NCBI GenBank assembly: GCA_963840455.1
Contig: CAWIYV010000009.1
Span: forward strand, 192,001-256,000
DNA length: 64,000 bases
Direction: 5' to 3'
Source: Nitrospirota bacterium
GTDB taxonomy: Bacteria; Nitrospirota; UBA9217
In this document: positions 1 through 64,000 of the stretch, one piece after another
Position numbering within the stretch: position 1 is the stretch's first letter
Layout: every line of letters begins with the position of its first letter
The notes under the pieces: model-generated
What the model was told of the DNA's origin: nothing
Database searches by the model: none
The model's input: the letters and a program-made list of their open reading frames with translations, nothing else
Position numbers and translations under genes: made by a program

Positions 1-1
1 C

Positions 2-706
2 CTTGCCGCGGCCGGACGGTTCCTCGATGTTGTTCGGGAGTGCGTTCCGGCGCGGGGAAGATTCGCGGTGGCGCTTTCCGGCGGGTCCACGCCGAGGACA
101 TTCTATTCCCTCCTCGCCTCGGATCCCTACCGCAAGGAGGTCGACTGGACGAAGGTGCATGTCTTCTGGGCGGATGAACGGTGCGTTCCGCCGGACGTCA
201 GGGAGAGCAACTACCGGCTGGTGTTCGAGACCCTGTTGTCCGCGGTCCCCGTGCCCGTGGAAAACATCCACCGCGTGCGGGGCGAGGCGTCGCCGGACGA
301 TGCGGCCCGCCTGTATGAAGAGGACCTTCGCGCGTTCTTCAGAGGCGGGCAGGTCCCGGTCTTCGATCTCGCGGTCCTGGGGGCGGGCGACGACGGCCAT
401 ACGGCATCGCTCTTTCCCGGCTCGGAAGCGCTTCGAGAGAGCTCGCGGCTCGCCGTTCCCGTGCAACCGGCTGCGGGTCGGCCCGGCCGCGTAACGCTCA
501 CTCTTCCGGTCCTGAATAACGCGGCCCATGTGCTGGTGCTGGTCTCCGGACCGTCGAAAGCCTCCGTCGTACAGGAGATATTCGAAGCGGGGAACGCAAA
601 ACATCTTCCGGCGGGTCTCGTGCGACCGGTGAACGGCACGCTCGAGTGGCTCCTGGACCGGGACGCGGCTTCGCAGGTCCGGTCGGGCGCGTTTATTCGA
701 ACATAA
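2..706 (+). CDS. pgl: 6-phosphogluconolactonase (5'-partial, runs off window start)
   Basis: ALSGGSTP, FWADERCVPP, SNY and LGAGDDGHTASLFP motifs; frame is open back to position 2. Confidence 0.93.
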   Translation, partial: LAAAGRFLDVVRECVPARGRFAVALSGGSTPRTFYSLLASDPYRKEVDWTKVHVFWADERCVPPDVRESNYRLVFETLLSAVPVPVENIHRVRGEASPDDAARLYEEDLRAFFRGGQVPVFDLAVLGAGDDGHTASLFPGSEALRESSRLAVPVQPAAGRPGRVTLTLPVLNNAAHVLVLVSGPSKASVVQEIFEAGNAKHLPAGLVRPVNGTLEWLLDRDAASQVRSGAFIRT

Positions 707-739
707 GGTCCGGTCGGGCCCGTCCGGGGGGAGTGGAAC

Positions 740-1456
740 GTGACGAACAAGAAAAAGATCATTCTCGGGTCTGTGCTGCTGGGCACGATCGTGCTTGTGG
801 TCGGTCTGCTGGAGCACCACTTTCACATTGCCGCGTACCTGAGCCCCGAAGTGATCCACGACCGCATCACGCGGTTGGGCGCATGGGCGCCCGTCGCCTA
901 CATGACCGCCATGCTAATCACCGTGGTCATCCATCTGCCGAGCCTGCCGCTCGACATCGCGGCGGGGGCCATGTTCGGCCCCGTCCTCGGTACGCTCTAC
1001 TCGGTCACAGCAGCGACCATCGGCTCGCTCTTCAACTTCTGGCTCGCCCGCTTTCTGGGCCGGGCCATGATCGAACCGTACCTGAAAGGGCACGCCAACT
1101 TCTGCAGGTCCTGCTCCGACCGGCTCCTGACCAGGGTCGTCTTTGCCACGAGGCTGATCCCGGTCTTCTCGATTGGATTGATCAGCTTCGGGGCCGGCCT
1201 CACGACCATGTCTGCGAGGAACTTTCTCCTGGCGACGTTCCTCGGCATGGTCCCGGCGAGCTTCACGTACAGCTACTTCGGCTCGATCTTCCCCATCGGG
1301 CCGTGGCTGCCGGTGATCTCCGGCGTCCTGATGGTCGCCGTCTTACTGCTCCTTCCGTACTGGGTCGACCGGTACAACCTGTTCCATCTCCGGGACCTTT
1401 TCCAGCATGTCAAGCAGGACCAGGCAACGGAAAACGAGCACTGCGACCGGAAATGA
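740..1456 (+). CDS. TVP38/TMEM64 (DedA/VTT superfamily) membrane protein
   Basis: Hydrophobic; AAGAMFGPVLGTLYS, RLIPVFS and ATFLGMVP motifs. Confidence 0.85.
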   Translation: MTNKKKIILGSVLLGTIVLVVGLLEHHFHIAAYLSPEVIHDRITRLGAWAPVAYMTAMLITVVIHLPSLPLDIAAGAMFGPVLGTLYSVTAATIGSLFNFWLARFLGRAMIEPYLKGHANFCRSCSDRLLTRVVFATRLIPVFSIGLISFGAGLTTMSARNFLLATFLGMVPASFTYSYFGSIFPIGPWLPVISGVLMVAVLLLLPYWVDRYNLFHLRDLFQHVKQDQATENEHCDRK

Positions 1457-1476
1457 GGTCGCGAACGTCTTCACCT

Positions 1477-2181
1477 TTAACGGTAGAACCTTGCCAGATG
1501 TTTCGGAGACACCCCGCAACAGTACAGCGACTGGAGCATCCAGTTCCTGAAAGTGGTGAACAGGACTCCTTCCCGTTCCCAGCGCCGCGCCGAGGTCTGA
1601 GCCTTGTCGGGGATGATGCAGATGACGCCGCCCCGCCTGCGGATGCGCCGCATGAGCTCCACGTCCTCCATGATCGGGAACTCCCCGTACCCGCTGATCC
1701 GTTCGAAGTATTCCCTCCTGATGAAGATCGCCTGGTCGCCGAAGGGGATGCGGGTGATCCGGGTGCGCAGAGCGACATAGCGTTCGGTGATCCGGAATAT
1801 CTTTCGGGCCGACCTGATGCCCAGATCAAAGCACCCTGACATGTACTCTGCTTCCTGAAAGGCATCCTGGATGCGCATGAATGCGTTACGCGGGAGAAGA
1901 GTGTCGGCGTGGAGGAACAGGAGGATGTCTCCTTCTGCTAGGGCGGCGCCCCTGTTCATCTGAACAGCGCGGCCCCGCGCGCCAATTGCCGTGATGACGC
2001 CGGCGTCATGGATGGCCCTGATGGTGCATCCCCCGGGATCGCCGTCCACGACGACAATCTCGACGTCCTTGCCGCCCTCCAGGCCGCGAAGATGGGAGAT
2101 GAGGCCATTGATGCCTTCGGCCTCGTTCAGGACAGGGATGATGATGGAGATCACGGGGTTCGTGTTCTTTGAGCGAAGCAT
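1477..2181 (-). CDS. GT2 glycosyltransferase, TIGR04283-like
   Basis: ISIIIPVLNEA, GRAVQMNRGA, LFLHADT, PFGDQAIF, PIMEDVEL, TSARRW; start moved to ATG 2181 because the longer ORF begins inside a repeat. Confidence 0.85.
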   Translation of the reverse strand: MLRSKNTNPVISIIIPVLNEAEGINGLISHLRGLEGGKDVEIVVVDGDPGGCTIRAIHDAGVITAIGARGRAVQMNRGAALAEGDILLFLHADTLLPRNAFMRIQDAFQEAEYMSGCFDLGIRSARKIFRITERYVALRTRITRIPFGDQAIFIRREYFERISGYGEFPIMEDVELMRRIRRRGGVICIIPDKAQTSARRWEREGVLFTTFRNWMLQSLYCCGVSPKHLARFYR

Positions 2182-2201
2182 GCTATTTCGGGGGCAGCGC
2201 A

Positions 2202-2312
2202 TTGAAGCTCCCTGCAGCAAGCTGCAGGGAATCTTCGATCCTCAGGGTAGTAGTTTATTCTAATCGCTTGCTAACCCCGCAGCAAGCTGTGGAGAATTAG
2301 CTCGCTCCTGGA
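2202..2312 (-). mobile_element. IS200/IS605-like non-autonomous palindromic element, copy 1
   Basis: TCCAGGAGCGAGC..hairpin..hairpin..GGGAGCTTCAA on the minus strand; supplies the stop codon of the adjacent lipoprotein gene. Confidence 0.75.
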
Positions 2313-2743
2313 CTTATTGCCGCGCGGATATCCTCGATCCTTTTCCGGTTCACGCCGAGATCGGAGTATCCGATACGGGAGGATGAGCGGACCTGGATGA
2401 CCGCCGCGCGTTCGTCAAGAAAGAACTCAACGTCGTCCACGAAGCGGAACAGGGCGCTGGTGTACTCTGCATGGATATACGAGCCGGTCGACCTGATGAT
2501 CCGTGACCGTTTCATGCTGATGACGATCTTCTTCAATCGGTCCATGGCCTCTCCGGGAGAGCCGGTATAGCGCAGGGGCTCGATGCTGTGGTCCCGGTCA
2601 CTGCTCTGGCTGGAAACGCAGTTCGGTGAAGCAGGGCAGGGCGCAAGCTTTCCGTCGTGAACGCCGAGGTTCACGGGTCTCGTGCCCGTGCAGCCGGCGA
2701 GGAGCAGGCCCAGGGACAACAAAGAGGGAAGAGATCTTGTCAT
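2297..2743 (-). CDS. DUF1499-like lipoprotein
   Basis: Lipobox LLAGC, LAPCPASPNCVSSQ, FVDDVEF, RSSSRIGYSDLGVNRKRIE; AGGAG upstream of ATG 2743. Confidence 0.85.
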   Translation of the reverse strand: MTRSLPSLLSLGLLLAGCTGTRPVNLGVHDGKLAPCPASPNCVSSQSSDRDHSIEPLRYTGSPGEAMDRLKKIVISMKRSRIIRSTGSYIHAEYTSALFRFVDDVEFFLDERAAVIQVRSSSRIGYSDLGVNRKRIEDIRAAISPGAS

Positions 2744-2823
2744 AAAGCGTCTCCTGTATGCCGGACCGATCATTATGTAACTCTTATCTCATGAACGACA
2801 GGCATGAACACGAATTACACGGA

Positions 2824-2869
2824 TCCAGGAGCGAGCGCATCCCCCGCAGTCTGCTGCAGGGAGCTTCAA
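2824..2869 (+). mobile_element. IS200/IS605-like element, short single-hairpin copy 2
   Basis: TCCAGGAGCGAGCGCAT-CCCCCGCAGTCTGCTGCAGGGAGC-TTCAA; same ends as the full copies. Confidence 0.7.
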
Positions 2870-3077
2870 TATACGAATTGCACAAATGAACTTAAGAACG
2901 GCATGACACTGATCAGACCAGATAAGAGTCGGATAACGGTGGATCTGTTCTTAATAGAAAGCTTCAATATCCCCTGTCCCTAGGTCTATTCGTGCTATTT
3001 GTACCATTCGTGACATTCGTGTTAAAGACTATTCCCTTCCTTGAGATCGTGCTGTCAATGTCAGACAGTATGTCGCT

Positions 3078-4022
3078 TCATCGGGTCTCAGCTATACCAT
3101 CGCCATAGTGGTCCTTCTCCGGATGGATCTTTGTGATCAGCGAGGTATCGAATATCTCGTCCTGTCCCAGTTCCCGCTTGATGTATCCCAGTTCCTTCAG
3201 TGCTCTGACGAAGTTCATGGTTGAGGAAATGTATCCCCCCGTGAGAGCGGCACAGTACTTCGGGGAGATCCGGAGTGTCTCGAGCACGAATTCCCGGTCG
3301 ATGATCCCCACGTGGTCCGCGATGGCCTGCGCTGCCGCGGAAGGATCGCCCCTGAGCATTGCTTCGGCCTCTTCATGCGCCTGCAGAAAGCGCTCGACGG
3401 CCTCTCGATGGTCGCGGAGGAACGAGCGGTCAACGACGATGCCGTAGCTGGGGTTCTGCGGCCAGAGCTTTGCCGCGGGAACAAGGACCCTGCCGCCGGC
3501 GAAATGCCTGATCGCAACCGCAAGGGCAGGGGTACCGAAGGCTGCCGCCACTTCGTCCTTCGCCACGGCCTCGGTGACCAGGTCCGCCCAGGGATAGTTC
3601 ACGACCGTAATGCTCCTGCCGGGCGCATATCGCGCGATGCAATCTTTCAGGATCACATCGTGGATGGAGCCGTTCCCCGGCACGCCGATCCTCTTCCCTG
3701 CAAACTGGCCGAGGACAGCGCCCAGGTCCTCCAGCTCGGGATGTCCCCGCCACTGCGTTTTCCCGGCCATGACCGTGCCTTCCACATGGCCGCCGGCGAT
3801 GCAGACGACCGGGATGCCCTGCTCCATGCCGATGATGGCCGGCGGCAGGCCGATGTACGCCATGTCGAGCCCGTTGCTCCGGAAGGCCTGCATGATGGCG
3901 GGGCCCGTGCCCATGAGCTTCCATTCCACGTCAGCGGCCATGCGGGCGGTCAGTTCCTTCCTCGCCATCAGGAGGATCGCGGTATGGTAGAAGGTAGAGA
4001 GATGTCCGATCCTGAGCTTCAC
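3078..4022 (-). CDS. ABC transporter substrate-binding protein, NMT1/SsuA/TauA-like, orphan
   Basis: LDMAYIGLPPAI and IGVPGNGSIHD motifs; no adjacent permease or ATPase. Confidence 0.75.
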   Translation of the reverse strand: MKLRIGHLSTFYHTAILLMARKELTARMAADVEWKLMGTGPAIMQAFRSNGLDMAYIGLPPAIIGMEQGIPVVCIAGGHVEGTVMAGKTQWRGHPELEDLGAVLGQFAGKRIGVPGNGSIHDVILKDCIARYAPGRSITVVNYPWADLVTEAVAKDEVAAAFGTPALAVAIRHFAGGRVLVPAAKLWPQNPSYGIVVDRSFLRDHREAVERFLQAHEEAEAMLRGDPSAAAQAIADHVGIIDREFVLETLRISPKYCAALTGGYISSTMNFVRALKELGYIKRELGQDEIFDTSLITKIHPEKDHYGDGIAETR

Positions 4023-4412
4023 GGATTCATCATAGTCCGCATTTCCTGAGGAGTCAAGCAGCGGGATTTCGGATTGTGGAATGAAACAATAATAAAGAGT
4101 TGTCGGGATGGATGCATGCGGATTGTTTTTTGGATCGTCTCCCTCTTGAGGGGGTATGTTTTATTGCTTGAAGAGACGTATTTTTTTGCATATCCCCTTC
4201 GCGTCCTGAATGAATTTCCTGACCCGTCTAAGGCCACGTCCGCTCGCCCGCGCAAACTCGGCCTTCTGCCTCAGACATGCGCGTTCGCCCTGCGGAACGC
4301 TGCCTTAGGCCAAGATGGGTGCCCAGGAATTTCATAGGGCCGCTCCGGGGACATGCGGGGGTTGGGTAAAGACGTAAGCCTTGTTTTTCCAGAAGCCCCT
4401 GCATCCCGTGAA

Positions 4413-4515
4413 TCCAGGAGCGAGCTCAGCCCCGCAGTTTGGGCTCAGCGAGCGACTAGAATAAAGACTACCCCGAGGATCGAAGCTCCATGCAGTTTGC
4501 TTTTGGGAGCTTCAA
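4413..4515 (+). mobile_element. IS200/IS605-like element, copy 3 (diverged)
   Basis: Follows TGAA, begins TCCAGG, ends CTTCAA; absent from the paralogous site at 41727/41728. Confidence 0.85.
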
Positions 4516-4670
4516 CAGGTCCGTGCACAAGCATGCGAAAGCAGTCCCGGCCAATTCCACCACCAAGCCAGGCAGACACGGCCGAGCCCTTATTCCTGGG
4601 CGAAGGGAAGTGCTGCGATGCTCGAGTAAACTTGTCAACAGTACAAGCCCTGCATGCCTGCACGGACCTG
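4516..4670. mobile_element. 155-bp MITE, copy A
   Basis: Terminal inverted repeats CAGGTCCGTGCA...TGCACGGACCTG; TGAA at 4409-4412 and 4671-4674 as target duplication. Confidence 0.8.
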
Positions 4671-4933
4671 TGAACCGGGGTGCAGAAAAAAGAGAACCAA
4701 GGAGAACTTCCTCGTACGGACATTAATTTGCCCGAGATTTTTATCATAGTGCCCCGCTCGTTCTGGAGATGCTCAGTTTTTTTAAAGCGCTGATCACGCC
4801 TCCGATCGGCCTTGACACGTCCAGGGCGTCTTGAAGAGAGAATAAGAAGTCGGGGAATCCGCAATCCGAAATCCGCAATTGCATCATTTGCTTTGCTGTT
4901 GAAGGGGGACGGGGGAGTGTGCTACTATGGCTC

Positions 4934-6907
4934 ATGAAGACTGCGCTGCAGAGCGGCAGCTCGGAACTCCTGAAGGCCTTCGATGTCCTGAGCCTGCCGG
5001 TGTTCATCATCGATGCGGGCGGGAAGGTCGTCTTATGCAATGGCAGTGCGACGCGGGCATTCGGCTGGCGACAGGACGAGATGGTCGGCCTCGACGTGGC
5101 GCGGTTCGTGAGCCTCGAGGGGACGCGGTCAGGCCCTGCCCTGTCGCCCGTTGTATCGGCGCCGTTGCCCTGTTTCCGTAAGGATGGAGGGTCCTTCCAC
5201 TCGCGCATCGCCGTCATACCCGCAATGGATGCCCGGTCCGTCCTCCGGACCGTCGTGGTGCGGGACGCTCCGGAGGATGGCCTGCCCGCATGCGCACCGC
5301 CCGGCAAGGTGGCCCAGGTGGAGCTCATCAACGAGCTCTCGGGCATCATCAACTCCAGCCTCAGCATCGGGACCATCTTCCGCATGGTGGTCTCCGAGCT
5401 CAAGAAGCTCATCGCCTACAGCCGGGCGAGCCTTCTGCTCTACAGCGAAGCGGACGACACGCTCCTGATCTTCGCCCTGGACACCGAGATGAAGACGGCC
5501 ATGAAGAAGGGCGTCAAAGCGCCGATCGAGGGCACCAGCGCAGGCTGGGTCGTGCGGAACAACAAACCCTGGATCAGCGAAGATCTGAACAAAACACAGT
5601 TCCCCCTGGACCGCAAGCTGCTCAAGGAAGGGATCCGCTCCACCGTCAGCATTCCCCTCTACCATGACCGCATGCTCGGCGTGTTCAACTTCGACAGCAC
5701 CGTGCCCGGCCAGTATTCGGAGCAGGACCTCGACGTCCTGTTGATGGTGGCCAAGCACATCGCCATCGCCCTGGAGAACGCGCTGCTCTTCGAGGAGATC
5801 TCGAAGGAGAAGAAGGAGTGGGAGCGGACCTTTGATGCCATCACCGACATGGTCTGGATCGAGGACGGCAAGCAGCAGGTCGTCCGCGCCAACCAGACCC
5901 TGCTCGCCAGGACGGGCTTCACCAAGTCCGAGATCACCGGGATATTCTGCGGCGAGCTGCTGGACCGCATCGGCATCTCCGTCACCCAGTGCCTCTGCCT
6001 CGACACCCTCACCGGCAAGCGGCCGTCCTTCCAGGAACTGAAGAGCAGCGCCGGGAATATCTTCCACTTCTGGGCCTACCCGCTCATCGACGACGAGGGC
6101 AGGCTCTACGCCATTGTCCACTACCTCAAGGACGTGACAGGGCAAAAGCGGCTGGAGCAGCAGCTGATCCGGTCGGACAAGCTGGCATCACTGGGCACGC
6201 TCGTGGCGGGCATCGCCCACGAGATCAACAATCCCCTCGGCATCATCGCCGGATACTCCGAGGCGCTGCTCGACCGCGCACATGACCCGGCGCTTGCCGG
6301 CGTCCGGGGCTTCGAGGACTTTCCCGAGTATCTTCGGACCATCCATAGCGAGATCTTCCGGTGCAAGGACATCCTCAAGAGCCTGCTCGAGTTCGCGCGG
6401 CCGTCGGGAGGCACCTTCCGGGAGATCGACATCAACGAGCTTATCAAGGAAGTGCTCCTTCTGCTCCAGCACCGGACCGCGCGGCTCCAGCACACCCTGT
6501 CGCTCACGCTGAACCGCGACCTGCCGAAGATCTACGCCGATGCGGGGAGCCTTCGCCAGCTCCTGATGAACCTGCTCCTGAACGCCATCTATTTCACGCC
6601 TGTCGGGGGCAGTATCTTCATCACGACCGGGTCCGACTCAGCCATCCAGGATGCGGGAAGCAGCATGGCCGCGGGCCGGATCCGGCTGTCTGTCCGGGAC
6701 ACGGGCGCTGGCATTCCCGCCGGCCTCATCGACAAGGTGTTCGATCCCTTCTTCACCACGAAGCCCGTCGGCGAGGGCACCGGCCTCGGCCTCACCATTT
6801 GCCACCGCATCGTGGAGGAGCATGGCGGCACCATCGATGTGGAGAGCGAGCCTGGGAAGGGCGCGACCTTCACCATCACGCTGCCGTCGGTCGGGAGCAG
6901 GGAATGA
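4934..6907 (+). CDS. Sensor histidine kinase, PAS-GAF-PAS-HisKA-HATPase
   Basis: H-box AGIAHEINNPL, NLLLNA, DTGAGI, FDPFFTTK, GTGLGL; start uncertain (4919 or 4934). Confidence 0.93.
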   Translation: MKTALQSGSSELLKAFDVLSLPVFIIDAGGKVVLCNGSATRAFGWRQDEMVGLDVARFVSLEGTRSGPALSPVVSAPLPCFRKDGGSFHSRIAVIPAMDARSVLRTVVVRDAPEDGLPACAPPGKVAQVELINELSGIINSSLSIGTIFRMVVSELKKLIAYSRASLLLYSEADDTLLIFALDTEMKTAMKKGVKAPIEGTSAGWVVRNNKPWISEDLNKTQFPLDRKLLKEGIRSTVSIPLYHDRMLGVFNFDSTVPGQYSEQDLDVLLMVAKHIAIALENALLFEEISKEKKEWERTFDAITDMVWIEDGKQQVVRANQTLLARTGFTKSEITGIFCGELLDRIGISVTQCLCLDTLTGKRPSFQELKSSAGNIFHFWAYPLIDDEGRLYAIVHYLKDVTGQKRLEQQLIRSDKLASLGTLVAGIAHEINNPLGIIAGYSEALLDRAHDPALAGVRGFEDFPEYLRTIHSEIFRCKDILKSLLEFARPSGGTFREIDINELIKEVLLLLQHRTARLQHTLSLTLNRDLPKIYADAGSLRQLLMNLLLNAIYFTPVGGSIFITTGSDSAIQDAGSSMAAGRIRLSVRDTGAGIPAGLIDKVFDPFFTTKPVGEGTGLGLTICHRIVEEHGGTIDVESEPGKGATFTITLPSVGSRE

Positions 6908-6969
6908 CGGTCACCGTTCAACGAAAACCGTCACCGCGAACGCAGAGGAAACCCAGGGCAAGAATATTT

Positions 6970-7104
6970 ACCGCGAAGGCGCGAAGGACGTTAAAAACAA
7001 TGAGGACCTTTCTTCAATACTTTAATAAAAAATCTCCAAGATTTCCTTCGCGACCTTTGCGCCTTCGCGGTTCCAATGTTTAGTTCCGGCTTGTCCGGGT
7101 CAGG
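6970..7104. repeat. 9-bp-period inverted repeat with CCGGACAAGCCGG-type flank
   Basis: ACCGCGAAGGCGCGAAG...CTTTGCGCCTTCGCGGT; relatives at 29789, 39378 and 42653. Confidence 0.75.
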
Positions 7105-7106
7105 AA

Positions 7107-8447
<1,341 letters not shown>

Positions 8448-8511
8448 TACGAGCTGCCGCGGAACGCGACATCCAATGTTGACTTGTGATAATCGGTGTG
8501 CTACCGTTAAA

Positions 8512-8586
8512 TCAAAGGGCGAGCGAAATGAATGAATTTACTGCCTCGAGGCCGAAGCTCCTGCGGCTTTCTGCAGAGAGCTTCAA
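8512..8586 (+). mobile_element. IS200/IS605-like element, degenerate copy 4
   Basis: GAGGCCGAAGCTCCTGCGGCTTTCTGCAGAGAGCTTCAA right end; left hairpin missing. Confidence 0.6.
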
Positions 8587-8687
8587 CAGCCGGAAAAGAA
8601 AAGCGTTCTTGTTCAAAACCTCTGATGGAATGGAAGATGAAATGATGCCCCGGTGCATTTCCTATCTTATGCGGTGCAAAGGAGGAC

Positions 8688-10109
8688 GTGATGAAAAGGC
8701 GATATACGCGGCGTGATTTTCTCAAACAGGCAGGCATTGGCGCAGCGACCCTGGCGGCAGGGCCGGCGATCCTGAGTGACGTGTTCGCTCAGGGGTCCGG
8801 GCGGAAGACCCTCAGGATCCTGCAATGGAGCCACTTTGTCCCGACCCACGACAAATGGTATGACCAATATGCGAAGGAATGGGGAGAAAAGAACAATGTT
8901 GACGTGATCGTCGATCACGTCGGGCTCGCGGACCTGCGGAGCACCTTTGCCGCCGAAGTGGCGGCGGGCAAAGGCCATGATATCGTGGAGTTCATCGATC
9001 CGCCGTCCGATTTCGAGCCGAGCGTCATGGACCTCACCGACCTGAACCAGGAGGCCGTCAAACGCTTCGGGAAGCAGCTCCCCGTGGCCACGCGCAGCAC
9101 CTATAATTCCTATACAAAGAAGTACTACGGTTTCTGCCATGGCTGGACGATCGACCCGGGCGATTACCGCAAGTCCCTCTGGGAGAAGGCCGGAAAGCCC
9201 AACGGACCGGAGACGTGGGAGGACCTGCTGGTCTACGGCGCAAAGATCAAGAACGAGCAGGGTGTCCAGATGGGAATCGGCATCTCCCAGGAGCTCGATT
9301 CGAACATGGCCGAGCGAACCCTTCTGTGGTCCTTCGATTCTTCCATCCAGGACGCGAACGAGAACGTCGTCCTGGACAACAAGAATACCGTTGAGGCCGT
9401 GAAGTTCATGATCGAACTGTACCAGAAGACCATGACGCCCGAGGTGTTCGGCTGGACCGCGGCATCGAACAACCAACTTCTGCTCGCCGGCAAGGCGTCG
9501 TACATCCTGAACTCGATCTCCGCCTACCGGTCCGCGCAGAAGGACGTTCCCGAGGTGGCCAAGGACGTGTTCTTCACGCCGGCGCTCAAGGGGCCGCGCG
9601 GCACGCGGTGGGCCTGCGAGCACGTCATCTATGTGACCGTGATCCCCAAGTTTGCCGAGAAGAACGCCGACCTGTCTAAGAAGTTCCTGCTCGACCGGGT
9701 CGCGAACTACGACCGGGCCATGTGGGAGAGCAAACTCTACAACTCGCCTGCTTTCTTCAGCGCTTCGGTCCCGGTCGGCGAGCGCGGATACCCTGCGGTT
9801 GCCCAAGCGAAGCAGCTGCGCGATCTGCACAATGCGTGGTTCAGCAAGGACCCCTTCGCGCTCCCCGGCGAGCGGACCGACAAGCTGATGCCGCTCAAGG
9901 ATGCCGAGTCGTGGAGCACCAACGTAGGCTTCCCGGGCACGGCGAACCCGGCCGAGGGAGAGATCTTCGGCACCTTCGTTCTGCCGGGAATGTTCGCCCG
10001 CGTGGCCCAGGGCAAGCAGAGCGCCGAGGAATCGGTGAAACAGGCCGCTGGTCAATGCAAGACCATCTTCGACAAGTGGCGGGCCCAGGGGCTGATCGGA
10101 AAGAAATAA
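8688..10109 (+). CDS. Carbohydrate ABC transporter solute-binding protein, Tat-exported
   Basis: TRRDFLK twin-arginine signal; precedes a MalK-type ATPase and two permeases. Confidence 0.88.
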   Translation: MMKRRYTRRDFLKQAGIGAATLAAGPAILSDVFAQGSGRKTLRILQWSHFVPTHDKWYDQYAKEWGEKNNVDVIVDHVGLADLRSTFAAEVAAGKGHDIVEFIDPPSDFEPSVMDLTDLNQEAVKRFGKQLPVATRSTYNSYTKKYYGFCHGWTIDPGDYRKSLWEKAGKPNGPETWEDLLVYGAKIKNEQGVQMGIGISQELDSNMAERTLLWSFDSSIQDANENVVLDNKNTVEAVKFMIELYQKTMTPEVFGWTAASNNQLLLAGKASYILNSISAYRSAQKDVPEVAKDVFFTPALKGPRGTRWACEHVIYVTVIPKFAEKNADLSKKFLLDRVANYDRAMWESKLYNSPAFFSASVPVGERGYPAVAQAKQLRDLHNAWFSKDPFALPGERTDKLMPLKDAESWSTNVGFPGTANPAEGEIFGTFVLPGMFARVAQGKQSAEESVKQAAGQCKTIFDKWRAQGLIGKK

Positions 10110-10213
10110 ACCTTATGCCACAGAGCATGTAGGGAGCGAAGGGGGGAACCCTGTCACGACGTTTCCCTCGGAGCATTCCGTGAGCTCTGTGGTATTTTAT
10201 TACTGGACACTTC

Positions 10214-11215
10214 ATGGCGAACGTACAACTGGTTGGGATCAAGAAGCACTTTGAAGGCGTAAAAGCCGTCGACGGCATCGACTTGGAGATCGCGGACGGT
10301 GAATTTCTCGTGCTGCTCGGACCTTCGGGGAGCGGCAAGACCACGCTCATGCGACTCGTTGCGGGTCTTGAAAAGCCGACGGGCGGCCGCATCATCATCG
10401 ACGGCCAGCCCGTCAATGACCTCCCGCCGCGCGAACGAGGCATTGCCATGGTCTTCCAGAGCTATGCCCTCTATCCGCATAAGACCGTGTTCGGGAACAT
10501 CTCCTTTCCCCTCAGCGTGGAAGGCATGCCCCGGGAGGATATCCGGAAGAAAGTGGACTGGGCAGCGGGGCTCCTTGGCATCGGCCACCTCCTGGACCGG
10601 ATGCCTTCCCAGATCTCGGGCGGCGAGCGCCAGAGGGTCGCAATCGCACGCGCCCTGGTGAGACGGCCGAAGGTGCTGCTCATGGACGAGCCGTTGTCCA
10701 ACCTGGACGCGAAAGTACGCCACACGGCGCGCGAGGAACTGAAGCTCTTCCAGCGTGAGATCAACGTGACCACGATCTACGTGACCCATGACCAGGCAGA
10801 GGCAATGGGCCTCGGGGACCGGATCGCGGTGATGCACGAAGGCACGGTCCGCCAGATCGGCTCGCCGCAGTCGATCTATCACGATCCCGCCAATACGTTC
10901 GTCGCAGGTTTCGTCGGCATCCCGCCGATGAACTTCATCGAGCAGGGCGGCCTGATCGTCGGTTTCCGGCCGGAGTCGCTCCTGCCGGAAGAGGTGGGCC
11001 CGGAGGCGGAATGCACGCGGTTCCGGCTGCGGGTCGAGCGGGTGGAGGACCTGGGGTCGCATCGTCTGGTGTACGGCACCATCGGCAAGGACAAAATCAT
11101 CGCCAGCCTGACGATCAGCATCCGCCTGTCGGAAGGGGATGAGCATGTTTTTGCGGTCTGCGATCGGGAGATCCGGCGTTTCGATCCGAAGACCGGCGTG
11201 AGGGTGCGCCCATGA
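10214..11215 (+). CDS. Sugar ABC transporter ATP-binding protein, MalK-like
   Basis: GPSGSGKT, MVFQSYALYPH, ISGGERQR, YVTHDQAEAM. Confidence 0.95.
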   Translation: MANVQLVGIKKHFEGVKAVDGIDLEIADGEFLVLLGPSGSGKTTLMRLVAGLEKPTGGRIIIDGQPVNDLPPRERGIAMVFQSYALYPHKTVFGNISFPLSVEGMPREDIRKKVDWAAGLLGIGHLLDRMPSQISGGERQRVAIARALVRRPKVLLMDEPLSNLDAKVRHTAREELKLFQREINVTTIYVTHDQAEAMGLGDRIAVMHEGTVRQIGSPQSIYHDPANTFVAGFVGIPPMNFIEQGGLIVGFRPESLLPEEVGPEAECTRFRLRVERVEDLGSHRLVYGTIGKDKIIASLTISIRLSEGDEHVFAVCDREIRRFDPKTGVRVRP

Positions 11216-12132
11216 GCGGACGGAATCCTTTCGAGCGGGAGTCGGTCCTTGCCCCGCTGATGCTGGCCCCCATAGCGCTCTACATGGTCCTCCTCGTCGG
11301 GTTTCCCTTCCTCATGGCCTTCGTCTACAGCTTCAGCAATGTCACGGTGGGGAATCCCGAGTTCCATATGGTCGGTTTCAGAAATTTCGCTGCCGTTCTC
11401 CGCGATCCGGCGTTCCGGCATTCCCTGATGAACACCTGCATATTCACCTTCTCGTCCATCGGCCTGGTCCTCGTGCTTTCGAACATGCTGACCGAGCTCC
11501 TGATGCGCGAGTTCCGCTTCAAATGGCTTGTCCGGTTCCTGATTATGCTGCCCTGGACAGCTCCGATCGCGCTGGGGACCATCGGCTATCTCTGGTTCCT
11601 CGATTCGGTGTTCAGCCCCCTCGATTGGCTGCTCAGGAGGTGGGGGCTTCTCGGAACGCCGCAGGCCCTGCTGGGCCCCGCGAGCAACATGTACTGGCTC
11701 GGGAGGCCGGGGCTGGCCATGGCCTCGGTCATTCTCGTCCATGTATGGAGGCTGCTGCCCCTTGCTACGATGATCCGCATCGCCGGAATGAACTCGATCC
11801 CCCGGGATGTCATCGAAGCTGCCCAGGTGGACGGCGCCGGCTACTACCGGCGTCTGTTCCACATTGTCCTGCCGCTCCTGCTGCCCGTGATCAGTGTGAC
11901 CGTGCTTTTTTCCACACTGTTCACCTTCACGGACATGACCGTGGTATGGGTCCTCACCAAGGGCGGTCCGCCTGACAACAACACGCAGGTCCTTGCGAGC
12001 CTGGCGTTCTTGAAAGGCATCCAGGGTGGTGACCTTGCCGAAGGTGCGGCTGTCGCGCTGTTCTTCTTTCCCGTGCTGGCAGGCGTGGCTATGGTCGTGC
12101 TGCGGATCGCGAAGAAGGCGGTTGTGACGTAG
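11212..12132 (+). CDS. Sugar ABC transporter permease, MalF-like
   Basis: EAAQVDGA EAA loop; multiple TM segments. Confidence 0.92.
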   Translation: MSGRNPFERESVLAPLMLAPIALYMVLLVGFPFLMAFVYSFSNVTVGNPEFHMVGFRNFAAVLRDPAFRHSLMNTCIFTFSSIGLVLVLSNMLTELLMREFRFKWLVRFLIMLPWTAPIALGTIGYLWFLDSVFSPLDWLLRRWGLLGTPQALLGPASNMYWLGRPGLAMASVILVHVWRLLPLATMIRIAGMNSIPRDVIEAAQVDGAGYYRRLFHIVLPLLLPVISVTVLFSTLFTFTDMTVVWVLTKGGPPDNNTQVLASLAFLKGIQGGDLAEGAAVALFFFPVLAGVAMVVLRIAKKAVVT

Positions 12133-12238
12133 GGGAGAAGACACGGGGACAGGAACAACCACTTGGAAGAACGGAAGAAGCCTGATCAGGAACCTTCCGA
12201 AGTCGATCGGTTCCTTCCCTGTCTGAGGGCCTAAATCC

Positions 12239-13078
12239 ATGCTGAAAAAGATATTCTCAAAAAGCTATTTCACCATCGGTCTGGGCTTTTTCCTGGTCTT
12301 TTCCGCAGCGCCGTTCTACGTCATGCTGATCACGATGTTCAAGAAAAGCCACGACCTCTTCAGCCCGACCAACAATCCGTTCTGGCTGAACGAAGGCATC
12401 ACGTTTGAACATCTCGACCTGCTGTTCAATCAGACGTTGTTCACCCGGTTCCTCCTGAACACCCTGGTGGTCGGGCTTGCCGTCGTGGTGATCACCGTGC
12501 TGCTGGCGGTTCCGGCGGCGCTCAGCCTGGCGCGTCTGGCAGGCAGGTGGGGGGAGAGCGTCGGCATCGGGATCTTCCTTACCTATCTGGTGCCGCCAAC
12601 GCTGCTGTTCATTCCGCTTTCGCGGATCGTGTCGATCCTCGGCCTGCAGAACTCGCTCTGGTCCCTCGTCCTCGTGTATCCCACCTTCACCGTTCCGTTC
12701 TGCACGTGGCTGCTCATGAGCTTCTTCAAGGCGATCCCGAAGGACATTGAGGAGCAGGCCCTCGTGGACGGCTGCAGCAGGGTCGGCGCAATGGCACGCA
12801 TTCTTCTCCCACTATCCGTGCCCGGCATCATCACGGTCATCGTGTTCTCCTTTACGCTCGTTGCGCACGAGTACATCTACGCGCTCTCCTTCATTCAGGA
12901 TTCGGCAAAGAAGACCATCGGCATCGGCATGACCACGGAACTGGTGCGTGGAGATGTGTTCTATTGGGGTGCGCTGATGGGCGGCGCGCTGATCGCGAGC
13001 ATTCCCGTATCCATCCTCTACACGCTGTTCCTTGACCGGATCATCTCCGGACTCGCCCTGGGAGGGGCGAGGAAGTAG
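12239..13078 (+). CDS. Sugar ABC transporter permease, MalG-like
   Basis: IPKDIEEQALVDG loop; multiple TM segments. Confidence 0.92.
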   Translation: MLKKIFSKSYFTIGLGFFLVFSAAPFYVMLITMFKKSHDLFSPTNNPFWLNEGITFEHLDLLFNQTLFTRFLLNTLVVGLAVVVITVLLAVPAALSLARLAGRWGESVGIGIFLTYLVPPTLLFIPLSRIVSILGLQNSLWSLVLVYPTFTVPFCTWLLMSFFKAIPKDIEEQALVDGCSRVGAMARILLPLSVPGIITVIVFSFTLVAHEYIYALSFIQDSAKKTIGIGMTTELVRGDVFYWGALMGGALIASIPVSILYTLFLDRIISGLALGGARK

Positions 13079-13379
13079 TTCCTCAGGTACGAAAGGAGTT
13101 TGCAGCCGGTGTATGCAGAGCGAACAGCTGTTCCCGCCGAATCACCCGAATGTCAGCAGCTCGGACCCCGGGCAATATGTTCCTTCGTGTCAAACATCTA
13201 TCGATCATAGATGCGTTTACATTCGCAGGAAGCGTTCAGCGTCAATTGCGGTCTGCGCGAAGGAAGGGGGGGCGTTTTCGGCTTGCTTCCGGCCGCGGCC
13301 CCGTGCTATGCTTGAACGTGTTCGTGAACGCCTGTCCTCGTTGATGACGTACATTCCATCTGTCAGGGAGGTAATCACC

Positions 13380-14354
13380 GTGAAAAAACTCTCACTCGTT
13401 CTCTTCTGTCTGATGTTGCTGGGTGCGCCGCTGGCGCATGCTGCAGACGTGTATCCCTCAAAAGTGATCACCATCATCGTGCCCTTCTCCGCGGGAGGAC
13501 CGACCGACACGTCGGCCCGGCTGCTCGCCCAGTACATGGGCGCGGCGCTCAAGACCCAGGTCATCGTGGAAAATGTGGCCGGCGCCGGTGGCACCATCGC
13601 TGCAGCGCGGGTCGCCGGTTCTCCGCCGGACGGGTACACGGTCTTTTTCCATCATATCGGCTTCTCAACGGCCCCCTCGCTGTATCGCAAGCTGCCCTAT
13701 GACACGATCAAGGATTTCGAGCCCATCGGGATGGTCGGTGATGTGGCAATGACACTGGTAGCACGGAAGGATTTCCCTGCCAAGGATCTCAAGGAGCTGA
13801 TCGCATACGTCAAGGCCAACAAGGACAAGGTCAATCTTGCCAATGCCGGGCTGGGCGCGGCCTCGCATTTGTGCGGGATGCTCTTCATGAGCGCGATCCA
13901 GACGGAATTCACCACCATACCCTACAAGGGCACGGGCCCGGCCATGAACGACCTTCTTGGCGGCCAGGTGGACTTCATGTGCGACCAGACCAGCAACACC
14001 ATAAGCCAGATCAAGGCCGGCAAGATCAAGGTCTACGGCGTGACGACGAAGACGCGCGTGGATGCACTTCCTGACGTGCCGACGATGCAGGAAGCCGGAT
14101 TGCCGGGCTTCGAGGTCTCGGTGTGGCAGGGCCTGTATGTGCCGAAGGGGACGCCGAAGCCGATCATTGAAACGCTCACTAGGGCATTGCAGACAGCGCT
14201 GGCGGATCCCACCCTGAAGCAGCGTTTTGTTGAACTGGGCACGGTCGCGGCCAGCAAGGAAATGGCAACGCCCGATGCGCTGCGGAAACACCTCAAGGCC
14301 GAGATCGACAAGTGGGCGCCGATCATCAAGAAGGCCGGCGTTTACGCGGATTAA
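13380..14354 (+). CDS. tctC: Tripartite tricarboxylate transporter substrate-binding protein (Bug/TctC)
   Basis: IVPFSAGGPTD, VENVAGAGG, PYKGTGPA; GGAGG upstream of GTG 13380; signal peptide. Confidence 0.92.
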   Translation: MKKLSLVLFCLMLLGAPLAHAADVYPSKVITIIVPFSAGGPTDTSARLLAQYMGAALKTQVIVENVAGAGGTIAAARVAGSPPDGYTVFFHHIGFSTAPSLYRKLPYDTIKDFEPIGMVGDVAMTLVARKDFPAKDLKELIAYVKANKDKVNLANAGLGAASHLCGMLFMSAIQTEFTTIPYKGTGPAMNDLLGGQVDFMCDQTSNTISQIKAGKIKVYGVTTKTRVDALPDVPTMQEAGLPGFEVSVWQGLYVPKGTPKPIIETLTRALQTALADPTLKQRFVELGTVAASKEMATPDALRKHLKAEIDKWAPIIKKAGVYAD

Positions 14355-14482
14355 TAGCGAAAGTAGGTTATTTGACACTGGGGACACTGAATAGGAATTA
14401 GGAAGGATGGTGCTGTTTCATAAGCTTCATCGGCCTTACTCCGTGTTCTCAGTGTCGGTACCTTCGAATTTCACGGGAGACC

Positions 14483-14938
14483 ATGACGTCACGCAACCCC
14501 AAAGATCTCTGGACCGGGATCATCTATATCTTCGTTGGCGCGGCCGCTATCTTCATCGCCCGTGACTATGGCCTGGGCACTCCTCGCAAGATGGGCCCGG
14601 CTTTCTTTCCCGCCGCTCTCAGCATTATCCTGATTGTGATCGGCATCATTTCCCTGGTCCGCTCATTTCTCCGGCCGGGCACACCGGTCGGCAGGATGGC
14701 GTTCAAGGGCCTCCTGCTGGTCACTGGCGCAACGGTCCTCTTCGGCCTTATCGTCCGCGGGGCAGGACTGATCATCGCGATGCCCGTCCTGGTCATCGTA
14801 AGCGCCTATGGGAGCGACAAATTCAGCTGGCGGACATCGATCGTCATGGCGGTCGTGCTCACCGCGTTCTGCATCCTCATCTTTCTGAAAGGACTGGGGA
14901 TCCCGCTTCCCATCTTCGGCTCATGGTTCGGCGGATGA
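14483..14938 (+). CDS. tctB: Tripartite tricarboxylate transporter small permease
   Basis: MGPAFFP motif, 4-5 TM segments, lies between tctC and tctA. Confidence 0.9.
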   Translation: MTSRNPKDLWTGIIYIFVGAAAIFIARDYGLGTPRKMGPAFFPAALSIILIVIGIISLVRSFLRPGTPVGRMAFKGLLLVTGATVLFGLIVRGAGLIIAMPVLVIVSAYGSDKFSWRTSIVMAVVLTAFCILIFLKGLGIPLPIFGSWFGG

Positions 14939-15170
14939 CCCGTGAGACTCTTGAGGGGACTTCTAAAAAATAGTTTTTCGCGCGACCAAAAGTAGGCGTT
15001 TATCAGCGATACTTCAAGGCCGTAAAGAAAGGCTGAATCATTGGTTGTTAGACCAGGACCTAGGCGCTCCTTGGCGCCCTTTGCGGATCAGCGCGGCCCT
15101 CTTTTGGCCATTGCGTGAGAAGATTTTAGCTTTTGCTTTGATGCCGGCTTGTCCGGATTAGGAAAGTCCT

Positions 15171-16673
15171 ATGGATCTTCTTGCAAATCTTGGCCTAGGT
15201 TTCGCTACCGCCATCACCCCGACGAACCTGCTGTACTGCTTCATGGGTGTTTTTCTCGGCACCCTGATCGGGGTGTTGCCCGGCCTCGGGCCGACCGCCA
15301 CCATCGCCATGCTGCTGCCGGTCACGTTTACCCTGCCGCCGATCTCCGCCCTGATCATGCTTGCGGGCATCTACTACGGCTCCCAGTACGGCGGTTCCAC
15401 GACCTCCATCCTGGTCAATGTGCCGGGCGAAGCAGCCTCGGTGGTCACGACGCTTGACGGGTATCAGATGGCGCGCCAGGGGCGGGCCGGCGTGGCCCTG
15501 ACCGCTGCGGCCATCGGCTCTTTCTTTGCCGGCACGGTCGCCACGTTCCTGCTCGCCCTGTTCGCACCGCCGCTCGCCGAGGTGGCGCTCAAGTTTGGCC
15601 CGGCCGACTATTTTTCGCTCATGGTGCTCGGCCTGCTCGCCTCGGTGGTGCTGGCCCAGGGCTCGCTGCTGCACGCCATCGGCATGGTCGTGCTCGGCCT
15701 GCTCCTCGGGCTGGTCGGCACGGACGTCAATTCCGGAGCGCAGCGGTTCTCCTTTGGCATCCCCGAGCTGGCCGATGGCATCGGGTTCGTGGTGGTAGCC
15801 ATGGGCATGTTCGGGCTCGCCGAGATCATTCGCAATCTGGAGCGCGAAGAGGACGGGACTGCGGAGGTGACGAAGATCACCAGCCTGATGCCGACGAAAG
15901 AGGACTGGAAACGGATGGTCGCACCGATCCTGCGCGGCACCGCCATCGGCTCGGCGCTCGGCATCCTGCCCGGCAGCGGCTCCATCCTGGGGGCCTTTGC
16001 CGCCTACTCGATCGAGAAGAAGGTATCGAAGCACGGAGCCGAGTTCGGCAGGGGCGCCATCGAGGGTGTTGCCGCGCCGGAGTCGGCAAACAACGCGGGC
16101 GCCCAGACCTCGTTCATCCCCATGCTGACCCTGGGCATTCCTTCCAATCCCGTAATGGCGCTCATGGTCGGCGCGATGATCATCCAGGGCATCCAACCCG
16201 GCCCCTCGGTGATCAACGAACAACCGGCGTTGTTCTGGGGCATCATCGCATCCATGTGGATCGGCAACCTGTTCCTGATCATCCTGAACCTGCCGCTGAT
16301 CGGGATGTGGGTGCGGATCATCATGATACCCTACCATATACTGTTCCCGGCGATCCTTGTGTTCTGCGGCATCGGCGTCTTCAGTCTGAAGAACACCGTG
16401 TTCGACATCCATCTCATGGCGCTCTTCGGCATGCTGGGCTACCTGTTCGTCAAGCTGGACTGCGAACCGGCGCCCATGCTGCTCGCCTTTATCCTCGGGC
16501 CCATGATGGAAGAGTATCTGCGCCGGGCCCTGCTGCTCTCGCGCGGCGATCCTATGGTCTTCATCACCCGCCCCATCAGCGCGACCCTGCTCGGCCTCGG
16601 CGTGCTGGCGATCATTGCCGCGAGCATCCCTGCGCTGTACAGGAAGCGTGAAGAAGCCTTCCGCGAGGAGTAA
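15171..16673 (+). CDS. tctA: Tripartite tricarboxylate transporter large permease
   Basis: GVLPGLG, YYGSQYGG, EGVAAPESANNA, LTLGIP. Confidence 0.95.
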   Translation: MDLLANLGLGFATAITPTNLLYCFMGVFLGTLIGVLPGLGPTATIAMLLPVTFTLPPISALIMLAGIYYGSQYGGSTTSILVNVPGEAASVVTTLDGYQMARQGRAGVALTAAAIGSFFAGTVATFLLALFAPPLAEVALKFGPADYFSLMVLGLLASVVLAQGSLLHAIGMVVLGLLLGLVGTDVNSGAQRFSFGIPELADGIGFVVVAMGMFGLAEIIRNLEREEDGTAEVTKITSLMPTKEDWKRMVAPILRGTAIGSALGILPGSGSILGAFAAYSIEKKVSKHGAEFGRGAIEGVAAPESANNAGAQTSFIPMLTLGIPSNPVMALMVGAMIIQGIQPGPSVINEQPALFWGIIASMWIGNLFLIILNLPLIGMWVRIIMIPYHILFPAILVFCGIGVFSLKNTVFDIHLMALFGMLGYLFVKLDCEPAPMLLAFILGPMMEEYLRRALLLSRGDPMVFITRPISATLLGLGVLAIIAASIPALYRKREEAFREE

Positions 16674-16710
16674 CGAATCCGCCCTGTCCGGCGCTCAACC
16701 GGTCCCGTCC

Positions 16711-17148
16711 ATGATCATCTATCGCCAGATCTCCACGCACGACCCTGAATACGCCCAGGAAAAGGAACTACGGAACCGGGTCCTGCGCATGCCACTTGGC
16801 CTTACGCTGTCGGAACAGGACCTGCGGGGAGAGGACAGACAGATCCACGTGGCTGCGGTGGATGAGCGGGGAGCTGTGATTGGATGTGTGCTCGTCGCCT
16901 TTACCGAGAAGGGGGCAAAGATCAGGCAGATCGCGATCGAAAAAGGACACAGGGGAAGGGGGATCGGAACAAAGCTGATGACAGGCGCCGAGCAGATCGT
17001 ACGTGACAGGAATCTCGGTTCGGTGACGCTCCATGCGCGGCAGACCGCCCGGCGATTCTTTGAGAAGCTTGGCTATGCAGCGGTGTCCGATGTATTCACC
17101 GAAGTGACGATACCGCATGTCAGAATGGAAAAGACCCTATTCGATTAG
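16711..17148 (+). CDS. GNAT N-acetyltransferase
   Basis: LRNRVLR, RGRGIG acetyl-CoA motif, FFEKLGY, IPHVRMEK. Confidence 0.88.
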   Translation: MIIYRQISTHDPEYAQEKELRNRVLRMPLGLTLSEQDLRGEDRQIHVAAVDERGAVIGCVLVAFTEKGAKIRQIAIEKGHRGRGIGTKLMTGAEQIVRDRNLGSVTLHARQTARRFFEKLGYAAVSDVFTEVTIPHVRMEKTLFD

Positions 17149-17177
17149 CAGGATATCGAGAAAGAGGGGAACACCGT

Positions 17178-18617
17178 ATGGATGCTCTCCTTACAAAACG
17201 CAATACCCTTGTAGCCATTGCTCTGCTTGTTCTTTGGAAAATATACCTTTCCGCGACCCTGCAGCTGCATCCCGATGAAGCATACTACTGGCTTTGGTCA
17301 AGGCACCTGGACCTCGGTTATTTTGATCACCCGCCCCTTGTCGCCTATCTCATAAGGCTTACCACCCTTCTTTCCCGACAGGAACTCTGGGTGCGCTTCA
17401 GCGGCATACTGGAGACCCTCATCGTCAGTGCATTGGCCTGGACGCTTTCGCTCCAGCTGTCGAACGACAGGAAGATCGCCGCCGCGAGCATCATTACACT
17501 GATTGTCATGCCGCTCACCCTGGTCGGGTCGGTCGTCATCACTCCTGATGTCCCCGTTTTTCTTTTTTTCAGCGCGGGCATCCTTGCGTACTGGCAGATC
17601 GTGTCCTCCGGGAAAGCGCGATACTGGTATTTCCTGGGCGTTGCATTCGGCCTGGCACTGCTGTCAAAATATACCGCGTTCTTGCTGGCGCCGTCGCTGC
17701 TGCTGTTCACGATCTTTACCGATGAAAGAAAGTGGCTGAGAACGATCCATCCCTATGCCGGTTTTCTATTAGGATGCGCATTCTTCCTTCCGGTCGTCTA
17801 CTGGAACAGCATCCACCAGTGGGCCTCCTTTGCCTTTCAATTCCAGCATGGCCTTGGCGGAAGCGGTTATAGCCCGGGAAAGGTCTTTGCCTTCATTGGA
17901 GGGCAGATGCTCGTGGCCGGCCCGTTGCTCTTTTTGGCGGGAGCCTATGCGTCGGTCATCTTCCTTTTCCAAAAGAACAAGGAAAAGCTGTTCCTGAGCC
18001 TTACCTCTCTTCCGGTGCTGCTCTTTTTTGCCTATTCGTCATTGAAAAGAACGGCTGCGCCCAATTGGCCATGCTGCGCCTATTTCACCTTCAGCATCCT
18101 CGTCAGCCATTATCTTCTCGATGGTTCGAAAATAAAAGGGCGCATCTGGATGATCGGCGTTATCCTCAGCCTGCTGTTGTCCATTACTGCAGGGCTTCAC
18201 ACGCGCTTCGGTGCCATTCCTTTGGAGAGGATATCAAAGGACCTGAGGGAGGCGGATGCGACCAACTGGTTCTACGGATGGAAGGAAGTCGCCCGGGAAC
18301 TGGAAAAAGACCCTTCCGCAAAAGTAGCCTTTACTGATACGAGCCAAATGGCTGCGGAGATCAGCTACTACACACAAGAAAGGATCATCGGCTACGTCGA
18401 CCGCCGGCATTTCGGCGGAGGGCAATACGGATACTGGGATCTCCCGGACAACTTGCGGGACAAGAACGGCGTCTGCATTTCCTATCGGGAGAGGTCCGAT
18501 GCTCTTCCGTGCTCGGATTATTTCACCTCCGTTGGGAAGACCGCGGCGTTCACTATCATGAGGGACGGATTCCCGATACGAACCTACCGGATCGCTCACG
18601 GTGAGGGATGCAAGTGA
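17178..18617 (+). CDS. GT-C fold glycosyltransferase, GT39/ArnT-like
   Basis: DEAYYWLWS, YFDHPP, ITPDVP, GLALLSKYT; many TM segments. Confidence 0.88.
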   Translation: MDALLTKRNTLVAIALLVLWKIYLSATLQLHPDEAYYWLWSRHLDLGYFDHPPLVAYLIRLTTLLSRQELWVRFSGILETLIVSALAWTLSLQLSNDRKIAAASIITLIVMPLTLVGSVVITPDVPVFLFFSAGILAYWQIVSSGKARYWYFLGVAFGLALLSKYTAFLLAPSLLLFTIFTDERKWLRTIHPYAGFLLGCAFFLPVVYWNSIHQWASFAFQFQHGLGGSGYSPGKVFAFIGGQMLVAGPLLFLAGAYASVIFLFQKNKEKLFLSLTSLPVLLFFAYSSLKRTAAPNWPCCAYFTFSILVSHYLLDGSKIKGRIWMIGVILSLLLSITAGLHTRFGAIPLERISKDLREADATNWFYGWKEVARELEKDPSAKVAFTDTSQMAAEISYYTQERIIGYVDRRHFGGGQYGYWDLPDNLRDKNGVCISYRERSDALPCSDYFTSVGKTAAFTIMRDGFPIRTYRIAHGEGCK

Positions 18618-18890
18618 TCTCCGGGGCAGAGACCGGCAGAGGGGTCCGCGCATGCGGCTATTGGAGCCTGGAGAGATCATTCGGGCGATGCTGCCCGCGA
18701 CGAAGAAAGAGTTGTAAGAGAATAGCAAACGATCTATCATCAGGTAGTAAAAAAATTTGCATTATATTCTCTCCGGTAGATACTCTAATAAAACCTCTCC
18801 GCTTAATGCGATAGTATAGATGTGCTAACGATTGTGACAGATTCGATTTATAAAGTGGAATACGGGAATCAGTTGTCGAACGAGAGGTGC

Positions 18891-18956
18891 TTCCTGAAAT
18901 ATTGAAGTTTCCATTCCGTGTAATCTTCGATGTTTCATTCAGTAATAAGTAATCTC
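18891..18956. repeat. ~65-bp imperfect direct repeat, copy 1
   Basis: TTCCTGAA..TTGAAG..GTTTCATTCAGTAAT..GTAATCTC, also at 20581-20647. Confidence 0.65.
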
Positions 18957-19063
18957 ATTCGTGGAAATTGACAACTCCTCTTGCCTATGTTTTGGATTGA
19001 TCTTCGGGATTCAGTCAAGGATATCCTTCAGGAATCTCCGAAGGTTTTCACATCTCCTTCAAT

Positions 19064-20482
19064 TCAGGGCAGTTCCTTAAGGACCTTCTCCGCAGCGATT
19101 TGTGCTTCATGAACGCAGTCACCGATTCCGAGGCCCTTGTACGAACATCCGATGCACGAGAGCCCGGGATGGGCAGCAAGGGATCGGTCGATGCGTGCCA
19201 TCCTGTCGAGGTGTCCCACGGTATATTTCGGCATTCCCTTGACCCATCGGTACACCCGGGAGAACATCGCGTCCGCCCTGATGCCCGCGATCGTATCCAG
19301 CTCCTCCAGGACCGTCTTCACCAGTCCATCATCGTCGAGGTTCTGAACGAGCTCCTCATGATGCCCTCCGCCGACGAAGCCACGGATGAGAACCTGGTCA
19401 TTGGGAGCACGGAAGGACCATTTGATGGAACAATAGGTCGCCGCGTTGATCCTCCTGCCCTCCGTGCGTGGCACGATGAAACCGAACCCTTTGAGCGGCA
19501 CTGACAGGTCCTCTCGCCGGAAGGCTACGGATACCGTTGCCGAGGATGACCAGTCGATGCCGTTCAGCTGGACAGCGAGGTTTGTGTCGAAGCCCATGAT
19601 CATCCGGGCGGTGTCGAACGACGCCGTGCCGAGCATGACGGCATCAGCGTCCAGGGTCTCGCCATTCTCGAGGATGACCGTATATCCCTTTCGCTTTGGC
19701 TCCACGACCCTGACACCGGCGCCGGTCCTGACCGATCCCTTTCCGAGATACTCCACGCAGGCGTCCGAGAGCGTCTGCATGCCGTTCTTGAAGCTCATGA
19801 AGAAGGTCATCCTCGGCGCGCCGGGCTTCGGCGGCGGAGCTGACGGGCGATTTTTCATCGCCGAGAGCATACCGAGGATCAGACTTCCGCTCTTCTGCTC
19901 CATCTGGGCAAAGCGCGGGAATGTAGCGAGCACGCTCATGTTGTCCGGATTGGACGTATGGATGCCTGCTACGAGCGGTTCGGCGATCTTGTCGAGACAT
20001 TCGCGACCCAGCCTGCGCGTCACGAACTCGGCGAGGCTTTCGTCGGCGTGAGACTTTCGACGGGGAATGAATACCTCCATACCCATCCGCAGCTTCCCCG
20101 GCCATGAGATGAGACGTGACGTGACCATCGGCCAGAACATGGTCGGCACCATAAGCATCACGCCTTCCGGCAGCGGATGGAGTTGCTTCCCGGAGAACAG
20201 ATAGGTGCCCTTGAACTGTTCGTTCGTGGACAGCATCTCCGGTCCGAGACCGAGCTGACGGGCGAGGTCCACGGTCCAGGCCTTTTCAGGAAGGAAACTG
20301 TCCGGGCCGCCTTCAATGATAAGAGGGCCAATCTTTTCCGTGATGAACTTGCCGCCGATGCGATCGTCCTTTTCGAGAAGGAGGACAGCGACCTCCTTCC
20401 CTTGAGCTGCTGCCCCAGACTTCAGATGCACGGCAGCTGCCAATCCCGCGATACCACCGCCTACGATAATGACCTTCGGCAT
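19064..20482 (-). CDS. hemG: Protoporphyrinogen/coproporphyrinogen oxidase, HemY type
   Basis: IVGGGIAGL FAD motif, EGGPDSF, GFGFIVP, MPKYTVGH, GLGIGDC. Confidence 0.92.
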   Translation of the reverse strand: MPKVIIVGGGIAGLAAAVHLKSGAAAQGKEVAVLLLEKDDRIGGKFITEKIGPLIIEGGPDSFLPEKAWTVDLARQLGLGPEMLSTNEQFKGTYLFSGKQLHPLPEGVMLMVPTMFWPMVTSRLISWPGKLRMGMEVFIPRRKSHADESLAEFVTRRLGRECLDKIAEPLVAGIHTSNPDNMSVLATFPRFAQMEQKSGSLILGMLSAMKNRPSAPPPKPGAPRMTFFMSFKNGMQTLSDACVEYLGKGSVRTGAGVRVVEPKRKGYTVILENGETLDADAVMLGTASFDTARMIMGFDTNLAVQLNGIDWSSSATVSVAFRREDLSVPLKGFGFIVPRTEGRRINAATYCSIKWSFRAPNDQVLIRGFVGGGHHEELVQNLDDDGLVKTVLEELDTIAGIRADAMFSRVYRWVKGMPKYTVGHLDRMARIDRSLAAHPGLSCIGCSYKGLGIGDCVHEAQIAAEKVLKELP

Positions 20483-20580
20483 AATCTCTCCTTCATAGAG
20501 GCGGATTGTACACAGACAACCGAAAAGCAGATAGGGAATGCCTTCTTGATTATAGATTATAGCAGTCTCCGTTACACTTG

Positions 20581-20647
20581 TTCCTGAACTCGTTGAAGAT
20601 GCAATTCTCTGCAATATTCAGAGTTTCATTCAGTAATTCGTAATCTC
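20581..20647. repeat. ~65-bp imperfect direct repeat, copy 2
   Basis: Matches 18891-18956. Confidence 0.65.
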
Positions 20648-20826
20648 CTCAACTACCACGCTTCTCGCGGAGAGCCGGGATCACGAGTGGATTGAAGAAT
20701 CCCGGTTGTCGCTTGCCGTGTGTGATCCTTCCTGTAGTTCGCAGAAGGCTTACCGGCAACAAACTCACGGGAAATGAGCTATACTTTATAAAAGTCTTTT
20801 TGCATTAACTAAAGGAGGGAGTAGCC

Positions 20827-21258
20827 ATGAAAAAGATTCTGGTAGTAACCGCAGTGGTAATTGGTCTAGCGGCGGCGACGGCATTAGCCCAGATGGGCGG
20901 CGGTGGCGGAACGGGAAGCCAGCAGCCACAGCAGCCGGGAGGCATGATGGGTTCTCAGCAGTCACAGCAGATGATGGGCAGCCAGATGATGAACCAGCAG
21001 ATGATGCGTAACATGTCCGGCATGATGACGGACATGAACAGCATGATGCAGAAGATGTCCGGCGCCATGCAATCGGGGTCCATGGACCACACGAAGACGA
21101 TGAACATGTCGAAAGTGATGGATAATATGTCCCTCAACATGAAGGAAATGTCTAAGCAGATGGCAAAAGGGACCATGAATGAGGCGCAAATGAAGAAGAT
21201 GCAGGAGCGAATGAAGGATATGAATAAAATGATGGAGTCGATCGAGAAAGGAAAATAA
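20827..21258 (+). CDS. Exported methionine-rich protein, possible Cu/Ag-binding
   Basis: AGGAGG RBS, signal peptide ending ALA-Q, about 33 Met in 143 aa. Confidence 0.75.
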   Translation: MKKILVVTAVVIGLAAATALAQMGGGGGTGSQQPQQPGGMMGSQQSQQMMGSQMMNQQMMRNMSGMMTDMNSMMQKMSGAMQSGSMDHTKTMNMSKVMDNMSLNMKEMSKQMAKGTMNEAQMKKMQERMKDMNKMMESIEKGK

Positions 21259-21347
21259 CCATGCGCTGGCGTGTGAACGGCTTGGTTGAACATCACCGCG
21301 GATTGGCTGACAGGTCCGGCAGAAAACAGGCAGCACAAGGTTCAGGC

Positions 21348-22070
21348 ATGATTCACACGCTTTTTGTTTTGATCGTGATCGGGATTATGCCTGTGACAGC
21401 CTGGGCTGCCGAAGGCCGGGGGTATCTTGATATGAACGGCGGGTATAAGACCGGCAGTTTTGGGACCCCGACCAAAACCGAGCTTTTTTATTTGTCGCCA
21501 ATACTGGGGTATGTTACGCCGGGCTATGATGTAAGCATCACAATTCCCTATCTCTTTCAGACCAGCACAACCGCCGGACAGTCAACCACAGAAGAGGGGA
21601 TTGGCGATATCTATCTTTTCGGCGGCTATGTGTTCTTACCTGAGAAACACAACGGATATTCCCTTTACGGTTCCGTTTCCGTCAAGCTTCCCACCGCGAA
21701 CAAAGATAAGGGATTGGGGACTGGAGAAACGGATTATGGCGGATTCTTGGGCGCTGGGAAACGGATTGGCCAGAATCGGTTCACTTTTTCAGCCGGTTAT
21801 ATATTTGTTGGTAGTCCTGCGGGTGTAAACTATAACAATGTCTATGTTTACGATATTGGGTATGCGAGGATTTTCGCCCTTACGGAGCTTTTGGTATGGT
21901 ATGAAGGCAGGGGAGCAATGGTCTCAGGCGCAAAAAACCCGCAGGAGATTAACGTCGGGTTCTTTCACATTCTCAATAAAGACTACTCCATCAAGGGAAG
22001 CTCTTTTGTAGGGCTAAACAACGGAGGGCCAGACTTTGGACTTAATCTGGGGCTGGTCAGATGGTTTTAA
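21348..22070 (+). CDS. Outer-membrane beta-barrel/transporter-like protein
   Basis: Signal peptide (AWA), GIGDI, VKLPTA, GLGTGETD, aromatic/Gly alternation, C-terminal Phe. Confidence 0.65.
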   Translation: MIHTLFVLIVIGIMPVTAWAAEGRGYLDMNGGYKTGSFGTPTKTELFYLSPILGYVTPGYDVSITIPYLFQTSTTAGQSTTEEGIGDIYLFGGYVFLPEKHNGYSLYGSVSVKLPTANKDKGLGTGETDYGGFLGAGKRIGQNRFTFSAGYIFVGSPAGVNYNNVYVYDIGYARIFALTELLVWYEGRGAMVSGAKNPQEINVGFFHILNKDYSIKGSSFVGLNNGGPDFGLNLGLVRWF

Positions 22071-22246
22071 TGTTTGATCAGGAGATCCGAATATGATGCA
22101 TTGGGTATATAGCGGCCGGAGGATGGGGTGTGAATTGTGCTTCATATGATGAATGCATGGATGGATATACTACTCGAGGTGTCCATCAAATCGGGGGAGG
22201 CTTAAGGTGAAGCACACAGGTGGCGACAATGTTAGATGGTCAACAA

Positions 22247-22357
22247 TCGAAGCTCCCTGCAGCAAGCTGCAGGGAGCTTCGATCCTCAGGGAACTATCAT
22301 TATTCTAATCGCTCGCTAACCCCGTAGCAAGCTACGGGGAATGCGCTCGCTCCTGGA
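22247..22357 (-). mobile_element. IS200/IS605-like element, copy 5
   Basis: Full two-hairpin copy preceded by TGAA on the minus strand. Confidence 0.8.
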
Positions 22358-22384
22358 TTCAGATTGAAGCATACATCGAAGACT

Positions 22385-23272
22385 CTATGAATCGCGTAAT
22401 TGCAATGATTGCATGGTCCTTTCTATCCCTGTACTGTCCAGCCCCTCCCCGATGACAACCAGCCGGCTGTTCACCACCTCCTTATCAAAGCGGACCGCAT
22501 CCACCTTGCCGTAAGTGCTGTCGAACCGGTATGGCCCTTCCAGAGTATTGATCAGCGCCTTTGCCCGGGCAACCGATCCGAAGCGTCCTCGTGCCAGTTC
22601 ATCAAAGAATGCCGTGAAGGCGGAGAGCGCCTTTCTGCTGCTGACCGGGAGCGATATCGTCTCGAAGTGGAAGTGACATGCGCTGGGTTGGATATGTCGG
22701 TGAAGGGGCGCTGCGGGCAGGGGAATGTTGATCACTGCTTTTACCGTCCGGAACAGCATGGCCCGCGGATTGATGGCCGCGATCAGGCGTTCAGCGGCGG
22801 CGATCGCTGTCTCGTCCGCGAGGTCGGCCTTGTTCACCATGATGAGGTCGGAGTTTACGATCTGGTCTTCGAAGAAGCTCCCGTACATCCCCGACTCGTA
22901 AAGCTCCGTGAACTCCATGGCGTCGACGATGCCGATGACCGACGCGGAGCCGGTGCCCGCGCTCTCGAGCGCTTCGAGCACACCGGACGGCGATGCCACG
23001 CCGGAGGGTTCGATGAGCAGGTGCTCGGGCGAGAACTGTTTCACGATCCTCTGGACCGTGGTGATGAGGTCGAATTTGAGCGTACAGCAGACGCAGCCGC
23101 TCGGCAGCTCCACTGATTCGATCCCTCCTGCGGAAAAGATCTCGCCGTCGATGCCGGCCTGGCCGAAGTCATTCACCAGCACCACGGTCTTTCCGGACCC
23201 GTCCTTTACGAAGTTCCTGATGAACGTCGTCTTTCCCGCGCCCAGCAATCCGCACACAACGGTTGTTCTCAT
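22385..23272 (-). CDS. COG0523/CobW-family metallochaperone GTPase
   Basis: GLLGAGKTT, VNDFG, GCVCC, IEPSG, NKAD. Confidence 0.9.
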   Translation of the reverse strand: MRTTVVCGLLGAGKTTFIRNFVKDGSGKTVVLVNDFGQAGIDGEIFSAGGIESVELPSGCVCCTLKFDLITTVQRIVKQFSPEHLLIEPSGVASPSGVLEALESAGTGSASVIGIVDAMEFTELYESGMYGSFFEDQIVNSDLIMVNKADLADETAIAAAERLIAAINPRAMLFRTVKAVINIPLPAAPLHRHIQPSACHFHFETISLPVSSRKALSAFTAFFDELARGRFGSVARAKALINTLEGPYRFDSTYGKVDAVRFDKEVVNSRLVVIGEGLDSTGIERTMQSLQLRDS

Positions 23273-23319
23273 AAGACCGGTCCTTTTTTCTAAGAAGGAT
23301 CCAGAGCAGAACACCTGAA

Positions 23320-23474
23320 TCCAGGAGCGAGCGCATTCCCCGTAGCTTGTTGCGGGGTCTTGACCCCCGCGTTTACGAGTGGAACCGCGAGTGCGGGGGG
23401 TAGCGAGCGATTAGAACAAATAGGACTACCTTGAGGCTCCAAGATTCCCTGCAGCTTGCTGCAGGGAGCTTCAA
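23320..23474 (+). mobile_element. IS200/IS605-like element, copy 6, with ~42-bp internal insert
   Basis: TGAA|TCCAGG...CTTCAA; extra CCCCCGC..GCGGGGG hairpin at 23359-23400. Confidence 0.8.
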
Positions 23475-23867
23475 CCACGAGGGCGCGAAGAGCTCCAGGA
23501 AAAGCCATAGATTGTGGTTTAGCCCGCTGTTGAGAAATCATGTTCAAGCATGGCTGCATCATTCCCAAAATAATGAATCCCTCCCCAGCCCTCCCCTTAA
23601 TTTAAGGGGAGAAAAAAGGTGGGGTTATGGTTGGGGAAGCCAGGGTCTTCAAGATATACTGGATCCCCATTTTCACTGGGATGACGAGTTAAAAACGATG
23701 TCTTTTCCACTGACCCATTATATTCAAAGGTCCTTTGACTTCCATCGCGTCCCTTGAGGACTTCGCCGTGAAAGGTCATCTTGTCTGATATATGCAATGG
23801 TAATGCCATGGTCCGGAACAGCAGGAGGGGAGACCAGCGCCGCTCGTTACGGCTGTTCCTGAATGAA

Positions 23868-23913
23868 TCCAGGAGCGAGCGCATTCCTCGCAGCTTGCTG
23901 CAGGGAGCTTCAA
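23868..23913 (+). mobile_element. IS200/IS605-like element, short copy 7
   Basis: TGAA|TCCAGGAGCGAGCGCATT-single hairpin-TTCAA. Confidence 0.75.
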
Positions 23914-23961
23914 TAAGACCGCCCTAGGTATAAACAAGAGTAAACCGGTCCGGTGTTCGCC

Positions 23962-24000
23962 TGGGGCATAATTCCCCACGCCGTGGGGCAATTTTCAACG
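23962..24000. promoter_or_regulatory. Putative tandem enhancer (UAS) for a sigma54 activator
   Basis: Palindrome TGGGG-N7-CCCCA followed by a second TGGGGCAATTTT site, ~110-145 bp upstream of the -24/-12 motif. Confidence 0.5.
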
Positions 24001-24105
24001 GCTCAAATTCTACATAGAAGGTAATCTCCTTGCCATGCAATGCTCTCCGGCCCAAAAGGTGCCCTGTCTCGCAGGGTTCTGCATTCGTTCAGGCTACCCC
24101 GCATC

Positions 24106-24121
24106 TGGCATTACAGTTGCA
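24106..24121 (+). promoter_or_regulatory. Sigma54 -24/-12 promoter
   Basis: TGGCATTACAGTTGCA, exact GG-N10-GC spacing, at the head of the methyltransferase cluster. Confidence 0.75.
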
Positions 24122-24135
24122 CAATAATGTCCGTC

Positions 24136-24465
24136 ATGAAGAATATCATCCTCTGTTCCTCCAATCCGCTGCTGATCAAGAACGTCTATTGTGTTCTTCG
24201 CGATGAGGGATACACCGTTGATACTGTCGAGCATCCCGCCCTTGCCGTTAAGAAGGTCCTCTGGGGAGCCTACGATTTCGTCATCGTGGACTCGGAGCCT
24301 TTCGGCATGTCCGCCGGTGAAGCGGCGCAGATCATCAAGTCCGTCGCGCCTGGCATGCCCATCATGTTCCTGGGCGGCGAAGGGGAGCTGGACTATACCG
24401 CCGGCACCGGCGCACCGCTTGACCTCGAAGTGTTCACGAAAATGATCCATAGCATGGCGGTCTGA
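24136..24465 (+). CDS. Atypical stand-alone receiver-domain protein
   Basis: LRDEGYTV..YDFVIVD..PIMFL receiver pattern; lacks the N-terminal acidic pair. Confidence 0.65.
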   Translation: MKNIILCSSNPLLIKNVYCVLRDEGYTVDTVEHPALAVKKVLWGAYDFVIVDSEPFGMSAGEAAQIIKSVAPGMPIMFLGGEGELDYTAGTGAPLDLEVFTKMIHSMAV

Positions 24466-24499
24466 TGATGCGAATCCAATGATGGCGAAGGGAGATACT

Positions 24500-25528
24500 A
24501 TGACACCGAAAGAAGTGATCCTGAAGGCGTACGAAGGGGGAAAGCCTGACCGGCTGCCGGTGACCCTCTTCGGCGCGGGCATGTGGAGCATCAAGCGGCA
24601 TGGAACATCGTTCGAGGCCCTGTCACGGGACGCTGACAAGATGGCGGACATGCTCGTGGCCATGAGCGAAACGCTCAAGTGCGACATCGTCTATCCCGGA
24701 TCGGGCTACAACAACTTCCACGCTTCTGCCCTGGGCGGGAAGATCAAGTTCCGGGAGATGGGCGCACCTGACCTGGAGAACCATTTCGTTTCGTCCGAGG
24801 AGGACCTGGCGAAGCTCAAGCTCTCGGACCTAGACAAGGACGAGGTCATCAGCACCGTGATCAAGGCCTTGCGCAAGACCAAGGCGAAGATCGGCAGCAA
24901 CTATGTCGTGACCATGACGGCCTGGGGACCCTTTACCCTCGGCGCGCGGCTCGTGGGCGAAGAGGCCATGATGAAGGCCACGTTCAAGAAGCCGGCCTTC
25001 GTCGAAAAGGTCGTGGATTTCGCCACCGATATCCTGATCCACCTCTACGAGCCCATCGTGGCGGACAAGACCCTCGAGGTCATCAGCCTCGCGGACCCCA
25101 CGGCCTCGGGCGACCTTATCTCCAAGAAGCAGTTCGAGAAGTTCGCCGTTCCGTACCTCAAGAAGTTTACGGACTGGGCGAAGTCGAAGGGCGTCCACAC
25201 ACTGGTCCACATCTGCGGCAACACCACGGACCGGCTGGACCTGTTCCCGATGACCGGCGCCAGCTGCATCAGTCTGGACCATAAGACGGACATCGCCAAG
25301 GCCAAGGAAGCGCTCCACGGCAAGATGTGCTTCGGCGGGAACGTGGACCCCGTGAAGGTCATGCTGAACGGCACGGTCCAGGACGTGGAGAACGCTTGCA
25401 AGGACATCATCAAAGCCGCCGGCACCGACGGCGGGTTCGTACTTATGCCGGGGTGCGACATCCCCCCGACCGTTCCGTACGAGAACATCCAGAAGTTGAT
25501 CCAGGTGGCGCATGAGTGGAAATACTAG
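24500..25528 (+). CDS. MtaA/CmuA-type (UroD fold) Zn methyltransferase 1
   Basis: GPFTLG, ADPTASGDLIS, Zn ligands HICG and PGCDI, GNVDP. Confidence 0.88.
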   Translation: MTPKEVILKAYEGGKPDRLPVTLFGAGMWSIKRHGTSFEALSRDADKMADMLVAMSETLKCDIVYPGSGYNNFHASALGGKIKFREMGAPDLENHFVSSEEDLAKLKLSDLDKDEVISTVIKALRKTKAKIGSNYVVTMTAWGPFTLGARLVGEEAMMKATFKKPAFVEKVVDFATDILIHLYEPIVADKTLEVISLADPTASGDLISKKQFEKFAVPYLKKFTDWAKSKGVHTLVHICGNTTDRLDLFPMTGASCISLDHKTDIAKAKEALHGKMCFGGNVDPVKVMLNGTVQDVENACKDIIKAAGTDGGFVLMPGCDIPPTVPYENIQKLIQVAHEWKY

Positions 25529-25738
25529 AAACGTCCAACACCACCGATGAACACTGATGTAAGAGAGCAGAAACAGTATCGCTGCAGATCATATCAACGC
25601 TGTCCTATCTTAAGAAAAGGAGGTATCGCGGTTCCAACGCAGTAGTGAGTGGAGGCAACTCCAGTAGGTATTGTGGACGAGTTCAAGAAGCTGTTTTCCC
25701 GGGCGCAGACAGCGGCCGGGCAGAAGGAGGAAAGCAAA

Positions 25739-26182
25739 ATGGCTGACAAGAAGATGACAGTGGAAGAAGTGAACGAGTATATGAAGAAGCAGTGCGGCTT
25801 CGTGCCGAGGATGTTCCAGATCATCAACACCGTTTCGCCGGAGCCGGGCAGGACCTTCGCCGATTTCTATGCCAGCATCTTCGGCGATGGGGCACTTTCC
25901 CGTAAGGTGAAAGAGCTCATGTTCATGTCGGGTGGCGTGGCCTACTGCTCGCCGCGGTGCATCATCCACGTGATCCCGGCGATCAACGCCGGCGCCACGG
26001 ACGGTGAGATCTTCGAAGCGGCATCGGTCGGCATGATCCTTGGGGGCTTCGTTCCCGGCGGACCGGGCATCCCCTATGCCTTCGAGTACGCGCTCAAGTG
26101 CATCGATATCGCCGGCAAGTACCGTAAGGGCGAGAAGTGGGAGTATCTCCCGCAGCCCAAGTTCGACCACGGCGTGTTCTAA
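25739..26182 (+). CDS. Carboxymuconolactone decarboxylase/AhpD-family protein
   Basis: GALSRKVKEL, CSPRCIIH, AGATDGEIFEA; AAGGAGG RBS. Confidence 0.85.
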   Translation: MADKKMTVEEVNEYMKKQCGFVPRMFQIINTVSPEPGRTFADFYASIFGDGALSRKVKELMFMSGGVAYCSPRCIIHVIPAINAGATDGEIFEAASVGMILGGFVPGGPGIPYAFEYALKCIDIAGKYRKGEKWEYLPQPKFDHGVF

Positions 26183-26351
26183 CCTGTCGTCAGGGAGGCG
26201 TTCTCTTGCCTCCCCCGGACTCATACAACCAATTCATACAAGAATAAACGGTTTTTACCACAGAGGACAGAGAGTTCGCAGAGGAGAACCGCAATGGTTT
26301 TTCTTGATGACCTCGGTGGCTAAATCGATTTATCGTTCATAAGGAGTCTCC

Positions 26352-27299
26352 ATGTTCAGGTTCTCGAAAGAGCAAAAGGTCTTCAACCTCAACGGCATCA
26401 AGGTCGGCGGCCAAGCAGGCGAGAACCCACCGGTGCTGATCGCGTCCATGTTCCACAACAAGGACCGGATCGTCGTTGACCGCAAGGGGAACTTCGACCG
26501 CCTGAAGGCCGTGGAGCTCATCCGGAAGCAGGAGGAGCTGTCCGTCTCCACGGGCATCCCGTCGCTCGTTGCCATGGTCGCGAACTCGGCCGAGGAGGCG
26601 AAGATCTACATCGACTTCTACCGCGAGACGACGACCATGCCCTTCGGCATCGACATGTGGGTAGCCGAGAAACGGGCCGAAGCCACGGAGTACGTGGCCA
26701 AGCTGGGCCTGCAGGACAAATTTCTGTACAACAGCATCACACCCTGGGACAAGGACATCAAGGGACAGGTGCAAAAGCTCAAGGACCTGGGGATCAAGCA
26801 TGTGGTGGTCCAGGCCTTCGATGACCAGGACCAGACGCCGGGTGGGCGTCTGAAATCCCTCGAGAAGCTGCTTGACCAGGGCGCGGGAGACTTCGACACC
26901 GTCATCGTCGATACGTCGGTGATGAACCTGCCCGCCACGTCGTTCTCCCTCATTGCCAACCGGCTGATCAAGGAAAAGCTCGGCCTCCCCTGCGGCGGTG
27001 CTTACTCGAACGGCACGCACATGTGGAAGGACGCGAAGACCCTCTGGAGCCTCGACGGGTTCCGGGCCATGGACGCCGTGGTGCAGGGCATGTCGTCGGT
27101 GCTCTGGAGCGACTTCAACTTTTACGGCCCCATCGTCACGGCGCCGCGCATCTTCCCGGCCGTGGCGGCGGCCCACATCCTTCTCACGACGCTGCTCTAC
27201 GACGAGACGAAGAAGATCGCCGACAATCCGAACCTTCCGATCAAGAAGTACTTTGGCGACTTCCTGGGCAAACTGACCGCAGGAGCAGCGAGGAAATAG
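26352..27299 (+). CDS. MtrH-family methylcorrinoid:pterin (H4folate/H4MPT) methyltransferase
   Basis: MFRFSKEQKVF..KVGGQAGENPPVLIASMF N-terminus typical of MtrH, LYNSI, LPCGG, FYGPI. Confidence 0.88.
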   Translation: MFRFSKEQKVFNLNGIKVGGQAGENPPVLIASMFHNKDRIVVDRKGNFDRLKAVELIRKQEELSVSTGIPSLVAMVANSAEEAKIYIDFYRETTTMPFGIDMWVAEKRAEATEYVAKLGLQDKFLYNSITPWDKDIKGQVQKLKDLGIKHVVVQAFDDQDQTPGGRLKSLEKLLDQGAGDFDTVIVDTSVMNLPATSFSLIANRLIKEKLGLPCGGAYSNGTHMWKDAKTLWSLDGFRAMDAVVQGMSSVLWSDFNFYGPIVTAPRIFPAVAAAHILLTTLLYDETKKIADNPNLPIKKYFGDFLGKLTAGAARK

Positions 27300-27410
27300 A
27301 ACTGCAAGAGCGTAAAGGGCAAGAGGTAAAAGGTAAAGGGCAAGGCAGGGAATTCAGAACGCTCCTCGCTCCTCACCCCTTGTTTCTTACGGATCCTTCA
27401 AGGAGGTTCA

Positions 27411-28431
27411 ATGAACGCACGAGAACGGGTACTGAAGATGTTCGCCGGCGAGGAGGTCGACCGGCCGCCCTGCTTCAGCGGCATGGGCAACGTGACGACC
27501 GAAGGTCTTAAAAAGCTGAACCAGAACTTCGCGGCAACGCATCTTGACGCGAAGATGATGGCTGCTGCCGCGGCGTCGACCTACAAGCTCTTTGGCTTCG
27601 AATGCGGCGTAGCGCCCTTCGACCTCTGCATCGAGGCCGAGGCCATGGGGTGCGAGATCAATGTATATGCCCATTCCGAGGACCTGCTGTATCCCACGAT
27701 CAAGAAGAAGCTGATCCACAACGAGGCGGAGCTTGACATCACCATCCCCGGCGACCTTACTCAAGCGCGGGAGGGTGCCGCTCATGGTGGACGTCATCAA
27801 GCAGCTCAAGAAGGACATCGGCAGCGAGGCGCCCGTGGGCTCCTATGTGCTCGGGCCGTTCACGCTGGCAGGCCAGATCATGGAGTTGAACGACCTCCTG
27901 AAGCTGTCCTTCAAGAAGCCGGACAAGATCGGGAAGCTGCTGGACCAGATGGCGGGCGTGATCATCCAGGTGGCGCAGGAGTACGAGAAGGCAGGTGTGG
28001 ACTTCATTACCGTGCGGGAGATGGGGGCGACGTCGGATGTGCTCTCCCCCCGGGTGTTCAAGAGCCTGATCCTGCCGTACCTCAAGAGGATCTTCGAGAA
28101 GCTGACCGTGCCGAGCGTACTCCATATCTGCGGCAAGACGAATGACATCGTCCCGTTCATGGCCGAGAGCGGCGCGAAGGCCATCAGTGTGGACCAAAAG
28201 AATGACGTCGCCGAGACGCGCAAGAAGCTCGGCCCCAGGGCGCTGGTCTTCGGGAACTACGACCCCTACAACGTGCTGGTCGCGGGGACGCCGGACCTGG
28301 TGCGCCAGACCATCAAGAAATGCATGGACGACGGCGTAAGCGCGGTCTGGCCCGGCTGCGACATCTGGCCGACGGTGCCGGCCGAGAACTTCAAGACCAT
28401 GATGGAGGTCGTAAAAAATTACCGGAGGTGA
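27411..28431 (+). pseudogene. MtaA/CmuA-type Zn methyltransferase 2, split by a +1 frameshift near 27759 (real or sequencing error)
   Basis: First frame gives MNARER..PFDLCIEAEAMG..IPGDL; second frame continues LKRGRVP..GPFTLAG..LHICG..PGCDI. Confidence 0.82.
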
Positions 28432-28436
28432 TCCCT

Positions 28437-29125
<689 letters not shown>

Positions 29126-29129
<4 letters not shown>

Positions 29130-29818
29130 AGACCTCGCTCAAGCGGGAGCTGCTGGACCACGGAGCAGCGGTCGTGGGGATCGCCGGCCTTCGCGGGTAT
29201 CTGAGCGGTGAGATCGCCCACCTGGACCGGGCGGTGTCCATCGGCGTGGACCGGAAACTGAACGAAGATACGCTTGCGCTCCTTACGAGGCTCCAGAAGC
29301 GGACGGTTCGTTTCCTGAAGGCCCGGGGTCACCGGACGCTGGCGATCCCGCCGGACTCGGACCGTCGGAAGGGGACGTTCGTCTCCAAGCTCTATTCGCT
29401 CTTCAACCACAAGATGGCGGCGACTTCAGCGGGGCTGGGCTGGATCGGGAAGAACGGCCTGCTCATCAGCCCCGAACATGGTCCGCGGCTCTCCCTGGCC
29501 ACGGTGCTGACCGACGCACCGATGAGGCCGGACGTGCCCATCGAACACTGCTTGTGCGGTGAGTGCGTGCTCTGCATCGAGCATTGTCCGTCGCAGGCGA
29601 TCACTGGCGCGAAATGGTCGCGCTCCTCACCGTTCACGGAACTGGTGAGTCTGGGTGCGTGCCGGAGCCACAAGACAAGCAAACGCCAGACCGCGGGCAA
29701 GCCCAACTGCGGGCTGTGCATCAACATCTGTCCCTACGGCCGGCGGTTGGGGACAGAAGCGATCACCAGGCAGAATAAGCAGGATATCACCGCCAAGGCG
29801 CAAAGGACGCAAAGGTAG
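29126..29818 (+). CDS. QueG/reductive-dehalogenase-like Fe-S protein
   Basis: HKMAATSAGLGWIGKNGLLISPEHGPR, CGECVLCIEHCP, CGLCINICP. Confidence 0.8.
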
Positions 29819-29896
29819 AAAAGGAGAACGGGTTCGCCGTCCTTCACGCTCTTCGCGCCTTCGCGGTAAAATGATCTCGACCTGGGGAGGAAGTAA

Positions 29897-31876
29897 ATGT
29901 CCAAGAAGCATAAAGTGATCTTCCAGCCGTCGGGCAGGCGCGGCGAGATCGAGGACGGGAAGACCATCCTCGAGGCGGCCCAGGCCATGGGCGTTGACAT
30001 CGAAGGGCTCTGCGGCAACAAGAAGGTCTGCGGCAAGTGCAAGGTCAGGATCGAGGAAGGGTACTTCGAGAAGGACAATATCGAATCTGGGATGGCCCAC
30101 CTCTCGCCGTTGACCGAAGGGGAGAAGAAGCACATCAAGCCCGAGGACGGCCCCGGGATGAGATTGTCCTGCACCGCCGAGGTCCACGGCGACATCAAGG
30201 TCTTCGTGCCCGAACGGTCGCGCGCAGGCAAGCAGGTGGTGCGCAAGGCAGCCAAGGAGCTCACCATCAAGCTGGACCCGGCGGTGAAGAAGTACAACAT
30301 CGACCTCGTGCCCCCCACGCTCCACGACATGACCACCGGCGACTGGGAGCGGGTGCTCAAGTTCCTCGAGGACGACTACGGCCTGAAGGGGCTGACCTTC
30401 GATTACCTTGTCCTGAAGGACCTCCAGGATACCCTGCGCAAGGGAGAATGGAAAGCCACGGTCACGGTCTGGATGGACAAGGAGATCATCAAGGTCGAGC
30501 CCGGCTTCGTTGAGGTGAGCTACGGGCTTGCCGTGGACATCGGCACCACGACCTGCGTGGGGTACCTTACGGACCTGAGCACGGGCAAGGTGGTGAACAC
30601 CGAGTCCATGATGAACCCCCAGGTGCCCTATGGCGAGGATGTGATGTCGCGCATCACCTACGCCATGAGCAATCCCGGCATGGGCCTCGAGACCATGCAG
30701 AAGGCCATCATCCAGGGCCTGAACGAGATCATCGAGCGCGTGGTGACCGATATCAGGAAGGACGGCCCGAATCCGGGGTACGTCATCGACGATCTCACGA
30801 TCGTGTTCAACACGGCCATGCACCACATCTTCCTCGGCATGAACCCCGAGTATATCGGCCGCTCACCCTTCATCCCCGCAGTCCAGAGCTCGCTCGACAT
30901 CAAGGCGCGCGACCTGGGACTTCGCATCAATCCCTCGGCGTACATCCACGTGCTGCCCATCGAGGCGGGCTTCGTGGGCGCCGACAATGTGGGCGTGCTG
31001 ATCGCCGAGGAACCCTACAACCAGGACGAGAAGGTGCTGATCATCGACATCGGCACGAACGGCGAACTGCTCATGGGCAACCGAAACAAAGTCTGCTCCA
31101 CGTCCTGCGCCACCGGGCCGGCCTTTGAGGGCGCCCAGATCAAGTTCGGCATGCGCGCGGCCCCCGGCGCCATCGAGACCGTGGAGATCGATCCTGCGAC
31201 GAAAGAACCGCGCTACAAGGTCATCGGCAAGGCGGACTGGCATACGCACATCGAGAAGGTGGACGCCAAGGGCCTCTGCGGCTCGGCCATCATCCAGGTT
31301 GTGGCGGAGATGTTCAAGGCGGGCATCATCGACAAGTCAGGCAGGTTCGTGCTGGACCTGGGCACTCCGCGCGTGCGCAAGGACGTTGAGGGCAAGCCCG
31401 AATACGTGCTTGCCTGGGCATCGGAGACGTCCATCGGCCAGGACATCACCGTCACCCAGGGCGATGTGCGGGCACTGCAGCTAGCCAAGGGAGCGCTCTA
31501 TACGGGGGCGAAGCTCATGATGAAACGGCTCGGCATCACGACGCTTGACCGGGTGATCCTGGCAGGCGCGTTCGGCAGCCATATCGACCGCGAGGCGTCC
31601 ATGACGCTCGGCCTGTTCCCGGACTGCGCCCTCGACAAGGTCTACGCCGTGGGCAATGCGGCAGGCGACGGCTCGCGCATGGCGCTCCTGAACCGGGACA
31701 AGCGGCGCGAAGCGAACGAACGGGCGCGCTGGGTCGAGTTCGTCGAGATCGCCACGGATCCGGCCTTCGAGAAGGAGTTCATGCAGGCCATGCACATCCC
31801 GCATATGAAGGACAAGTTCCCGAACGTGAAGGAGCTCCTCGCGAAGAAGGGAAGCAGCGTGGAGATCAAGGGATGA
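29897..31876 (+). CDS. ASKHA-domain ATP-dependent corrinoid activator (RACo/DUF4445, RamA-like function)
   Basis: N-terminal [2Fe-2S] (CGNKKVCGKC), AVDIGTTT, NPQVPYGEDVMSRI, DIGTNGE, ATGPAFEG, LAGAFG. Confidence 0.92.
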   Translation: MSKKHKVIFQPSGRRGEIEDGKTILEAAQAMGVDIEGLCGNKKVCGKCKVRIEEGYFEKDNIESGMAHLSPLTEGEKKHIKPEDGPGMRLSCTAEVHGDIKVFVPERSRAGKQVVRKAAKELTIKLDPAVKKYNIDLVPPTLHDMTTGDWERVLKFLEDDYGLKGLTFDYLVLKDLQDTLRKGEWKATVTVWMDKEIIKVEPGFVEVSYGLAVDIGTTTCVGYLTDLSTGKVVNTESMMNPQVPYGEDVMSRITYAMSNPGMGLETMQKAIIQGLNEIIERVVTDIRKDGPNPGYVIDDLTIVFNTAMHHIFLGMNPEYIGRSPFIPAVQSSLDIKARDLGLRINPSAYIHVLPIEAGFVGADNVGVLIAEEPYNQDEKVLIIDIGTNGELLMGNRNKVCSTSCATGPAFEGAQIKFGMRAAPGAIETVEIDPATKEPRYKVIGKADWHTHIEKVDAKGLCGSAIIQVVAEMFKAGIIDKSGRFVLDLGTPRVRKDVEGKPEYVLAWASETSIGQDITVTQGDVRALQLAKGALYTGAKLMMKRLGITTLDRVILAGAFGSHIDREASMTLGLFPDCALDKVYAVGNAAGDGSRMALLNRDKRREANERARWVEFVEIATDPAFEKEFMQAMHIPHMKDKFPNVKELLAKKGSSVEIKG

Positions 31877-31936
31877 ATCAATTGCGGATTTCGGATCGCG
31901 GAATGAAGACAAAGACAGCAGGACAAATGCTATTTT

Positions 31937-32087
31937 ACCGCAGAGAGCGCTGAGCACGCAGAGGATAGATAAATATTAACTAACGTTGAAAACGACCCAT
32001 TGGCTGTCTTTCCGAGCAAGCGAAGCAGTCACGTATTAAATTGATCTACAATAGGTTATTCTCCGCGGTCTCTGCGTCCTCTGCGGT
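31937..32087. repeat. 9-bp-period inverted repeat (ACCGCAGAG type)
   Basis: ACCGCAGAGAGCGCTGAGCACGCAGAG...CTCCGCGGTCTCTGCGTCCTCTGCGGT around an AT-rich spacer. Confidence 0.75.
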
Positions 32088-32243
32088 GAAAAAGCTTCTC
32101 TTCTCAATTTATGGTTTCAGGATTATCACCGCGGACTCCCTCCTGGTGATAGTTGAGGCGGCAGGGGCGGGAAGGCGTTCCCCCGGACGTTGTTCCTTCC
32201 CGCCCTTCTTCCTTAGAAGGCCCGGTCCGGGATCGGATGGCAT

Positions 32244-32561
32244 ATGACCAAAGTGATCGTCAACTCAGGGGCATGCGGCTTCACGGTCACCATCACGGCC
32301 GAGAAGGCGAAGGACAAGAAGGTTCTCATCATCCTGGACACGGCCTGCGAGATGGTGAAAAAGCTGCAGACAGATATCGCTTCTGTCGACCGGATGGTGA
32401 CGCTCACGGGCTTTGCCGACAATCCGGTCTACCGCTCCGCTGCAAAGCATCTCAAGCACGTCGCCTGTCCGGTCCCGTCCGCCATCCTGAAGGCCATCGA
32501 GACCGAATCAGGCATGAACGTGCCGAAGGACGTGCGGATCGAGTTCGTCCGGGAGAAATGA
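32244..32561 (+). CDS. Small Cys-containing conserved protein, DUF6951-like
   Basis: GACGF, C, HVACPVPSAILKAIE, PKDVRIEF pattern; genome-typical codon usage. Confidence 0.7.
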   Translation: MTKVIVNSGACGFTVTITAEKAKDKKVLIILDTACEMVKKLQTDIASVDRMVTLTGFADNPVYRSAAKHLKHVACPVPSAILKAIETESGMNVPKDVRIEFVREK

Positions 32562-32629
32562 CGGCGCTCCTCGCATCTTCCGCGTGCCCGCTGTGTTATA
32601 CTGAGAGCACTTTTCGGAAACGGACGGCC

Positions 32630-33316
32630 ATGGGAACGATCATCATCATTGCGGTGTACGGCGTGTACGCTGCGTTCTGGATACGGTTCTTCCTGCATAC
32701 GCTGGCGTGGTGGCGCGGCCGGGCCGAGGACATGGTCGCGGTCCTTCCGCAGAGGCCGCCGCTGCTCAAGGCCTGGGCGCTTACCCTGCGCGACGTGGTC
32801 CTCTTCTGGCGGCTTCTAAAGGTAAACCCTGCGCTTTGGTTCGGCGAGTATCTGTTTCACTCGACGTTCCTGCTCGTGGCGCTGCGCCATCTACGGTACA
32901 TCCTGGACCCTGTGCCGTTGTGGGTCTGGGACCTGCAGCTACCAGGCCTCATCGCCGGCTATGTGCTTCCCTTTTCGCTGGTGTACATCCTCGCCGTCCG
33001 CTTCTTCAGCGAGCGGGAAAAATATTCCTCGCCGGCAAACGTCCTGCTCCTTGCGCTGATCCTGATGATCAGCGGCATCGGGGTGGTGATGCACGCTTTC
33101 TTCACGCCGAATCTTGTGGACGTGAAGTACTTCGTGCTCGGGCTTTTGTCCCTTGCACCGGCGCCGCTTCCGGCAGGCGTGCTGTTCCCGCTGCATCTGG
33201 TCCTGGTGCTGGTGCTGGTCGCGCTCGTGCCCAGCCACATCGTTACCGCTCCGCTGGTGATGCTGGAGGCCAGGAGGCGGGAACTGGGCCTTCCACAGGT
33301 GATGCATGAAAAATGA
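32630..33316 (+). CDS. NarI/HdrE/DsrM-like membrane cytochrome b subunit
   Basis: About 5 TM segments; YLFH..LRHLRY and PLHL..PSHI His pairs; overlaps the hdrD start. Confidence 0.7.
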   Translation: MGTIIIIAVYGVYAAFWIRFFLHTLAWWRGRAEDMVAVLPQRPPLLKAWALTLRDVVLFWRLLKVNPALWFGEYLFHSTFLLVALRHLRYILDPVPLWVWDLQLPGLIAGYVLPFSLVYILAVRFFSEREKYSSPANVLLLALILMISGIGVVMHAFFTPNLVDVKYFVLGLLSLAPAPLPAGVLFPLHLVLVLVLVALVPSHIVTAPLVMLEARRRELGLPQVMHEK

Positions 33317-34508
33317 CCGGTCCTTCACCGAAGAGCTTTCTTCGCGCCAGATGTTGGAGATCGACGCCTGCACGCAGTGCGGCGAGTGCCTGAAGCATTG
33401 CCCGGTGCAGGATGTGACCGGCAACCCGTCGGTCTCTCCGCCTGAGAAGATCCGCATGTTCCGCGAGTTCATCCGAAAAACCGACGGGCTCAAAGCAAAG
33501 CTCTTCGGCTCGAGCGACGTCGATCGCAAGCTTCTTGATGACTTCACGAAGGCCGTCTACGAATGCACGACCTGCGGCGCCTGCGGCCAGAACTGCCCGG
33601 TCGGCATCTTCACGCAGCGGCTCTGGCCCACGCTCAGGAAAGAGATGGTAAAGCGCGGGCTCGGTCCTATCGGCATACAGGCGAACCTGCCGAAAGTAGT
33701 TAAGAGCAGCGGAAATCCCTACGATAAGCCCGCCGCTGACCGCTATCGTCCTTGGTTTCCGGAGCAGGTGAAGGTTGTTGAGCAGGCGGACATCGCCTAT
33801 TACGCTGGATGCACCGGCGCCTACGAAGCTCACCCCATGGTGCGGGGCGATGCGCTCGTGCTCGGTGCCGTCGGCGAACCTTTCACTATGCTGCCGCCGG
33901 AAGAGGAGGTCTGCTGCGGGTTCCCGCTTTTCATCACGGGCCAGCACGACCTGCTCAAGGACCTTGTCGACCGGCTCGTCGAGGGATATCGCAGCCGGGG
34001 TGTGAAGACGCTTGTCTGCTCCTGTCCGTGCTGCGTGAACATCATGTCGCGGGACTGGCCCGCGCTCTATGGCCGCGAGCTGCCGTTCACGATCCGGCAC
34101 ATCACGCAGTACGTATCGCACGCGCTGCGGGAGGGGCGGCTCAAGATCACGAAGGAACTGAAAGAGTCCGTGATCTACCACGACCCATGCTACCTGAGCA
34201 GGGGGGTGGGCGTGATCGAGGAGCCCCGCGAGGTGCTCCGGAGCATCCCCGGCGTCACGGTGCTCGAGTTCGAGCGGCATGGCCTTAACTCGCGGTGCTG
34301 CGGGTCGGGCGGGGCGGCCCGGAAGGTGTACCATGAGAACGCCATAAAGATGGGAAGGCAGACGATCGACGAGGCCGTGGCAAAGAAGGCGGACCGGCTT
34401 ATCCTTTCCTGTCCCGCCTGCTACGCAAAGGTGAACGAGGCCATGCAGGGACACGACAGGCAGATCAGGATCACTGATATCATGGAGCTGGTGAGCGGAT
34501 TGATCTAA
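33306..34508 (+). CDS. hdrD: Heterodisulfide reductase catalytic subunit D-like
   Basis: Two [4Fe-4S] motifs (CTQCGECLKHCP, CTTCGACGQNCP) and two CCG domains; GLKAKLFG and DWPALYGRELPF recall Methanosarcina HdrD. Confidence 0.82.
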   Translation: MKNDRSFTEELSSRQMLEIDACTQCGECLKHCPVQDVTGNPSVSPPEKIRMFREFIRKTDGLKAKLFGSSDVDRKLLDDFTKAVYECTTCGACGQNCPVGIFTQRLWPTLRKEMVKRGLGPIGIQANLPKVVKSSGNPYDKPAADRYRPWFPEQVKVVEQADIAYYAGCTGAYEAHPMVRGDALVLGAVGEPFTMLPPEEEVCCGFPLFITGQHDLLKDLVDRLVEGYRSRGVKTLVCSCPCCVNIMSRDWPALYGRELPFTIRHITQYVSHALREGRLKITKELKESVIYHDPCYLSRGVGVIEEPREVLRSIPGVTVLEFERHGLNSRCCGSGGAARKVYHENAIKMGRQTIDEAVAKKADRLILSCPACYAKVNEAMQGHDRQIRITDIMELVSGLI

Positions 34509-34556
34509 AGCGATCGCTGGTCAGCTTGCAGGCTTGCCTGACTGGGGACTTTACCT

Positions 34557-35813
34557 ATGAGCCATTTTTCCATACGCTGCAGAAACTGCGGGAAGATCCT
34601 CGATCACTCGTACTGCGCCTTTTGCGAACATTGCGCCGATTCGCTGCTGGTCACGGACTACAATGCGCGGTTCAGCAAGCAGGGCGGCGAGGGCGTCTGG
34701 CGCTTCAACTGGCTGCCGGTGCACTCCCCTATCGTGGCGCAGCCGGGCCCGGTCGTGTACCGCTCCGTTGGGCTGGCCGTCCACCTCGGGCTCGAGAACC
34801 TGTACATCGCGTTCAACGGGTACTGGCCGGAAAAGGGCGCCGGGCTCCAGACCTGCACATTCAAGGAGTTCGAGGCCGCGGTGGTGCTCCAGAACGCCAG
34901 GGAGAACGGGATCGAGGGGCTCATCGCGGCTTCCGCGGGGAACACGGCCCGCGCCTTCGCGCACTTGTCAGCGCTGTCCGGATATCCCGTGGTCATCATT
35001 GTGCCGCGCATGTGCCTGTCCGAGATGTGGTACCTTAAGCACTCCACGGGTGTTCCCACGGTAGCAGTGGCCGACGGGGACTACTCGGATTCGATCGACG
35101 TGGCTCGCCGGATCGCGCGGGTGACCGGTTTTCCCTTCGAGGGCGGCGTCAAGAACATCGCGAAGCGGGACGGGTTGGGCATTGTGCTGCTCGAGGCAGT
35201 GTCGGTCATGAAGCGGCTGCCGGACCGCTATTTCCAGGCCGTGGGCAGCGGCGCGGGGGCCATCGGCGTGTGGGAGATGGCCGAGCGGTTCCTCGCTGAC
35301 GGACGCTTCGGGCACCGGCTCCCGGTCCTGCACCTGGGCCAGAACCTGCCATTCGCTCCGATGGTGATGGCCTGGCAGAGAAAGGAAAGGGCGCTGGCGA
35401 AAGAGGACCTGGACCAGGCCCTGATCCCGATGATCACGACGCGGGTGCTGTCGACACGCTATCCCGCTTACAGCATACAAGGGGGCGTGTTCGACGCGCT
35501 CATGGCGACGCAGGGGAGCATGCACGGCGTCCGGAACAACGAGGTCTACGCGGCCATGGACCTGTTCCAGCGCACAGAGGGTTCGGACATCGTACCTGCC
35601 GCGGGAGTTGCGGTGGCGGCGCTGCAGCAGGCGGTGCGGAACGGTATAGTCCGGCCCGACGAACTGGTCCTCCTGAACATCACCGGGGGCGGCGAGAAGA
35701 GGCTGGCCCCGGACAATAAGGTGCCGTGCCTCGAACCGCGGCTTGTTTCCAAGAACATCACCGAAAAAGAGATCGAGGAGCTGCTGTGCAACGTTCTGAA
35801 GAAGAGGTCATAA
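34557..35813 (+). CDS. Cysteate synthase (threonine-synthase-like PLP enzyme)
   Basis: N-terminal CxxC, FNGYWPEKGA..TCTFKEFEA, ASAGNTARAF, EGGVKNIAKRDGLG, YFQAVGSG, LNITGGG. Confidence 0.88.
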   Translation: MSHFSIRCRNCGKILDHSYCAFCEHCADSLLVTDYNARFSKQGGEGVWRFNWLPVHSPIVAQPGPVVYRSVGLAVHLGLENLYIAFNGYWPEKGAGLQTCTFKEFEAAVVLQNARENGIEGLIAASAGNTARAFAHLSALSGYPVVIIVPRMCLSEMWYLKHSTGVPTVAVADGDYSDSIDVARRIARVTGFPFEGGVKNIAKRDGLGIVLLEAVSVMKRLPDRYFQAVGSGAGAIGVWEMAERFLADGRFGHRLPVLHLGQNLPFAPMVMAWQRKERALAKEDLDQALIPMITTRVLSTRYPAYSIQGGVFDALMATQGSMHGVRNNEVYAAMDLFQRTEGSDIVPAAGVAVAALQQAVRNGIVRPDELVLLNITGGGEKRLAPDNKVPCLEPRLVSKNITEKEIEELLCNVLKKRS

Positions 35814-36931
35814 CAACGCTCACGAGGAACGGCGTGGACTTCACCGCGTCGCTCCCCTGTGAGAAGATCAAGACCCTGTTGGAGATGGTCGCCCGCTCGT
35901 TTCAGCATCTTCCGCTGACTCGGGAAGAGGAGGGCGTGGGGATCTGCGCAGGCGCAGCGCTGGCAGGCAGGCGTCCGGCCATGTTCGTCCAGAGCTCAGG
36001 CATCGGGAACATGATCAACGCGCTGCTGTCGCTTACCCAGTTCTATGAGCTGCCGCTTGCATTGTTTGTGAGCCGTCGGGGTGTATACCAGGAGAAGATC
36101 GAGGCGCAGTTCCCCATGGGACGGAAGCTCCCGGCCATGCTTGCCGGGGCAGGGATCACCTATACCGAGATCAATGCGCACGATGAGCTCTCTGCGCTGG
36201 AACGGGAATTGCCCCATCTCTACGAAAAGAACAAGATCCATGCGTTCCTGCTGAGCCCGAAGGTGTGGGAAGGGTCCGATTGTGGATCGCGGATCGCGGC
36301 TTGCGGCTTGAAAGATGAAAAAACCCTTGAGATATCAGGCGAGAGGCGCGATATACGCGAAATTCAGGGAGCACACCTCACGCGCTATGACATCATCAAT
36401 ATCCTTTCACCGTACCTTGACGGCAAGGTCGTGGTGTGCAACCTCGGTTGGCCGTCCAAGGAACTTTTTGCGATCAAGCACCAGCCGTCGAATTTCTACA
36501 TGCTCGGCAGCATGGGCATGGTGACGCCCATCGGGCTCGGCATCGCGCTCTCTTCGCGCAGCGAGGTCGTCGTCATCGACGGCGACGGGAGCCTCTTGAT
36601 GAACCCCGGCACGCTCGCAACCGCCGCTGCTGCCGCTCCGGAGAACCTCACGATCGTCGCAATCGACAACGGCGCCTACGGGTCGACCGGGAACCAGCCG
36701 ACGCTGGCAGCCTCCTGCGTGGACCTCGAACAGGTGGCGCGGGGATTCGGATTCAGGAACACCGTGAAAGTGGCGGGAGAGCAGGAGATCGCCGAGGCGA
36801 TGAAGGGCCGGGGAAAGGGACCCAAGTTCATTCATGTCCTGGCGGTTCCGGGGAACAAGGACGTGCCGAACATCCCCGTGCATCATCTCGAGATCAAGAA
36901 GCAGGTGCAGGAGCTTTTGAGATCAGAATAA
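35786..36931 (+). CDS. comDE: Fused sulfopyruvate decarboxylase ComD-ComE
   Basis: SLPCEKIK, TREEEGVGICAGA, QSSGIGNMINAL; NFYMLGSMG and ThDP motif DGDGSLLMN..DNGAYGSTGNQ; GAGGAG before GTG 35786. Confidence 0.9.
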   Translation: MQRSEEEVITTLTRNGVDFTASLPCEKIKTLLEMVARSFQHLPLTREEEGVGICAGAALAGRRPAMFVQSSGIGNMINALLSLTQFYELPLALFVSRRGVYQEKIEAQFPMGRKLPAMLAGAGITYTEINAHDELSALERELPHLYEKNKIHAFLLSPKVWEGSDCGSRIAACGLKDEKTLEISGERRDIREIQGAHLTRYDIINILSPYLDGKVVVCNLGWPSKELFAIKHQPSNFYMLGSMGMVTPIGLGIALSSRSEVVVIDGDGSLLMNPGTLATAAAAAPENLTIVAIDNGAYGSTGNQPTLAASCVDLEQVARGFGFRNTVKVAGEQEIAEAMKGRGKGPKFIHVLAVPGNKDVPNIPVHHLEIKKQVQELLRSE

Positions 36932-37040
36932 TGTCCGAATAAGGGGAGCGCAGCATAGCGCCCCCCTTGATGCGCTGGTTGGGATCAGTGTGTCGGGTTT
37001 CGCTTTACTCTATTCGACTTACAAAACGTATCGAAAGCAT

Positions 37041-37209
37041 CACAGAATACCTCCGGGTCTCGACACGGATATGAATGTCATTCTTGCCAGAGGGTAATAG
37101 AGGGAGCGGAAAGCCACCCGATACCGAGGAGGTCGTCGGCGAAGCCGAGACCTGCACAGCGTCATTATGAAGTGCTGAGATGCCCCGCCCCTTGAGGCGG
37201 GTAGCTCAC
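37041..37209 (+). mobile_element. Probable IS605/IS1341 right-end remnant (tnpB tail and omega-RNA-like region)
   Basis: Frame LDTDMNVILARG* resembles the TnpB tail; ends TGAAG..GATGCCCCGCCCCTTGAGGCGGGTAGCTCAC. Confidence 0.5.
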
Positions 37210-37236
37210 TGTAATAAACCCATCTTTGGCGATGTT

Positions 37237-38628
37237 TTACATCCAATGGGAAAATATATGCGCAAACCATTCCCTGATCCTTCGGAACAAGGGTCTTTTT
37301 TTCCACTCATCCCATTGTATCTGGTCGGACTCCTCGAGATCCCTGGCAAACATCTTCTCCATTTCGATGGCAAACTCATGACTCAGGATAACCGCATTCA
37401 CTTCGTCATCGCTTAACAAGCTCCAGAAGTCCATGTTGGTAGAGCCGACCGTCGCCCAGACGCCGTCAATCACCGCGGTTTTCGCATGCAGCAAGGCGTT
37501 GCGGCGTTCATATACCTTCACCCCCGCCTTCAAAAGCTCGGAATAATTATACCGCGCTGCAGATAAGGCTATCCGAGAATCACTGGTCGAGGGAAGAATA
37601 ATCTTTACGTCAACACCGCGCCTTGCAGCATCAGTGAAGGCATCCAGTATCTGGTCGTCGGGGATGAAATAGGCATTCGTCAGATGGACCGAATGCTCTG
37701 CAAACGTGATGGCGGACATATAAACGATAAAAATGATCCTGTTGCTCTGTCCTGGCGTGCTGCCGACCACCCGCACCAGGGCGTTCCCCGCTTCTTTCAG
37801 ATCAGGGAAATAGTTCCGTTCAGAGAGTTTCGGGCCCTTCTGCTTGTGCCAGGTGTCAAGAAATAGTTTTTGGAACTCAGCTACCACAGGGCCTTCAATT
37901 TGAACATCTGTATCACGCCAGGGTAGCGGCGCCTTTTTGTCCTGGTCACTGCGGAAGGGCGTGCTCGAATAGACCTTGCTGATATTGATACCCCCCGTAA
38001 TGGCAACTTTGCCGTCGACGATCAAGATCTTGCGGTGGTCCAGATGCTCCAGGAGCCAGTGCCCGTGGGCCTTCAGCGGATTTACCGGATTGAATTCAAC
38101 TACCTGGATTCCCTTGTCCCGCAGGCGCTGAAAAAAGGGAGCGGGAGTACTGAAACTACCAACGCTGTCAAAAATGAGATTTACTTGAACACCCTCCGCC
38201 TGTTTTTGCAGCAACAGATCGGCAAATTTTCGGCCTGGTTCATCATCTTCGATGATAAAGGTTTCGAGGTTGATATGGTCCTTGGCTTTCTGTATTGCTT
38301 TGAACATTGCGGCATAGGCGGCCTGACCATCAATGAGCAGAGTGACTTTGTTCCCCTTCGTCAGCGGACTTTCGGTGACCGATTCTACCACGGCATTGTG
38401 GCGCTCCAGAATGTCTGTAGGGTCAACCGAGTTCTTTAGCCGTTCCATGATAGCCTTGCTTTTTTGGGGAGATAACAGTCCATGGGACGACTCGATTTGA
38501 CGAGGTTCCCGTGCAGTCGGCGCCTCATCAATCACTTCAGAGGCATTCGGCAAGGTCGCACATCCATTGCTGAGGCTAAAGATGGATACGAACAGAAAGA
38601 ACAAAAAGAAAGGCCTGGCTACTGTCAT
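37237..38628 (-). CDS. cls: Cardiolipin synthase/phospholipase D
   Basis: HRKILIVD and HAKTAVID HKD motifs, WRDTD; possible lipobox. Confidence 0.9.
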   Translation of the reverse strand: MTVARPFFLFFLFVSIFSLSNGCATLPNASEVIDEAPTAREPRQIESSHGLLSPQKSKAIMERLKNSVDPTDILERHNAVVESVTESPLTKGNKVTLLIDGQAAYAAMFKAIQKAKDHINLETFIIEDDEPGRKFADLLLQKQAEGVQVNLIFDSVGSFSTPAPFFQRLRDKGIQVVEFNPVNPLKAHGHWLLEHLDHRKILIVDGKVAITGGINISKVYSSTPFRSDQDKKAPLPWRDTDVQIEGPVVAEFQKLFLDTWHKQKGPKLSERNYFPDLKEAGNALVRVVGSTPGQSNRIIFIVYMSAITFAEHSVHLTNAYFIPDDQILDAFTDAARRGVDVKIILPSTSDSRIALSAARYNYSELLKAGVKVYERRNALLHAKTAVIDGVWATVGSTNMDFWSLLSDDEVNAVILSHEFAIEMEKMFARDLEESDQIQWDEWKKRPLFRRIREWFAHIFSHWM

Positions 38629-38710
38629 AGGGTGTTTTATGAAGAAGGAATCTCATTCATTCGGTGAGATCAGTCGAACGATTTTGGTTCAGGATTGTTC
38701 AGGTGTGTTA

Positions 38711-39304
38711 TCATAATTTTCCCGTTTTCCTATATTCCTCGATATAGACCTTGATCGCCCGCAGGATGATCCAGTCCACGGTAACACTGTTGTCCTGCGC
38801 GATCTGGATCATCGCGTCGATCAGCTCCTTGTCGATCGTCGGCATGCCTGCGGGCTGCGGCGTAACGGCTTCCTCCGCCTGTCCGGTATCCAGGGTCCCT
38901 GCTCCGGCTGCTTCGGGCGAGCGCTTCAGGTGCTCCTGTCGAAGGATATCCATGAGCCCTTTCACGTCTCCGTCCTGGACCAGTTTCACGACCTCTGCGG
39001 GGACCTCCCGCTGAGAAGGCGGCTGTGCCTCTCCCTCTCGTGCCGCTGCAGCGGGCTGATCAGGAGTAAATCTTGCCCCAGCAGGCATCATCCCGGACAT
39101 CCCCATCATCATAGTTGCCAGCTTCCTGGCATGCTCATTGTCGGGCATTTCGTTCTTCAGAAATTCTTCCAGTTTGCCTTCCGCCATGGCCGCGGCCATA
39201 CGGTCCGCCGTGAGCGGTTCCTGTTCTTCGCGCTGCTCTCCGGCCCGCTTGCGGCCGAAAGGCGTTGAAGGCGGTTTGGGAAGCTTTTTTTCGTTCTGAG
39301 ACAT
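38711..39304 (-). CDS. Hypothetical protein, possible C-terminal ribbon-helix-helix-like segment
   Basis: GAGG RBS, typical codon usage; no family recognised. Confidence 0.7.
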   Translation of the reverse strand: MSQNEKKLPKPPSTPFGRKRAGEQREEQEPLTADRMAAAMAEGKLEEFLKNEMPDNEHARKLATMMMGMSGMMPAGARFTPDQPAAAAREGEAQPPSQREVPAEVVKLVQDGDVKGLMDILRQEHLKRSPEAAGAGTLDTGQAEEAVTPQPAGMPTIDKELIDAMIQIAQDNSVTVDWIILRAIKVYIEEYRKTGKL

Positions 39305-39343
39305 GATAGTTACCTCTTTCTCCTATTACCCTTACACTATACA

Positions 39344-39476
39344 CCTAAGCGCAACAAGCTGGAACCAAAACCGTGGAACCGCGAAGGCGCAAAGATCGCT
39401 AAGAAAAATCTTAATTCTTCGTTCCAAACCAGGAAGGATATATTGCTTTCCTTCGCGTTCTTAGCGACTTCGCGGT
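39344..39476. repeat. 9-bp-period inverted repeat with conserved flank
   Basis: ACCGCGAAGGCGCAAAG...CTTAGCGACTTCGCGGT. Confidence 0.72.
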
Positions 39477-39539
39477 AAAAGGTGTCTTCATCCGTGTGCC
39501 CAGATGAAGTCGGGACCTGTGGTTTAACGCCTTTTGGAA

Positions 39540-40175
39540 TCAAATGTTCTTCGACGGGCAGATATCGTAGAGGACGCACTCGGCGTGGTTGGGTCTCCGG
39601 GCCTGGCAAATGGCCCGGCCGTGGTAGATTAGAAGATGCGAAAAGTTCGACCATTCTTTCTTCGGCGTGATGGCCAGGAGGTCCTGCTCGATCTTGACGG
39701 GATCGGTGTGCTTCGTCAGTTTCAGGAGGTAGGACAGCCGCTTCACGTGGGTGTCCACGGCCATGCCTTCATTGATGCCGAAGGCGGAGGACAGGACGAT
39801 GTTCGCGGTCTTGCGCGCGACGCCGGGAAGGGTGACGAGCTCTTCCATGGTCCGGGGGACCGTACCGCCGAACTGTTCGATGACCATGGCAGCGGCCTTC
39901 TGGATGCTCTTAGCCTTGTTGTTGAAGAAATTGACGGAGTTGATGTCCTGTGCGATCTGCTCCGGTTTCGCCATCGCAAAAGCTTCGATGTTCTTGTACT
40001 TCCTGAACAGGCCGGGTGTGACCTTGTTCACCTGCACGTCGGTGGTCTGGGCCGAAAGGATCGTTGCCACCAGCAGTTCGAAGGGCGTGGAGAACCTGAG
40101 CGCGGTCAGCGGCGTTCCCGCGTATTCCTTCTTCAGCAGCTTGATGATGGTGAGGACCTTGTCACGGTTGTTCAC
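39540..40175 (-). CDS. nth: Endonuclease III
   Basis: LLVATILSAQTTD, HhH LPGVARKTAN, VDTHV. Confidence 0.95.
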   Translation of the reverse strand: MNNRDKVLTIIKLLKKEYAGTPLTALRFSTPFELLVATILSAQTTDVQVNKVTPGLFRKYKNIEAFAMAKPEQIAQDINSVNFFNNKAKSIQKAAAMVIEQFGGTVPRTMEELVTLPGVARKTANIVLSSAFGINEGMAVDTHVKRLSYLLKLTKHTDPVKIEQDLLAITPKKEWSNFSHLLIYHGRAICQARRPNHAECVLYDICPSKNI

Positions 40176-40999
40176 GGGACGCCTCCGGTGCTTCCCACGG
40201 GCTTAATAGTGTGGCAATAGGAGCATAACTGCGACGGCGTCTTTGCCGTATACCGGAAGAGCTTTATCTCGTCAGAGCTGTGGGGGTTGTGGCAGCTCGC
40301 GCAGGAGAATATCTTCCCTTTACGCTTGGGGTCTTTGACAGGTTCCTTCCCTGCGCCTTTCATCGATCTTTCCCCGCCGAGGGAATGGCCGGCCTTGCCA
40401 AAGACCCCGCCGGCATGGGAGGAATTTTTTACCTGGCCATGGCAATCGAGGCAAATTTCATTGGGGCTTTTCACGAGGATGCCGGGATAGCCCGACGAGT
40501 GGGGGGCGTGACAGGTCAGGCACCTGCCTGCCTCTACGGGAGAATGTTTCTTTGTCTTCGTGAACTCGCCCTTATCATGGCAGTTGAAGCAGAGACCGGG
40601 AACAGCGGCGACCAGCAGCTTTTCGTTATTGCCGGCATGGGGAGTGTGGCATCCGGTGCAGCCCATCCCCACTGCTGCGTGCACGACCTTCTTCGTGAAC
40701 TCGCTCCGGTCATGGCATCCGTAGCAGAGCTCCGGCTGTTCAGCGGACAGGCCTTTGGTGATAGTGTTGGTCTTCTTATGAGGGACCTTAAGGGCATCGG
40801 CGATCCCGGTATGGCAGTACGGGCAGCCTCTCTGGAGCGGGGCGTGCACGATCTTCATCCTGACCACAAGGCGGGTATGGCACTTGGTGCAGTCAACCTC
40901 CGTTGGAGCAGCAACAGCAGTAGCTGCTGCAAAAGGTGCGAGGCAGAGGGACAGGACCATTATGACGATACGTGTCGGCAACAAGCTTATGGTTCGCAT
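40172..40999 (-). CDS. Periplasmic multiheme cytochrome c, 9 CxxCH
   Basis: Signal peptide; CTKCH, CPYCH, CYGCH, CTGCH, CFNCH, CLTCH, CLDCH, CASCH, CSYCH, several followed by xPH. Confidence 0.9.
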   Translation of the reverse strand: MRTISLLPTRIVIMVLSLCLAPFAAATAVAAPTEVDCTKCHTRLVVRMKIVHAPLQRGCPYCHTGIADALKVPHKKTNTITKGLSAEQPELCYGCHDRSEFTKKVVHAAVGMGCTGCHTPHAGNNEKLLVAAVPGLCFNCHDKGEFTKTKKHSPVEAGRCLTCHAPHSSGYPGILVKSPNEICLDCHGQVKNSSHAGGVFGKAGHSLGGERSMKGAGKEPVKDPKRKGKIFSCASCHNPHSSDEIKLFRYTAKTPSQLCSYCHTIKPVGSTGGVP

Positions 41000-41187
41000 A
41001 CAATCCATCCTTGGACGATGAGCTAATAAGTAGTGTATCAATAAACTGTGCTCAGATTGTAGCCGATTTTTTGCCTCGGTGCAACCATCTCTGCCGGGTT
41101 CGCCGAGCCATCCGGGCATAGATCGGGGCGGGTCTTCCTCCTTCAGACAGTTGTTTTTGTTTGACAGGCTTGCAACACTTCATTAAT

Positions 41188-41508
41188 ATGCAAGACGTGT
41201 CAGAAAACAGAAAGGACAAGGAAGAGGTCGACTGGGAATACGGCGAGGTCTGGAAGGATGGATCGCCCGATGACCCTGTTGCCCCTGATGCCGGTGAGTA
41301 TGTCGAGGTCCTCCGGGGGGACACCGGCATGGGGTACAATGATACCACCATGCTGGAATATGTGCTCTTCCTTGGGGAGCACGGGATCAAGGCAACATTC
41401 GATTCCTATCCTCTCGAACAGATCAAGATCTACGTTCTCAGGGTGGAAGCCGGCAGGGAAGCGGAAGCGTTCGCGCTGCTCCGGAAGAAAATGCAGGACG
41501 ACAAGTAA
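41188..41508 (+). CDS. Small acidic hypothetical protein
   Basis: Typical codon usage, TTGACA upstream; start uncertain. Confidence 0.6.
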   Translation: MQDVSENRKDKEEVDWEYGEVWKDGSPDDPVAPDAGEYVEVLRGDTGMGYNDTTMLEYVLFLGEHGIKATFDSYPLEQIKIYVLRVEAGREAEAFALLRKKMQDDK

Positions 41509-41544
41509 CGGACGGGCAGGGATCACTAAGGCCAAGTTTACCCT

Positions 41545-42002
41545 GGTTTTCATTTTTCTGCACCCCGGTTCACAGGTCCATGCAGGCATGCAGGGTTGGT
41601 ACTGTTAACAAGTTTACTCGAGCATCGCAGCGCTTCCCCTCGCCCAGGAATAAGGGCTCGGCCGTGTCTGCCTAGCTTGGTGATGTCATCGGCCATGACT
41701 GCTTCCGCATGCTTGTGCACAGACCTGTTCACGGGATGCAGTGGCTTTTGGAAAGGCAGATTCACAGGCCCATACCCAAACCCCGCATGTCCCTGGAGCG
41801 GCCCTATGAAATGCCTGGGCACCCGTCTTGGCCTAAGGAAGCGTCCCGCAGGGCGAACGTGCATGTCTGAGGCCGAAGGCCGAGTTTGCGCGGGCGAGCG
41901 GACGTGGCCTTAGACGGGTCAGGAATTTCATTCAGGACGCGAAGGGGATATGCAAAAAATTACGCCTCTTCAATCGATAATATATACTCACTCAAGAGAG
42001 AA
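41545..42002 (+). repeat. Composite structured repeat, paralog of 4138-4698
   Basis: Hairpin host, MITE and a long imperfect stem-loop (ATGAAATGCCTG..ACCCGTCT / AGACGGGTCAGGAATTTCAT). Confidence 0.9.
41573..41727. mobile_element. 155-bp MITE, copy B
   Basis: CAGGTCCATGCA...TGCACAGACCTG TIRs flanked by TTCA direct repeats at 41569-41572 and 41728-41731. Confidence 0.82.
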
Positions 42003-42031
42003 AAGACCCATTATTTTATTATGGAGGAATC

Positions 42032-42505
42032 ATGTCGGAAGAAAAAGAGATCAAGGAGTGCGAAAGCACCCTCGAAGCGTACAAAACGAAGGTCTCGCAG
42101 GTGAACAAGGCAACGCTGACCTGGGACAAGGACCTGATCTTTGTCGGCCGTACCAACCGCGGCTACGAGGTGGAGTACGACGCCCAGCAGCAGTGGGGGT
42201 GCTCTCCCACCGAGACGCTGCTGCTCTCCGTTGCCGGCTGCATGGGCATCGACATGGTGTCCTTCCTCAAGAAGATGAAGTGCGAGATCAAGTCCTACAA
42301 GATGGACATCATGGGGGAGCGGAACCCCACGCCTCCCCAGTACTACACCTCCATCGACATGGTCATCACCGTGGCCGGCAGCGGGCTCACCGCGAAGAAG
42401 ATCGAACGCGCCATCGCCCTGTCCCAGGATAAGTACTGCTCCGTCTATCACTCGCTCCGGAAGGACATGAAGGTGAAGGTAGAGTATACCTTCGAGAACG
42501 CATAG
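42032..42505 (+). CDS. OsmC/YhfA-family protein
   Basis: SPTETLLLSVAGC, LSQDKYCSV; GGAGG RBS. Confidence 0.9.
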   Translation: MSEEKEIKECESTLEAYKTKVSQVNKATLTWDKDLIFVGRTNRGYEVEYDAQQQWGCSPTETLLLSVAGCMGIDMVSFLKKMKCEIKSYKMDIMGERNPTPPQYYTSIDMVITVAGSGLTAKKIERAIALSQDKYCSVYHSLRKDMKVKVEYTFENA

Positions 42506-42618
42506 CGCATGCGCGATCGGAAACGTAAATAATGGAAATTGAAGCGTGAAGCTTGAACAATGCAGTGCCCCAGGCCTGCGCCGGCCGGTCTGTTGCCGAT
42601 TTCCACTTATTAATCTTG

Positions 42619-42751
42619 CCTGATCCGGGCAAGCCGGGACGAAAACCTTGGAACCCCGAAGGCGCGAAGGACGCCAAGGAAGGCAAATAATTGTTCCTGG
42701 TTTAAACCAAAGAATCAGAGATCTTCTTCTCGACCTTTGCGCCTTCGCGGT
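42619..42751. repeat. 9-bp-period inverted repeat with CCGGGCAAGCCGG flank
   Basis: Same architecture as 6970-7104 (inverted) and 39344-39476. Confidence 0.75.
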
Positions 42752-42824
42752 GAGTTTTTCTTGCCATTTTGAGCAGAATTTGATTCTTCACAGACTACGC
42801 CTATTCAACGTTCAATAGCGCTCT

Positions 42825-43952
42825 ATGCCTTCCATCCGGCTTCTCAAGAACGGCACCGAGGTCTTCCCGGCGATGTTCGACGCCATCGACCGGGCTGTTT
42901 CCTGCGTCGTACTCGAGATGTACATCTACGCCGACGACGGGACAGGCAGGGAGGTCCGGGGGCGGCTGGTGAACGCGGCCAGGCGGGGCATCCGGGTCAT
43001 GGTGCTGGTGGACGCCGTGGGGTCGTGGTCCCTTTCAGAGGCCTTCTGGGATGAGCTACGGAACGCCGGAGGCATGGTGCGGCGTTTCCGGCCGGTCTCT
43101 CGCGGCATGTTCCTGTTCCGGAACCACCGGAAACTCCTGCTGGTGGACGACCGGACCGCCTTTATCGGCGGGCTGAACATCGCAGACGAGTACTTTCGCG
43201 GCTCCGGCGGCGAGCCGCCCTGGCGGGACAATGCCCTGGAGATAAGGGGACGCGAGGTGATGCAGCTCAGGCGCTCCTTTGACCGGATGTGGGCGCGGGC
43301 CGATCTTCCGTTCCGCAGAACGTTCTTCCGGTCCCGGCATGATCGCGGGGGGCGGGAGACTGCAGCCGGCAGGCTGCGGTTCCTGGAAAGCGGCCCTGAA
43401 AACCCCATGCACCCGGTGCGGAAGGTCTATCGTCAGCTCATCCGTGGGTCGGCCGCAGGCATTGATCTTGCCATGGGGTATTTTTATCCCCACGGGGGCA
43501 TCCTCCGGGCGCTCAAGCGCGCGGTCAACCGCGGCGTACGCGTTCGGCTCCTGTTCCCCCGGAAAAGCGACATCCCCATGGCGCGCTGGGCGGCACGGGG
43601 GCTCTACGGCAGGCTGCTGCGCTCCGGGATGGAGGTTTGGGAGTACCGGCCGTCCATGATGCACGCCAAGCTCGCGATCGTCGACGATACGCTGATCGCC
43701 GGATCGGCGAACCTGGACATCCGGAGCGGCAGGATCAACTACGAACTGGTCGCGGTCGTGAACGACAGAGAACTGGCGCGCCGGGCAAGGTCCGACTTTG
43801 AGGAAGACCTGATGCAGGCCGAGCGCATCACGCTCGAAGCGTGGAAGGCCCGGCCGTTCATGCAGAAGATCAAGGAACGCATCAGCTACTGGCTCCTGGC
43901 GCGGCTGGACATCTTCTTCGCCAAAGCGGAGATGGCACGGCTGATGCGGTAG
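42825..43952 (+). CDS. Phospholipase D/cardiolipin synthase, ClsB-like
   Basis: HRKLLLVD and HAKLAIVD HKD motifs; no N-terminal TM segment. Confidence 0.88.
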   Translation: MPSIRLLKNGTEVFPAMFDAIDRAVSCVVLEMYIYADDGTGREVRGRLVNAARRGIRVMVLVDAVGSWSLSEAFWDELRNAGGMVRRFRPVSRGMFLFRNHRKLLLVDDRTAFIGGLNIADEYFRGSGGEPPWRDNALEIRGREVMQLRRSFDRMWARADLPFRRTFFRSRHDRGGRETAAGRLRFLESGPENPMHPVRKVYRQLIRGSAAGIDLAMGYFYPHGGILRALKRAVNRGVRVRLLFPRKSDIPMARWAARGLYGRLLRSGMEVWEYRPSMMHAKLAIVDDTLIAGSANLDIRSGRINYELVAVVNDRELARRARSDFEEDLMQAERITLEAWKARPFMQKIKERISYWLLARLDIFFAKAEMARLMR

Positions 43953-44077
43953 AATTGCAGAGGCAGGATAGGGAAGGCTGTAGACAAAAGACAGGGGACA
44001 GGAACACTGCTCGCTGACTTCCTTTGTCCTGTGTATATCTGTGTTCATCTGTGGTTAAATTGTTAAAGGAGGCTGTT

Positions 44078-44650
44078 ATGAAGTTCAAGGGATCGAAGAC
44101 CGAGAAGAACCTGCTGGCCGCCTTTGCGGGCGAATCGCAGGCCAGGAACCGTTACACTTTCTTCGCCAGCGCGGCGAAGAAGGAAGGGTATGAACAGATC
44201 GCTGCGCTTTTTCTGGAGACCGCGGAAAATGAGAAGGAGCACGCCAAGCGTTTCTTCAAGTTCCTCGAGGGCGGCATGGCGGAGTTCACGGCCACCTTTC
44301 CGGCGGGCCGCATCGGGACCACTGCTGAGAACCTGAAAGCCGCGGCGGAAGGGGAGAACGAGGAATGGACGAAGCTCTATCCAGGCTCGGCTGACGTGGC
44401 GGAGCAAGAGGGGTTCAAGGATGTTGCAGCAGCGTTCCGCGCCATCGCAAAGGTCGAGGTCCAGCATGAGAAACGGTACCGAAAGCTGCTGGAGAACGTG
44501 GAGAAGGGAAAGGTGTTCAGAAAGGACAAACCGACCGCCTGGAAGTGCCGCAACTGCGGGCACATCCATGAGGGCCCCGAGGCGCCCGAGGTCTGCCCGG
44601 CCTGCCTCCACCCGAAGACCTTCTTCGAGCTGGTGTCGGAGAACTACTAA
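44078..44650 (+). CDS. rbr: Rubrerythrin
   Basis: [12 protein letters not shown], ExxH motifs, WKCRNCG..CPAC rubredoxin domain. Confidence 0.96.
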
Positions 44651-44718
44651 GTTCACTGTTGCATTGCGGTCTGCCGGAGTCGTATAATTGTATCATTACG
44701 ATCCGGAGGGGCTGCAAC

Positions 44719-45060
44719 ATGACGATGGAAGCTGAGTACATGATCAAGGAAGCGCCGACCTGCCCGCACTGCAAGGCGGTCATGGAAAAAATGGACGCTC
44801 GCTACCTTGACTGGGGCACCACATTCCTGTGGGTCTGCTTCAACAACGACTGCGGCTTCTTCAAGAAGGGCTGGGAGCATATGATGAACACCGTCGGCCA
44901 GCTCGTATCCTACCGGTTCATGATCACGCCGGACACCGGCACGCAGGGCGTGATCCCTGCGTTCAGCTCGGAGTACCTGGCCAAACAGGGCAAACCGTCG
45001 AATCCCTACCTGGACCCGGATGCCGTGGACAAGTATTACGAGGTGCCGGACGAGGAGTAG
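44719..45060 (+). CDS. Zinc-ribbon hypothetical protein
   Basis: CPHC..CFNNDC; GGAGG RBS; TATAAT upstream. Confidence 0.75.
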   Translation: MTMEAEYMIKEAPTCPHCKAVMEKMDARYLDWGTTFLWVCFNNDCGFFKKGWEHMMNTVGQLVSYRFMITPDTGTQGVIPAFSSEYLAKQGKPSNPYLDPDAVDKYYEVPDEE

Positions 45061-45091
45061 GTAGATCTACCTGATCAGGTGCAGGAAAATC

Positions 45092-45123
45092 AAAAGAGGC
45101 AGCCGAATGGCTGCCTCTTTTTG
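45092..45123 (+). terminator. Intrinsic terminator
   Basis: AAAAGAGGCAGCC-GAAT-GGCTGCCTCTTTT. Confidence 0.85.
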
Positions 45124-45150
45124 ATTTTGCGGGTTCCTGCATCCTGTGAA

Positions 45151-45258
45151 TCCAGGAACGAGTGCAATCACGATATGCTGCGTGATGAGCGAGTGATTAG
45201 GATAACTTCAACACCCTGAGGATCGAAGCTCCAAAGCAGTTTCCGTTGGGAGCTTCAA
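45151..45258 (+). mobile_element. IS200/IS605-like element, copy 8 (diverged)
   Basis: CTGCATCCTGTGAA|TCCAGG...CTTCAA|CCGGGGTGCGG, inside the same host hairpin as copy 3. Confidence 0.8.
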
Positions 45259-45409
45259 CCGGGGTGCGGAAAAAAATCTTGTTTTTGGGCAGCCCGGTGC
45301 GGCTCGACTGAACTCGCCGAAGTCTCCGCTGTGCCAAGCATGCAGGATGCGCGTGAATGATCCTGTCCCAACCCCACAAAGTTCCCGGCTTCTGAACAGC
45401 GGAAACAAC

Positions 45410-45440
45410 AAAAAGAGACGGCCGATAGGCCGCCTCTTTT
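45410..45440 (-). terminator. Intrinsic terminator of the fdh operon
   Basis: AAAAGAGACGGCC-GATA-GGCCGCCTCTTTT hairpin just past the fdh stop. Confidence 0.75.
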
Positions 45441-45461
45441 GCTTTCCCGCCTGATAACGCG

Positions 45462-48167
45462 CTACTTCCTGCCCGAGAGGACCTCTTCGCTCGACTGTTT
45501 TTCCGCCAGAACGACCTTCACGGCGCAGACCTTGAACTCGGGGATCTTGACGTCCGGGTCCAGGGCGTCGTTCGTCAGCACGTTGGCTGCCGCCTCGCGG
45601 TAGTGCATGGGGATGAAGACCGTGCCCTCGGAGACCCGCCGGGTGAACCGCGCCTTGATCTTCACTTCCCCGCGCCTCGAGCTGACCGTCACGAGGTCTC
45701 CCTGGGCGATCCCGAGCTTTGCGCCGTCCAGGGGGTTCAGCTCCACATAGGCCTCGCCGGCATGCTCTTCGATGGCCCTGACCTGGCGCGTCATGGTCCC
45801 GGAATGGTACTGGTAGAGGTTCCTGCCCGTCGTCAGGATGAAAGGATAGTCCCGGCTTGCCACCTCCGCCGGGGGATTGAAGGCGATGGGCATGAAGGGG
45901 ATCTTTTTGGCGAACCCGTCCTTGTACAGGAACTCGGTGCCCGGATGGTCCTTCGTCGGACAGGGCCAGGCGATGCCGCGTGATTTGATCCGGTCATAGG
46001 TGATGCCTCCCATGGCCGGCCAGAGCCTGCCGAACTCCTCCAGGACCTGCTCCGGCGACCGGTAGTCCATCGGGTATCCCATGGCCTTCGAGAGGTCCTT
46101 GATGATGGACAGGTCGTCCCGCGCTTCCCCGGGAGGGCTGACCGCCCTGCGCACGCGCTGCACCCGGCGCTCGGTGTTGGAGAAGGTTCCGTCCTTCTCG
46201 AAAGAGCAGGCTGCGGGAAGCACCACGTGGGCGTAACGCGCCGTCTCGGTCATGAAGATGTCCTGCACCACGAGGAACTCAAGGTTCTTCAGCGCCTTGA
46301 TGGTGTGGTGCTGGTTCGGGTCGGTGAGGATGGGGTTCTCGCCCATGATGTACATGGCCTTGAGCGTTCCGTCCGCCGCCGCGTTCATCATTTCCGTGGC
46401 GAAGAGCCCGCGCCTGGAAGGGATGGCGACGCCCCAGGCTTGCTCGAACTTTTGGCGCGGTTCGGTGAGGTCCACCCGCTGGTACCCGGGAAGGACGTTC
46501 GGCATGCACGCAGCGTCCGACGCGCCCTGCACGTTGTTCTGGCCGCGGAGGGGGTTCACGCCCGTGAACTCCCTGCCGATGTTCCCGGTCAGCGTCGCGA
46601 GGTTCGCGATGGCCCGCACATTGTCCGTGCCGCAAGTGTGCTGGGTGATGCCCATGGTGTAGAAGATGCCGGCCTTGCGGGACCCGCCGTACATCCTGGC
46701 CGCCTTGATGAGGTCCGACTTGGGCACGCCCGTGATCAGTTTCACCTTCTCGGGCGTGAACTCATCGAGCGACCTTTTCCAGGCATCGAACCCTTCGGTC
46801 CTCTCCTTGATGAACTCGTCGTTTTGCAGCCCCTCTTTGAGGATGACGTGGGCCATGCCGTTCAGCAGGGCGATGTCCGTGCCCGGGCGTATCCTGAGGA
46901 ACACCTCGGCAAACTTCACCATGGGGACCTTGCGCGGGTCGGCGACGATGATCTTCGCGCCTTTGCGGTAGGCCTTGATCATGCGGTTCGCGATGACCGG
47001 GTGCGTCTCCTTGGTGTTGGAGCCGATGATGAAAATGACCTCCATGCCCTCGATCTCCCGGATGGAGTTCGTCATGGCACCGGAGCCGAAGATGGCGGCC
47101 AGACCGGCCACCGTGGGGGAGTGTCAGAGTCGGGCGCAGTGGTCGACATTGTTGGTGCCGATCGCCGCGCGCATGAACTTCTGGAAGAGGTAGTTCTCCT
47201 CGTTGGTGCACCGCGCCGAGGAGAGGCCGCCGATGGCATCGGCGCCGTGCTTCTCCTTGATCTTCTTGAACCACGCCGCGGTGTATTCCAGCGCGCCGGT
47301 CCACGAGGTCTCCTCGAACTCGCCGCTCGCCCTCCGGATGAGGGGTTTGGTGAGCCGGTCGGGGCTGTTCACGAACTTGTATCCGAACCGCCCCTTGACG
47401 CAGAGCCAGCCCTCGTTCGGCGTCCAGGGCTTCGACGAGATCCGGACGATCTCGTTGCCCTTCACATGGGCCGTGACCGTGCAGCCCGTGCCGCAGTAGG
47501 GGCAGGTGGTGTCCACTTCGCGGACGCCCTCGTAGCGGCCGCGGCGGGCCCATTGTTTGCCGGTGAGCGCGCCCGTGGGGCAGACCGAGACGCACTGGCC
47601 GCAGAACTCGCAGTCCAGGTCATCCTCATAGGTCGTGCAGATCTTGGACTTGAACCCGCGGTAGCCGAAGTCGATGGCCTCGACGCCCTGCACCTCGTCA
47701 CAGACCTTGACGCACCTGCCGCACATGACGCACTTCTCCATGTCCCGCTCGATGAACGGGTTTCCGTCGCGTTTTGGGTAGAGGCGCCGTTCGCCGGCAT
47801 ATTCCTCCCCCCGGACGCCATAGGTGTATGCGAGTTCCTGCAGGGCGCAGCTGCCCGTGGCCTCGCAGGTCATGCAGTCGTTGGGGTGGTCGGACAGGAT
47901 CAGCTCCAGCACCATCTTCCGGTAGTCCTCGATCTCCGGCGTCGAGGTCAAGACCTCCATGCCGTCGGAGACCGACGTGGTGCAGGACGCCACGGGCTTC
48001 GGCATGCCCTTCACCTGGACGATGCAGAGCCGGCACCCGCCGAAGGGCGTGAGCTGCGGATGGTGGCACAGGGTCGGGACCTGGATCCCGTTCCGCCGCG
48101 CAGCTTCCAGGACCGTGAGGTCCGCGGGGACGGTGAACTTCTTTCCGTTTATGGTGAGGGTGACCAT
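45462..48167 (-). CDS. fdhA: Formate dehydrogenase alpha subunit, selenocysteine-containing (UGA at 47124-47126)
   Basis: Two in-frame ORFs join as NNVDHCARL-U-HSPTVAGL; N-terminal 2Fe-2S/4Fe-4S modules, CPYCGTGC, LRGQNNVQG, PEFKVCAV. Confidence 0.93.
47085..47123 (-). promoter_or_regulatory. Bacterial SECIS element
   Basis: GGTGGCC-GGTCT-GGCCGCC hairpin with loop GGT 18 nt after UGA, as in E. coli fdhF. Confidence 0.85.
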
Positions 48168-48233
48168 CGTTTTCCTCGTTTGTTCCTGTTCGTCATTCCC
48201 TCGACCAAGGGAATCCAGTCGATCAACTTCTTC

Positions 48234-48724
48234 CGCCACAGAGGCACAGAGAACACAGAGGGAAAGAAATCTTAAGCCATCACTGCTGAGACTTTATCTT
48301 CTTCCCGGGGATCCCTAGCAGTCTGTTGAATTCCTCCGGCGAATGGAGCTTAAAAACAGGCACTTTCGCCTTGGATAATACCTGAACATATCCCGCAGGA
48401 TCGTACAGCCATCTATTGCCTGGGTTGATGTCTATCTTATATATTAGCGCCGTTGGTGTTTCTGCGGCTATCTTTGTTTTCTTGCTCCAGTGATCCTGGA
48501 ATCGCAAGAGCATTTTCTCATCTCGGATTTCGTTGATTATTTCGAAATTCTTATCACGAATCGTAATGCTAATGATTTCATCGGCCCGGGCCGAGACAGG
48601 TAACAGTACGACGACGAGGATGAAAATCAATTTGTAGTTCATACGATCAAGAATATGTTCTCTCTGCGTCCTCTTCGGCGAGAAAGGATCTGTCTTTCTC
48701 TGTGCTCTCTGTGCCTCTGTGGCG
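48234..48724. repeat. 27-bp inverted repeats bracketing a passenger gene
   Basis: CGCCACAGAGGCACAGAGAACACAGAG (48234-48260) and its complement with one mismatch (48698-48724). Confidence 0.85.
48280..48642 (-). CDS. Small AT-rich exported hypothetical protein (120 aa)
   Basis: MNYKLIFILVVVLLPVSARA signal peptide; visibly lower GC than the flanking fdh genes. Confidence 0.7.
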   Translation of the reverse strand: MNYKLIFILVVVLLPVSARADEIISITIRDKNFEIINEIRDEKMLLRFQDHWSKKTKIAAETPTALIYKIDINPGNRWLYDPAGYVQVLSKAKVPVFKLHSPEEFNRLLGIPGKKIKSQQ

Positions 48725-48782
48725 AAAACTAAGTTGCCTTTTCCCCGTGTCTCCCCGTCCCCGCGTCTCCGCGTCGGTTTTT

Positions 48783-50561
48783 CTAATCCCTCATCACCGA
48801 TTTGAACTTGCAGACATCGAAACAGCTCCCGCAGCGGATGCACTTGACCGGATCGATCTTGTGGGGGACCTTCTTCTCGCCCGTGATCGCGCCGGTGGGG
48901 CAGGCCTTCAGACAGGCGCCGCAGGCCTTGCAGAGCTTCTCGTCGATCGAGTAGGTCAGGAGGGCCTTGCAGACCTTTGCCGGGCATTTCTTGTCACGGA
49001 TATGGACCTCGTACTCCTCGCGGAAGTACTTGATGGTCGACAGGATCGGGTTCGGGGCGGTCTGTCCGAGCCCGCACAGCGAGGTGTTCCTGATGCCGGC
49101 GGAGAGCTTCTCGAGCCGCTCGATATCGTCGGGACGGCCCTGTCCTTTCGTGATCCGGTCCAGGATCTCCTTGAGCCGCTTGGTGCCGACGCGGCAGGGG
49201 ACGCACTTCCCGCAGGACTCTTCCTGGGTGAAGTGGATGAAGTACTGGGCCATGTTCACCATGCAGTTATCCTCGTCGAGGACGATCATGCCGCCGGAAC
49301 CGACGATGGAGCCGACCTTGGCCAGGGACTCGTAGTCCACGGTCAGGTCGAGCATGCTTGCGGGGATGCAGCCGCCCGAGGGGCCGCCGGTCTGGACCGC
49401 TTTCAGGGGCTTCCCGCTTTCAATGCCGCCGCCGATCTCGTTGATGATCTCGCCCAGGGTGATGCCCATGGGTACCTCGATGAGGCCGGTGTTCTTGATC
49501 TTGCCGGTGAGCGCGAAGACCTTGGTGCCCCGGGACTTCTCCGTGCCGTAGGCGGCGTACCAAGCGCACCCTTTCCGGATGATGTACGGGATGTTGGCGA
49601 GCGTCTCGACATTGTTGATGACCGTGGGGCGCTGCCACAGCCCCTTGTTCACCGGGAAGGGCGGCTTGGGCCGGGGCATGCCGCGCTGGCCTTCGATGGA
49701 GGCGATGAGCGCCGTCTCCTCGCCGCAGACAAAGGCGCCGGCGCCGAGCTTGACCTTGATGTCGAAATCAAAGGTGGTGCCGAAGATCTTGTCGCCCAGG
49801 AAGCCCTTCTCGCGCGCCTGTGCGATCGCCCGGTGCAGCCGCTCCACGGCCAGAGGATACTCGGCGCGGATGTAGACGTAGCCGTGATGGGAGCAGAGGG
49901 CGTAGGCGCCGATGATCATGCCCTCGATGACCGAATGCGGGTTGCCTTCGATGACGGCCCGGTCCATGAACGCGCCCGGGTCTCCCTCGTCGGCGTTGCA
50001 GACGATGTACTTGATGTCGCCCGCCGCCTTCCTGCCGAGGTCCCACTTGAGTCCCGTGGGGAACCCGGCGCCGCCGCGGCCCCTGAGGCCGGACTGCTTG
50101 ATCTCCTCGATCACCTCTTCGGGGTACCAGGAGTGGAGCACTTCGCGCGCGGCCTCATACCCGCCCACGGCCCGGTAGGCCTCGATGTCCTCGGGGTCGA
50201 TGCGGCCGCAGTCCGACAGCACGACCTTGATCTGTTTGCGGTAAAATGCGTCGTAGGCCCCGTCGACGAGCCATTCCTTCACCGGAGTGCCGGCGACGAG
50301 GTGCTCCTCGACGATGCGGGGGACCATGTCGGGTTTCACGTACTGGTAGACCGTCTTTTCCCCGCCTGCGTGCACCTCGACGAGCACATCGCGGGCGCAG
50401 AGGCCGACGCAGCCTACCTGGTGGGACGAGCAGTGTTCCTTGAGCGCTGCAGGGACACCGGCCTGCGCGAGGGCCTCGGAGAACGCTTCGAGGACCTTCT
50501 TGCCGCCTGCAGCGATGCCGGCGGGCCCCATGCAGACCCGTATGACGGTCGTGTTCTCCAC
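48783..50561 (-). CDS. NADH-binding flavoprotein subunit, NuoF/HydB/HylB-like
   Basis: N-terminal thioredoxin-like 2Fe-2S, GLRGRGGAGFPTG, NADEGDPGAFMD, GAFVCGEETAL, ESCGKCVPCR, C-terminal 2x[4Fe-4S]. Confidence 0.93.
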   Translation of the reverse strand: MENTTVIRVCMGPAGIAAGGKKVLEAFSEALAQAGVPAALKEHCSSHQVGCVGLCARDVLVEVHAGGEKTVYQYVKPDMVPRIVEEHLVAGTPVKEWLVDGAYDAFYRKQIKVVLSDCGRIDPEDIEAYRAVGGYEAAREVLHSWYPEEVIEEIKQSGLRGRGGAGFPTGLKWDLGRKAAGDIKYIVCNADEGDPGAFMDRAVIEGNPHSVIEGMIIGAYALCSHHGYVYIRAEYPLAVERLHRAIAQAREKGFLGDKIFGTTFDFDIKVKLGAGAFVCGEETALIASIEGQRGMPRPKPPFPVNKGLWQRPTVINNVETLANIPYIIRKGCAWYAAYGTEKSRGTKVFALTGKIKNTGLIEVPMGITLGEIINEIGGGIESGKPLKAVQTGGPSGGCIPASMLDLTVDYESLAKVGSIVGSGGMIVLDEDNCMVNMAQYFIHFTQEESCGKCVPCRVGTKRLKEILDRITKGQGRPDDIERLEKLSAGIRNTSLCGLGQTAPNPILSTIKYFREEYEVHIRDKKCPAKVCKALLTYSIDEKLCKACGACLKACPTGAITGEKKVPHKIDPVKCIRCGSCFDVCKFKSVMRD

Positions 50562-51020
50562 TTATTTCTTCCTCAGGGTCTTGATCTCTTTTAGGATGGG
50601 ATCGGCGGTCGTCTTGCCGTGGACCGCGCCGTTGATCAGGACAACGGGGGCGAAGCTGCAGAAACCGAGGCAGGCGACCTTCTCGACCGTGAACTGGCCG
50701 TCAGGCGTGGTGTCCTCTTCGTCGGCGAGATGCAGTTCCCGCTTCAGACTGGTCAGGATGCGTTCTGCGCCGCGGACATGACAGGCCGTCCCGCAGCAGG
50801 CAGTGATGCGGTTCTTGCCGCTGGGCTTCAGGCGGAACTGCGAGTAGAAGGTCGCGACGCCGTAGAAGCGGCTGGGTGCGATGCCCAGCGTGTCCGAGAG
50901 ATACTGGACGGCCTCTTTCGGCACATAACCGAAGGCCTCCTGTGTGTCCTGGAGGAGGGAGATGATGTTGCCGCCTGTTTCCCGGTGCTTTTTGATGATG
51001 TTGTCGAGGGTGGTTTCCAT
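50562..51020 (-). CDS. [2Fe-2S] subunit, NuoE/HydC/HylC-like
   Basis: VATFYSQF, CCGTACHVRG, ACLGFCSFAP. Confidence 0.93.
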   Translation of the reverse strand: METTLDNIIKKHRETGGNIISLLQDTQEAFGYVPKEAVQYLSDTLGIAPSRFYGVATFYSQFRLKPSGKNRITACCGTACHVRGAERILTSLKRELHLADEEDTTPDGQFTVEKVACLGFCSFAPVVLINGAVHGKTTADPILKEIKTLRKK

Positions 51021-51205
51021 AAAAATAATTTATGCGGCCATTAATAATAACACACGGTTCCATTTTTGCAACGAAAAAAAAGGGGAGAGGACCATCGATG
51101 CGCGGACCAGGGAGGGCGGAGGGAGGAACGTGGTCCGCGGCGGAGAACGTCGTTCCCCGCCGCGTGAATATCAGACCGGAGGGAGCAGCGAAGGGGGGCC
51201 TGCCC

Positions 51206-51649
51206 TTAACCGGCGATATAGTCCCGGAGGTAATGCAGGTCCGAGGTGAGCTTCTTTACCTGGGTCTGGATGATGTCGCGGATGGACAGCATGCCGATGA
51301 CCCGGCCGTTGTGCAGGACCGGCAGGTGGCGGATGTTCTTCTCCACCATGATCGAGCTGATATCGCCCAGTTCGTCGTCGGGCACTGCTACGATCAGGTT
51401 GGTCACCATAGCGTCGCGGACCTTCGATTCCTTGAAGCTCTTGCCCCCGGAGTTGATGTAGCTCCGGACAACATCGCGCTCCGTGAAGATGCCCACGGTC
51501 TTGCCCTGTTCGGTCACCATGATGGCGCTGATCTTCCGGGCGTTCATGGAACGGATGGCGTCATCCACCGAGCTGTCGACATCGATGGAGACGATGTCCC
51601 TTCCCTTTGAATCCAGCAGGTCCCGTACCTTCATGATCGATACCCCCAT
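51206..51649 (-). CDS. CBS-domain pair protein
   Basis: VGIFTERD, IRHLPV, GMLSIRD. Confidence 0.9.
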   Translation of the reverse strand: MGVSIMKVRDLLDSKGRDIVSIDVDSSVDDAIRSMNARKISAIMVTEQGKTVGIFTERDVVRSYINSGGKSFKESKVRDAMVTNLIVAVPDDELGDISSIMVEKNIRHLPVLHNGRVIGMLSIRDIIQTQVKKLTSDLHYLRDYIAG

Positions 51650-51911
51650 GTCTCGAGAATAGGCAGAACGTACAGCGGCGCCGCATCAACCGTATGGCGC
51701 CAATTATAGCAAAGGTGCGGGGTGAAAGTAAAGCGCTGACGCAGGAAAAAGCAGGTGCACGGCCGGGTAATGCGGTCGTCATCGTTCCAAAAAACATTTT
51801 GCAAAAAAGACCCTGCTGTGCTAAAGTTTTTTTGAAATCGCGCATTTAACGCGGATTGCGCAGGATCCCCGTGCTGGCCGGCTCGCGGCGGGCGGGGATC
51901 GGAGGCGAGCG

Positions 51912-52106
51912 ATGGAACCGATCATGTGTCCGTTCTGCGGCGGGACGAACTTGTATCAGGACGACGACTACAGCCTCGAACTGGACTTCGAGTACTGGAC
52001 CATCCATCACTGGGAATGCATGGAGTGCGCACAGTCGTTCGACAAGGTCGATATCCTGCCCGCGACCAACAGCTTCGAGGAGATCAATGAGAGCACCATA
52101 CACTGA
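51912..52106 (+). CDS. Small acidic zinc-ribbon protein (64 aa)
   Basis: GGAGG RBS, CPFC..CMEC; overlaps the alr start. Confidence 0.65.
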   Translation: MEPIMCPFCGGTNLYQDDDYSLELDFEYWTIHHWECMECAQSFDKVDILPATNSFEEINESTIH

Positions 52107-53262
52107 ATCAGAGTATGTCTGCTCGCCTATTGCCTCACGGGCCGCCAATCCTTCATCAGACCGCCCCACCATGGCGACGGTCGACCTGAACGCACTTACC
52201 CATAATTACCAGGAAATGGCCCGGCGCATCGGGGACCGGAAGGTCCTGGCTGTGGTCAAGGCCCAGGCCTACGGCCACGGCGCCATCCCGGTCTCGCGGC
52301 GGCTCGTCGAACTGGGCATCCACATGCTCGGTGTGGCGCTGGTGGAGGAGGGGCGGGACCTCCGGGACGCCGGCATTACGGCCCCCATCCTCGTCATGGC
52401 GCCGGTCTTCCCCGGACAGGCCGACGTGATCGTAGGCGCGAAGCTCACGCCGGTCGTGTATACCCTTGCCGTCGCCCGGGCCCTTTCGGATGCGGTGGCC
52501 GGGATGGGCAGGACGCTCGGGGTCCATGTGAAGATCGATACGGGCATGGGCAGGATCGGGCTCTCGCCCGAAGAGGCCGTCGATTTCATCGTGGCCGTAG
52601 GCAAGCTCCCCGGCCTTGCCGTCGAAGGGCTCATGACCCACTTTGCCGATGCTGATCTGCGCGACAAGGCGTTCGCATGGGCCCAGATGGACCGCTTCGA
52701 ATCGTTGATACGATTGCTGGAGGCCAAGGGGATCACCATTCCGCTCCGGCACGCGGCCAACAGCGCCGCGGTGCTGGAGTATGACCGAGCGCTCCTGACC
52801 ATGGTCCGGCCGGGGCTGATGCTGTACGGGTACAATCCCCTCGAGAGCAGGGTCAGCGCAGACCTGCGTCCCGTGCTCAGTCTCGTGACGCGCGTCGCAT
52901 TCTTGAAAAGGGTGCCCGCAGGAGTGCCGATCAGCTACGGCAGGACCTTCGTCACGAACCGGGAGAGCCTGATCGCCACCATTCCCCTTGGCTATGCCGA
53001 CGGATACAGCCGCGGCCTGTCCAACAAGGGGGAGGCCATTGTGCGGGGCGCGCGCGTTCCCGTCGCGGGCCGGGTGTGCATGGACATGACCATGCTGGAT
53101 GTGACCGACGTCCCCGGCGTCGCGGAAGGCGACGAGGTCGTGCTCATCGGCGAACAGGGGAATGAGCGGATCACGGCCGATGACATCGCCGCGAGGACCG
53201 GCACGATCGCCTACGAGGTGCTCTGCGGGATCAGCTGCAGAGTGCCGAGGGTGATAAAGTAA
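52087..53262 (+). CDS. alr: Alanine racemase
   Basis: AVVKAQAYGHG PLP lysine, KIDTGMGRIG, GYADG, GRVCMD, TIAYE; GAGGAG before ATG 52087. Confidence 0.96.
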   Translation: MRAPYTESEYVCSPIASRAANPSSDRPTMATVDLNALTHNYQEMARRIGDRKVLAVVKAQAYGHGAIPVSRRLVELGIHMLGVALVEEGRDLRDAGITAPILVMAPVFPGQADVIVGAKLTPVVYTLAVARALSDAVAGMGRTLGVHVKIDTGMGRIGLSPEEAVDFIVAVGKLPGLAVEGLMTHFADADLRDKAFAWAQMDRFESLIRLLEAKGITIPLRHAANSAAVLEYDRALLTMVRPGLMLYGYNPLESRVSADLRPVLSLVTRVAFLKRVPAGVPISYGRTFVTNRESLIATIPLGYADGYSRGLSNKGEAIVRGARVPVAGRVCMDMTMLDVTDVPGVAEGDEVVLIGEQGNERITADDIAARTGTIAYEVLCGISCRVPRVIK

Positions 53263-53341
53263 ATTCAAGATTTCTGATTCATGCAAGATTCAAGAACGGG
53301 TCACGAGCTGTTGTCGTTGCCAACAGGTCCTTTATATTGAA

Positions 53342-53454
53342 TCCAGGAGCGAGCGCATTCCCCGTAGCTTGCTGCGGGGTTAGCGAGCGATTAGAATAAA
53401 TAGTTCTACCTTGAGGATCGAAGACTCCCTGCAGCTTGCTGCAGGGAGCTTCAA
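53342..53454 (+). mobile_element. IS200/IS605-like element, copy 9
   Basis: TGAA|TCCAGG..CCCCGTAGCTTGCTGCGGGG..CTCCCTGCAGCTTGCTGCAGGGAG-CTTCAA. Confidence 0.82.
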
Positions 53455-53482
53455 TGTTCGTTTTTGAATTCTGAATTATCCT

Positions 53483-54253
53483 ATGACCGCCTGGCTCGAA
53501 CTGATCGGCAAAAAGACCTTGGCCCTCGTCCGCGAGATGGGGGCGGTCATTATCTTTTGCTGTCAGACCCTGCGCTGGTCCTTCAGCAGCCCCTTCTATC
53601 TCAAGAACCTGCTGAAGCAGATGGAGCAGATCGGCTTCAACTCGGTCCCGGTTGTGATGACCACGGCCCTCTCCACGGGCATGGTGCTGGCGCTCCAGAG
53701 CTACACGGGGTTCAAGCGTTTCGGCGCCCAGTCGCTCGTCGGCGCGGTCGTGTCGCTCTCCATGACCCGGGAGCTGGGGCCGGTGCTGACGGGGCTCATG
53801 GTGGCGGGCAGGGCCGGCGCGTCCATGGCCGCCGAGCTCGGCACCATGCGGGTGACGGAACAGATCGACGCGCTGCACACGCTGGCAACGAACCCCATGA
53901 AGTACCTGGTCGTGCCGCGCTTCCTGGCGAGCACGATCATGATGTTGTTTCTCTCGGCGCTGGGCATGTACATCGGCATCCTGGGCGGGTATTTCGTGGG
54001 CGTGAAGGTGCTCGGCACCAATCCGGTCACCTATATCAACCAGAGCATCAACAACACCGAGGTATCGGACATCTGGTACGGCCTCATCAAGTCCCTGGTC
54101 TTCGGCGCCGTGGTCGGGCTCATCGGCTGCTACAAGGGGTTCAACACCGAGGGCGGCGCCGAGGGCGTGGGCAAGGCCACGACGGGCGCGGTGGTGGTCT
54201 CGTGCATGCTGATCCTGATCCTCGATTATTTCCTGTCGGCGCTCCTGTGGTGA
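53483..54253 (+). CDS. mlaE: MlaE permease
   Basis: RELGPVLT, AELGTMRVTEQIDAL, GAEGVGKATT. Confidence 0.95.
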   Translation: MTAWLELIGKKTLALVREMGAVIIFCCQTLRWSFSSPFYLKNLLKQMEQIGFNSVPVVMTTALSTGMVLALQSYTGFKRFGAQSLVGAVVSLSMTRELGPVLTGLMVAGRAGASMAAELGTMRVTEQIDALHTLATNPMKYLVVPRFLASTIMMLFLSALGMYIGILGGYFVGVKVLGTNPVTYINQSINNTEVSDIWYGLIKSLVFGAVVGLIGCYKGFNTEGGAEGVGKATTGAVVVSCMLILILDYFLSALLW

Positions 54254-54257
54254 CCCC

Positions 54258-55010
54258 ATGGCGATGATCGAGATCACGAACCTGTTCAAGAGCTTCGGCA
54301 GCCTTCAGGTGCTCAGCGGCGTGAACCTCACGGTCGAGAAGGGCGAGAGCATGACCGTGATCGGCGGGAGCGGCAGTGGCAAGAGCGTGCTGATCAAGCA
54401 TATCATCGGCCTGCTCTTCCCCGACCGGGGGCAGGTGACGGTCGACGGCCAGGTCCTGAACGACCTGGACGAGGAAGGGTTGAACGACGTGCGGAAGAAG
54501 TTCGGCATGCTGTTCCAGGGCGCGGCGCTCTTCGACTCGCTGACGGTCTGGGAGAACGTGGGCTTCGGCCTGAAGCAGCACACGAAGATGTCCGATAAGG
54601 AGATCCGGGCGGTCGCCACGCAGAAACTGGCGCTGGTCGGTCTCAAGGATGTGGAGGATAAGATGCCCGTGGACCTGTCGGGCGGCATGAAGAAGCGCGT
54701 GGGCCTCGCCCGCGCCATCGCCATGGACCCGCAGATCATCCTGTACGACGAGCCGACGACCGGGCTTGATCCGATCACTGCGGACGCCATCAACGACCTG
54801 ATCGTAGGTCTCCGGAAGAAACTGGGCGTTACCTCAGTGGCCATCACCCACGACATGCACAGCGCCTACAAGATCTCGGACCGGATCGCCATGCTGTACA
54901 AGGGGGAGATCCAGGAGATCGGCACGCCCGACGAGATCAAAGGCACGACGAACCCTATCGTGAAGCAGTTCATCACCGGCAGCGCCGTGGGACCGATCAC
55001 GGCGGATTGA
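54258..55010 (+). CDS. mlaF: MlaF ATPase
   Basis: GGSGSGKS, LFQGAALFDSL, LSGGMKKRVGLARA, YDEPTTGLDP. Confidence 0.95.
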   Translation: MAMIEITNLFKSFGSLQVLSGVNLTVEKGESMTVIGGSGSGKSVLIKHIIGLLFPDRGQVTVDGQVLNDLDEEGLNDVRKKFGMLFQGAALFDSLTVWENVGFGLKQHTKMSDKEIRAVATQKLALVGLKDVEDKMPVDLSGGMKKRVGLARAIAMDPQIILYDEPTTGLDPITADAINDLIVGLRKKLGVTSVAITHDMHSAYKISDRIAMLYKGEIQEIGTPDEIKGTTNPIVKQFITGSAVGPITAD

Positions 55011-55014
55011 CACA

Positions 55015-55149
55015 ATTTCGGATTGCGGATCGTAGATTACGGAATGAAAAACGCATACTATTCTCCGGGGCCCCAAATCCGCAATCCCCCGTTTGAACGG
55101 GAGCTTCTATGGTATTTAAATCCGCACTCCGCATTCCGCATTCCGCAAT
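55015..55149. repeat. Inverted arrays of ATTGCGG/TCCGCAA heptamers
   Basis: ATTTCGGATTGCGGATCG...TCCGCACTCCGCATTCCGCATTCCGCAAT; relatives at 4856-4880 and 31881-31903. Confidence 0.75.
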
Positions 55150-55164
55150 GGAGATGGAGCGTTT

Positions 55165-56577
55165 ATGGCGAAATTGAGCGCAGAGGCGAAGGTCGGTCTG
55201 CTGGTGCTGGTGGGATCGGTGATCCTGATGTACATGACCCTTGTCGTCGGGAAGTATGAGCTCGGCGAGAAGAAGGGGTACCGCGTCGTGGCGATGTTCG
55301 ACTCCGTGGCCGGTCTCGATGCGAAGGCCGTGGTGCGCATGGCCGGCGTGAAGATCGGGACCGTGGAGACCGTCGAGCTCGAGGACGGCCGGGCAAAGGT
55401 CGTCCTCCGCATCAATCCGAACGTGAAGATCGGCCGGGGTGCGGAGGCCGCGGTCAAGACCATGGGCCTTTTGGGCGACAAGTACGTGGACATCGTTCCC
55501 CCCAGAGGGACGGAGGGCGGACGGCAGCCCCGTGAGCGCTCCGGCTTCTACCAGGACAACGAGCGGCTTGAGGTGACGGCCTCTCCCAGCGACGTGGACC
55601 GGCTCGTCACCCAGCTTTCGGGCATCGCCGACGACATCAAGCAGGTAACGGCATCGCTCCGTCAGGTCTTCGGCAGCCAGCGCGGCGAAAAGTCCATGGA
55701 GGACATCCTGCATGACCTCCGCCAGACCACGGCGAACATCAAGGAATTCTCCTACGCGCTCAAGGGCGACGGGGGCGAACTGATCACCCGCCTCAACGAG
55801 CTGGCGCAGAACCTGAACGGCGTGGTGAACGACAACAAGGACAATCTCAAGGTGACCATGGAGAACGTCCGCGAGGCGTCCAAGAACGCAGAGCTGGCCC
55901 TCGCTTCGATCAATGAGGTCACCAAGCGGATCGACCGCGGCGAGGGGACCCTGGGCAAGCTCGTGACCGATGAGAGCATGTACACCAGCATCGACAGCGC
56001 GGCCAAAGGCATCGCGGATTATACCTCGCGGATCGAACGTCTGAAGACGGCCATCGCGTTCCGGTCCGAGTACGGGTTCCCGAAGTTCAAAAATTATTTT
56101 ACGCTCGAGCTGAAGCCCCGTCCGGACCAGTACTACATCCTCGAGCTGGTCTCCGACCCCTTCGGCAAATATTCGCGCGTTGAGACGACCAGCACACCGC
56201 CCGGTAGCACGACCGTGACCGAGACCTACGAGGACAAGCTCAAGTTCAGCATCGAGTTCGCAAAGCGCTACGGCAACCTCGCGTTCCGTATGGGGCTCAT
56301 CGAGTCCACGGGCGGCGTGGGAGGCGACGTCTTCCTGTTCGACGACCGGGTGAAGTTCAGTCTCGATGCCTGGAACTCCAACAGCCATGAACCGCATAAC
56401 ACTTATTCGCATTTGAAGGCTACGGCGAACATGATGCTGAACAAGGTCCTGTTCCTGAATGCGGGCTACGACAACATCCTGAACGTCGAACGGCGGTCTG
56501 CGTTTGTCGGCGCCGGCCTGCGCTTCACGGACGACGACCTCAAGTACTTCATGGGAAGCGTGCCGATCCCGAAGTAG
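55165..56577 (+). CDS. mlaD: MlaD/MCE protein with long helical and C-terminal extension
   Basis: EAKVG TM anchor, AGVKIGTV, GLLGDKYV, GTLGKLV. Confidence 0.9.
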   Translation: MAKLSAEAKVGLLVLVGSVILMYMTLVVGKYELGEKKGYRVVAMFDSVAGLDAKAVVRMAGVKIGTVETVELEDGRAKVVLRINPNVKIGRGAEAAVKTMGLLGDKYVDIVPPRGTEGGRQPRERSGFYQDNERLEVTASPSDVDRLVTQLSGIADDIKQVTASLRQVFGSQRGEKSMEDILHDLRQTTANIKEFSYALKGDGGELITRLNELAQNLNGVVNDNKDNLKVTMENVREASKNAELALASINEVTKRIDRGEGTLGKLVTDESMYTSIDSAAKGIADYTSRIERLKTAIAFRSEYGFPKFKNYFTLELKPRPDQYYILELVSDPFGKYSRVETTSTPPGSTTVTETYEDKLKFSIEFAKRYGNLAFRMGLIESTGGVGGDVFLFDDRVKFSLDAWNSNSHEPHNTYSHLKATANMMLNKVLFLNAGYDNILNVERRSAFVGAGLRFTDDDLKYFMGSVPIPK

Positions 56578-56601
56578 CGAGTAGCGCCGGACGCTCCGTT
56601 C

Positions 56602-56630
56602 TTGACATTTCATTCCCTGTAACCTAGAAT
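56602..56630 (+). promoter_or_regulatory. Sigma70 promoter of galU-lon
   Basis: TTGACA-17 bp-TAGAAT. Confidence 0.75.
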
Positions 56631-56657
56631 ACGCTCGTTGCTCATGCCACCGAGGAG

Positions 56658-57533
56658 ATGCGTTTGAAGAAAGAGATAACGAAGGCGGTGTTTCCCGCCG
56701 CGGGGCTCGGGACGCGGTTCCTGCCCGCGACGAAGGCCATGCCCAAGGAAATGCTCCCCCTGGTGGACAAGCCCCTCATCCAGTATGTGGTGGAGGAGGC
56801 GGTCTCGTCGGGGATCGAAGAGGTGGTGCTGGTCACGGGCCGCGGCAAGCGGGCCATTGAGGACCATTTCGATGTTGCCTTCGAGCTCGAGGAGGAGCTC
56901 AAGGCCAAGGGCAAGCACAAGATCCTGAACGAGGTGCAGCGCATCGCCGACCTCGTGACGTTCTGCTACATCCGCCAGAAGAAGGCGCTCGGCCTGGGCC
57001 ACGCCGTGCTGACGGCCAAGCGCGTGGTGGGCAATGAACCGTTCGCGGTGCTCCTGGGCGACGACATCATCGACGCGGCCACCCCGGTCCTCCGGCAGAT
57101 GATGGACGTGTACCGGCGCTATCCCGGGACGATCCTCGCCATCCAGAAGGTGCCCCGGTCGCAGACGCGCAATTACGGCATCATCGACGCCCGGAAGATC
57201 GAGAACGACGTATACCTCGTGAAGCACCTGGTGGAGAAGCCGGCCCCCGAGGATGCGCCGTCCAACCTGGCCATCATCGGGCGGTACATCCTGACGCCGG
57301 AGATCTTCACAGCGCTGGAGCACACGAAAGCGGGGAAGGGCGGCGAGATCCAGCTCACCGACGGGCTCCGCCTGCTCATGGAGAAACAGCCTATCTACGC
57401 CTTCGAGTTCGAGGGCACGCGGTATGACGCCGGCGACAAGCTCGGCTTTCTCAAGGCCACCGTCGAGTTCGGCCTCAGGAACACCGAGTTCGGCAGCGAG
57501 TTCCGGAGCTACCTGCAGAAACTGAAGTTCTGA
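56658..57533 (+). CDS. galU: UTP-glucose-1-phosphate uridylyltransferase
   Basis: KAVFPAAGLGTRFLPATKAMPKEMLP, LVEKP, GEIQLTD. Confidence 0.97.
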   Translation: MRLKKEITKAVFPAAGLGTRFLPATKAMPKEMLPLVDKPLIQYVVEEAVSSGIEEVVLVTGRGKRAIEDHFDVAFELEEELKAKGKHKILNEVQRIADLVTFCYIRQKKALGLGHAVLTAKRVVGNEPFAVLLGDDIIDAATPVLRQMMDVYRRYPGTILAIQKVPRSQTRNYGIIDARKIENDVYLVKHLVEKPAPEDAPSNLAIIGRYILTPEIFTALEHTKAGKGGEIQLTDGLRLLMEKQPIYAFEFEGTRYDAGDKLGFLKATVEFGLRNTEFGSEFRSYLQKLKF

Positions 57534-57574
57534 GCGCGCCGCGGCATCCCTGACGCTGTCATAAGGAGACCATC

Positions 57575-59986
57575 TTGGCAAAGACCGAACCTAAGGGCAA
57601 CGAGCTCCAGCAGTCCATCGAGATCCCCAAGAAGATCCCGCTGCTCCCCATCCGGGACATCGTGGTCTTCCCCTACATGGTGCTCCCCCTGTTCGTGGGA
57701 CGGGAGATGTCCATCAAGGCGATCGAAACGGCGCTGGAGGGGAACCGGATGATCTTCCTCGCCTCCCAGAAGGACATCAACGTCGAGAACCCCTCGCCGT
57801 CGGACCTCTATTCCATGGGGACCGTGGGCGTGATCATGCGGATGCTGAAGCTCCCCGACGGCAGGATCAAGATCCTGGTCCAGGGGGTGTCCCGCGCGAA
57901 GACCACGAAATTCCTGCAAAAAGAACCGTTCTACATGGTCGAGATCAAGACCTTCCCCGACGCGCCGTCGCCCGTGAACATCGAGCTCGAGGCGCTCATG
58001 CGGAACGTCAAGGAGCAGATCGAGAAGCTCGTGTCCTTTGGCAAGGTGATCCTGCCCGACATCATGGTGGTCATCGAGAACGTGGACGACCCCGGGAAGC
58101 TCGCCGACCTCGCCGTGGCGAACATGGGCCTCAAGGTGGAACAGGCCCAGGAGATCCTGGAGGTCACCGATCCCCTGCAGCGGATCAAGCGGATCAACGA
58201 GGCGCTGGGCAAGGAGATCGAGCTTTTGTCCATGCAGCAGAAGATCCAGGCCGATGTCCGTGGCGAGATCGACAAGACCCAGCGCGAGTATTTCCTTCGC
58301 GAGCAGCTCAAGGCCATCCAGAAGGAGCTGGGCGATACGGACGACCGCTCCGAGGACATCCGCGAGCTCCGGGAGAAGATCGTCGATGCCAAGATGCCGG
58401 AGAAGGCCATGAAGGAGGCCGAGAAGCAGCTCCGGAGGCTCGAGCGCATGCACCCCGATGCCGCTGAGGCGTCCATGACCCGCACGTACATCGAGGGGCT
58501 CGCCGAGCTCCCCTGGAGCAAGTCGACGAAGGACAACCTGGACCTCAAGGCGGCGCAGAAGATCCTCGAGGAGGACCACTACGACCTCGAGAAGGTGAAG
58601 GAGCGCATCCTTGAATATCTTGCCGTGCGCAAGCTCAAGGACAAGATGAAGGGCCCCATCCTGTGCTTTGTGGGGCCTCCGGGCGTAGGCAAGACCTCGC
58701 TCGGCAAGTCCATCGCCCGCTCCCTGGGGCGCGAGTTCGTGCGCATCTCGCTGGGCGGCGTGCGGGACGAGGCGGAGATCCGCGGCCACCGCAGGACCTA
58801 CGTGGGGGCGCTGCCGGGCAGGATCATCCAGGGCATCAAGACGGCCGGGTCCAATAATCCGGTCTTCATGCTCGACGAGATCGACAAGATCGGCGCCGAC
58901 TTCCGGGGCGACCCGTCGGCCGCCCTGCTCGAGGTGCTGGACCCCGAGCAGAACAACTCTTTCAGCGACCATTACATCGGGCTGCCCTTCGACCTGTCCA
59001 ATGTCATGTTCATCACCACGGCCAACATGACGGACCCCATCCCGGGGCCGCTCAAGGACCGCATGGAGATCATCCGGCTCTCGGGGTACACGGAGCATGA
59101 GAAGCTCGGCATCGCCAAGAGCTACCTGGTACCGCGCCAGCTGAAGGAGAACGGCATCACCGCGAAGAACATCAGCATCCCGGACAAGACCATCCTCAAG
59201 ATCGTTGATGCGTACACGCGGGAAGCGGGGGTCCGCAACCTGGAACGGGAGATCGGCCACCTCTGCCGCAAGGTCGCCAGGAAGATCGCCGAGGGCGAGA
59301 CCGGGCTTTTCACCATCACCACGGCCAACATGCACAAGTACCTCGGCGTGCAGAAGTTCCTGCCCGAGGAGGAGCGGAAGAAGGACGAGATCGGGGTGGT
59401 GACGGGCCTCGCCTGGACCGAGACCGGCGGCGACGTCCTTTATATCGAAGCGACCACGATGAAGGGCAAGGGCACGCTTACCCTCACCGGCCAGCTGGGC
59501 GACGTGATGAAGGAGTCTGCCCACGCGGCCCTTACCTATGTCCGGTCCCGGGCGGCCGACCTCGGCATCAACACCGAGCGCTTCGGCAAGACCGATGTGC
59601 ACATCCACGTCCCGGCCGGCGCCATTCCCAAGGACGGACCCTCGGCCGGCGTCACCATGGCAACCGCCCTGGCGTCGGTCTTTACGAGCGAGCCGGTGCG
59701 GAACGACCTCGCCATGACCGGTGAAGTGACGCTGCGGGGGCGGGTGCTCCCCATCGGCGGCCTCAAGGAAAAGACCCTTGCGGCCCGGCGTGCCGGCATC
59801 ACGACCGTGATCATCCCGAAGCAGAACGAAAAGGACCTTGACGACATCCCGAAGGAGATCCGGAAGGACATGAAGTTCATCTTTGCCGAGACCATGGACG
59901 ACGTGATCAATATGGCGCTCAGGAAAAAACTGCCCCGCCGCATCGCCCATGGGAAGAAGCCAGGCAGGTCACGGGCAACGCACTGA
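57575..59986 (+). CDS. lon: ATP-dependent protease La
   Basis: [26 protein letters not shown] catalytic Ser, IGGLKEK. Confidence 0.98.
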
Positions 59987-60029
59987 CATGCAGGGGATAG
60001 AATACCAGGGGCAGGAGAGAGAAAACAGG

Positions 60030-60058
60030 GTAGGGGCGGGTCAGAGACCCGCCCCTCC
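60030..60058. repeat. GTAG-type REP-like palindrome
   Basis: GTAGGGGCGGGTC-AGA-GACCCGCCCCT. Confidence 0.6.
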
Positions 60059-60067
60059 GTCGTTTCT

Positions 60068-61090
60068 ATGAAGATATCCAGCCTTGGCGAGTTCGGCCTC
60101 ATCGAACAGATCCGGAGAACAGCGGCGCGTGATGCGAAGCGGGTGCGCATCGGTATCGGGGACGATGCCGCGGCGCTCGTGCTTTCTCCCTCCTCGGCGC
60201 TCCTCGCCACGACCGATATGCTGCTGGAGGGCGTCCACTTCGACCTCGCCACGACCGACCTGTTCTCCCTGGGCTGGAAGTCCGCGGCCGTGAACCTGAG
60301 CGACATCGCGGCCATGGGGGGGACACCCCGCTTCTGCCTGACCGCCCTCGGCATCCCGCCCTCCCTCTCGGTCGAGGACATCAGGGTGTTCTACCGGGGT
60401 GTCAATGCCTGCCTGAAGAAGTTCGGAGCGGTCCTCGTGGGCGGGGACACCTGCCGGTCCCGTACAGGCCTTGTCATCAGCGTGTCGGTGCTCGGCGAGA
60501 TGGAAAAGAAGCGGGTCATCACGCGCTCAGGTGCCCGGCCAGGAGATCTGATATTCGTGACCGGAACGCTCGGGGACTCAGGCGCGGGGCTGGAAGTGCT
60601 GCAGCGTAAAGCAGGGGGCAGGGGTCAGGGGACAGAGGTCAGGAAACTGATCGAAAAACATCTGCGCCCGGTACCGCTCGTTGCTCTCGGGAGGAAGATC
60701 GCTGCCAGCGGGATCGCATCGGCCATGATCGATGTGAGCGATGGGCTTTCCTCTGATCTGGGACATATTTGCGAAGAGAGCGGCGTCGGCGCGGAAATAG
60801 TCGCCGCAAATATCCCTCTTGGAGCGGGCGTGATGTCCTTGAAGACCTTGGAGCGGCCGGCGCTGGCGTACGCCCTGTCCGGCGGGGAGGACTATGAACT
60901 GTTGTTTACGGTCCCTCCAGACAAGCTGCGGAAGTTCAGGTCGCTCAGGCTCGCTGCATCGGAGATCGGCGTTATCACGCGGGGCCGGTCAATGTCGATC
61001 GTGGGCAGGGACGGCCGGAAAGCCCTGCTCCCGGCCTCCGGGTACGACCACTTTCGTGCGGGACGGAATGTTCGGGGAACGGGACGATGA
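60068..61090 (+). CDS. thiL: Thiamine-monophosphate kinase
   Basis: GEFGLI, GIGDDAA, NLSDIAAMG, DVSDGL, GGEDYEL. Confidence 0.96.
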   Translation: MKISSLGEFGLIEQIRRTAARDAKRVRIGIGDDAAALVLSPSSALLATTDMLLEGVHFDLATTDLFSLGWKSAAVNLSDIAAMGGTPRFCLTALGIPPSLSVEDIRVFYRGVNACLKKFGAVLVGGDTCRSRTGLVISVSVLGEMEKKRVITRSGARPGDLIFVTGTLGDSGAGLEVLQRKAGGRGQGTEVRKLIEKHLRPVPLVALGRKIAASGIASAMIDVSDGLSSDLGHICEESGVGAEIVAANIPLGAGVMSLKTLERPALAYALSGGEDYELLFTVPPDKLRKFRSLRLAASEIGVITRGRSMSIVGRDGRKALLPASGYDHFRAGRNVRGTGR

Positions 61091-61533
61091 GAAAGTACAT
61101 TACGGAACGCATACGGGAGATCGTGAAGCTCGACGATACGCCGCACAAACTGGCGCTCGCTTCCGCCATCGGGATCTTCATCGCCTTCAGCCCCTGGCTT
61201 GGGCTGCACATCGTTTCCTGTTTTTTCTTTGCCTGGATCTTCCGGGTGAGCAAGTTCGTGGTCATAACCGCCATGTTCGTGAACAACCCGTGGACCATGG
61301 TGCCCATCTATGCCTTCAATCTCTGGTTCGGCGTCCGCCTCACGGGCAGCGAGATCATCATCCCCGAGATCGCCTGGAGCGAGATCGGCTTCCGGGAGCT
61401 CTTCACGATCCTGAAGCCCATGCTCTGGCCCTTTGTCCTCGGATCGCTGGTCGCCGGGGCCGTGGCCGGGGTGCTCGCCTACTTCTTCTTTCATTGGGCT
61501 GTTACGCACTATCGCAAGATCGAGCCCGTCTAG
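61087..61533 (+). CDS. DUF2062-like membrane protein
   Basis: DTPHKLA, GIFIAFSP, NNPWT. Confidence 0.8.
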   Translation: MRKYITERIREIVKLDDTPHKLALASAIGIFIAFSPWLGLHIVSCFFFAWIFRVSKFVVITAMFVNNPWTMVPIYAFNLWFGVRLTGSEIIIPEIAWSEIGFRELFTILKPMLWPFVLGSLVAGAVAGVLAYFFFHWAVTHYRKIEPV

Positions 61534-61751
61534 GGCGGTCAATCTCACTTCACCCAAGAGGTCTTCTTCAGGGGAGGCCTGTCCTGTCGTCCGGCTCCTC
61601 CAGATAGAAAAGGCACAGAAAGGTGGATGCAAATGAGCAGCGCGTCTGTGATGACGCCGGCTTGCGCCCCACCGGAACCGCGTGCCGATCAGCTGCAGGT
61701 CCGTGAGCAATGAGGGCATCTCGGATCAGGCACAGGCCCCGGTAATAGTGC

Positions 61752-61780
61752 TTGACATTGCGGGGTTCGTAGCTTATTAT
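61752..61780 (+). promoter_or_regulatory. Sigma70 promoter of the tRNA
   Basis: TTGACA-17 bp-TATTAT. Confidence 0.8.
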
Positions 61781-61791
61781 GCTCTCCTCAT

Positions 61792-61868
<77 letters not shown>

Positions 61869-61876
61869 ACAAGTTC

Positions 61877-61910
61877 AAGGACTTACGGTTTGCCGTAAGT
61901 CCTTTTTCTT
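61877..61910 (+). terminator. Intrinsic terminator after the tRNA
   Basis: AAGGACTTACGG-TTTG-CCGTAAGTCCTT followed by a T-run. Confidence 0.85.
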
Positions 61911-61999
61911 TGTCCGAAGGGCCTTCTTCTAACAATCTTCTAACACTTTCCGACGAGTTGCTGCATTGCTCTCCTGCTTCAAGGATGTAATAGAAAGCG

Positions 62000-63148
62000 C
62001 TAAATCGGTCTGACGGGAGACTTAACAAGGGGCCGCGCGATTAAGCTCACCTTGGATTTCCTTCTCAGTGTTTCCCGATGGTGTTCCGGCAGGATGGCCG
62101 CAGTCTTCTGTGCAGCAGTGACAACAGGGACCCCCAGTATCATACCCATTATGCCGAAGAGATTCTCCCCCACGATTAACGTAATCACGAGGAGCATGGG
62201 ATGGAGGTGCACGCCTTTGCCGATCAGGAGCGGCTGCATAATGAGGTCGTCCATGAGTTTTATTGCGAGGTACAGGACAACGACATTCCATACTGGATCA
62301 AAGCTGCGGTACTGCATCAGAGCGACGAGCGAGGATACCGTGCATCCGACAATGGGGCCAAAATACGGTACAATGTTTGCCACACCGCTCAAAATGCCGA
62401 GCGAGATATGATAGTTGATCCCGATGAGCCAGAGCCCCGCTGAAGCCAGTACACCTATAACAAAACAATCAACGGCAAGCCCGCGGAGATACTTTCCAAC
62501 GAGAATATTGATCTCTTCAATGACCGAAATAGTCGTTTCCACGTAAGAAGGCGGAACCCAGGCCATGACCCTCTTCTTTACGCCCGGCCAGTCCTTAAGC
62601 AGGAAAAAGACAAAGAAAGGGACAAGAATGAACGCCATAATAAATGGAGTCGCCTGCTTGAGAATTTCTGAAGCGTTGGGCGTCCGTTCGAGAAATCCGC
62701 TCGGACCGAACACATTATCAACAAGGTTCATGATGCTGGATTCGATGAAGGGGTATTGTCCTGCGATGTCTTGCGCGATCAACAGGAGAGCGTCCTTTAT
62801 CTGATGCGAGAACTCGGGATACTTTGCATAGACATTCATGATCTCCTGCTTAAGACCGGGAATGAAGATCAGGTCTGCTGCAATCACGAATACGCCAGCG
62901 AGCACAAAGAGCAGAGTGACCGCCACGCTCCTCTTGATTCCAAGCCTTTCAAAGGCCTTGATAACCGAACTGAAGATATAGGCAATGACCACTGCGGCTA
63001 TCATTATCATGAGGAGTTGGGTAATACGGGAAGCGATTACTGCGGCAACACCGAGGGCCAGGAGAATAAAAACCCACCGAGGCATCTGGTTACGGAGCTT
63101 GCGCGGATCGGTTAGCGAAGTGCCATTCTTATGCCCTTCGTCTGTCAT
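62000..63148 (-). CDS. AI-2E/PerM-family transporter
   Basis: FFLLKD, NIVPYFGP, QPLLIG, LHP, FGIMGMILGVP. Confidence 0.9.
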   Translation of the reverse strand: MTDEGHKNGTSLTDPRKLRNQMPRWVFILLALGVAAVIASRITQLLMIMIAAVVIAYIFSSVIKAFERLGIKRSVAVTLLFVLAGVFVIAADLIFIPGLKQEIMNVYAKYPEFSHQIKDALLLIAQDIAGQYPFIESSIMNLVDNVFGPSGFLERTPNASEILKQATPFIMAFILVPFFVFFLLKDWPGVKKRVMAWVPPSYVETTISVIEEINILVGKYLRGLAVDCFVIGVLASAGLWLIGINYHISLGILSGVANIVPYFGPIVGCTVSSLVALMQYRSFDPVWNVVVLYLAIKLMDDLIMQPLLIGKGVHLHPMLLVITLIVGENLFGIMGMILGVPVVTAAQKTAAILPEHHRETLRRKSKVSLIARPLVKSPVRPI

Positions 63149-63558
63149 GGCAATACCTTTTCATCGATGCCTTCGGGCTGGTTACGGTGAATGTAGTCCG
63201 ACAAAATCTGGGCGAGGTTCAGAAGGATTCTTGCAGAGGTTGCACTATTGTACCGGATAAGATCGTCAAAGTATGACTTATACATGATCAAAAGGAGAGA
63301 ATCCTTTTCAGCAACAGCAGTCGCAAAGCGTGAAGTGTGGCCGATGAGGGCTAGTTCACCAAAATGGGAGCCTGGCCCCAGAACAGAAAGTATCTTGTTC
63401 TCCAAATTCGACTCTTTGATTATTTTGACCGATCCCTCGAGGACGACATAGACCGCCTTTCCGCTTTCTCCCTCGTGAAAGATAATATCGCCCGCTGAAT
63501 ATTTTTTTTCGATGAGGTCGATAACCAGTTTCCTGAGTAGCTTCTTGTCCATACCCAA
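63145..63558 (-). CDS. Cyclic-nucleotide-binding domain protein, possibly 5'-truncated
   Basis: IIFHEGESG, YVVLEGSV, FGELAL, RFATAVA; in-frame TAG just upstream of RTVP. Confidence 0.75.
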   Translation of the reverse strand: MGMDKKLLRKLVIDLIEKKYSAGDIIFHEGESGKAVYVVLEGSVKIIKESNLENKILSVLGPGSHFGELALIGHTSRFATAVAEKDSLLLIMYKSYFDDLIRYNSATSARILLNLAQILSDYIHRNQPEGIDEKVLP

Positions 63559-64000
63559 AGAGGGGACAGTCCGCTAACGCATCACTAGAGATCCCGCCTA
63601 ATCATAACTCCGACCAAACTGCGCCGGGGATACGCACCTCGTACGGAGTATAGAACGCAATCTGGCTACGGCGGCGGCTTCGGAAGGCAGCGAGATCCAT
63701 CGTCGCGGCAAAGACGCTGGCCAATCTCATGCCTCAATGCAACGCTGGTTGTTGCCGTGTATCGTGGCTCGGCTGTGCTATTTATGCTCGGATTTTGGTT
63801 GGACATTGAATGCCTCCGTGGAAGAATAGCGGGCTTCACATAGGGCTTGCGGCGCCTGGGCTATGGGAAGACATATACCGTCATCCTTATTGCCTGCAGC
63901 TCCTGTCCTACGGGTACTTCCTGTTTCTCCAGGAGAATGTCCTTCCGAGGCTCACTTTCCATCTCGTCTCTACGAGGAACAGTAAAACGCAAGACATCGA

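Follow-up and report, generated by a model that had tools for sequence, protein, structure and literature searches.

A two-module gene cluster in a complete Nitrospirota genome

What use could a bacterium make of a cluster that unites a B12-dependent methyl-transfer machine with genes otherwise known from coenzyme M (CoM) synthesis and recycling in methanogens? A 64-kb stretch of a Nitrospirota genome (the window) raises this question, and a preliminary description proposed that the organism makes CoM or a related thiol and shuttles methyl groups with it to tetrahydrofolate (H4F). Our analysis supports this interpretation in part. Full-text literature searches found no description of such a cluster.

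We located all 13 co-oriented genes on the plus strand, the sigma-54-type motif ahead of them, and the divergent COG0523 gene where the preliminary description had placed them (Table 1). The flanks of the cluster are bacterial, as it had also stated, with genes for a multihaem cytochrome c, phospholipase D-type proteins, a Tct transporter, and a histidine kinase with a sigma-54 activator. The same contig carries dsrAB 155 kb downstream, and the host genome scores 100% for completeness and 0.83% for contamination, so the reading of the contig as a chimera with archaeal DNA was dropped. The source is a complete genome of a sulfite-reducing member of the Nitrospirota with Wood-Ljungdahl genes.

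A 367-nt gap cuts the cluster into a methyl-transfer module (receiver to RACo) and a thiol/sulfonate module (DUF6951 to ComDE). Contigs of other strains skip or replace 92 to 284 nt in this region, and the cluster breaks exactly at the RACo/DUF6951 gap in two other genomes, G408 and G409. Scanning the whole window for TGGCA[CT]-N5-TTGC[AT] gave just two matches, one on each strand. The plus-strand motif lies at -373 relative to the first methyltransferase gene (MTa). Among five relatives whose sequence extends 520 nt or more upstream of MTa, four contained a motif of the same pattern 5' of the gene, three at -371 to -389 and the fourth at -158. A receiver homologue was observed upstream in eight loci, and the NCBIfam receiver matches of the window protein were weak. 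The COG0523 gene did not reach the NCBIfam CobW equivalog cut-off (114 versus 332) and has the same divergent placement in two other loci.

Table 1. Features of the cluster and its surroundings, in window coordinates
Feature	Position	Strand	Basis
SsuA-family-like protein	3078-4022		
CobW/COG0523 G3E GTPase, metallochaperone type, divergent from operon	22385..23314	-	Pfam cobW 129 bits + CobW_C
Second sigma-54-type motif, facing CobW gene	23793..23808	-	Pattern match
Sigma-54-type -24/-12 promoter motif TGGCAT-N5-TTGCA	24106..24121	+	Sequence inspection
Stand-alone receiver domain protein, ~112 aa	24127..24465 (alternative ORF start 24040)	+	Pfam Response_reg E 1.7e-5, under gathering score
MTa, MtaA/CmuA-related URO-D-fold methyltransferase, zinc-type H-x-C ... 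C motif	24479..25528	+	Pfam URO-D 217 bits
CMD/AhpD-like protein, C-S-P-R-C...H motif	25649..26182	+	Pfam CMD 27.6 bits
MtrH-family methyl-corrinoid:pterin methyltransferase	26352..27299	+	NF002142 321.7 vs cut-off 287
MTb, MtaA-type methylcobamide:thiol methyltransferase, split by one-base frameshift	27411..28431	+	Two frames
Corrinoid (B12-binding) protein	28437..29129	+	Pfam B12-binding + B12-binding_2
Small QueG/RdhA/CblC-superfamily protein, two 4Fe-4S motifs	29126..29818	+	Partial RDH and QueG matches
RACo-type ATP-dependent reductive activator of corrinoid proteins, N-terminal 2Fe-2S domain	29897..31876	+	Pfam Fer2, RACo_linker, Raco_middle, RACo_C_ter
AT-rich intergenic gap with inverted repeat, module boundary	31877..32243	.	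Sequence inspection; between RACo and DUF6951
DUF6951 small Cys protein	32244..32561	+	PF22263 106 bits
Membrane subunit, HdrE/DsrM/NarI type, ~228 aa	about 32630..33316	+	DsrM model 57 bits vs cut-off 300
HdrD-like Fe-S protein, two 4Fe-4S motifs and two complete CCG domains	33306..34508	+	Pfam CCG (two stretches), Fer4 families
Cysteate synthase	34557..35813	+	TIGR03844 equivalog 459.8 vs cut-off 324.9
Fused sulfopyruvate decarboxylase ComDE	35726..36931	+	TIGR03846 229.3 vs 221.5; TIGR03845 183.2 vs 147.95

The first module resembles a corrinoid methyl-transfer machine

The genes from the receiver to RACo would form a sigma-54 promoter-driven methyl-transfer machine in which three methyltransferases serve a single corrinoid protein. 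The MtrH-family enzyme, encoded by the only PF02007 match in the genome, would exchange methyl groups between this corrinoid protein and H4F; it fell below the mtrH equivalog (162 versus 271) and MtgA (153 versus 550) cut-offs. The corrinoid protein itself scored slightly under the TIGR02370 cut-off (204.6 versus 215.3).

The other two methyltransferases, MTa and MTb, share 27% identity, and both align to MtaA across the H-x-C and C motifs. MtaA 4AY7 is the closest solved relative of MTa (the HICG and PGC motifs align), and MTb aligns with it over residues 4-331; similarity to MtaA is higher for MTb (164 bits) than for MTa (94.6 bits). The preliminary description had called MTb an MtaA-like methyltransferase, an assignment that stands, and had missed its frameshift, one extra base near 27760 relative to four relatives. 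MTb lies in a single frame in 51 of 51 relatives having both parts, and one base is lacking at 27760/27761 in two contigs from other samples that span the site, one of DNA and one from an RNA library; the frameshift is private to the present assembly. An intact MTb orthologue passes the NCBIfam “methylcobalamin:coenzyme M methyltransferase” subfamily cut-off, clearing both NF004889 (276.9 versus 244) and TIGR01463 (254.3 versus 235.4), the latter being a cut-off that MTa does not reach (200.7 versus 235.4). Neither MTa nor MTb attains the MtaA or MtbA equivalog cut-offs. MtaA-family enzymes take numerous thiols, and pterins or aryl ethers are substrates of some relatives, so family membership leaves the substrate unfixed; we expect these two zinc-type enzymes to exchange methyl groups with thiols or other nucleophiles. 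A further report also bears on the substrate range of the family (PMC13618148).

The best-conserved product of the cluster is the CMD/AhpD-like protein (65-95% identity). The second Cys of its motif is invariant and the first is replaced by Met in five orthologues; the gene has no in-frame stop codon and therefore encodes no selenocysteine. The small Fe-S protein is a mini B12 protein of the QueG/RdhA type. Eight of its Cys residues are invariant among orthologues, and Foldseek searches with its predicted model (pLDDT 83.5) matched QueG (E 9e-10), PceA (1e-8), NpRdhA (~1e-6), and MMACHC (3e-4). RACo, which scored below the AcsV cut-off (469 versus 800), would keep the corrinoid protein active, perhaps together with this Fe-S protein.

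The second module would lead toward a sulfonated thiol

The genes from DUF6951 to ComDE would convert phosphoserine and sulfite to cysteate, then sulfopyruvate, then sulfoacetaldehyde, from which a sulfonated thiol, most likely CoM, may be formed. The synthesis of CoM claimed in the preliminary description is borne out for the steps of cysteate synthase and ComDE, both of which exceed equivalog cut-offs. For the last step, our genome searches found no ComF/MMP16 (best match 30.5 bits versus a cut-off of 364, to the ferredoxin part only) and no member of COG1900/PF01837, even though the genome is scored 100% complete. The only known last-step enzyme and its proposed back-up are thus both missing, and for this reason we infer, rather than observe, CoM as the product. 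Homology of ComDE starts near 35790, adjacent to where the cysteate synthase gene ends. With the phosphonopyruvate decarboxylase model, the same protein scored 215, below the cut-off of 312.5.

In DUF6951, Cys11, Cys35, His72, and Cys75 are invariant across 30 sequences. Its model is of high confidence (pLDDT 92.7), and its top Foldseek matches were ISCU, SufE, CsdE, and SufU at E 0.019 or weaker, a weak predicted resemblance to the IscU/SufE fold. The membrane protein has about five hydrophobic segments, with His77, His87, His189, and His203 kept in 85-90% of 41 orthologues, one of which matches Pfam Nitrate_red_gam. All 18 motif cysteines of the HdrD-like protein are invariant among 28 sequences, and its top NCBIfam match is TfrB (181 bits; DsrK, 90.8). 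HdrD-like proteins of this kind also work in lactate, glycerol-3-phosphate, DsrC, and other systems.

The HdrE-like and HdrD-like genes are thus present where the preliminary description put them, but the profile models used do not separate HdrE/HdrD from DsrM/DsrK-type relatives. Its claim that HdrDE recycles a disulfide names one of several possible roles. McrA was not found in the genome, as predicted; methyl-CoM therefore has no known sink, and the scheme has no source of heterodisulfide. A membrane-bound, quinol-linked HdrE/HdrD-like complex acting with DUF6951 may hold the thiol reduced, or it may supply sulfur and electrons for a reductive thiolation that takes the place of ComF.

The two modules are conserved together

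The content and order of the cluster genes are maintained in approximately 80 other genomes, and cysteate synthase was detected in 68 of 401 Nitrospirota genomes. ComDE follows cysteate synthase in all 73 loci with enough downstream DNA. Upstream of cysteate synthase we found HdrD in 72 of 73 loci, RACo in 56 of 58, and the complete MtrH-to-RACo run along with HdrD in 48 of 50 loci that were long enough. In a class survey of 64 genomes, 36 contained both cysteate synthase and an MtaA-type methyltransferase and 23 contained neither; one had only cysteate synthase and four had only the methyltransferase. Four of these five mismatches are explained by contigs that end within the cluster (three genomes) or a cluster full of frameshifts (one genome), and in the fifth (G050) the matches are at the ends of contigs. 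The co-conservation expected in the preliminary description was therefore observed, both in gene order and in co-occurrence. Because the loci come mostly from a single phylum, the conservation of gene order is in part a product of common descent.

Rearranged genomes gave a further view of this linkage. In G408, the methyltransferase module and HdrE-HdrD-cysteate synthase-ComDE lie on two different contigs, and DUF6951 was not found in that genome. In G409, the parts are spread over three separate contigs: DUF6951 lies with the methyltransferase module on one, an HdrD orthologue (78% identity) on another, and cysteate synthase-ComDE on the third. The two modules remain in one genome even where unlinked, and DUF6951, not found in G408 and located with the methyltransferase module in G409, is not tightly tied to HdrED.

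Describing the cluster as built from methanogen-type parts proved too narrow. Cysteate-synthase-like clusters also occur in Bacteroidota and other bacteria, and in a cysteate synthase tree the Nitrospirota clade is separate from all 92 other representatives. The cysteate synthases of Bacteroidota have a role in sulfonolipids.

Neighboring genes in other loci also concern sulfonates and sulfur. In G409, a TauA/SsuA-type ABC transporter lies between RACo and DUF6951, and its binding protein is most similar, among solved proteins, to the taurine-binding protein (E 8.5e-16) and SsuA (E 6.6e-11). An SsuA-family-like protein without a leader peptide is encoded beside cysteate synthase-ComDE in 12 of 80 loci. 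For Methanosarcina acetivorans, one study reports that CoM synthesis requires cs and comDE and that CoM is taken up via an Ssu transporter (PMC12068725). In locus L042, genes for ThiF, a JAB protease, and a ThiS-type carrier come after cysteate synthase-ComDE, and DsrE-like and sulfite-reductase-like genes come before it, an arrangement that points to sulfur insertion.

A proposed role in folate-linked methyl transfer and its alternatives

Our best explanation, to which we give an even chance, is that anaerobic Nitrospirota have a two-module system that produces a sulfonated thiol, probably CoM, and employs it in methyl transfer linked to folate. Many anaerobic Nitrospirota carry the cluster without the methane-forming enzyme, and the sulfonated thiol is therefore probably in an undescribed use. 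The thiol would be acceptor or donor for MTb, and methyl groups would end as methyl-H4F and enter the Wood-Ljungdahl pathway. Genes able to receive a methyl group there are indeed present (acsB/CdhC and two genes for methylene-H4F reductase, MTHFR), consistent with the H4F end point suggested earlier. The cluster also differs, as claimed, from the characterized bacterial route to CoM; the Xanthobacter route is the only bacterial one named in the portions consulted of CoM papers from 2022 and 2025.

We consider it unlikely that the methyl-transfer module is instead an ordinary bacterial corrinoid demethylase or dehalogenase (O-demethylase, methanethiol/dimethyl sulfide, chloromethane, or mec type) that passes an external methyl group to H4F, with both MtaA-family enzymes acting on external substrates and the thiol module playing only a side role; its product might, for example, be protective as a low-molecular-weight thiol, supply reductant for repairing the corrinoid, or act with the QueG/RdhA-like protein in CblC-like dealkylation. 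The part list is shared with known bacterial systems: the mec cassette combines MtaA/CmuA and MtrH enzymes with a corrinoid protein and RACo (10.1101/2021.08.30.458270), all with counterparts in the Nitrospirota module. MtrH by itself would suffice for reaching H4F. The QueG/RdhA-like protein is also similar to MMACHC, which performs thiol-dependent dealkylation of cobalamins, and overexpression of comDE is reported, in a 2025 study, to shield methanogens from oxidative stress (PMC12713407). However, one would not expect a thiol of general protective function to be bound to one catabolic operon in nearly all long-enough loci or to be retained alongside the methyltransferase module after rearrangement, and the class genomes lacking both modules argue against a housekeeping thiol. 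The closer relation of MTb than of MTa to MtaA also speaks against this reading.

Quite improbable, in our judgment, is that the sulfoacetaldehyde from cysteate synthase and ComDE goes into a product other than a thiol (taurine, isethionate, sulfoacetate, or a sulfonolipid head group), with the modules linked by shared regulation or sulfite use and no shared cofactor. The missing thiol-forming enzyme, the cysteate synthases of bacteria outside CoM synthesis, and the sulfite that the organism makes through Dsr would all fit such a product, and the ligands of TauA-type and SsuA-type proteins also include taurine and other sulfonates. Yet we detected no aminotransferase, reductase, or acyltransferase for these products in or adjoining the cluster, and the conserved genes downstream are convergent and only unrelated or unknown. 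Furthermore, a thiol cofactor would require just the parts present, namely a pair of zinc-type thiol methyltransferases, a complex of the disulfide-reductase type, and a Cys/His protein, and the gene order of L042 is that expected for sulfur insertion.

Finally, we regard as very remote the idea that the cluster serves to methylate or demethylate metal(loid)s or inorganic sulfur species (arsenite, selenide, or sulfide to methanethiol) with a methyl-corrinoid donor, thiol and AhpD-like helpers, and an Hdr-like complex that restores thiols. In its favor, the only NCBIfam neighbors of the CMD protein are AhpD domains that are fused with, or linked to, methyltransferases for arsenite and others (weak matches, E ~5e-6 to 1e-3), and the COG0523 metallochaperone gene has a matching divergent sigma-54 motif. 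Against it, the CMD matches fall far under their cut-offs (25 versus 510 bits), no metalloid transporter or resistance gene was seen in the window, and a COG0523 protein is equally expected for loading of the zinc or cobalt sites.

Results

Organization of the gene cluster

The source genome, G000 (4.03 Mb in 14 contigs, with a completeness score of 100% and contamination of 0.83%), carries a gene cluster that a preliminary description had read as a bacterial CoM-linked methyl-transfer system built from methanogen-type parts without Mcr. The gene content, the gene order, the sigma-54-type motif in front and the divergent COG0523 gene were all confirmed at their places. Below, MTa and MTb denote the first and second MtaA-family methyltransferase genes and CS denotes cysteate synthase; module 1 extends from the receiver gene to RACo (methyl transfer), and module 2 extends from DUF6951 to ComDE (thiol and sulfonate chemistry).

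Features of the cluster, its surroundings and related loci (window coordinates unless a contig is named)
Feature	Position	Strand	Description
SsuA-like gene	3078-4022	-	SsuA-family-like protein
Histidine kinase	4919-6907	+	PAS/GAF histidine kinase
Sigma-54 activator	7107-8447	+	NtrC-type
Interspersed repeat	23316-23337; 23864-23885; near 23440 (partial copy)		In CobW-operon intergenic region
CobW/COG0523 gene			Upstream of cluster, divergent
Cluster	24106-36931	+	Sigma-54-type motif, receiver-only protein, MTa, CMD/AhpD-like, MtrH-family, MTb, corrinoid protein
Cluster, continued		+	230-aa Fe-S protein, RACo, 367-nt AT-rich gap, 105-aa DUF6951, ~228-aa membrane protein, HdrD-like, CS, fused ComDE
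MTb frameshift	near 27760		One extra base
Inter-module gap	31877-32243		Break point in G408 and G409
Inverted repeat	31940-32080		Around AT-rich core, inside gap
Phospholipase-D/cardiolipin-synthase-type gene	37237-38628	-	Just downstream of cluster
~200-aa protein	38711-39304	-	Convergent to ComDE
Cytochrome c gene	40172-41119	-	Multihaem (paired CXXCH), just downstream of cluster
Phospholipase-D/cardiolipin-synthase-type gene	42825-43952	+	Just downstream of cluster
dsrA match	G000:C9:411003-412157		On cluster contig
L115	G000:C7:90546-92901		TusA, ThiF, JAB protease, ThiS, NIL-domain protein
L042	Locus 3133-12700 (in G409)		CS-ComDE with ThiF, JAB protease, ThiS-family protein
L121	G409:C33, locus 9187-12107	-	ABC transporter
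L122	G409:C33:36901-50000		Further MtaA-type/corrinoid-protein/RACo sets

MTb, for which the preliminary description mentioned no frameshift, is read in two frames in the window, with one extra base relative to four relatives. A single MTb frame was observed in 51/51 loci that hold both parts. Only two contigs of other samples span the site, one of them obtained from a DNA run and the other from an RNA library, and one base is missing at this place in each. Therefore, the frameshift is private to this assembly and stems from faulty assembly or from a recent lesion.

Conservation of the cluster in Nitrospirota

We compared the cluster with the best 80 loci from a CS search (65-88% identical) by tblastn of the window proteins, limiting each count to loci long enough to show the gene. 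The same genes occurred in the same order across loci. ComDE followed CS in 73/73 loci and HdrD lay 5' of CS in 72/73, DUF6951 and HdrD were both found in 62 of 65 loci and RACo in 56 of 58, and the full MtrH-to-RACo run together with HdrD was present in 48 of 50, with L042 in genome G409 and L049 in genome G408 as the exceptions. The synteny search suggested in the preliminary description thus showed the cluster to be co-conserved. No conserved co-oriented gene was found 3' of ComDE in the 80 loci; the only recurrent genes on that side, both convergent, encode the ~200-aa protein of the window, which has no family match (29 loci, 30-83% identical to the copy at locus L036), and an SsuA-like protein (12 loci).

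Submitters named nearly all of these best 80 loci as Nitrospirae/Nitrospirota, Thermodesulfovibrionales/-ia or Candidatus Sulfobium MAGs, the exceptions being one labeled Betaproteobacteria and one labeled Rokuibacteriota. Because the ThiF protein of L042 is 81% identical to that of G000, the Rokuibacteriota label of the L042 MAG contig may be a matter of binning.

Among 64 genomes sampled from the class, all of one family in the collection, CS was detected in 37 and MtaA-type genes in 40 (best E value of <1e-40, with HemE well apart at ~1e-30); 36 genomes had both, one had CS only, four had a methyltransferase only and 23 had neither. Four of the five odd genomes were fetched: in G044, G006 and G069 the contig ends within the cluster, and G057 holds the whole cluster with many frameshifts. 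In the fifth, G050, the matches lie at contig ends. Over a wider sample, CS exceeded its cut-off in 68 of 401 Nitrospirota genomes, representing 36 of 163 genera and 13 families, and was found in 0/87, 0/41 and 0/20 genomes of the largest families searched. Genome G053 contains two full copies of CS with the MTa/MTb pair, on contigs C16 and C40, reflecting a duplication or a bin that mixes two strains. Further, more distant sets of MtaA-type, corrinoid-protein and RACo genes occur besides the cluster at L122, where they are 21-56% identical, and in G007, G019, G023, G056 and G062.

Sequencing runs of 14 studies, on wetland, subsurface, freshwater, sediment and soil samples, also yielded parts of the region. 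Metatranscriptome contigs from two sequencing runs of separate studies (X17 and X18) align to parts of 24434-31800 at a likeness of at least 90%; module 1 sequences of relatives thus occur in RNA libraries, where contigs from related strains do not prove transcription. Thin or missing contig cover over 32246-37000 is uninformative.

Separation of the two modules in G408 and G409

In G408, MTa, CMD, MtrH, MTb, the corrinoid protein gene, the 230-aa Fe-S protein gene and RACo are on one contig, and HdrE, HdrD, CS and ComDE are on another, behind unrelated radical-SAM genes; DUF6951 was not found in this genome. G409 likewise keeps the methyltransferase module, with HdrD (78% identical) on a third contig. 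At L042 in G409, a sulfur-carrier set comes immediately after CS-ComDE, the genes leading to sulfoacetaldehyde; it consists of genes for ThiF, for a JAB protease and for a ThiS-family protein of 92 aa in which two further residues come after Gly-Gly. In front of CS-ComDE are sulfite-reductase-like, OsmC-like and DsrE-like genes together with an SsuA-like gene on the - strand. The methyl-transfer operon of G409 includes an ABC transporter between RACo and DUF6951 (L121), consisting of a binding protein with a leader peptide and of a permease and an ATPase that were recognized by eye only. The best solved relatives of the binding protein are the taurine-binding protein TauA (E value of 8.5e-16) and SsuA (E value of 6.6e-11).

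The break point in both genomes corresponds to the inter-module gap, and the same stretch is skipped or replaced in contigs of other strains. From these break points, the cluster therefore comprises two modules that are kept in one genome even when they are not adjacent, and such retention after separation argues for functional dependence more strongly than synteny within a single phylum does. Within the gap, where 92-284 nt are replaced by other sequence in contigs from other strains, the inverted repeat may represent a short inserted element.

Cysteate synthase and ComDE without a known last enzyme of CoM synthesis

CS scored 459.8 bits against the TIGR03844 equivalog cut-off of 324.9 (459.5 in the genome search), and the other threonine-synthase-like gene of G000 reached 58 bits. 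Judged by its sequence, CS would convert O-phosphoserine and sulfite to L-cysteate. Both halves of the fused ComDE passed their models (TIGR03846 for the beta half, 229.3 versus 221.5; TIGR03845 for the alpha half, 183.2 versus 147.95), a better fit than to phosphonopyruvate decarboxylase (215.3 versus a cut-off of 312.5). The Nitrospirota CS sequences formed one clade (SH-aLRT of 100) apart from 92 other representatives in a midpoint-rooted tree of 94/150 representatives (those of 380-480 aa; the 56 outside this range were omitted) and 11 sequences of our own. In a protein collection, 7,729 of 8,000 scored CS candidates matched at an E value of 1e-20 or lower, and atlas clusters of CS-like proteins span archaea, Bacteroidota and other bacteria. 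Homologue listings for both CS and DUF6951 contained close relatives only (70-98% identical for CS).

Methanogen enzymes that follow or use these steps were not detected in G000. The best match to ComF/MMP16 (TIGR03287) reached 30.5 bits against 363.95 and covered the ferredoxin region only, COG1900 (PF01837) had no match despite the completeness score of 100% with control matches in methanogens, and McrA (PF02249) had no match with control matches in both methanogens, in line with the preliminary description of a cluster without Mcr. Thus, of the archaeal type-2 route, the committed opening part is present but the last enzyme was not found.

As set out in parts of a 2025 study of Methanosarcina acetivorans (PMC12068725), there are three known CoM routes, cs and comDE mutants are CoM auxotrophs, MMP16 is the main CoM synthase, the COG1900 enzyme L-ASST is proposed as a possible back-up, and an Ssu-type CoM transporter is mentioned. 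A role for DUF39 was predicted in the 2014 G20 paper.

We infer two candidates for the last step here, the HdrED-like complex acting with DUF6951 and a ThiF/JAB/ThiS system such as that directly behind ComDE in L042. In G000, L115 has genes for TusA, ThiF, JAB protease, ThiS and a NIL-domain protein placed between those for homoserine dehydrogenase and aspartate kinase, an arrangement that resembles a thiocarboxylate-type route to homocysteine, in a genome with no detected COG1900 protein. By analogy, the occurrence of ThiF/JAB/ThiS in both the L042 and G000 contexts would parallel the MMP16/L-ASST pair of methanogens.

Methyltransferases, activator and CMD protein

MTb was evaluated through the intact orthologue of locus L014, which is 92-93% identical to the window. 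This protein passed both TIGR01463 (254.3 versus 235.4) and NF004889, "methylcobalamin:coenzyme M methyltransferase" (276.9 versus 244), and remained below the MtaA and MtbA equivalogs NF040654 (251.4 versus 400) and NF041608 (188.7 versus 600). MTa, 27% identical to MTb, was under all cut-offs (TIGR01463, 200.7 versus 235.4; NF004889, 190 versus 244; NF040654 and NF041608, 163.8 and 173.9). For both proteins, the best solved relative is MtaA 4AY7, with which the HICG and PGC motifs (H-x-C ... C) align; these residues are the zinc ligands, at the site that activates the thiol. The MtrH-like protein passed its subfamily model NF002142 (321.7 versus 287) and failed the mtrH equivalog (162 versus 271.4) and MtgA (153.3 versus 550). 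In RACo, the Fer2, linker, middle and ASKHA C-terminal Pfam domains were all over their cut-offs. Selenocysteine in the CMD protein was ruled out, as no in-frame stop occurred in 44 orthologue stretches; its variable first Cys is Met in 5 of the 44.

Hdr-like complex and small cysteine proteins

The HdrD-like protein combines a pair of 4Fe-4S motifs with two complete CCG domains (two Pfam CCG stretches plus Fer4 families), and no motif cysteine varies among 28 sequences. Its best named neighbor is the HdrD-like part of the thiol:fumarate reductase TfrB (181 bits), with DsrK weaker (90.8). The membrane partner has ~5 hydrophobic segments and four well-kept His residues, and its sole model match is a weak one to DsrM (57.4 bits versus 300). 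"HdrED-like" and "DsrMK-like" are equally fair names for the pair. To our knowledge, Mcr is the only source of the heterodisulfide CoM-S-S-CoB.

DUF6951 has invariant Cys11, Cys35, His72 and Cys75 residues, with a spacing that we take to be like that of IscU. In its predicted structure (pLDDT of 92.7), the top structural neighbors are nearly all ISCU, SufE, CsdE, SufU and IscU, as weak matches (E values of at least 0.019 and TM scores mostly of 0.35-0.58). With moderate confidence based on this model, DUF6951 is probably a sulfur-carrier or Fe-S-scaffold-like protein. A predicted complex of HdrD-like and DUF6951 proteins scored 0.00 against a mark of 0.32, which counts neither way. The family also matches in M. 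acetivorans, one of 14 controls, its atlas clusters are mostly from Nitrospirota and Chloroflexota, and a full-text literature search found no paper naming it.

The 230-aa Fe-S protein contains eight invariant Cys residues and is shorter than its solved relatives of 370-450 aa. It fell below the cut-offs for QueG (TIGR00276, 63 versus 200) and reductive dehalogenase (TIGR02486, 64 versus 160); its model (pLDDT of 83.5) matched epoxyqueuosine reductase (E value of 9e-10), the reductive dehalogenases PceA and NpRdhA and, more weakly, the B12-processing enzyme MMACHC, with E values of 9e-10 to 1e-5 for the fold match. Because the fold matches and the scores and length fall short, we assign it as a superfamily member only, a minimal B12-binding protein of the QueG/RdhA superfamily whose scores and size set it apart from both QueG and the dehalogenases.

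Host genome

The cluster contig also carries dsrAB, and G000 encodes acsB/CdhC and two MTHFR genes, one of them ~9 kb from acsB, so that the Wood-Ljungdahl genes looked for on the strength of the preliminary description are present. HemE is the sole other URO-D protein in G000, and no second MtrH was found in the genome. A chimera with archaeal DNA, which the preliminary description had named as a way in which its reading could fail, was excluded by the even G+C content (0.57-0.64 in the cluster versus 0.51-0.64 in the flanks), by dsrAB on the same contig and by finding the cluster on contigs as long as 1.2 Mb and, in one case, on a closed MAG chromosome. The dsrA match scored 562.6 bits, over its cut-off, with one TAA within the matched stretch.

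Discussion

We propose that a sulfonated thiol, probably CoM, serves in folate-linked methyl transfer in these bacteria. Phosphoserine and sulfite, the latter made by the sulfite-reducing host, would be joined to cysteate by CS, a housekeeping aminotransferase would produce sulfopyruvate, and ComDE would produce sulfoacetaldehyde, which would then be reductively thiolated to the sulfonated thiol. MTb would pass a methyl group between the corrinoid protein and this thiol, and the MtrH-type enzyme would give this corrinoid protein a link to H4F and, by way of it, to the Wood-Ljungdahl pathway. MTa may add or remove the methyl group of a second partner, RACo and perhaps also the QueG/RdhA-like protein would keep the cobalt reduced, and the Hdr-like complex would couple thiol or sulfur chemistry to the quinone pool. 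We regard the chances of this scheme as a whole as about even. The interpretation in the preliminary description is thereby partly supported: the protein identities, the co-conservation and the Wood-Ljungdahl genes speak for it, and the absence of ComF and COG1900 speaks against it.

All parts are of known kinds, with the Methanosarcina methyl-CoM machinery and bacterial folate-linked corrinoid operons such as mec being nearest. Like methylotrophic CoM transfer in Methanosarcinales, the cluster combines CS and a fused ComDE over equivalog cut-offs, an MtaA-type zinc methyltransferase with its cognate corrinoid protein, and a putative membrane b-type subunit with an HdrD-like protein of two CCG domains; a DUF6951 match in M. 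acetivorans and linked sulfonate transporters, as in that species, extend the likeness. In contrast, the host here is bacterial, with no Mcr, ComF/MMP16 or COG1900 found, the cluster has no substrate-specific MtaB/MttB-type MT1, the pterin link is a soluble MtrH-family enzyme beside a folate-type Wood-Ljungdahl pathway, RACo rather than RamA is the activator (TIGR04270, 115 versus 500), and the MtaA and MtbA equivalog cut-offs are missed.

Bacterial corrinoid systems that deliver methyl groups to H4F (O-demethylases, MtgABC and, in anaerobic degraders of dichloromethane, the mec cassette, the last compared by part list only, as it appears in part of preprint 10.1101/2021.08.30.458270) likewise place MtaA/CmuA-family, MtrH-family, corrinoid and RACo proteins in one operon. 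On these shared parts, the cluster could encode an ordinary demethylase with the thiol as a helper only, a reading that we find unlikely; as far as is known, those systems lack CS, ComDE, an HdrED-like complex and DUF6951, and they differ from the three methyltransferases per one corrinoid protein here. That the product is a sulfonate other than a thiol seems to us rather improbable. Metal(loid) or sulfide methylation is highly improbable, and a small chance is left to explanations of another kind.

DsrMK-DsrC of sulfate reducers resembles module 2 in having a membrane subunit (putatively of dihaem type in module 2) and a cytoplasmic CCG-domain Fe-S subunit beside a small Cys protein that is a possible sulfur carrier. 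However, the scores here are far below the equivalog cut-offs (DsrK, 90.8 versus 400; DsrM, 57.4 versus 300), DUF6951, whose model is weakly IscU/SufE-like, stands in the place of DsrC, and G000 has its own dsrAB locus elsewhere. The Xanthobacter xcb route of epoxide carboxylation would likewise be a bacterial CoM source, whereas CoM there serves alkene metabolism and not methyl transfer; as outlined in parts of PMC12068725 and of a 2022 paper, that route starts from phosphoenolpyruvate via ComA, with neither CS nor ComDE.

For a sulfonated thiol that is CoM, we tentatively raise a fourth, ComF-independent route in anaerobic Nitrospirota, a possibility that we rate as doubtful. CS and ComDE would supply sulfoacetaldehyde, thiolation would fall to the Hdr-type complex with the IscU/SufE-like carrier or to a ThiS-type thiocarboxylate, and methyl-CoM would be a C1 intermediate linked to folate and sulfite reduction. 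If true, CoM-dependent methyl transfer would occur outside the archaea, without Mcr, in wetlands, aquifers and sediments shared with methanogens.

What is new is the combination of CoM-type biosynthesis, an Hdr-type complex and MtaA-type and MtrH enzymes in Mcr-free bacteria, together with the wide occurrence of the cluster and the absence of the known last enzyme. Full-text literature searches (titles and starts of abstracts) found no description of the cluster; gene tables of MAG papers could mention its genes. In the parts of PMC12068725 and the 2022 paper that bear on it, CoM is presented as an archaeal methyl and alkyl carrier and as an epoxide-carboxylation cofactor of a few aerobic bacteria. 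Here, sulfite reducers without Mcr have the first committed CoM genes linked to MtaA-type methyltransferases and an Hdr-type complex. Should CoM be the product, its synthesis would have a new last step that awaits discovery, methyl-CoM chemistry would extend beyond methane metabolism, marker surveys that take mtaA, hdrD, comDE and CS as signs of methanogens would over-count them, and bacteria sharing methanogen habitats may compete for methylated substrates and even for CoM. If it is another sulfonate, the cluster is still an uncharacterized, widespread C1/sulfur system, and it also gives first functional handles on DUF6951 and the minimal QueG/RdhA-type protein. The cluster deserves bench work.

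Promoter motif and neighboring genes

The pattern TGGCA[CT]-N5-TTGC[AT] has two matches in the 64-kb window, the cluster copy reading TGGCAT-N5-TTGCA and the second lying 300 nt off on the opposite strand, facing the CobW gene. Of five relatives whose upstream DNA is long enough, four have a motif of this pattern 5' of MTa; it lies at -371 to -389 in three (-373 in the window) and at -158 in the fourth. Because matches number only two per 64 kb and the pattern recurs upstream in these relatives, the motif is unlikely to be due to chance. Sigma-70 promoters (3 versus a shuffle mean of 4.0) and terminators (10 versus 11.0) predicted in 23300-37400 were not above shuffles.

The histidine kinase and NtrC-type activator, encoded 17 kb upstream of both motifs, are candidate regulators of the cluster. 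A GAF/sigma-54-activator-like gene was also observed near CS-ComDE in L042. The SsuA-like protein of the window has no leader peptide, matches TIGR01728 at 101 bits over the full model length, below its cut-off, and had no solved relative in a sequence search; its orthologues (52-67% identical) adjoin CS-ComDE in 12 of the 80 loci, and it may bind sulfonate in the cytoplasm as a partner of the system.

Phospholipase-D/cardiolipin-synthase-type and multihaem cytochrome c genes lie just downstream of the cluster. A short interspersed repeat occupies a large share of the intergenic stretch between CobW and the operon. The 22-base core of this repeat has 202 copies in G000 with up to two mismatches (89 forward and 113 reverse, against 0 for the reversed control), often paired ~110 nt apart, and the element looks REP- or MITE-like.
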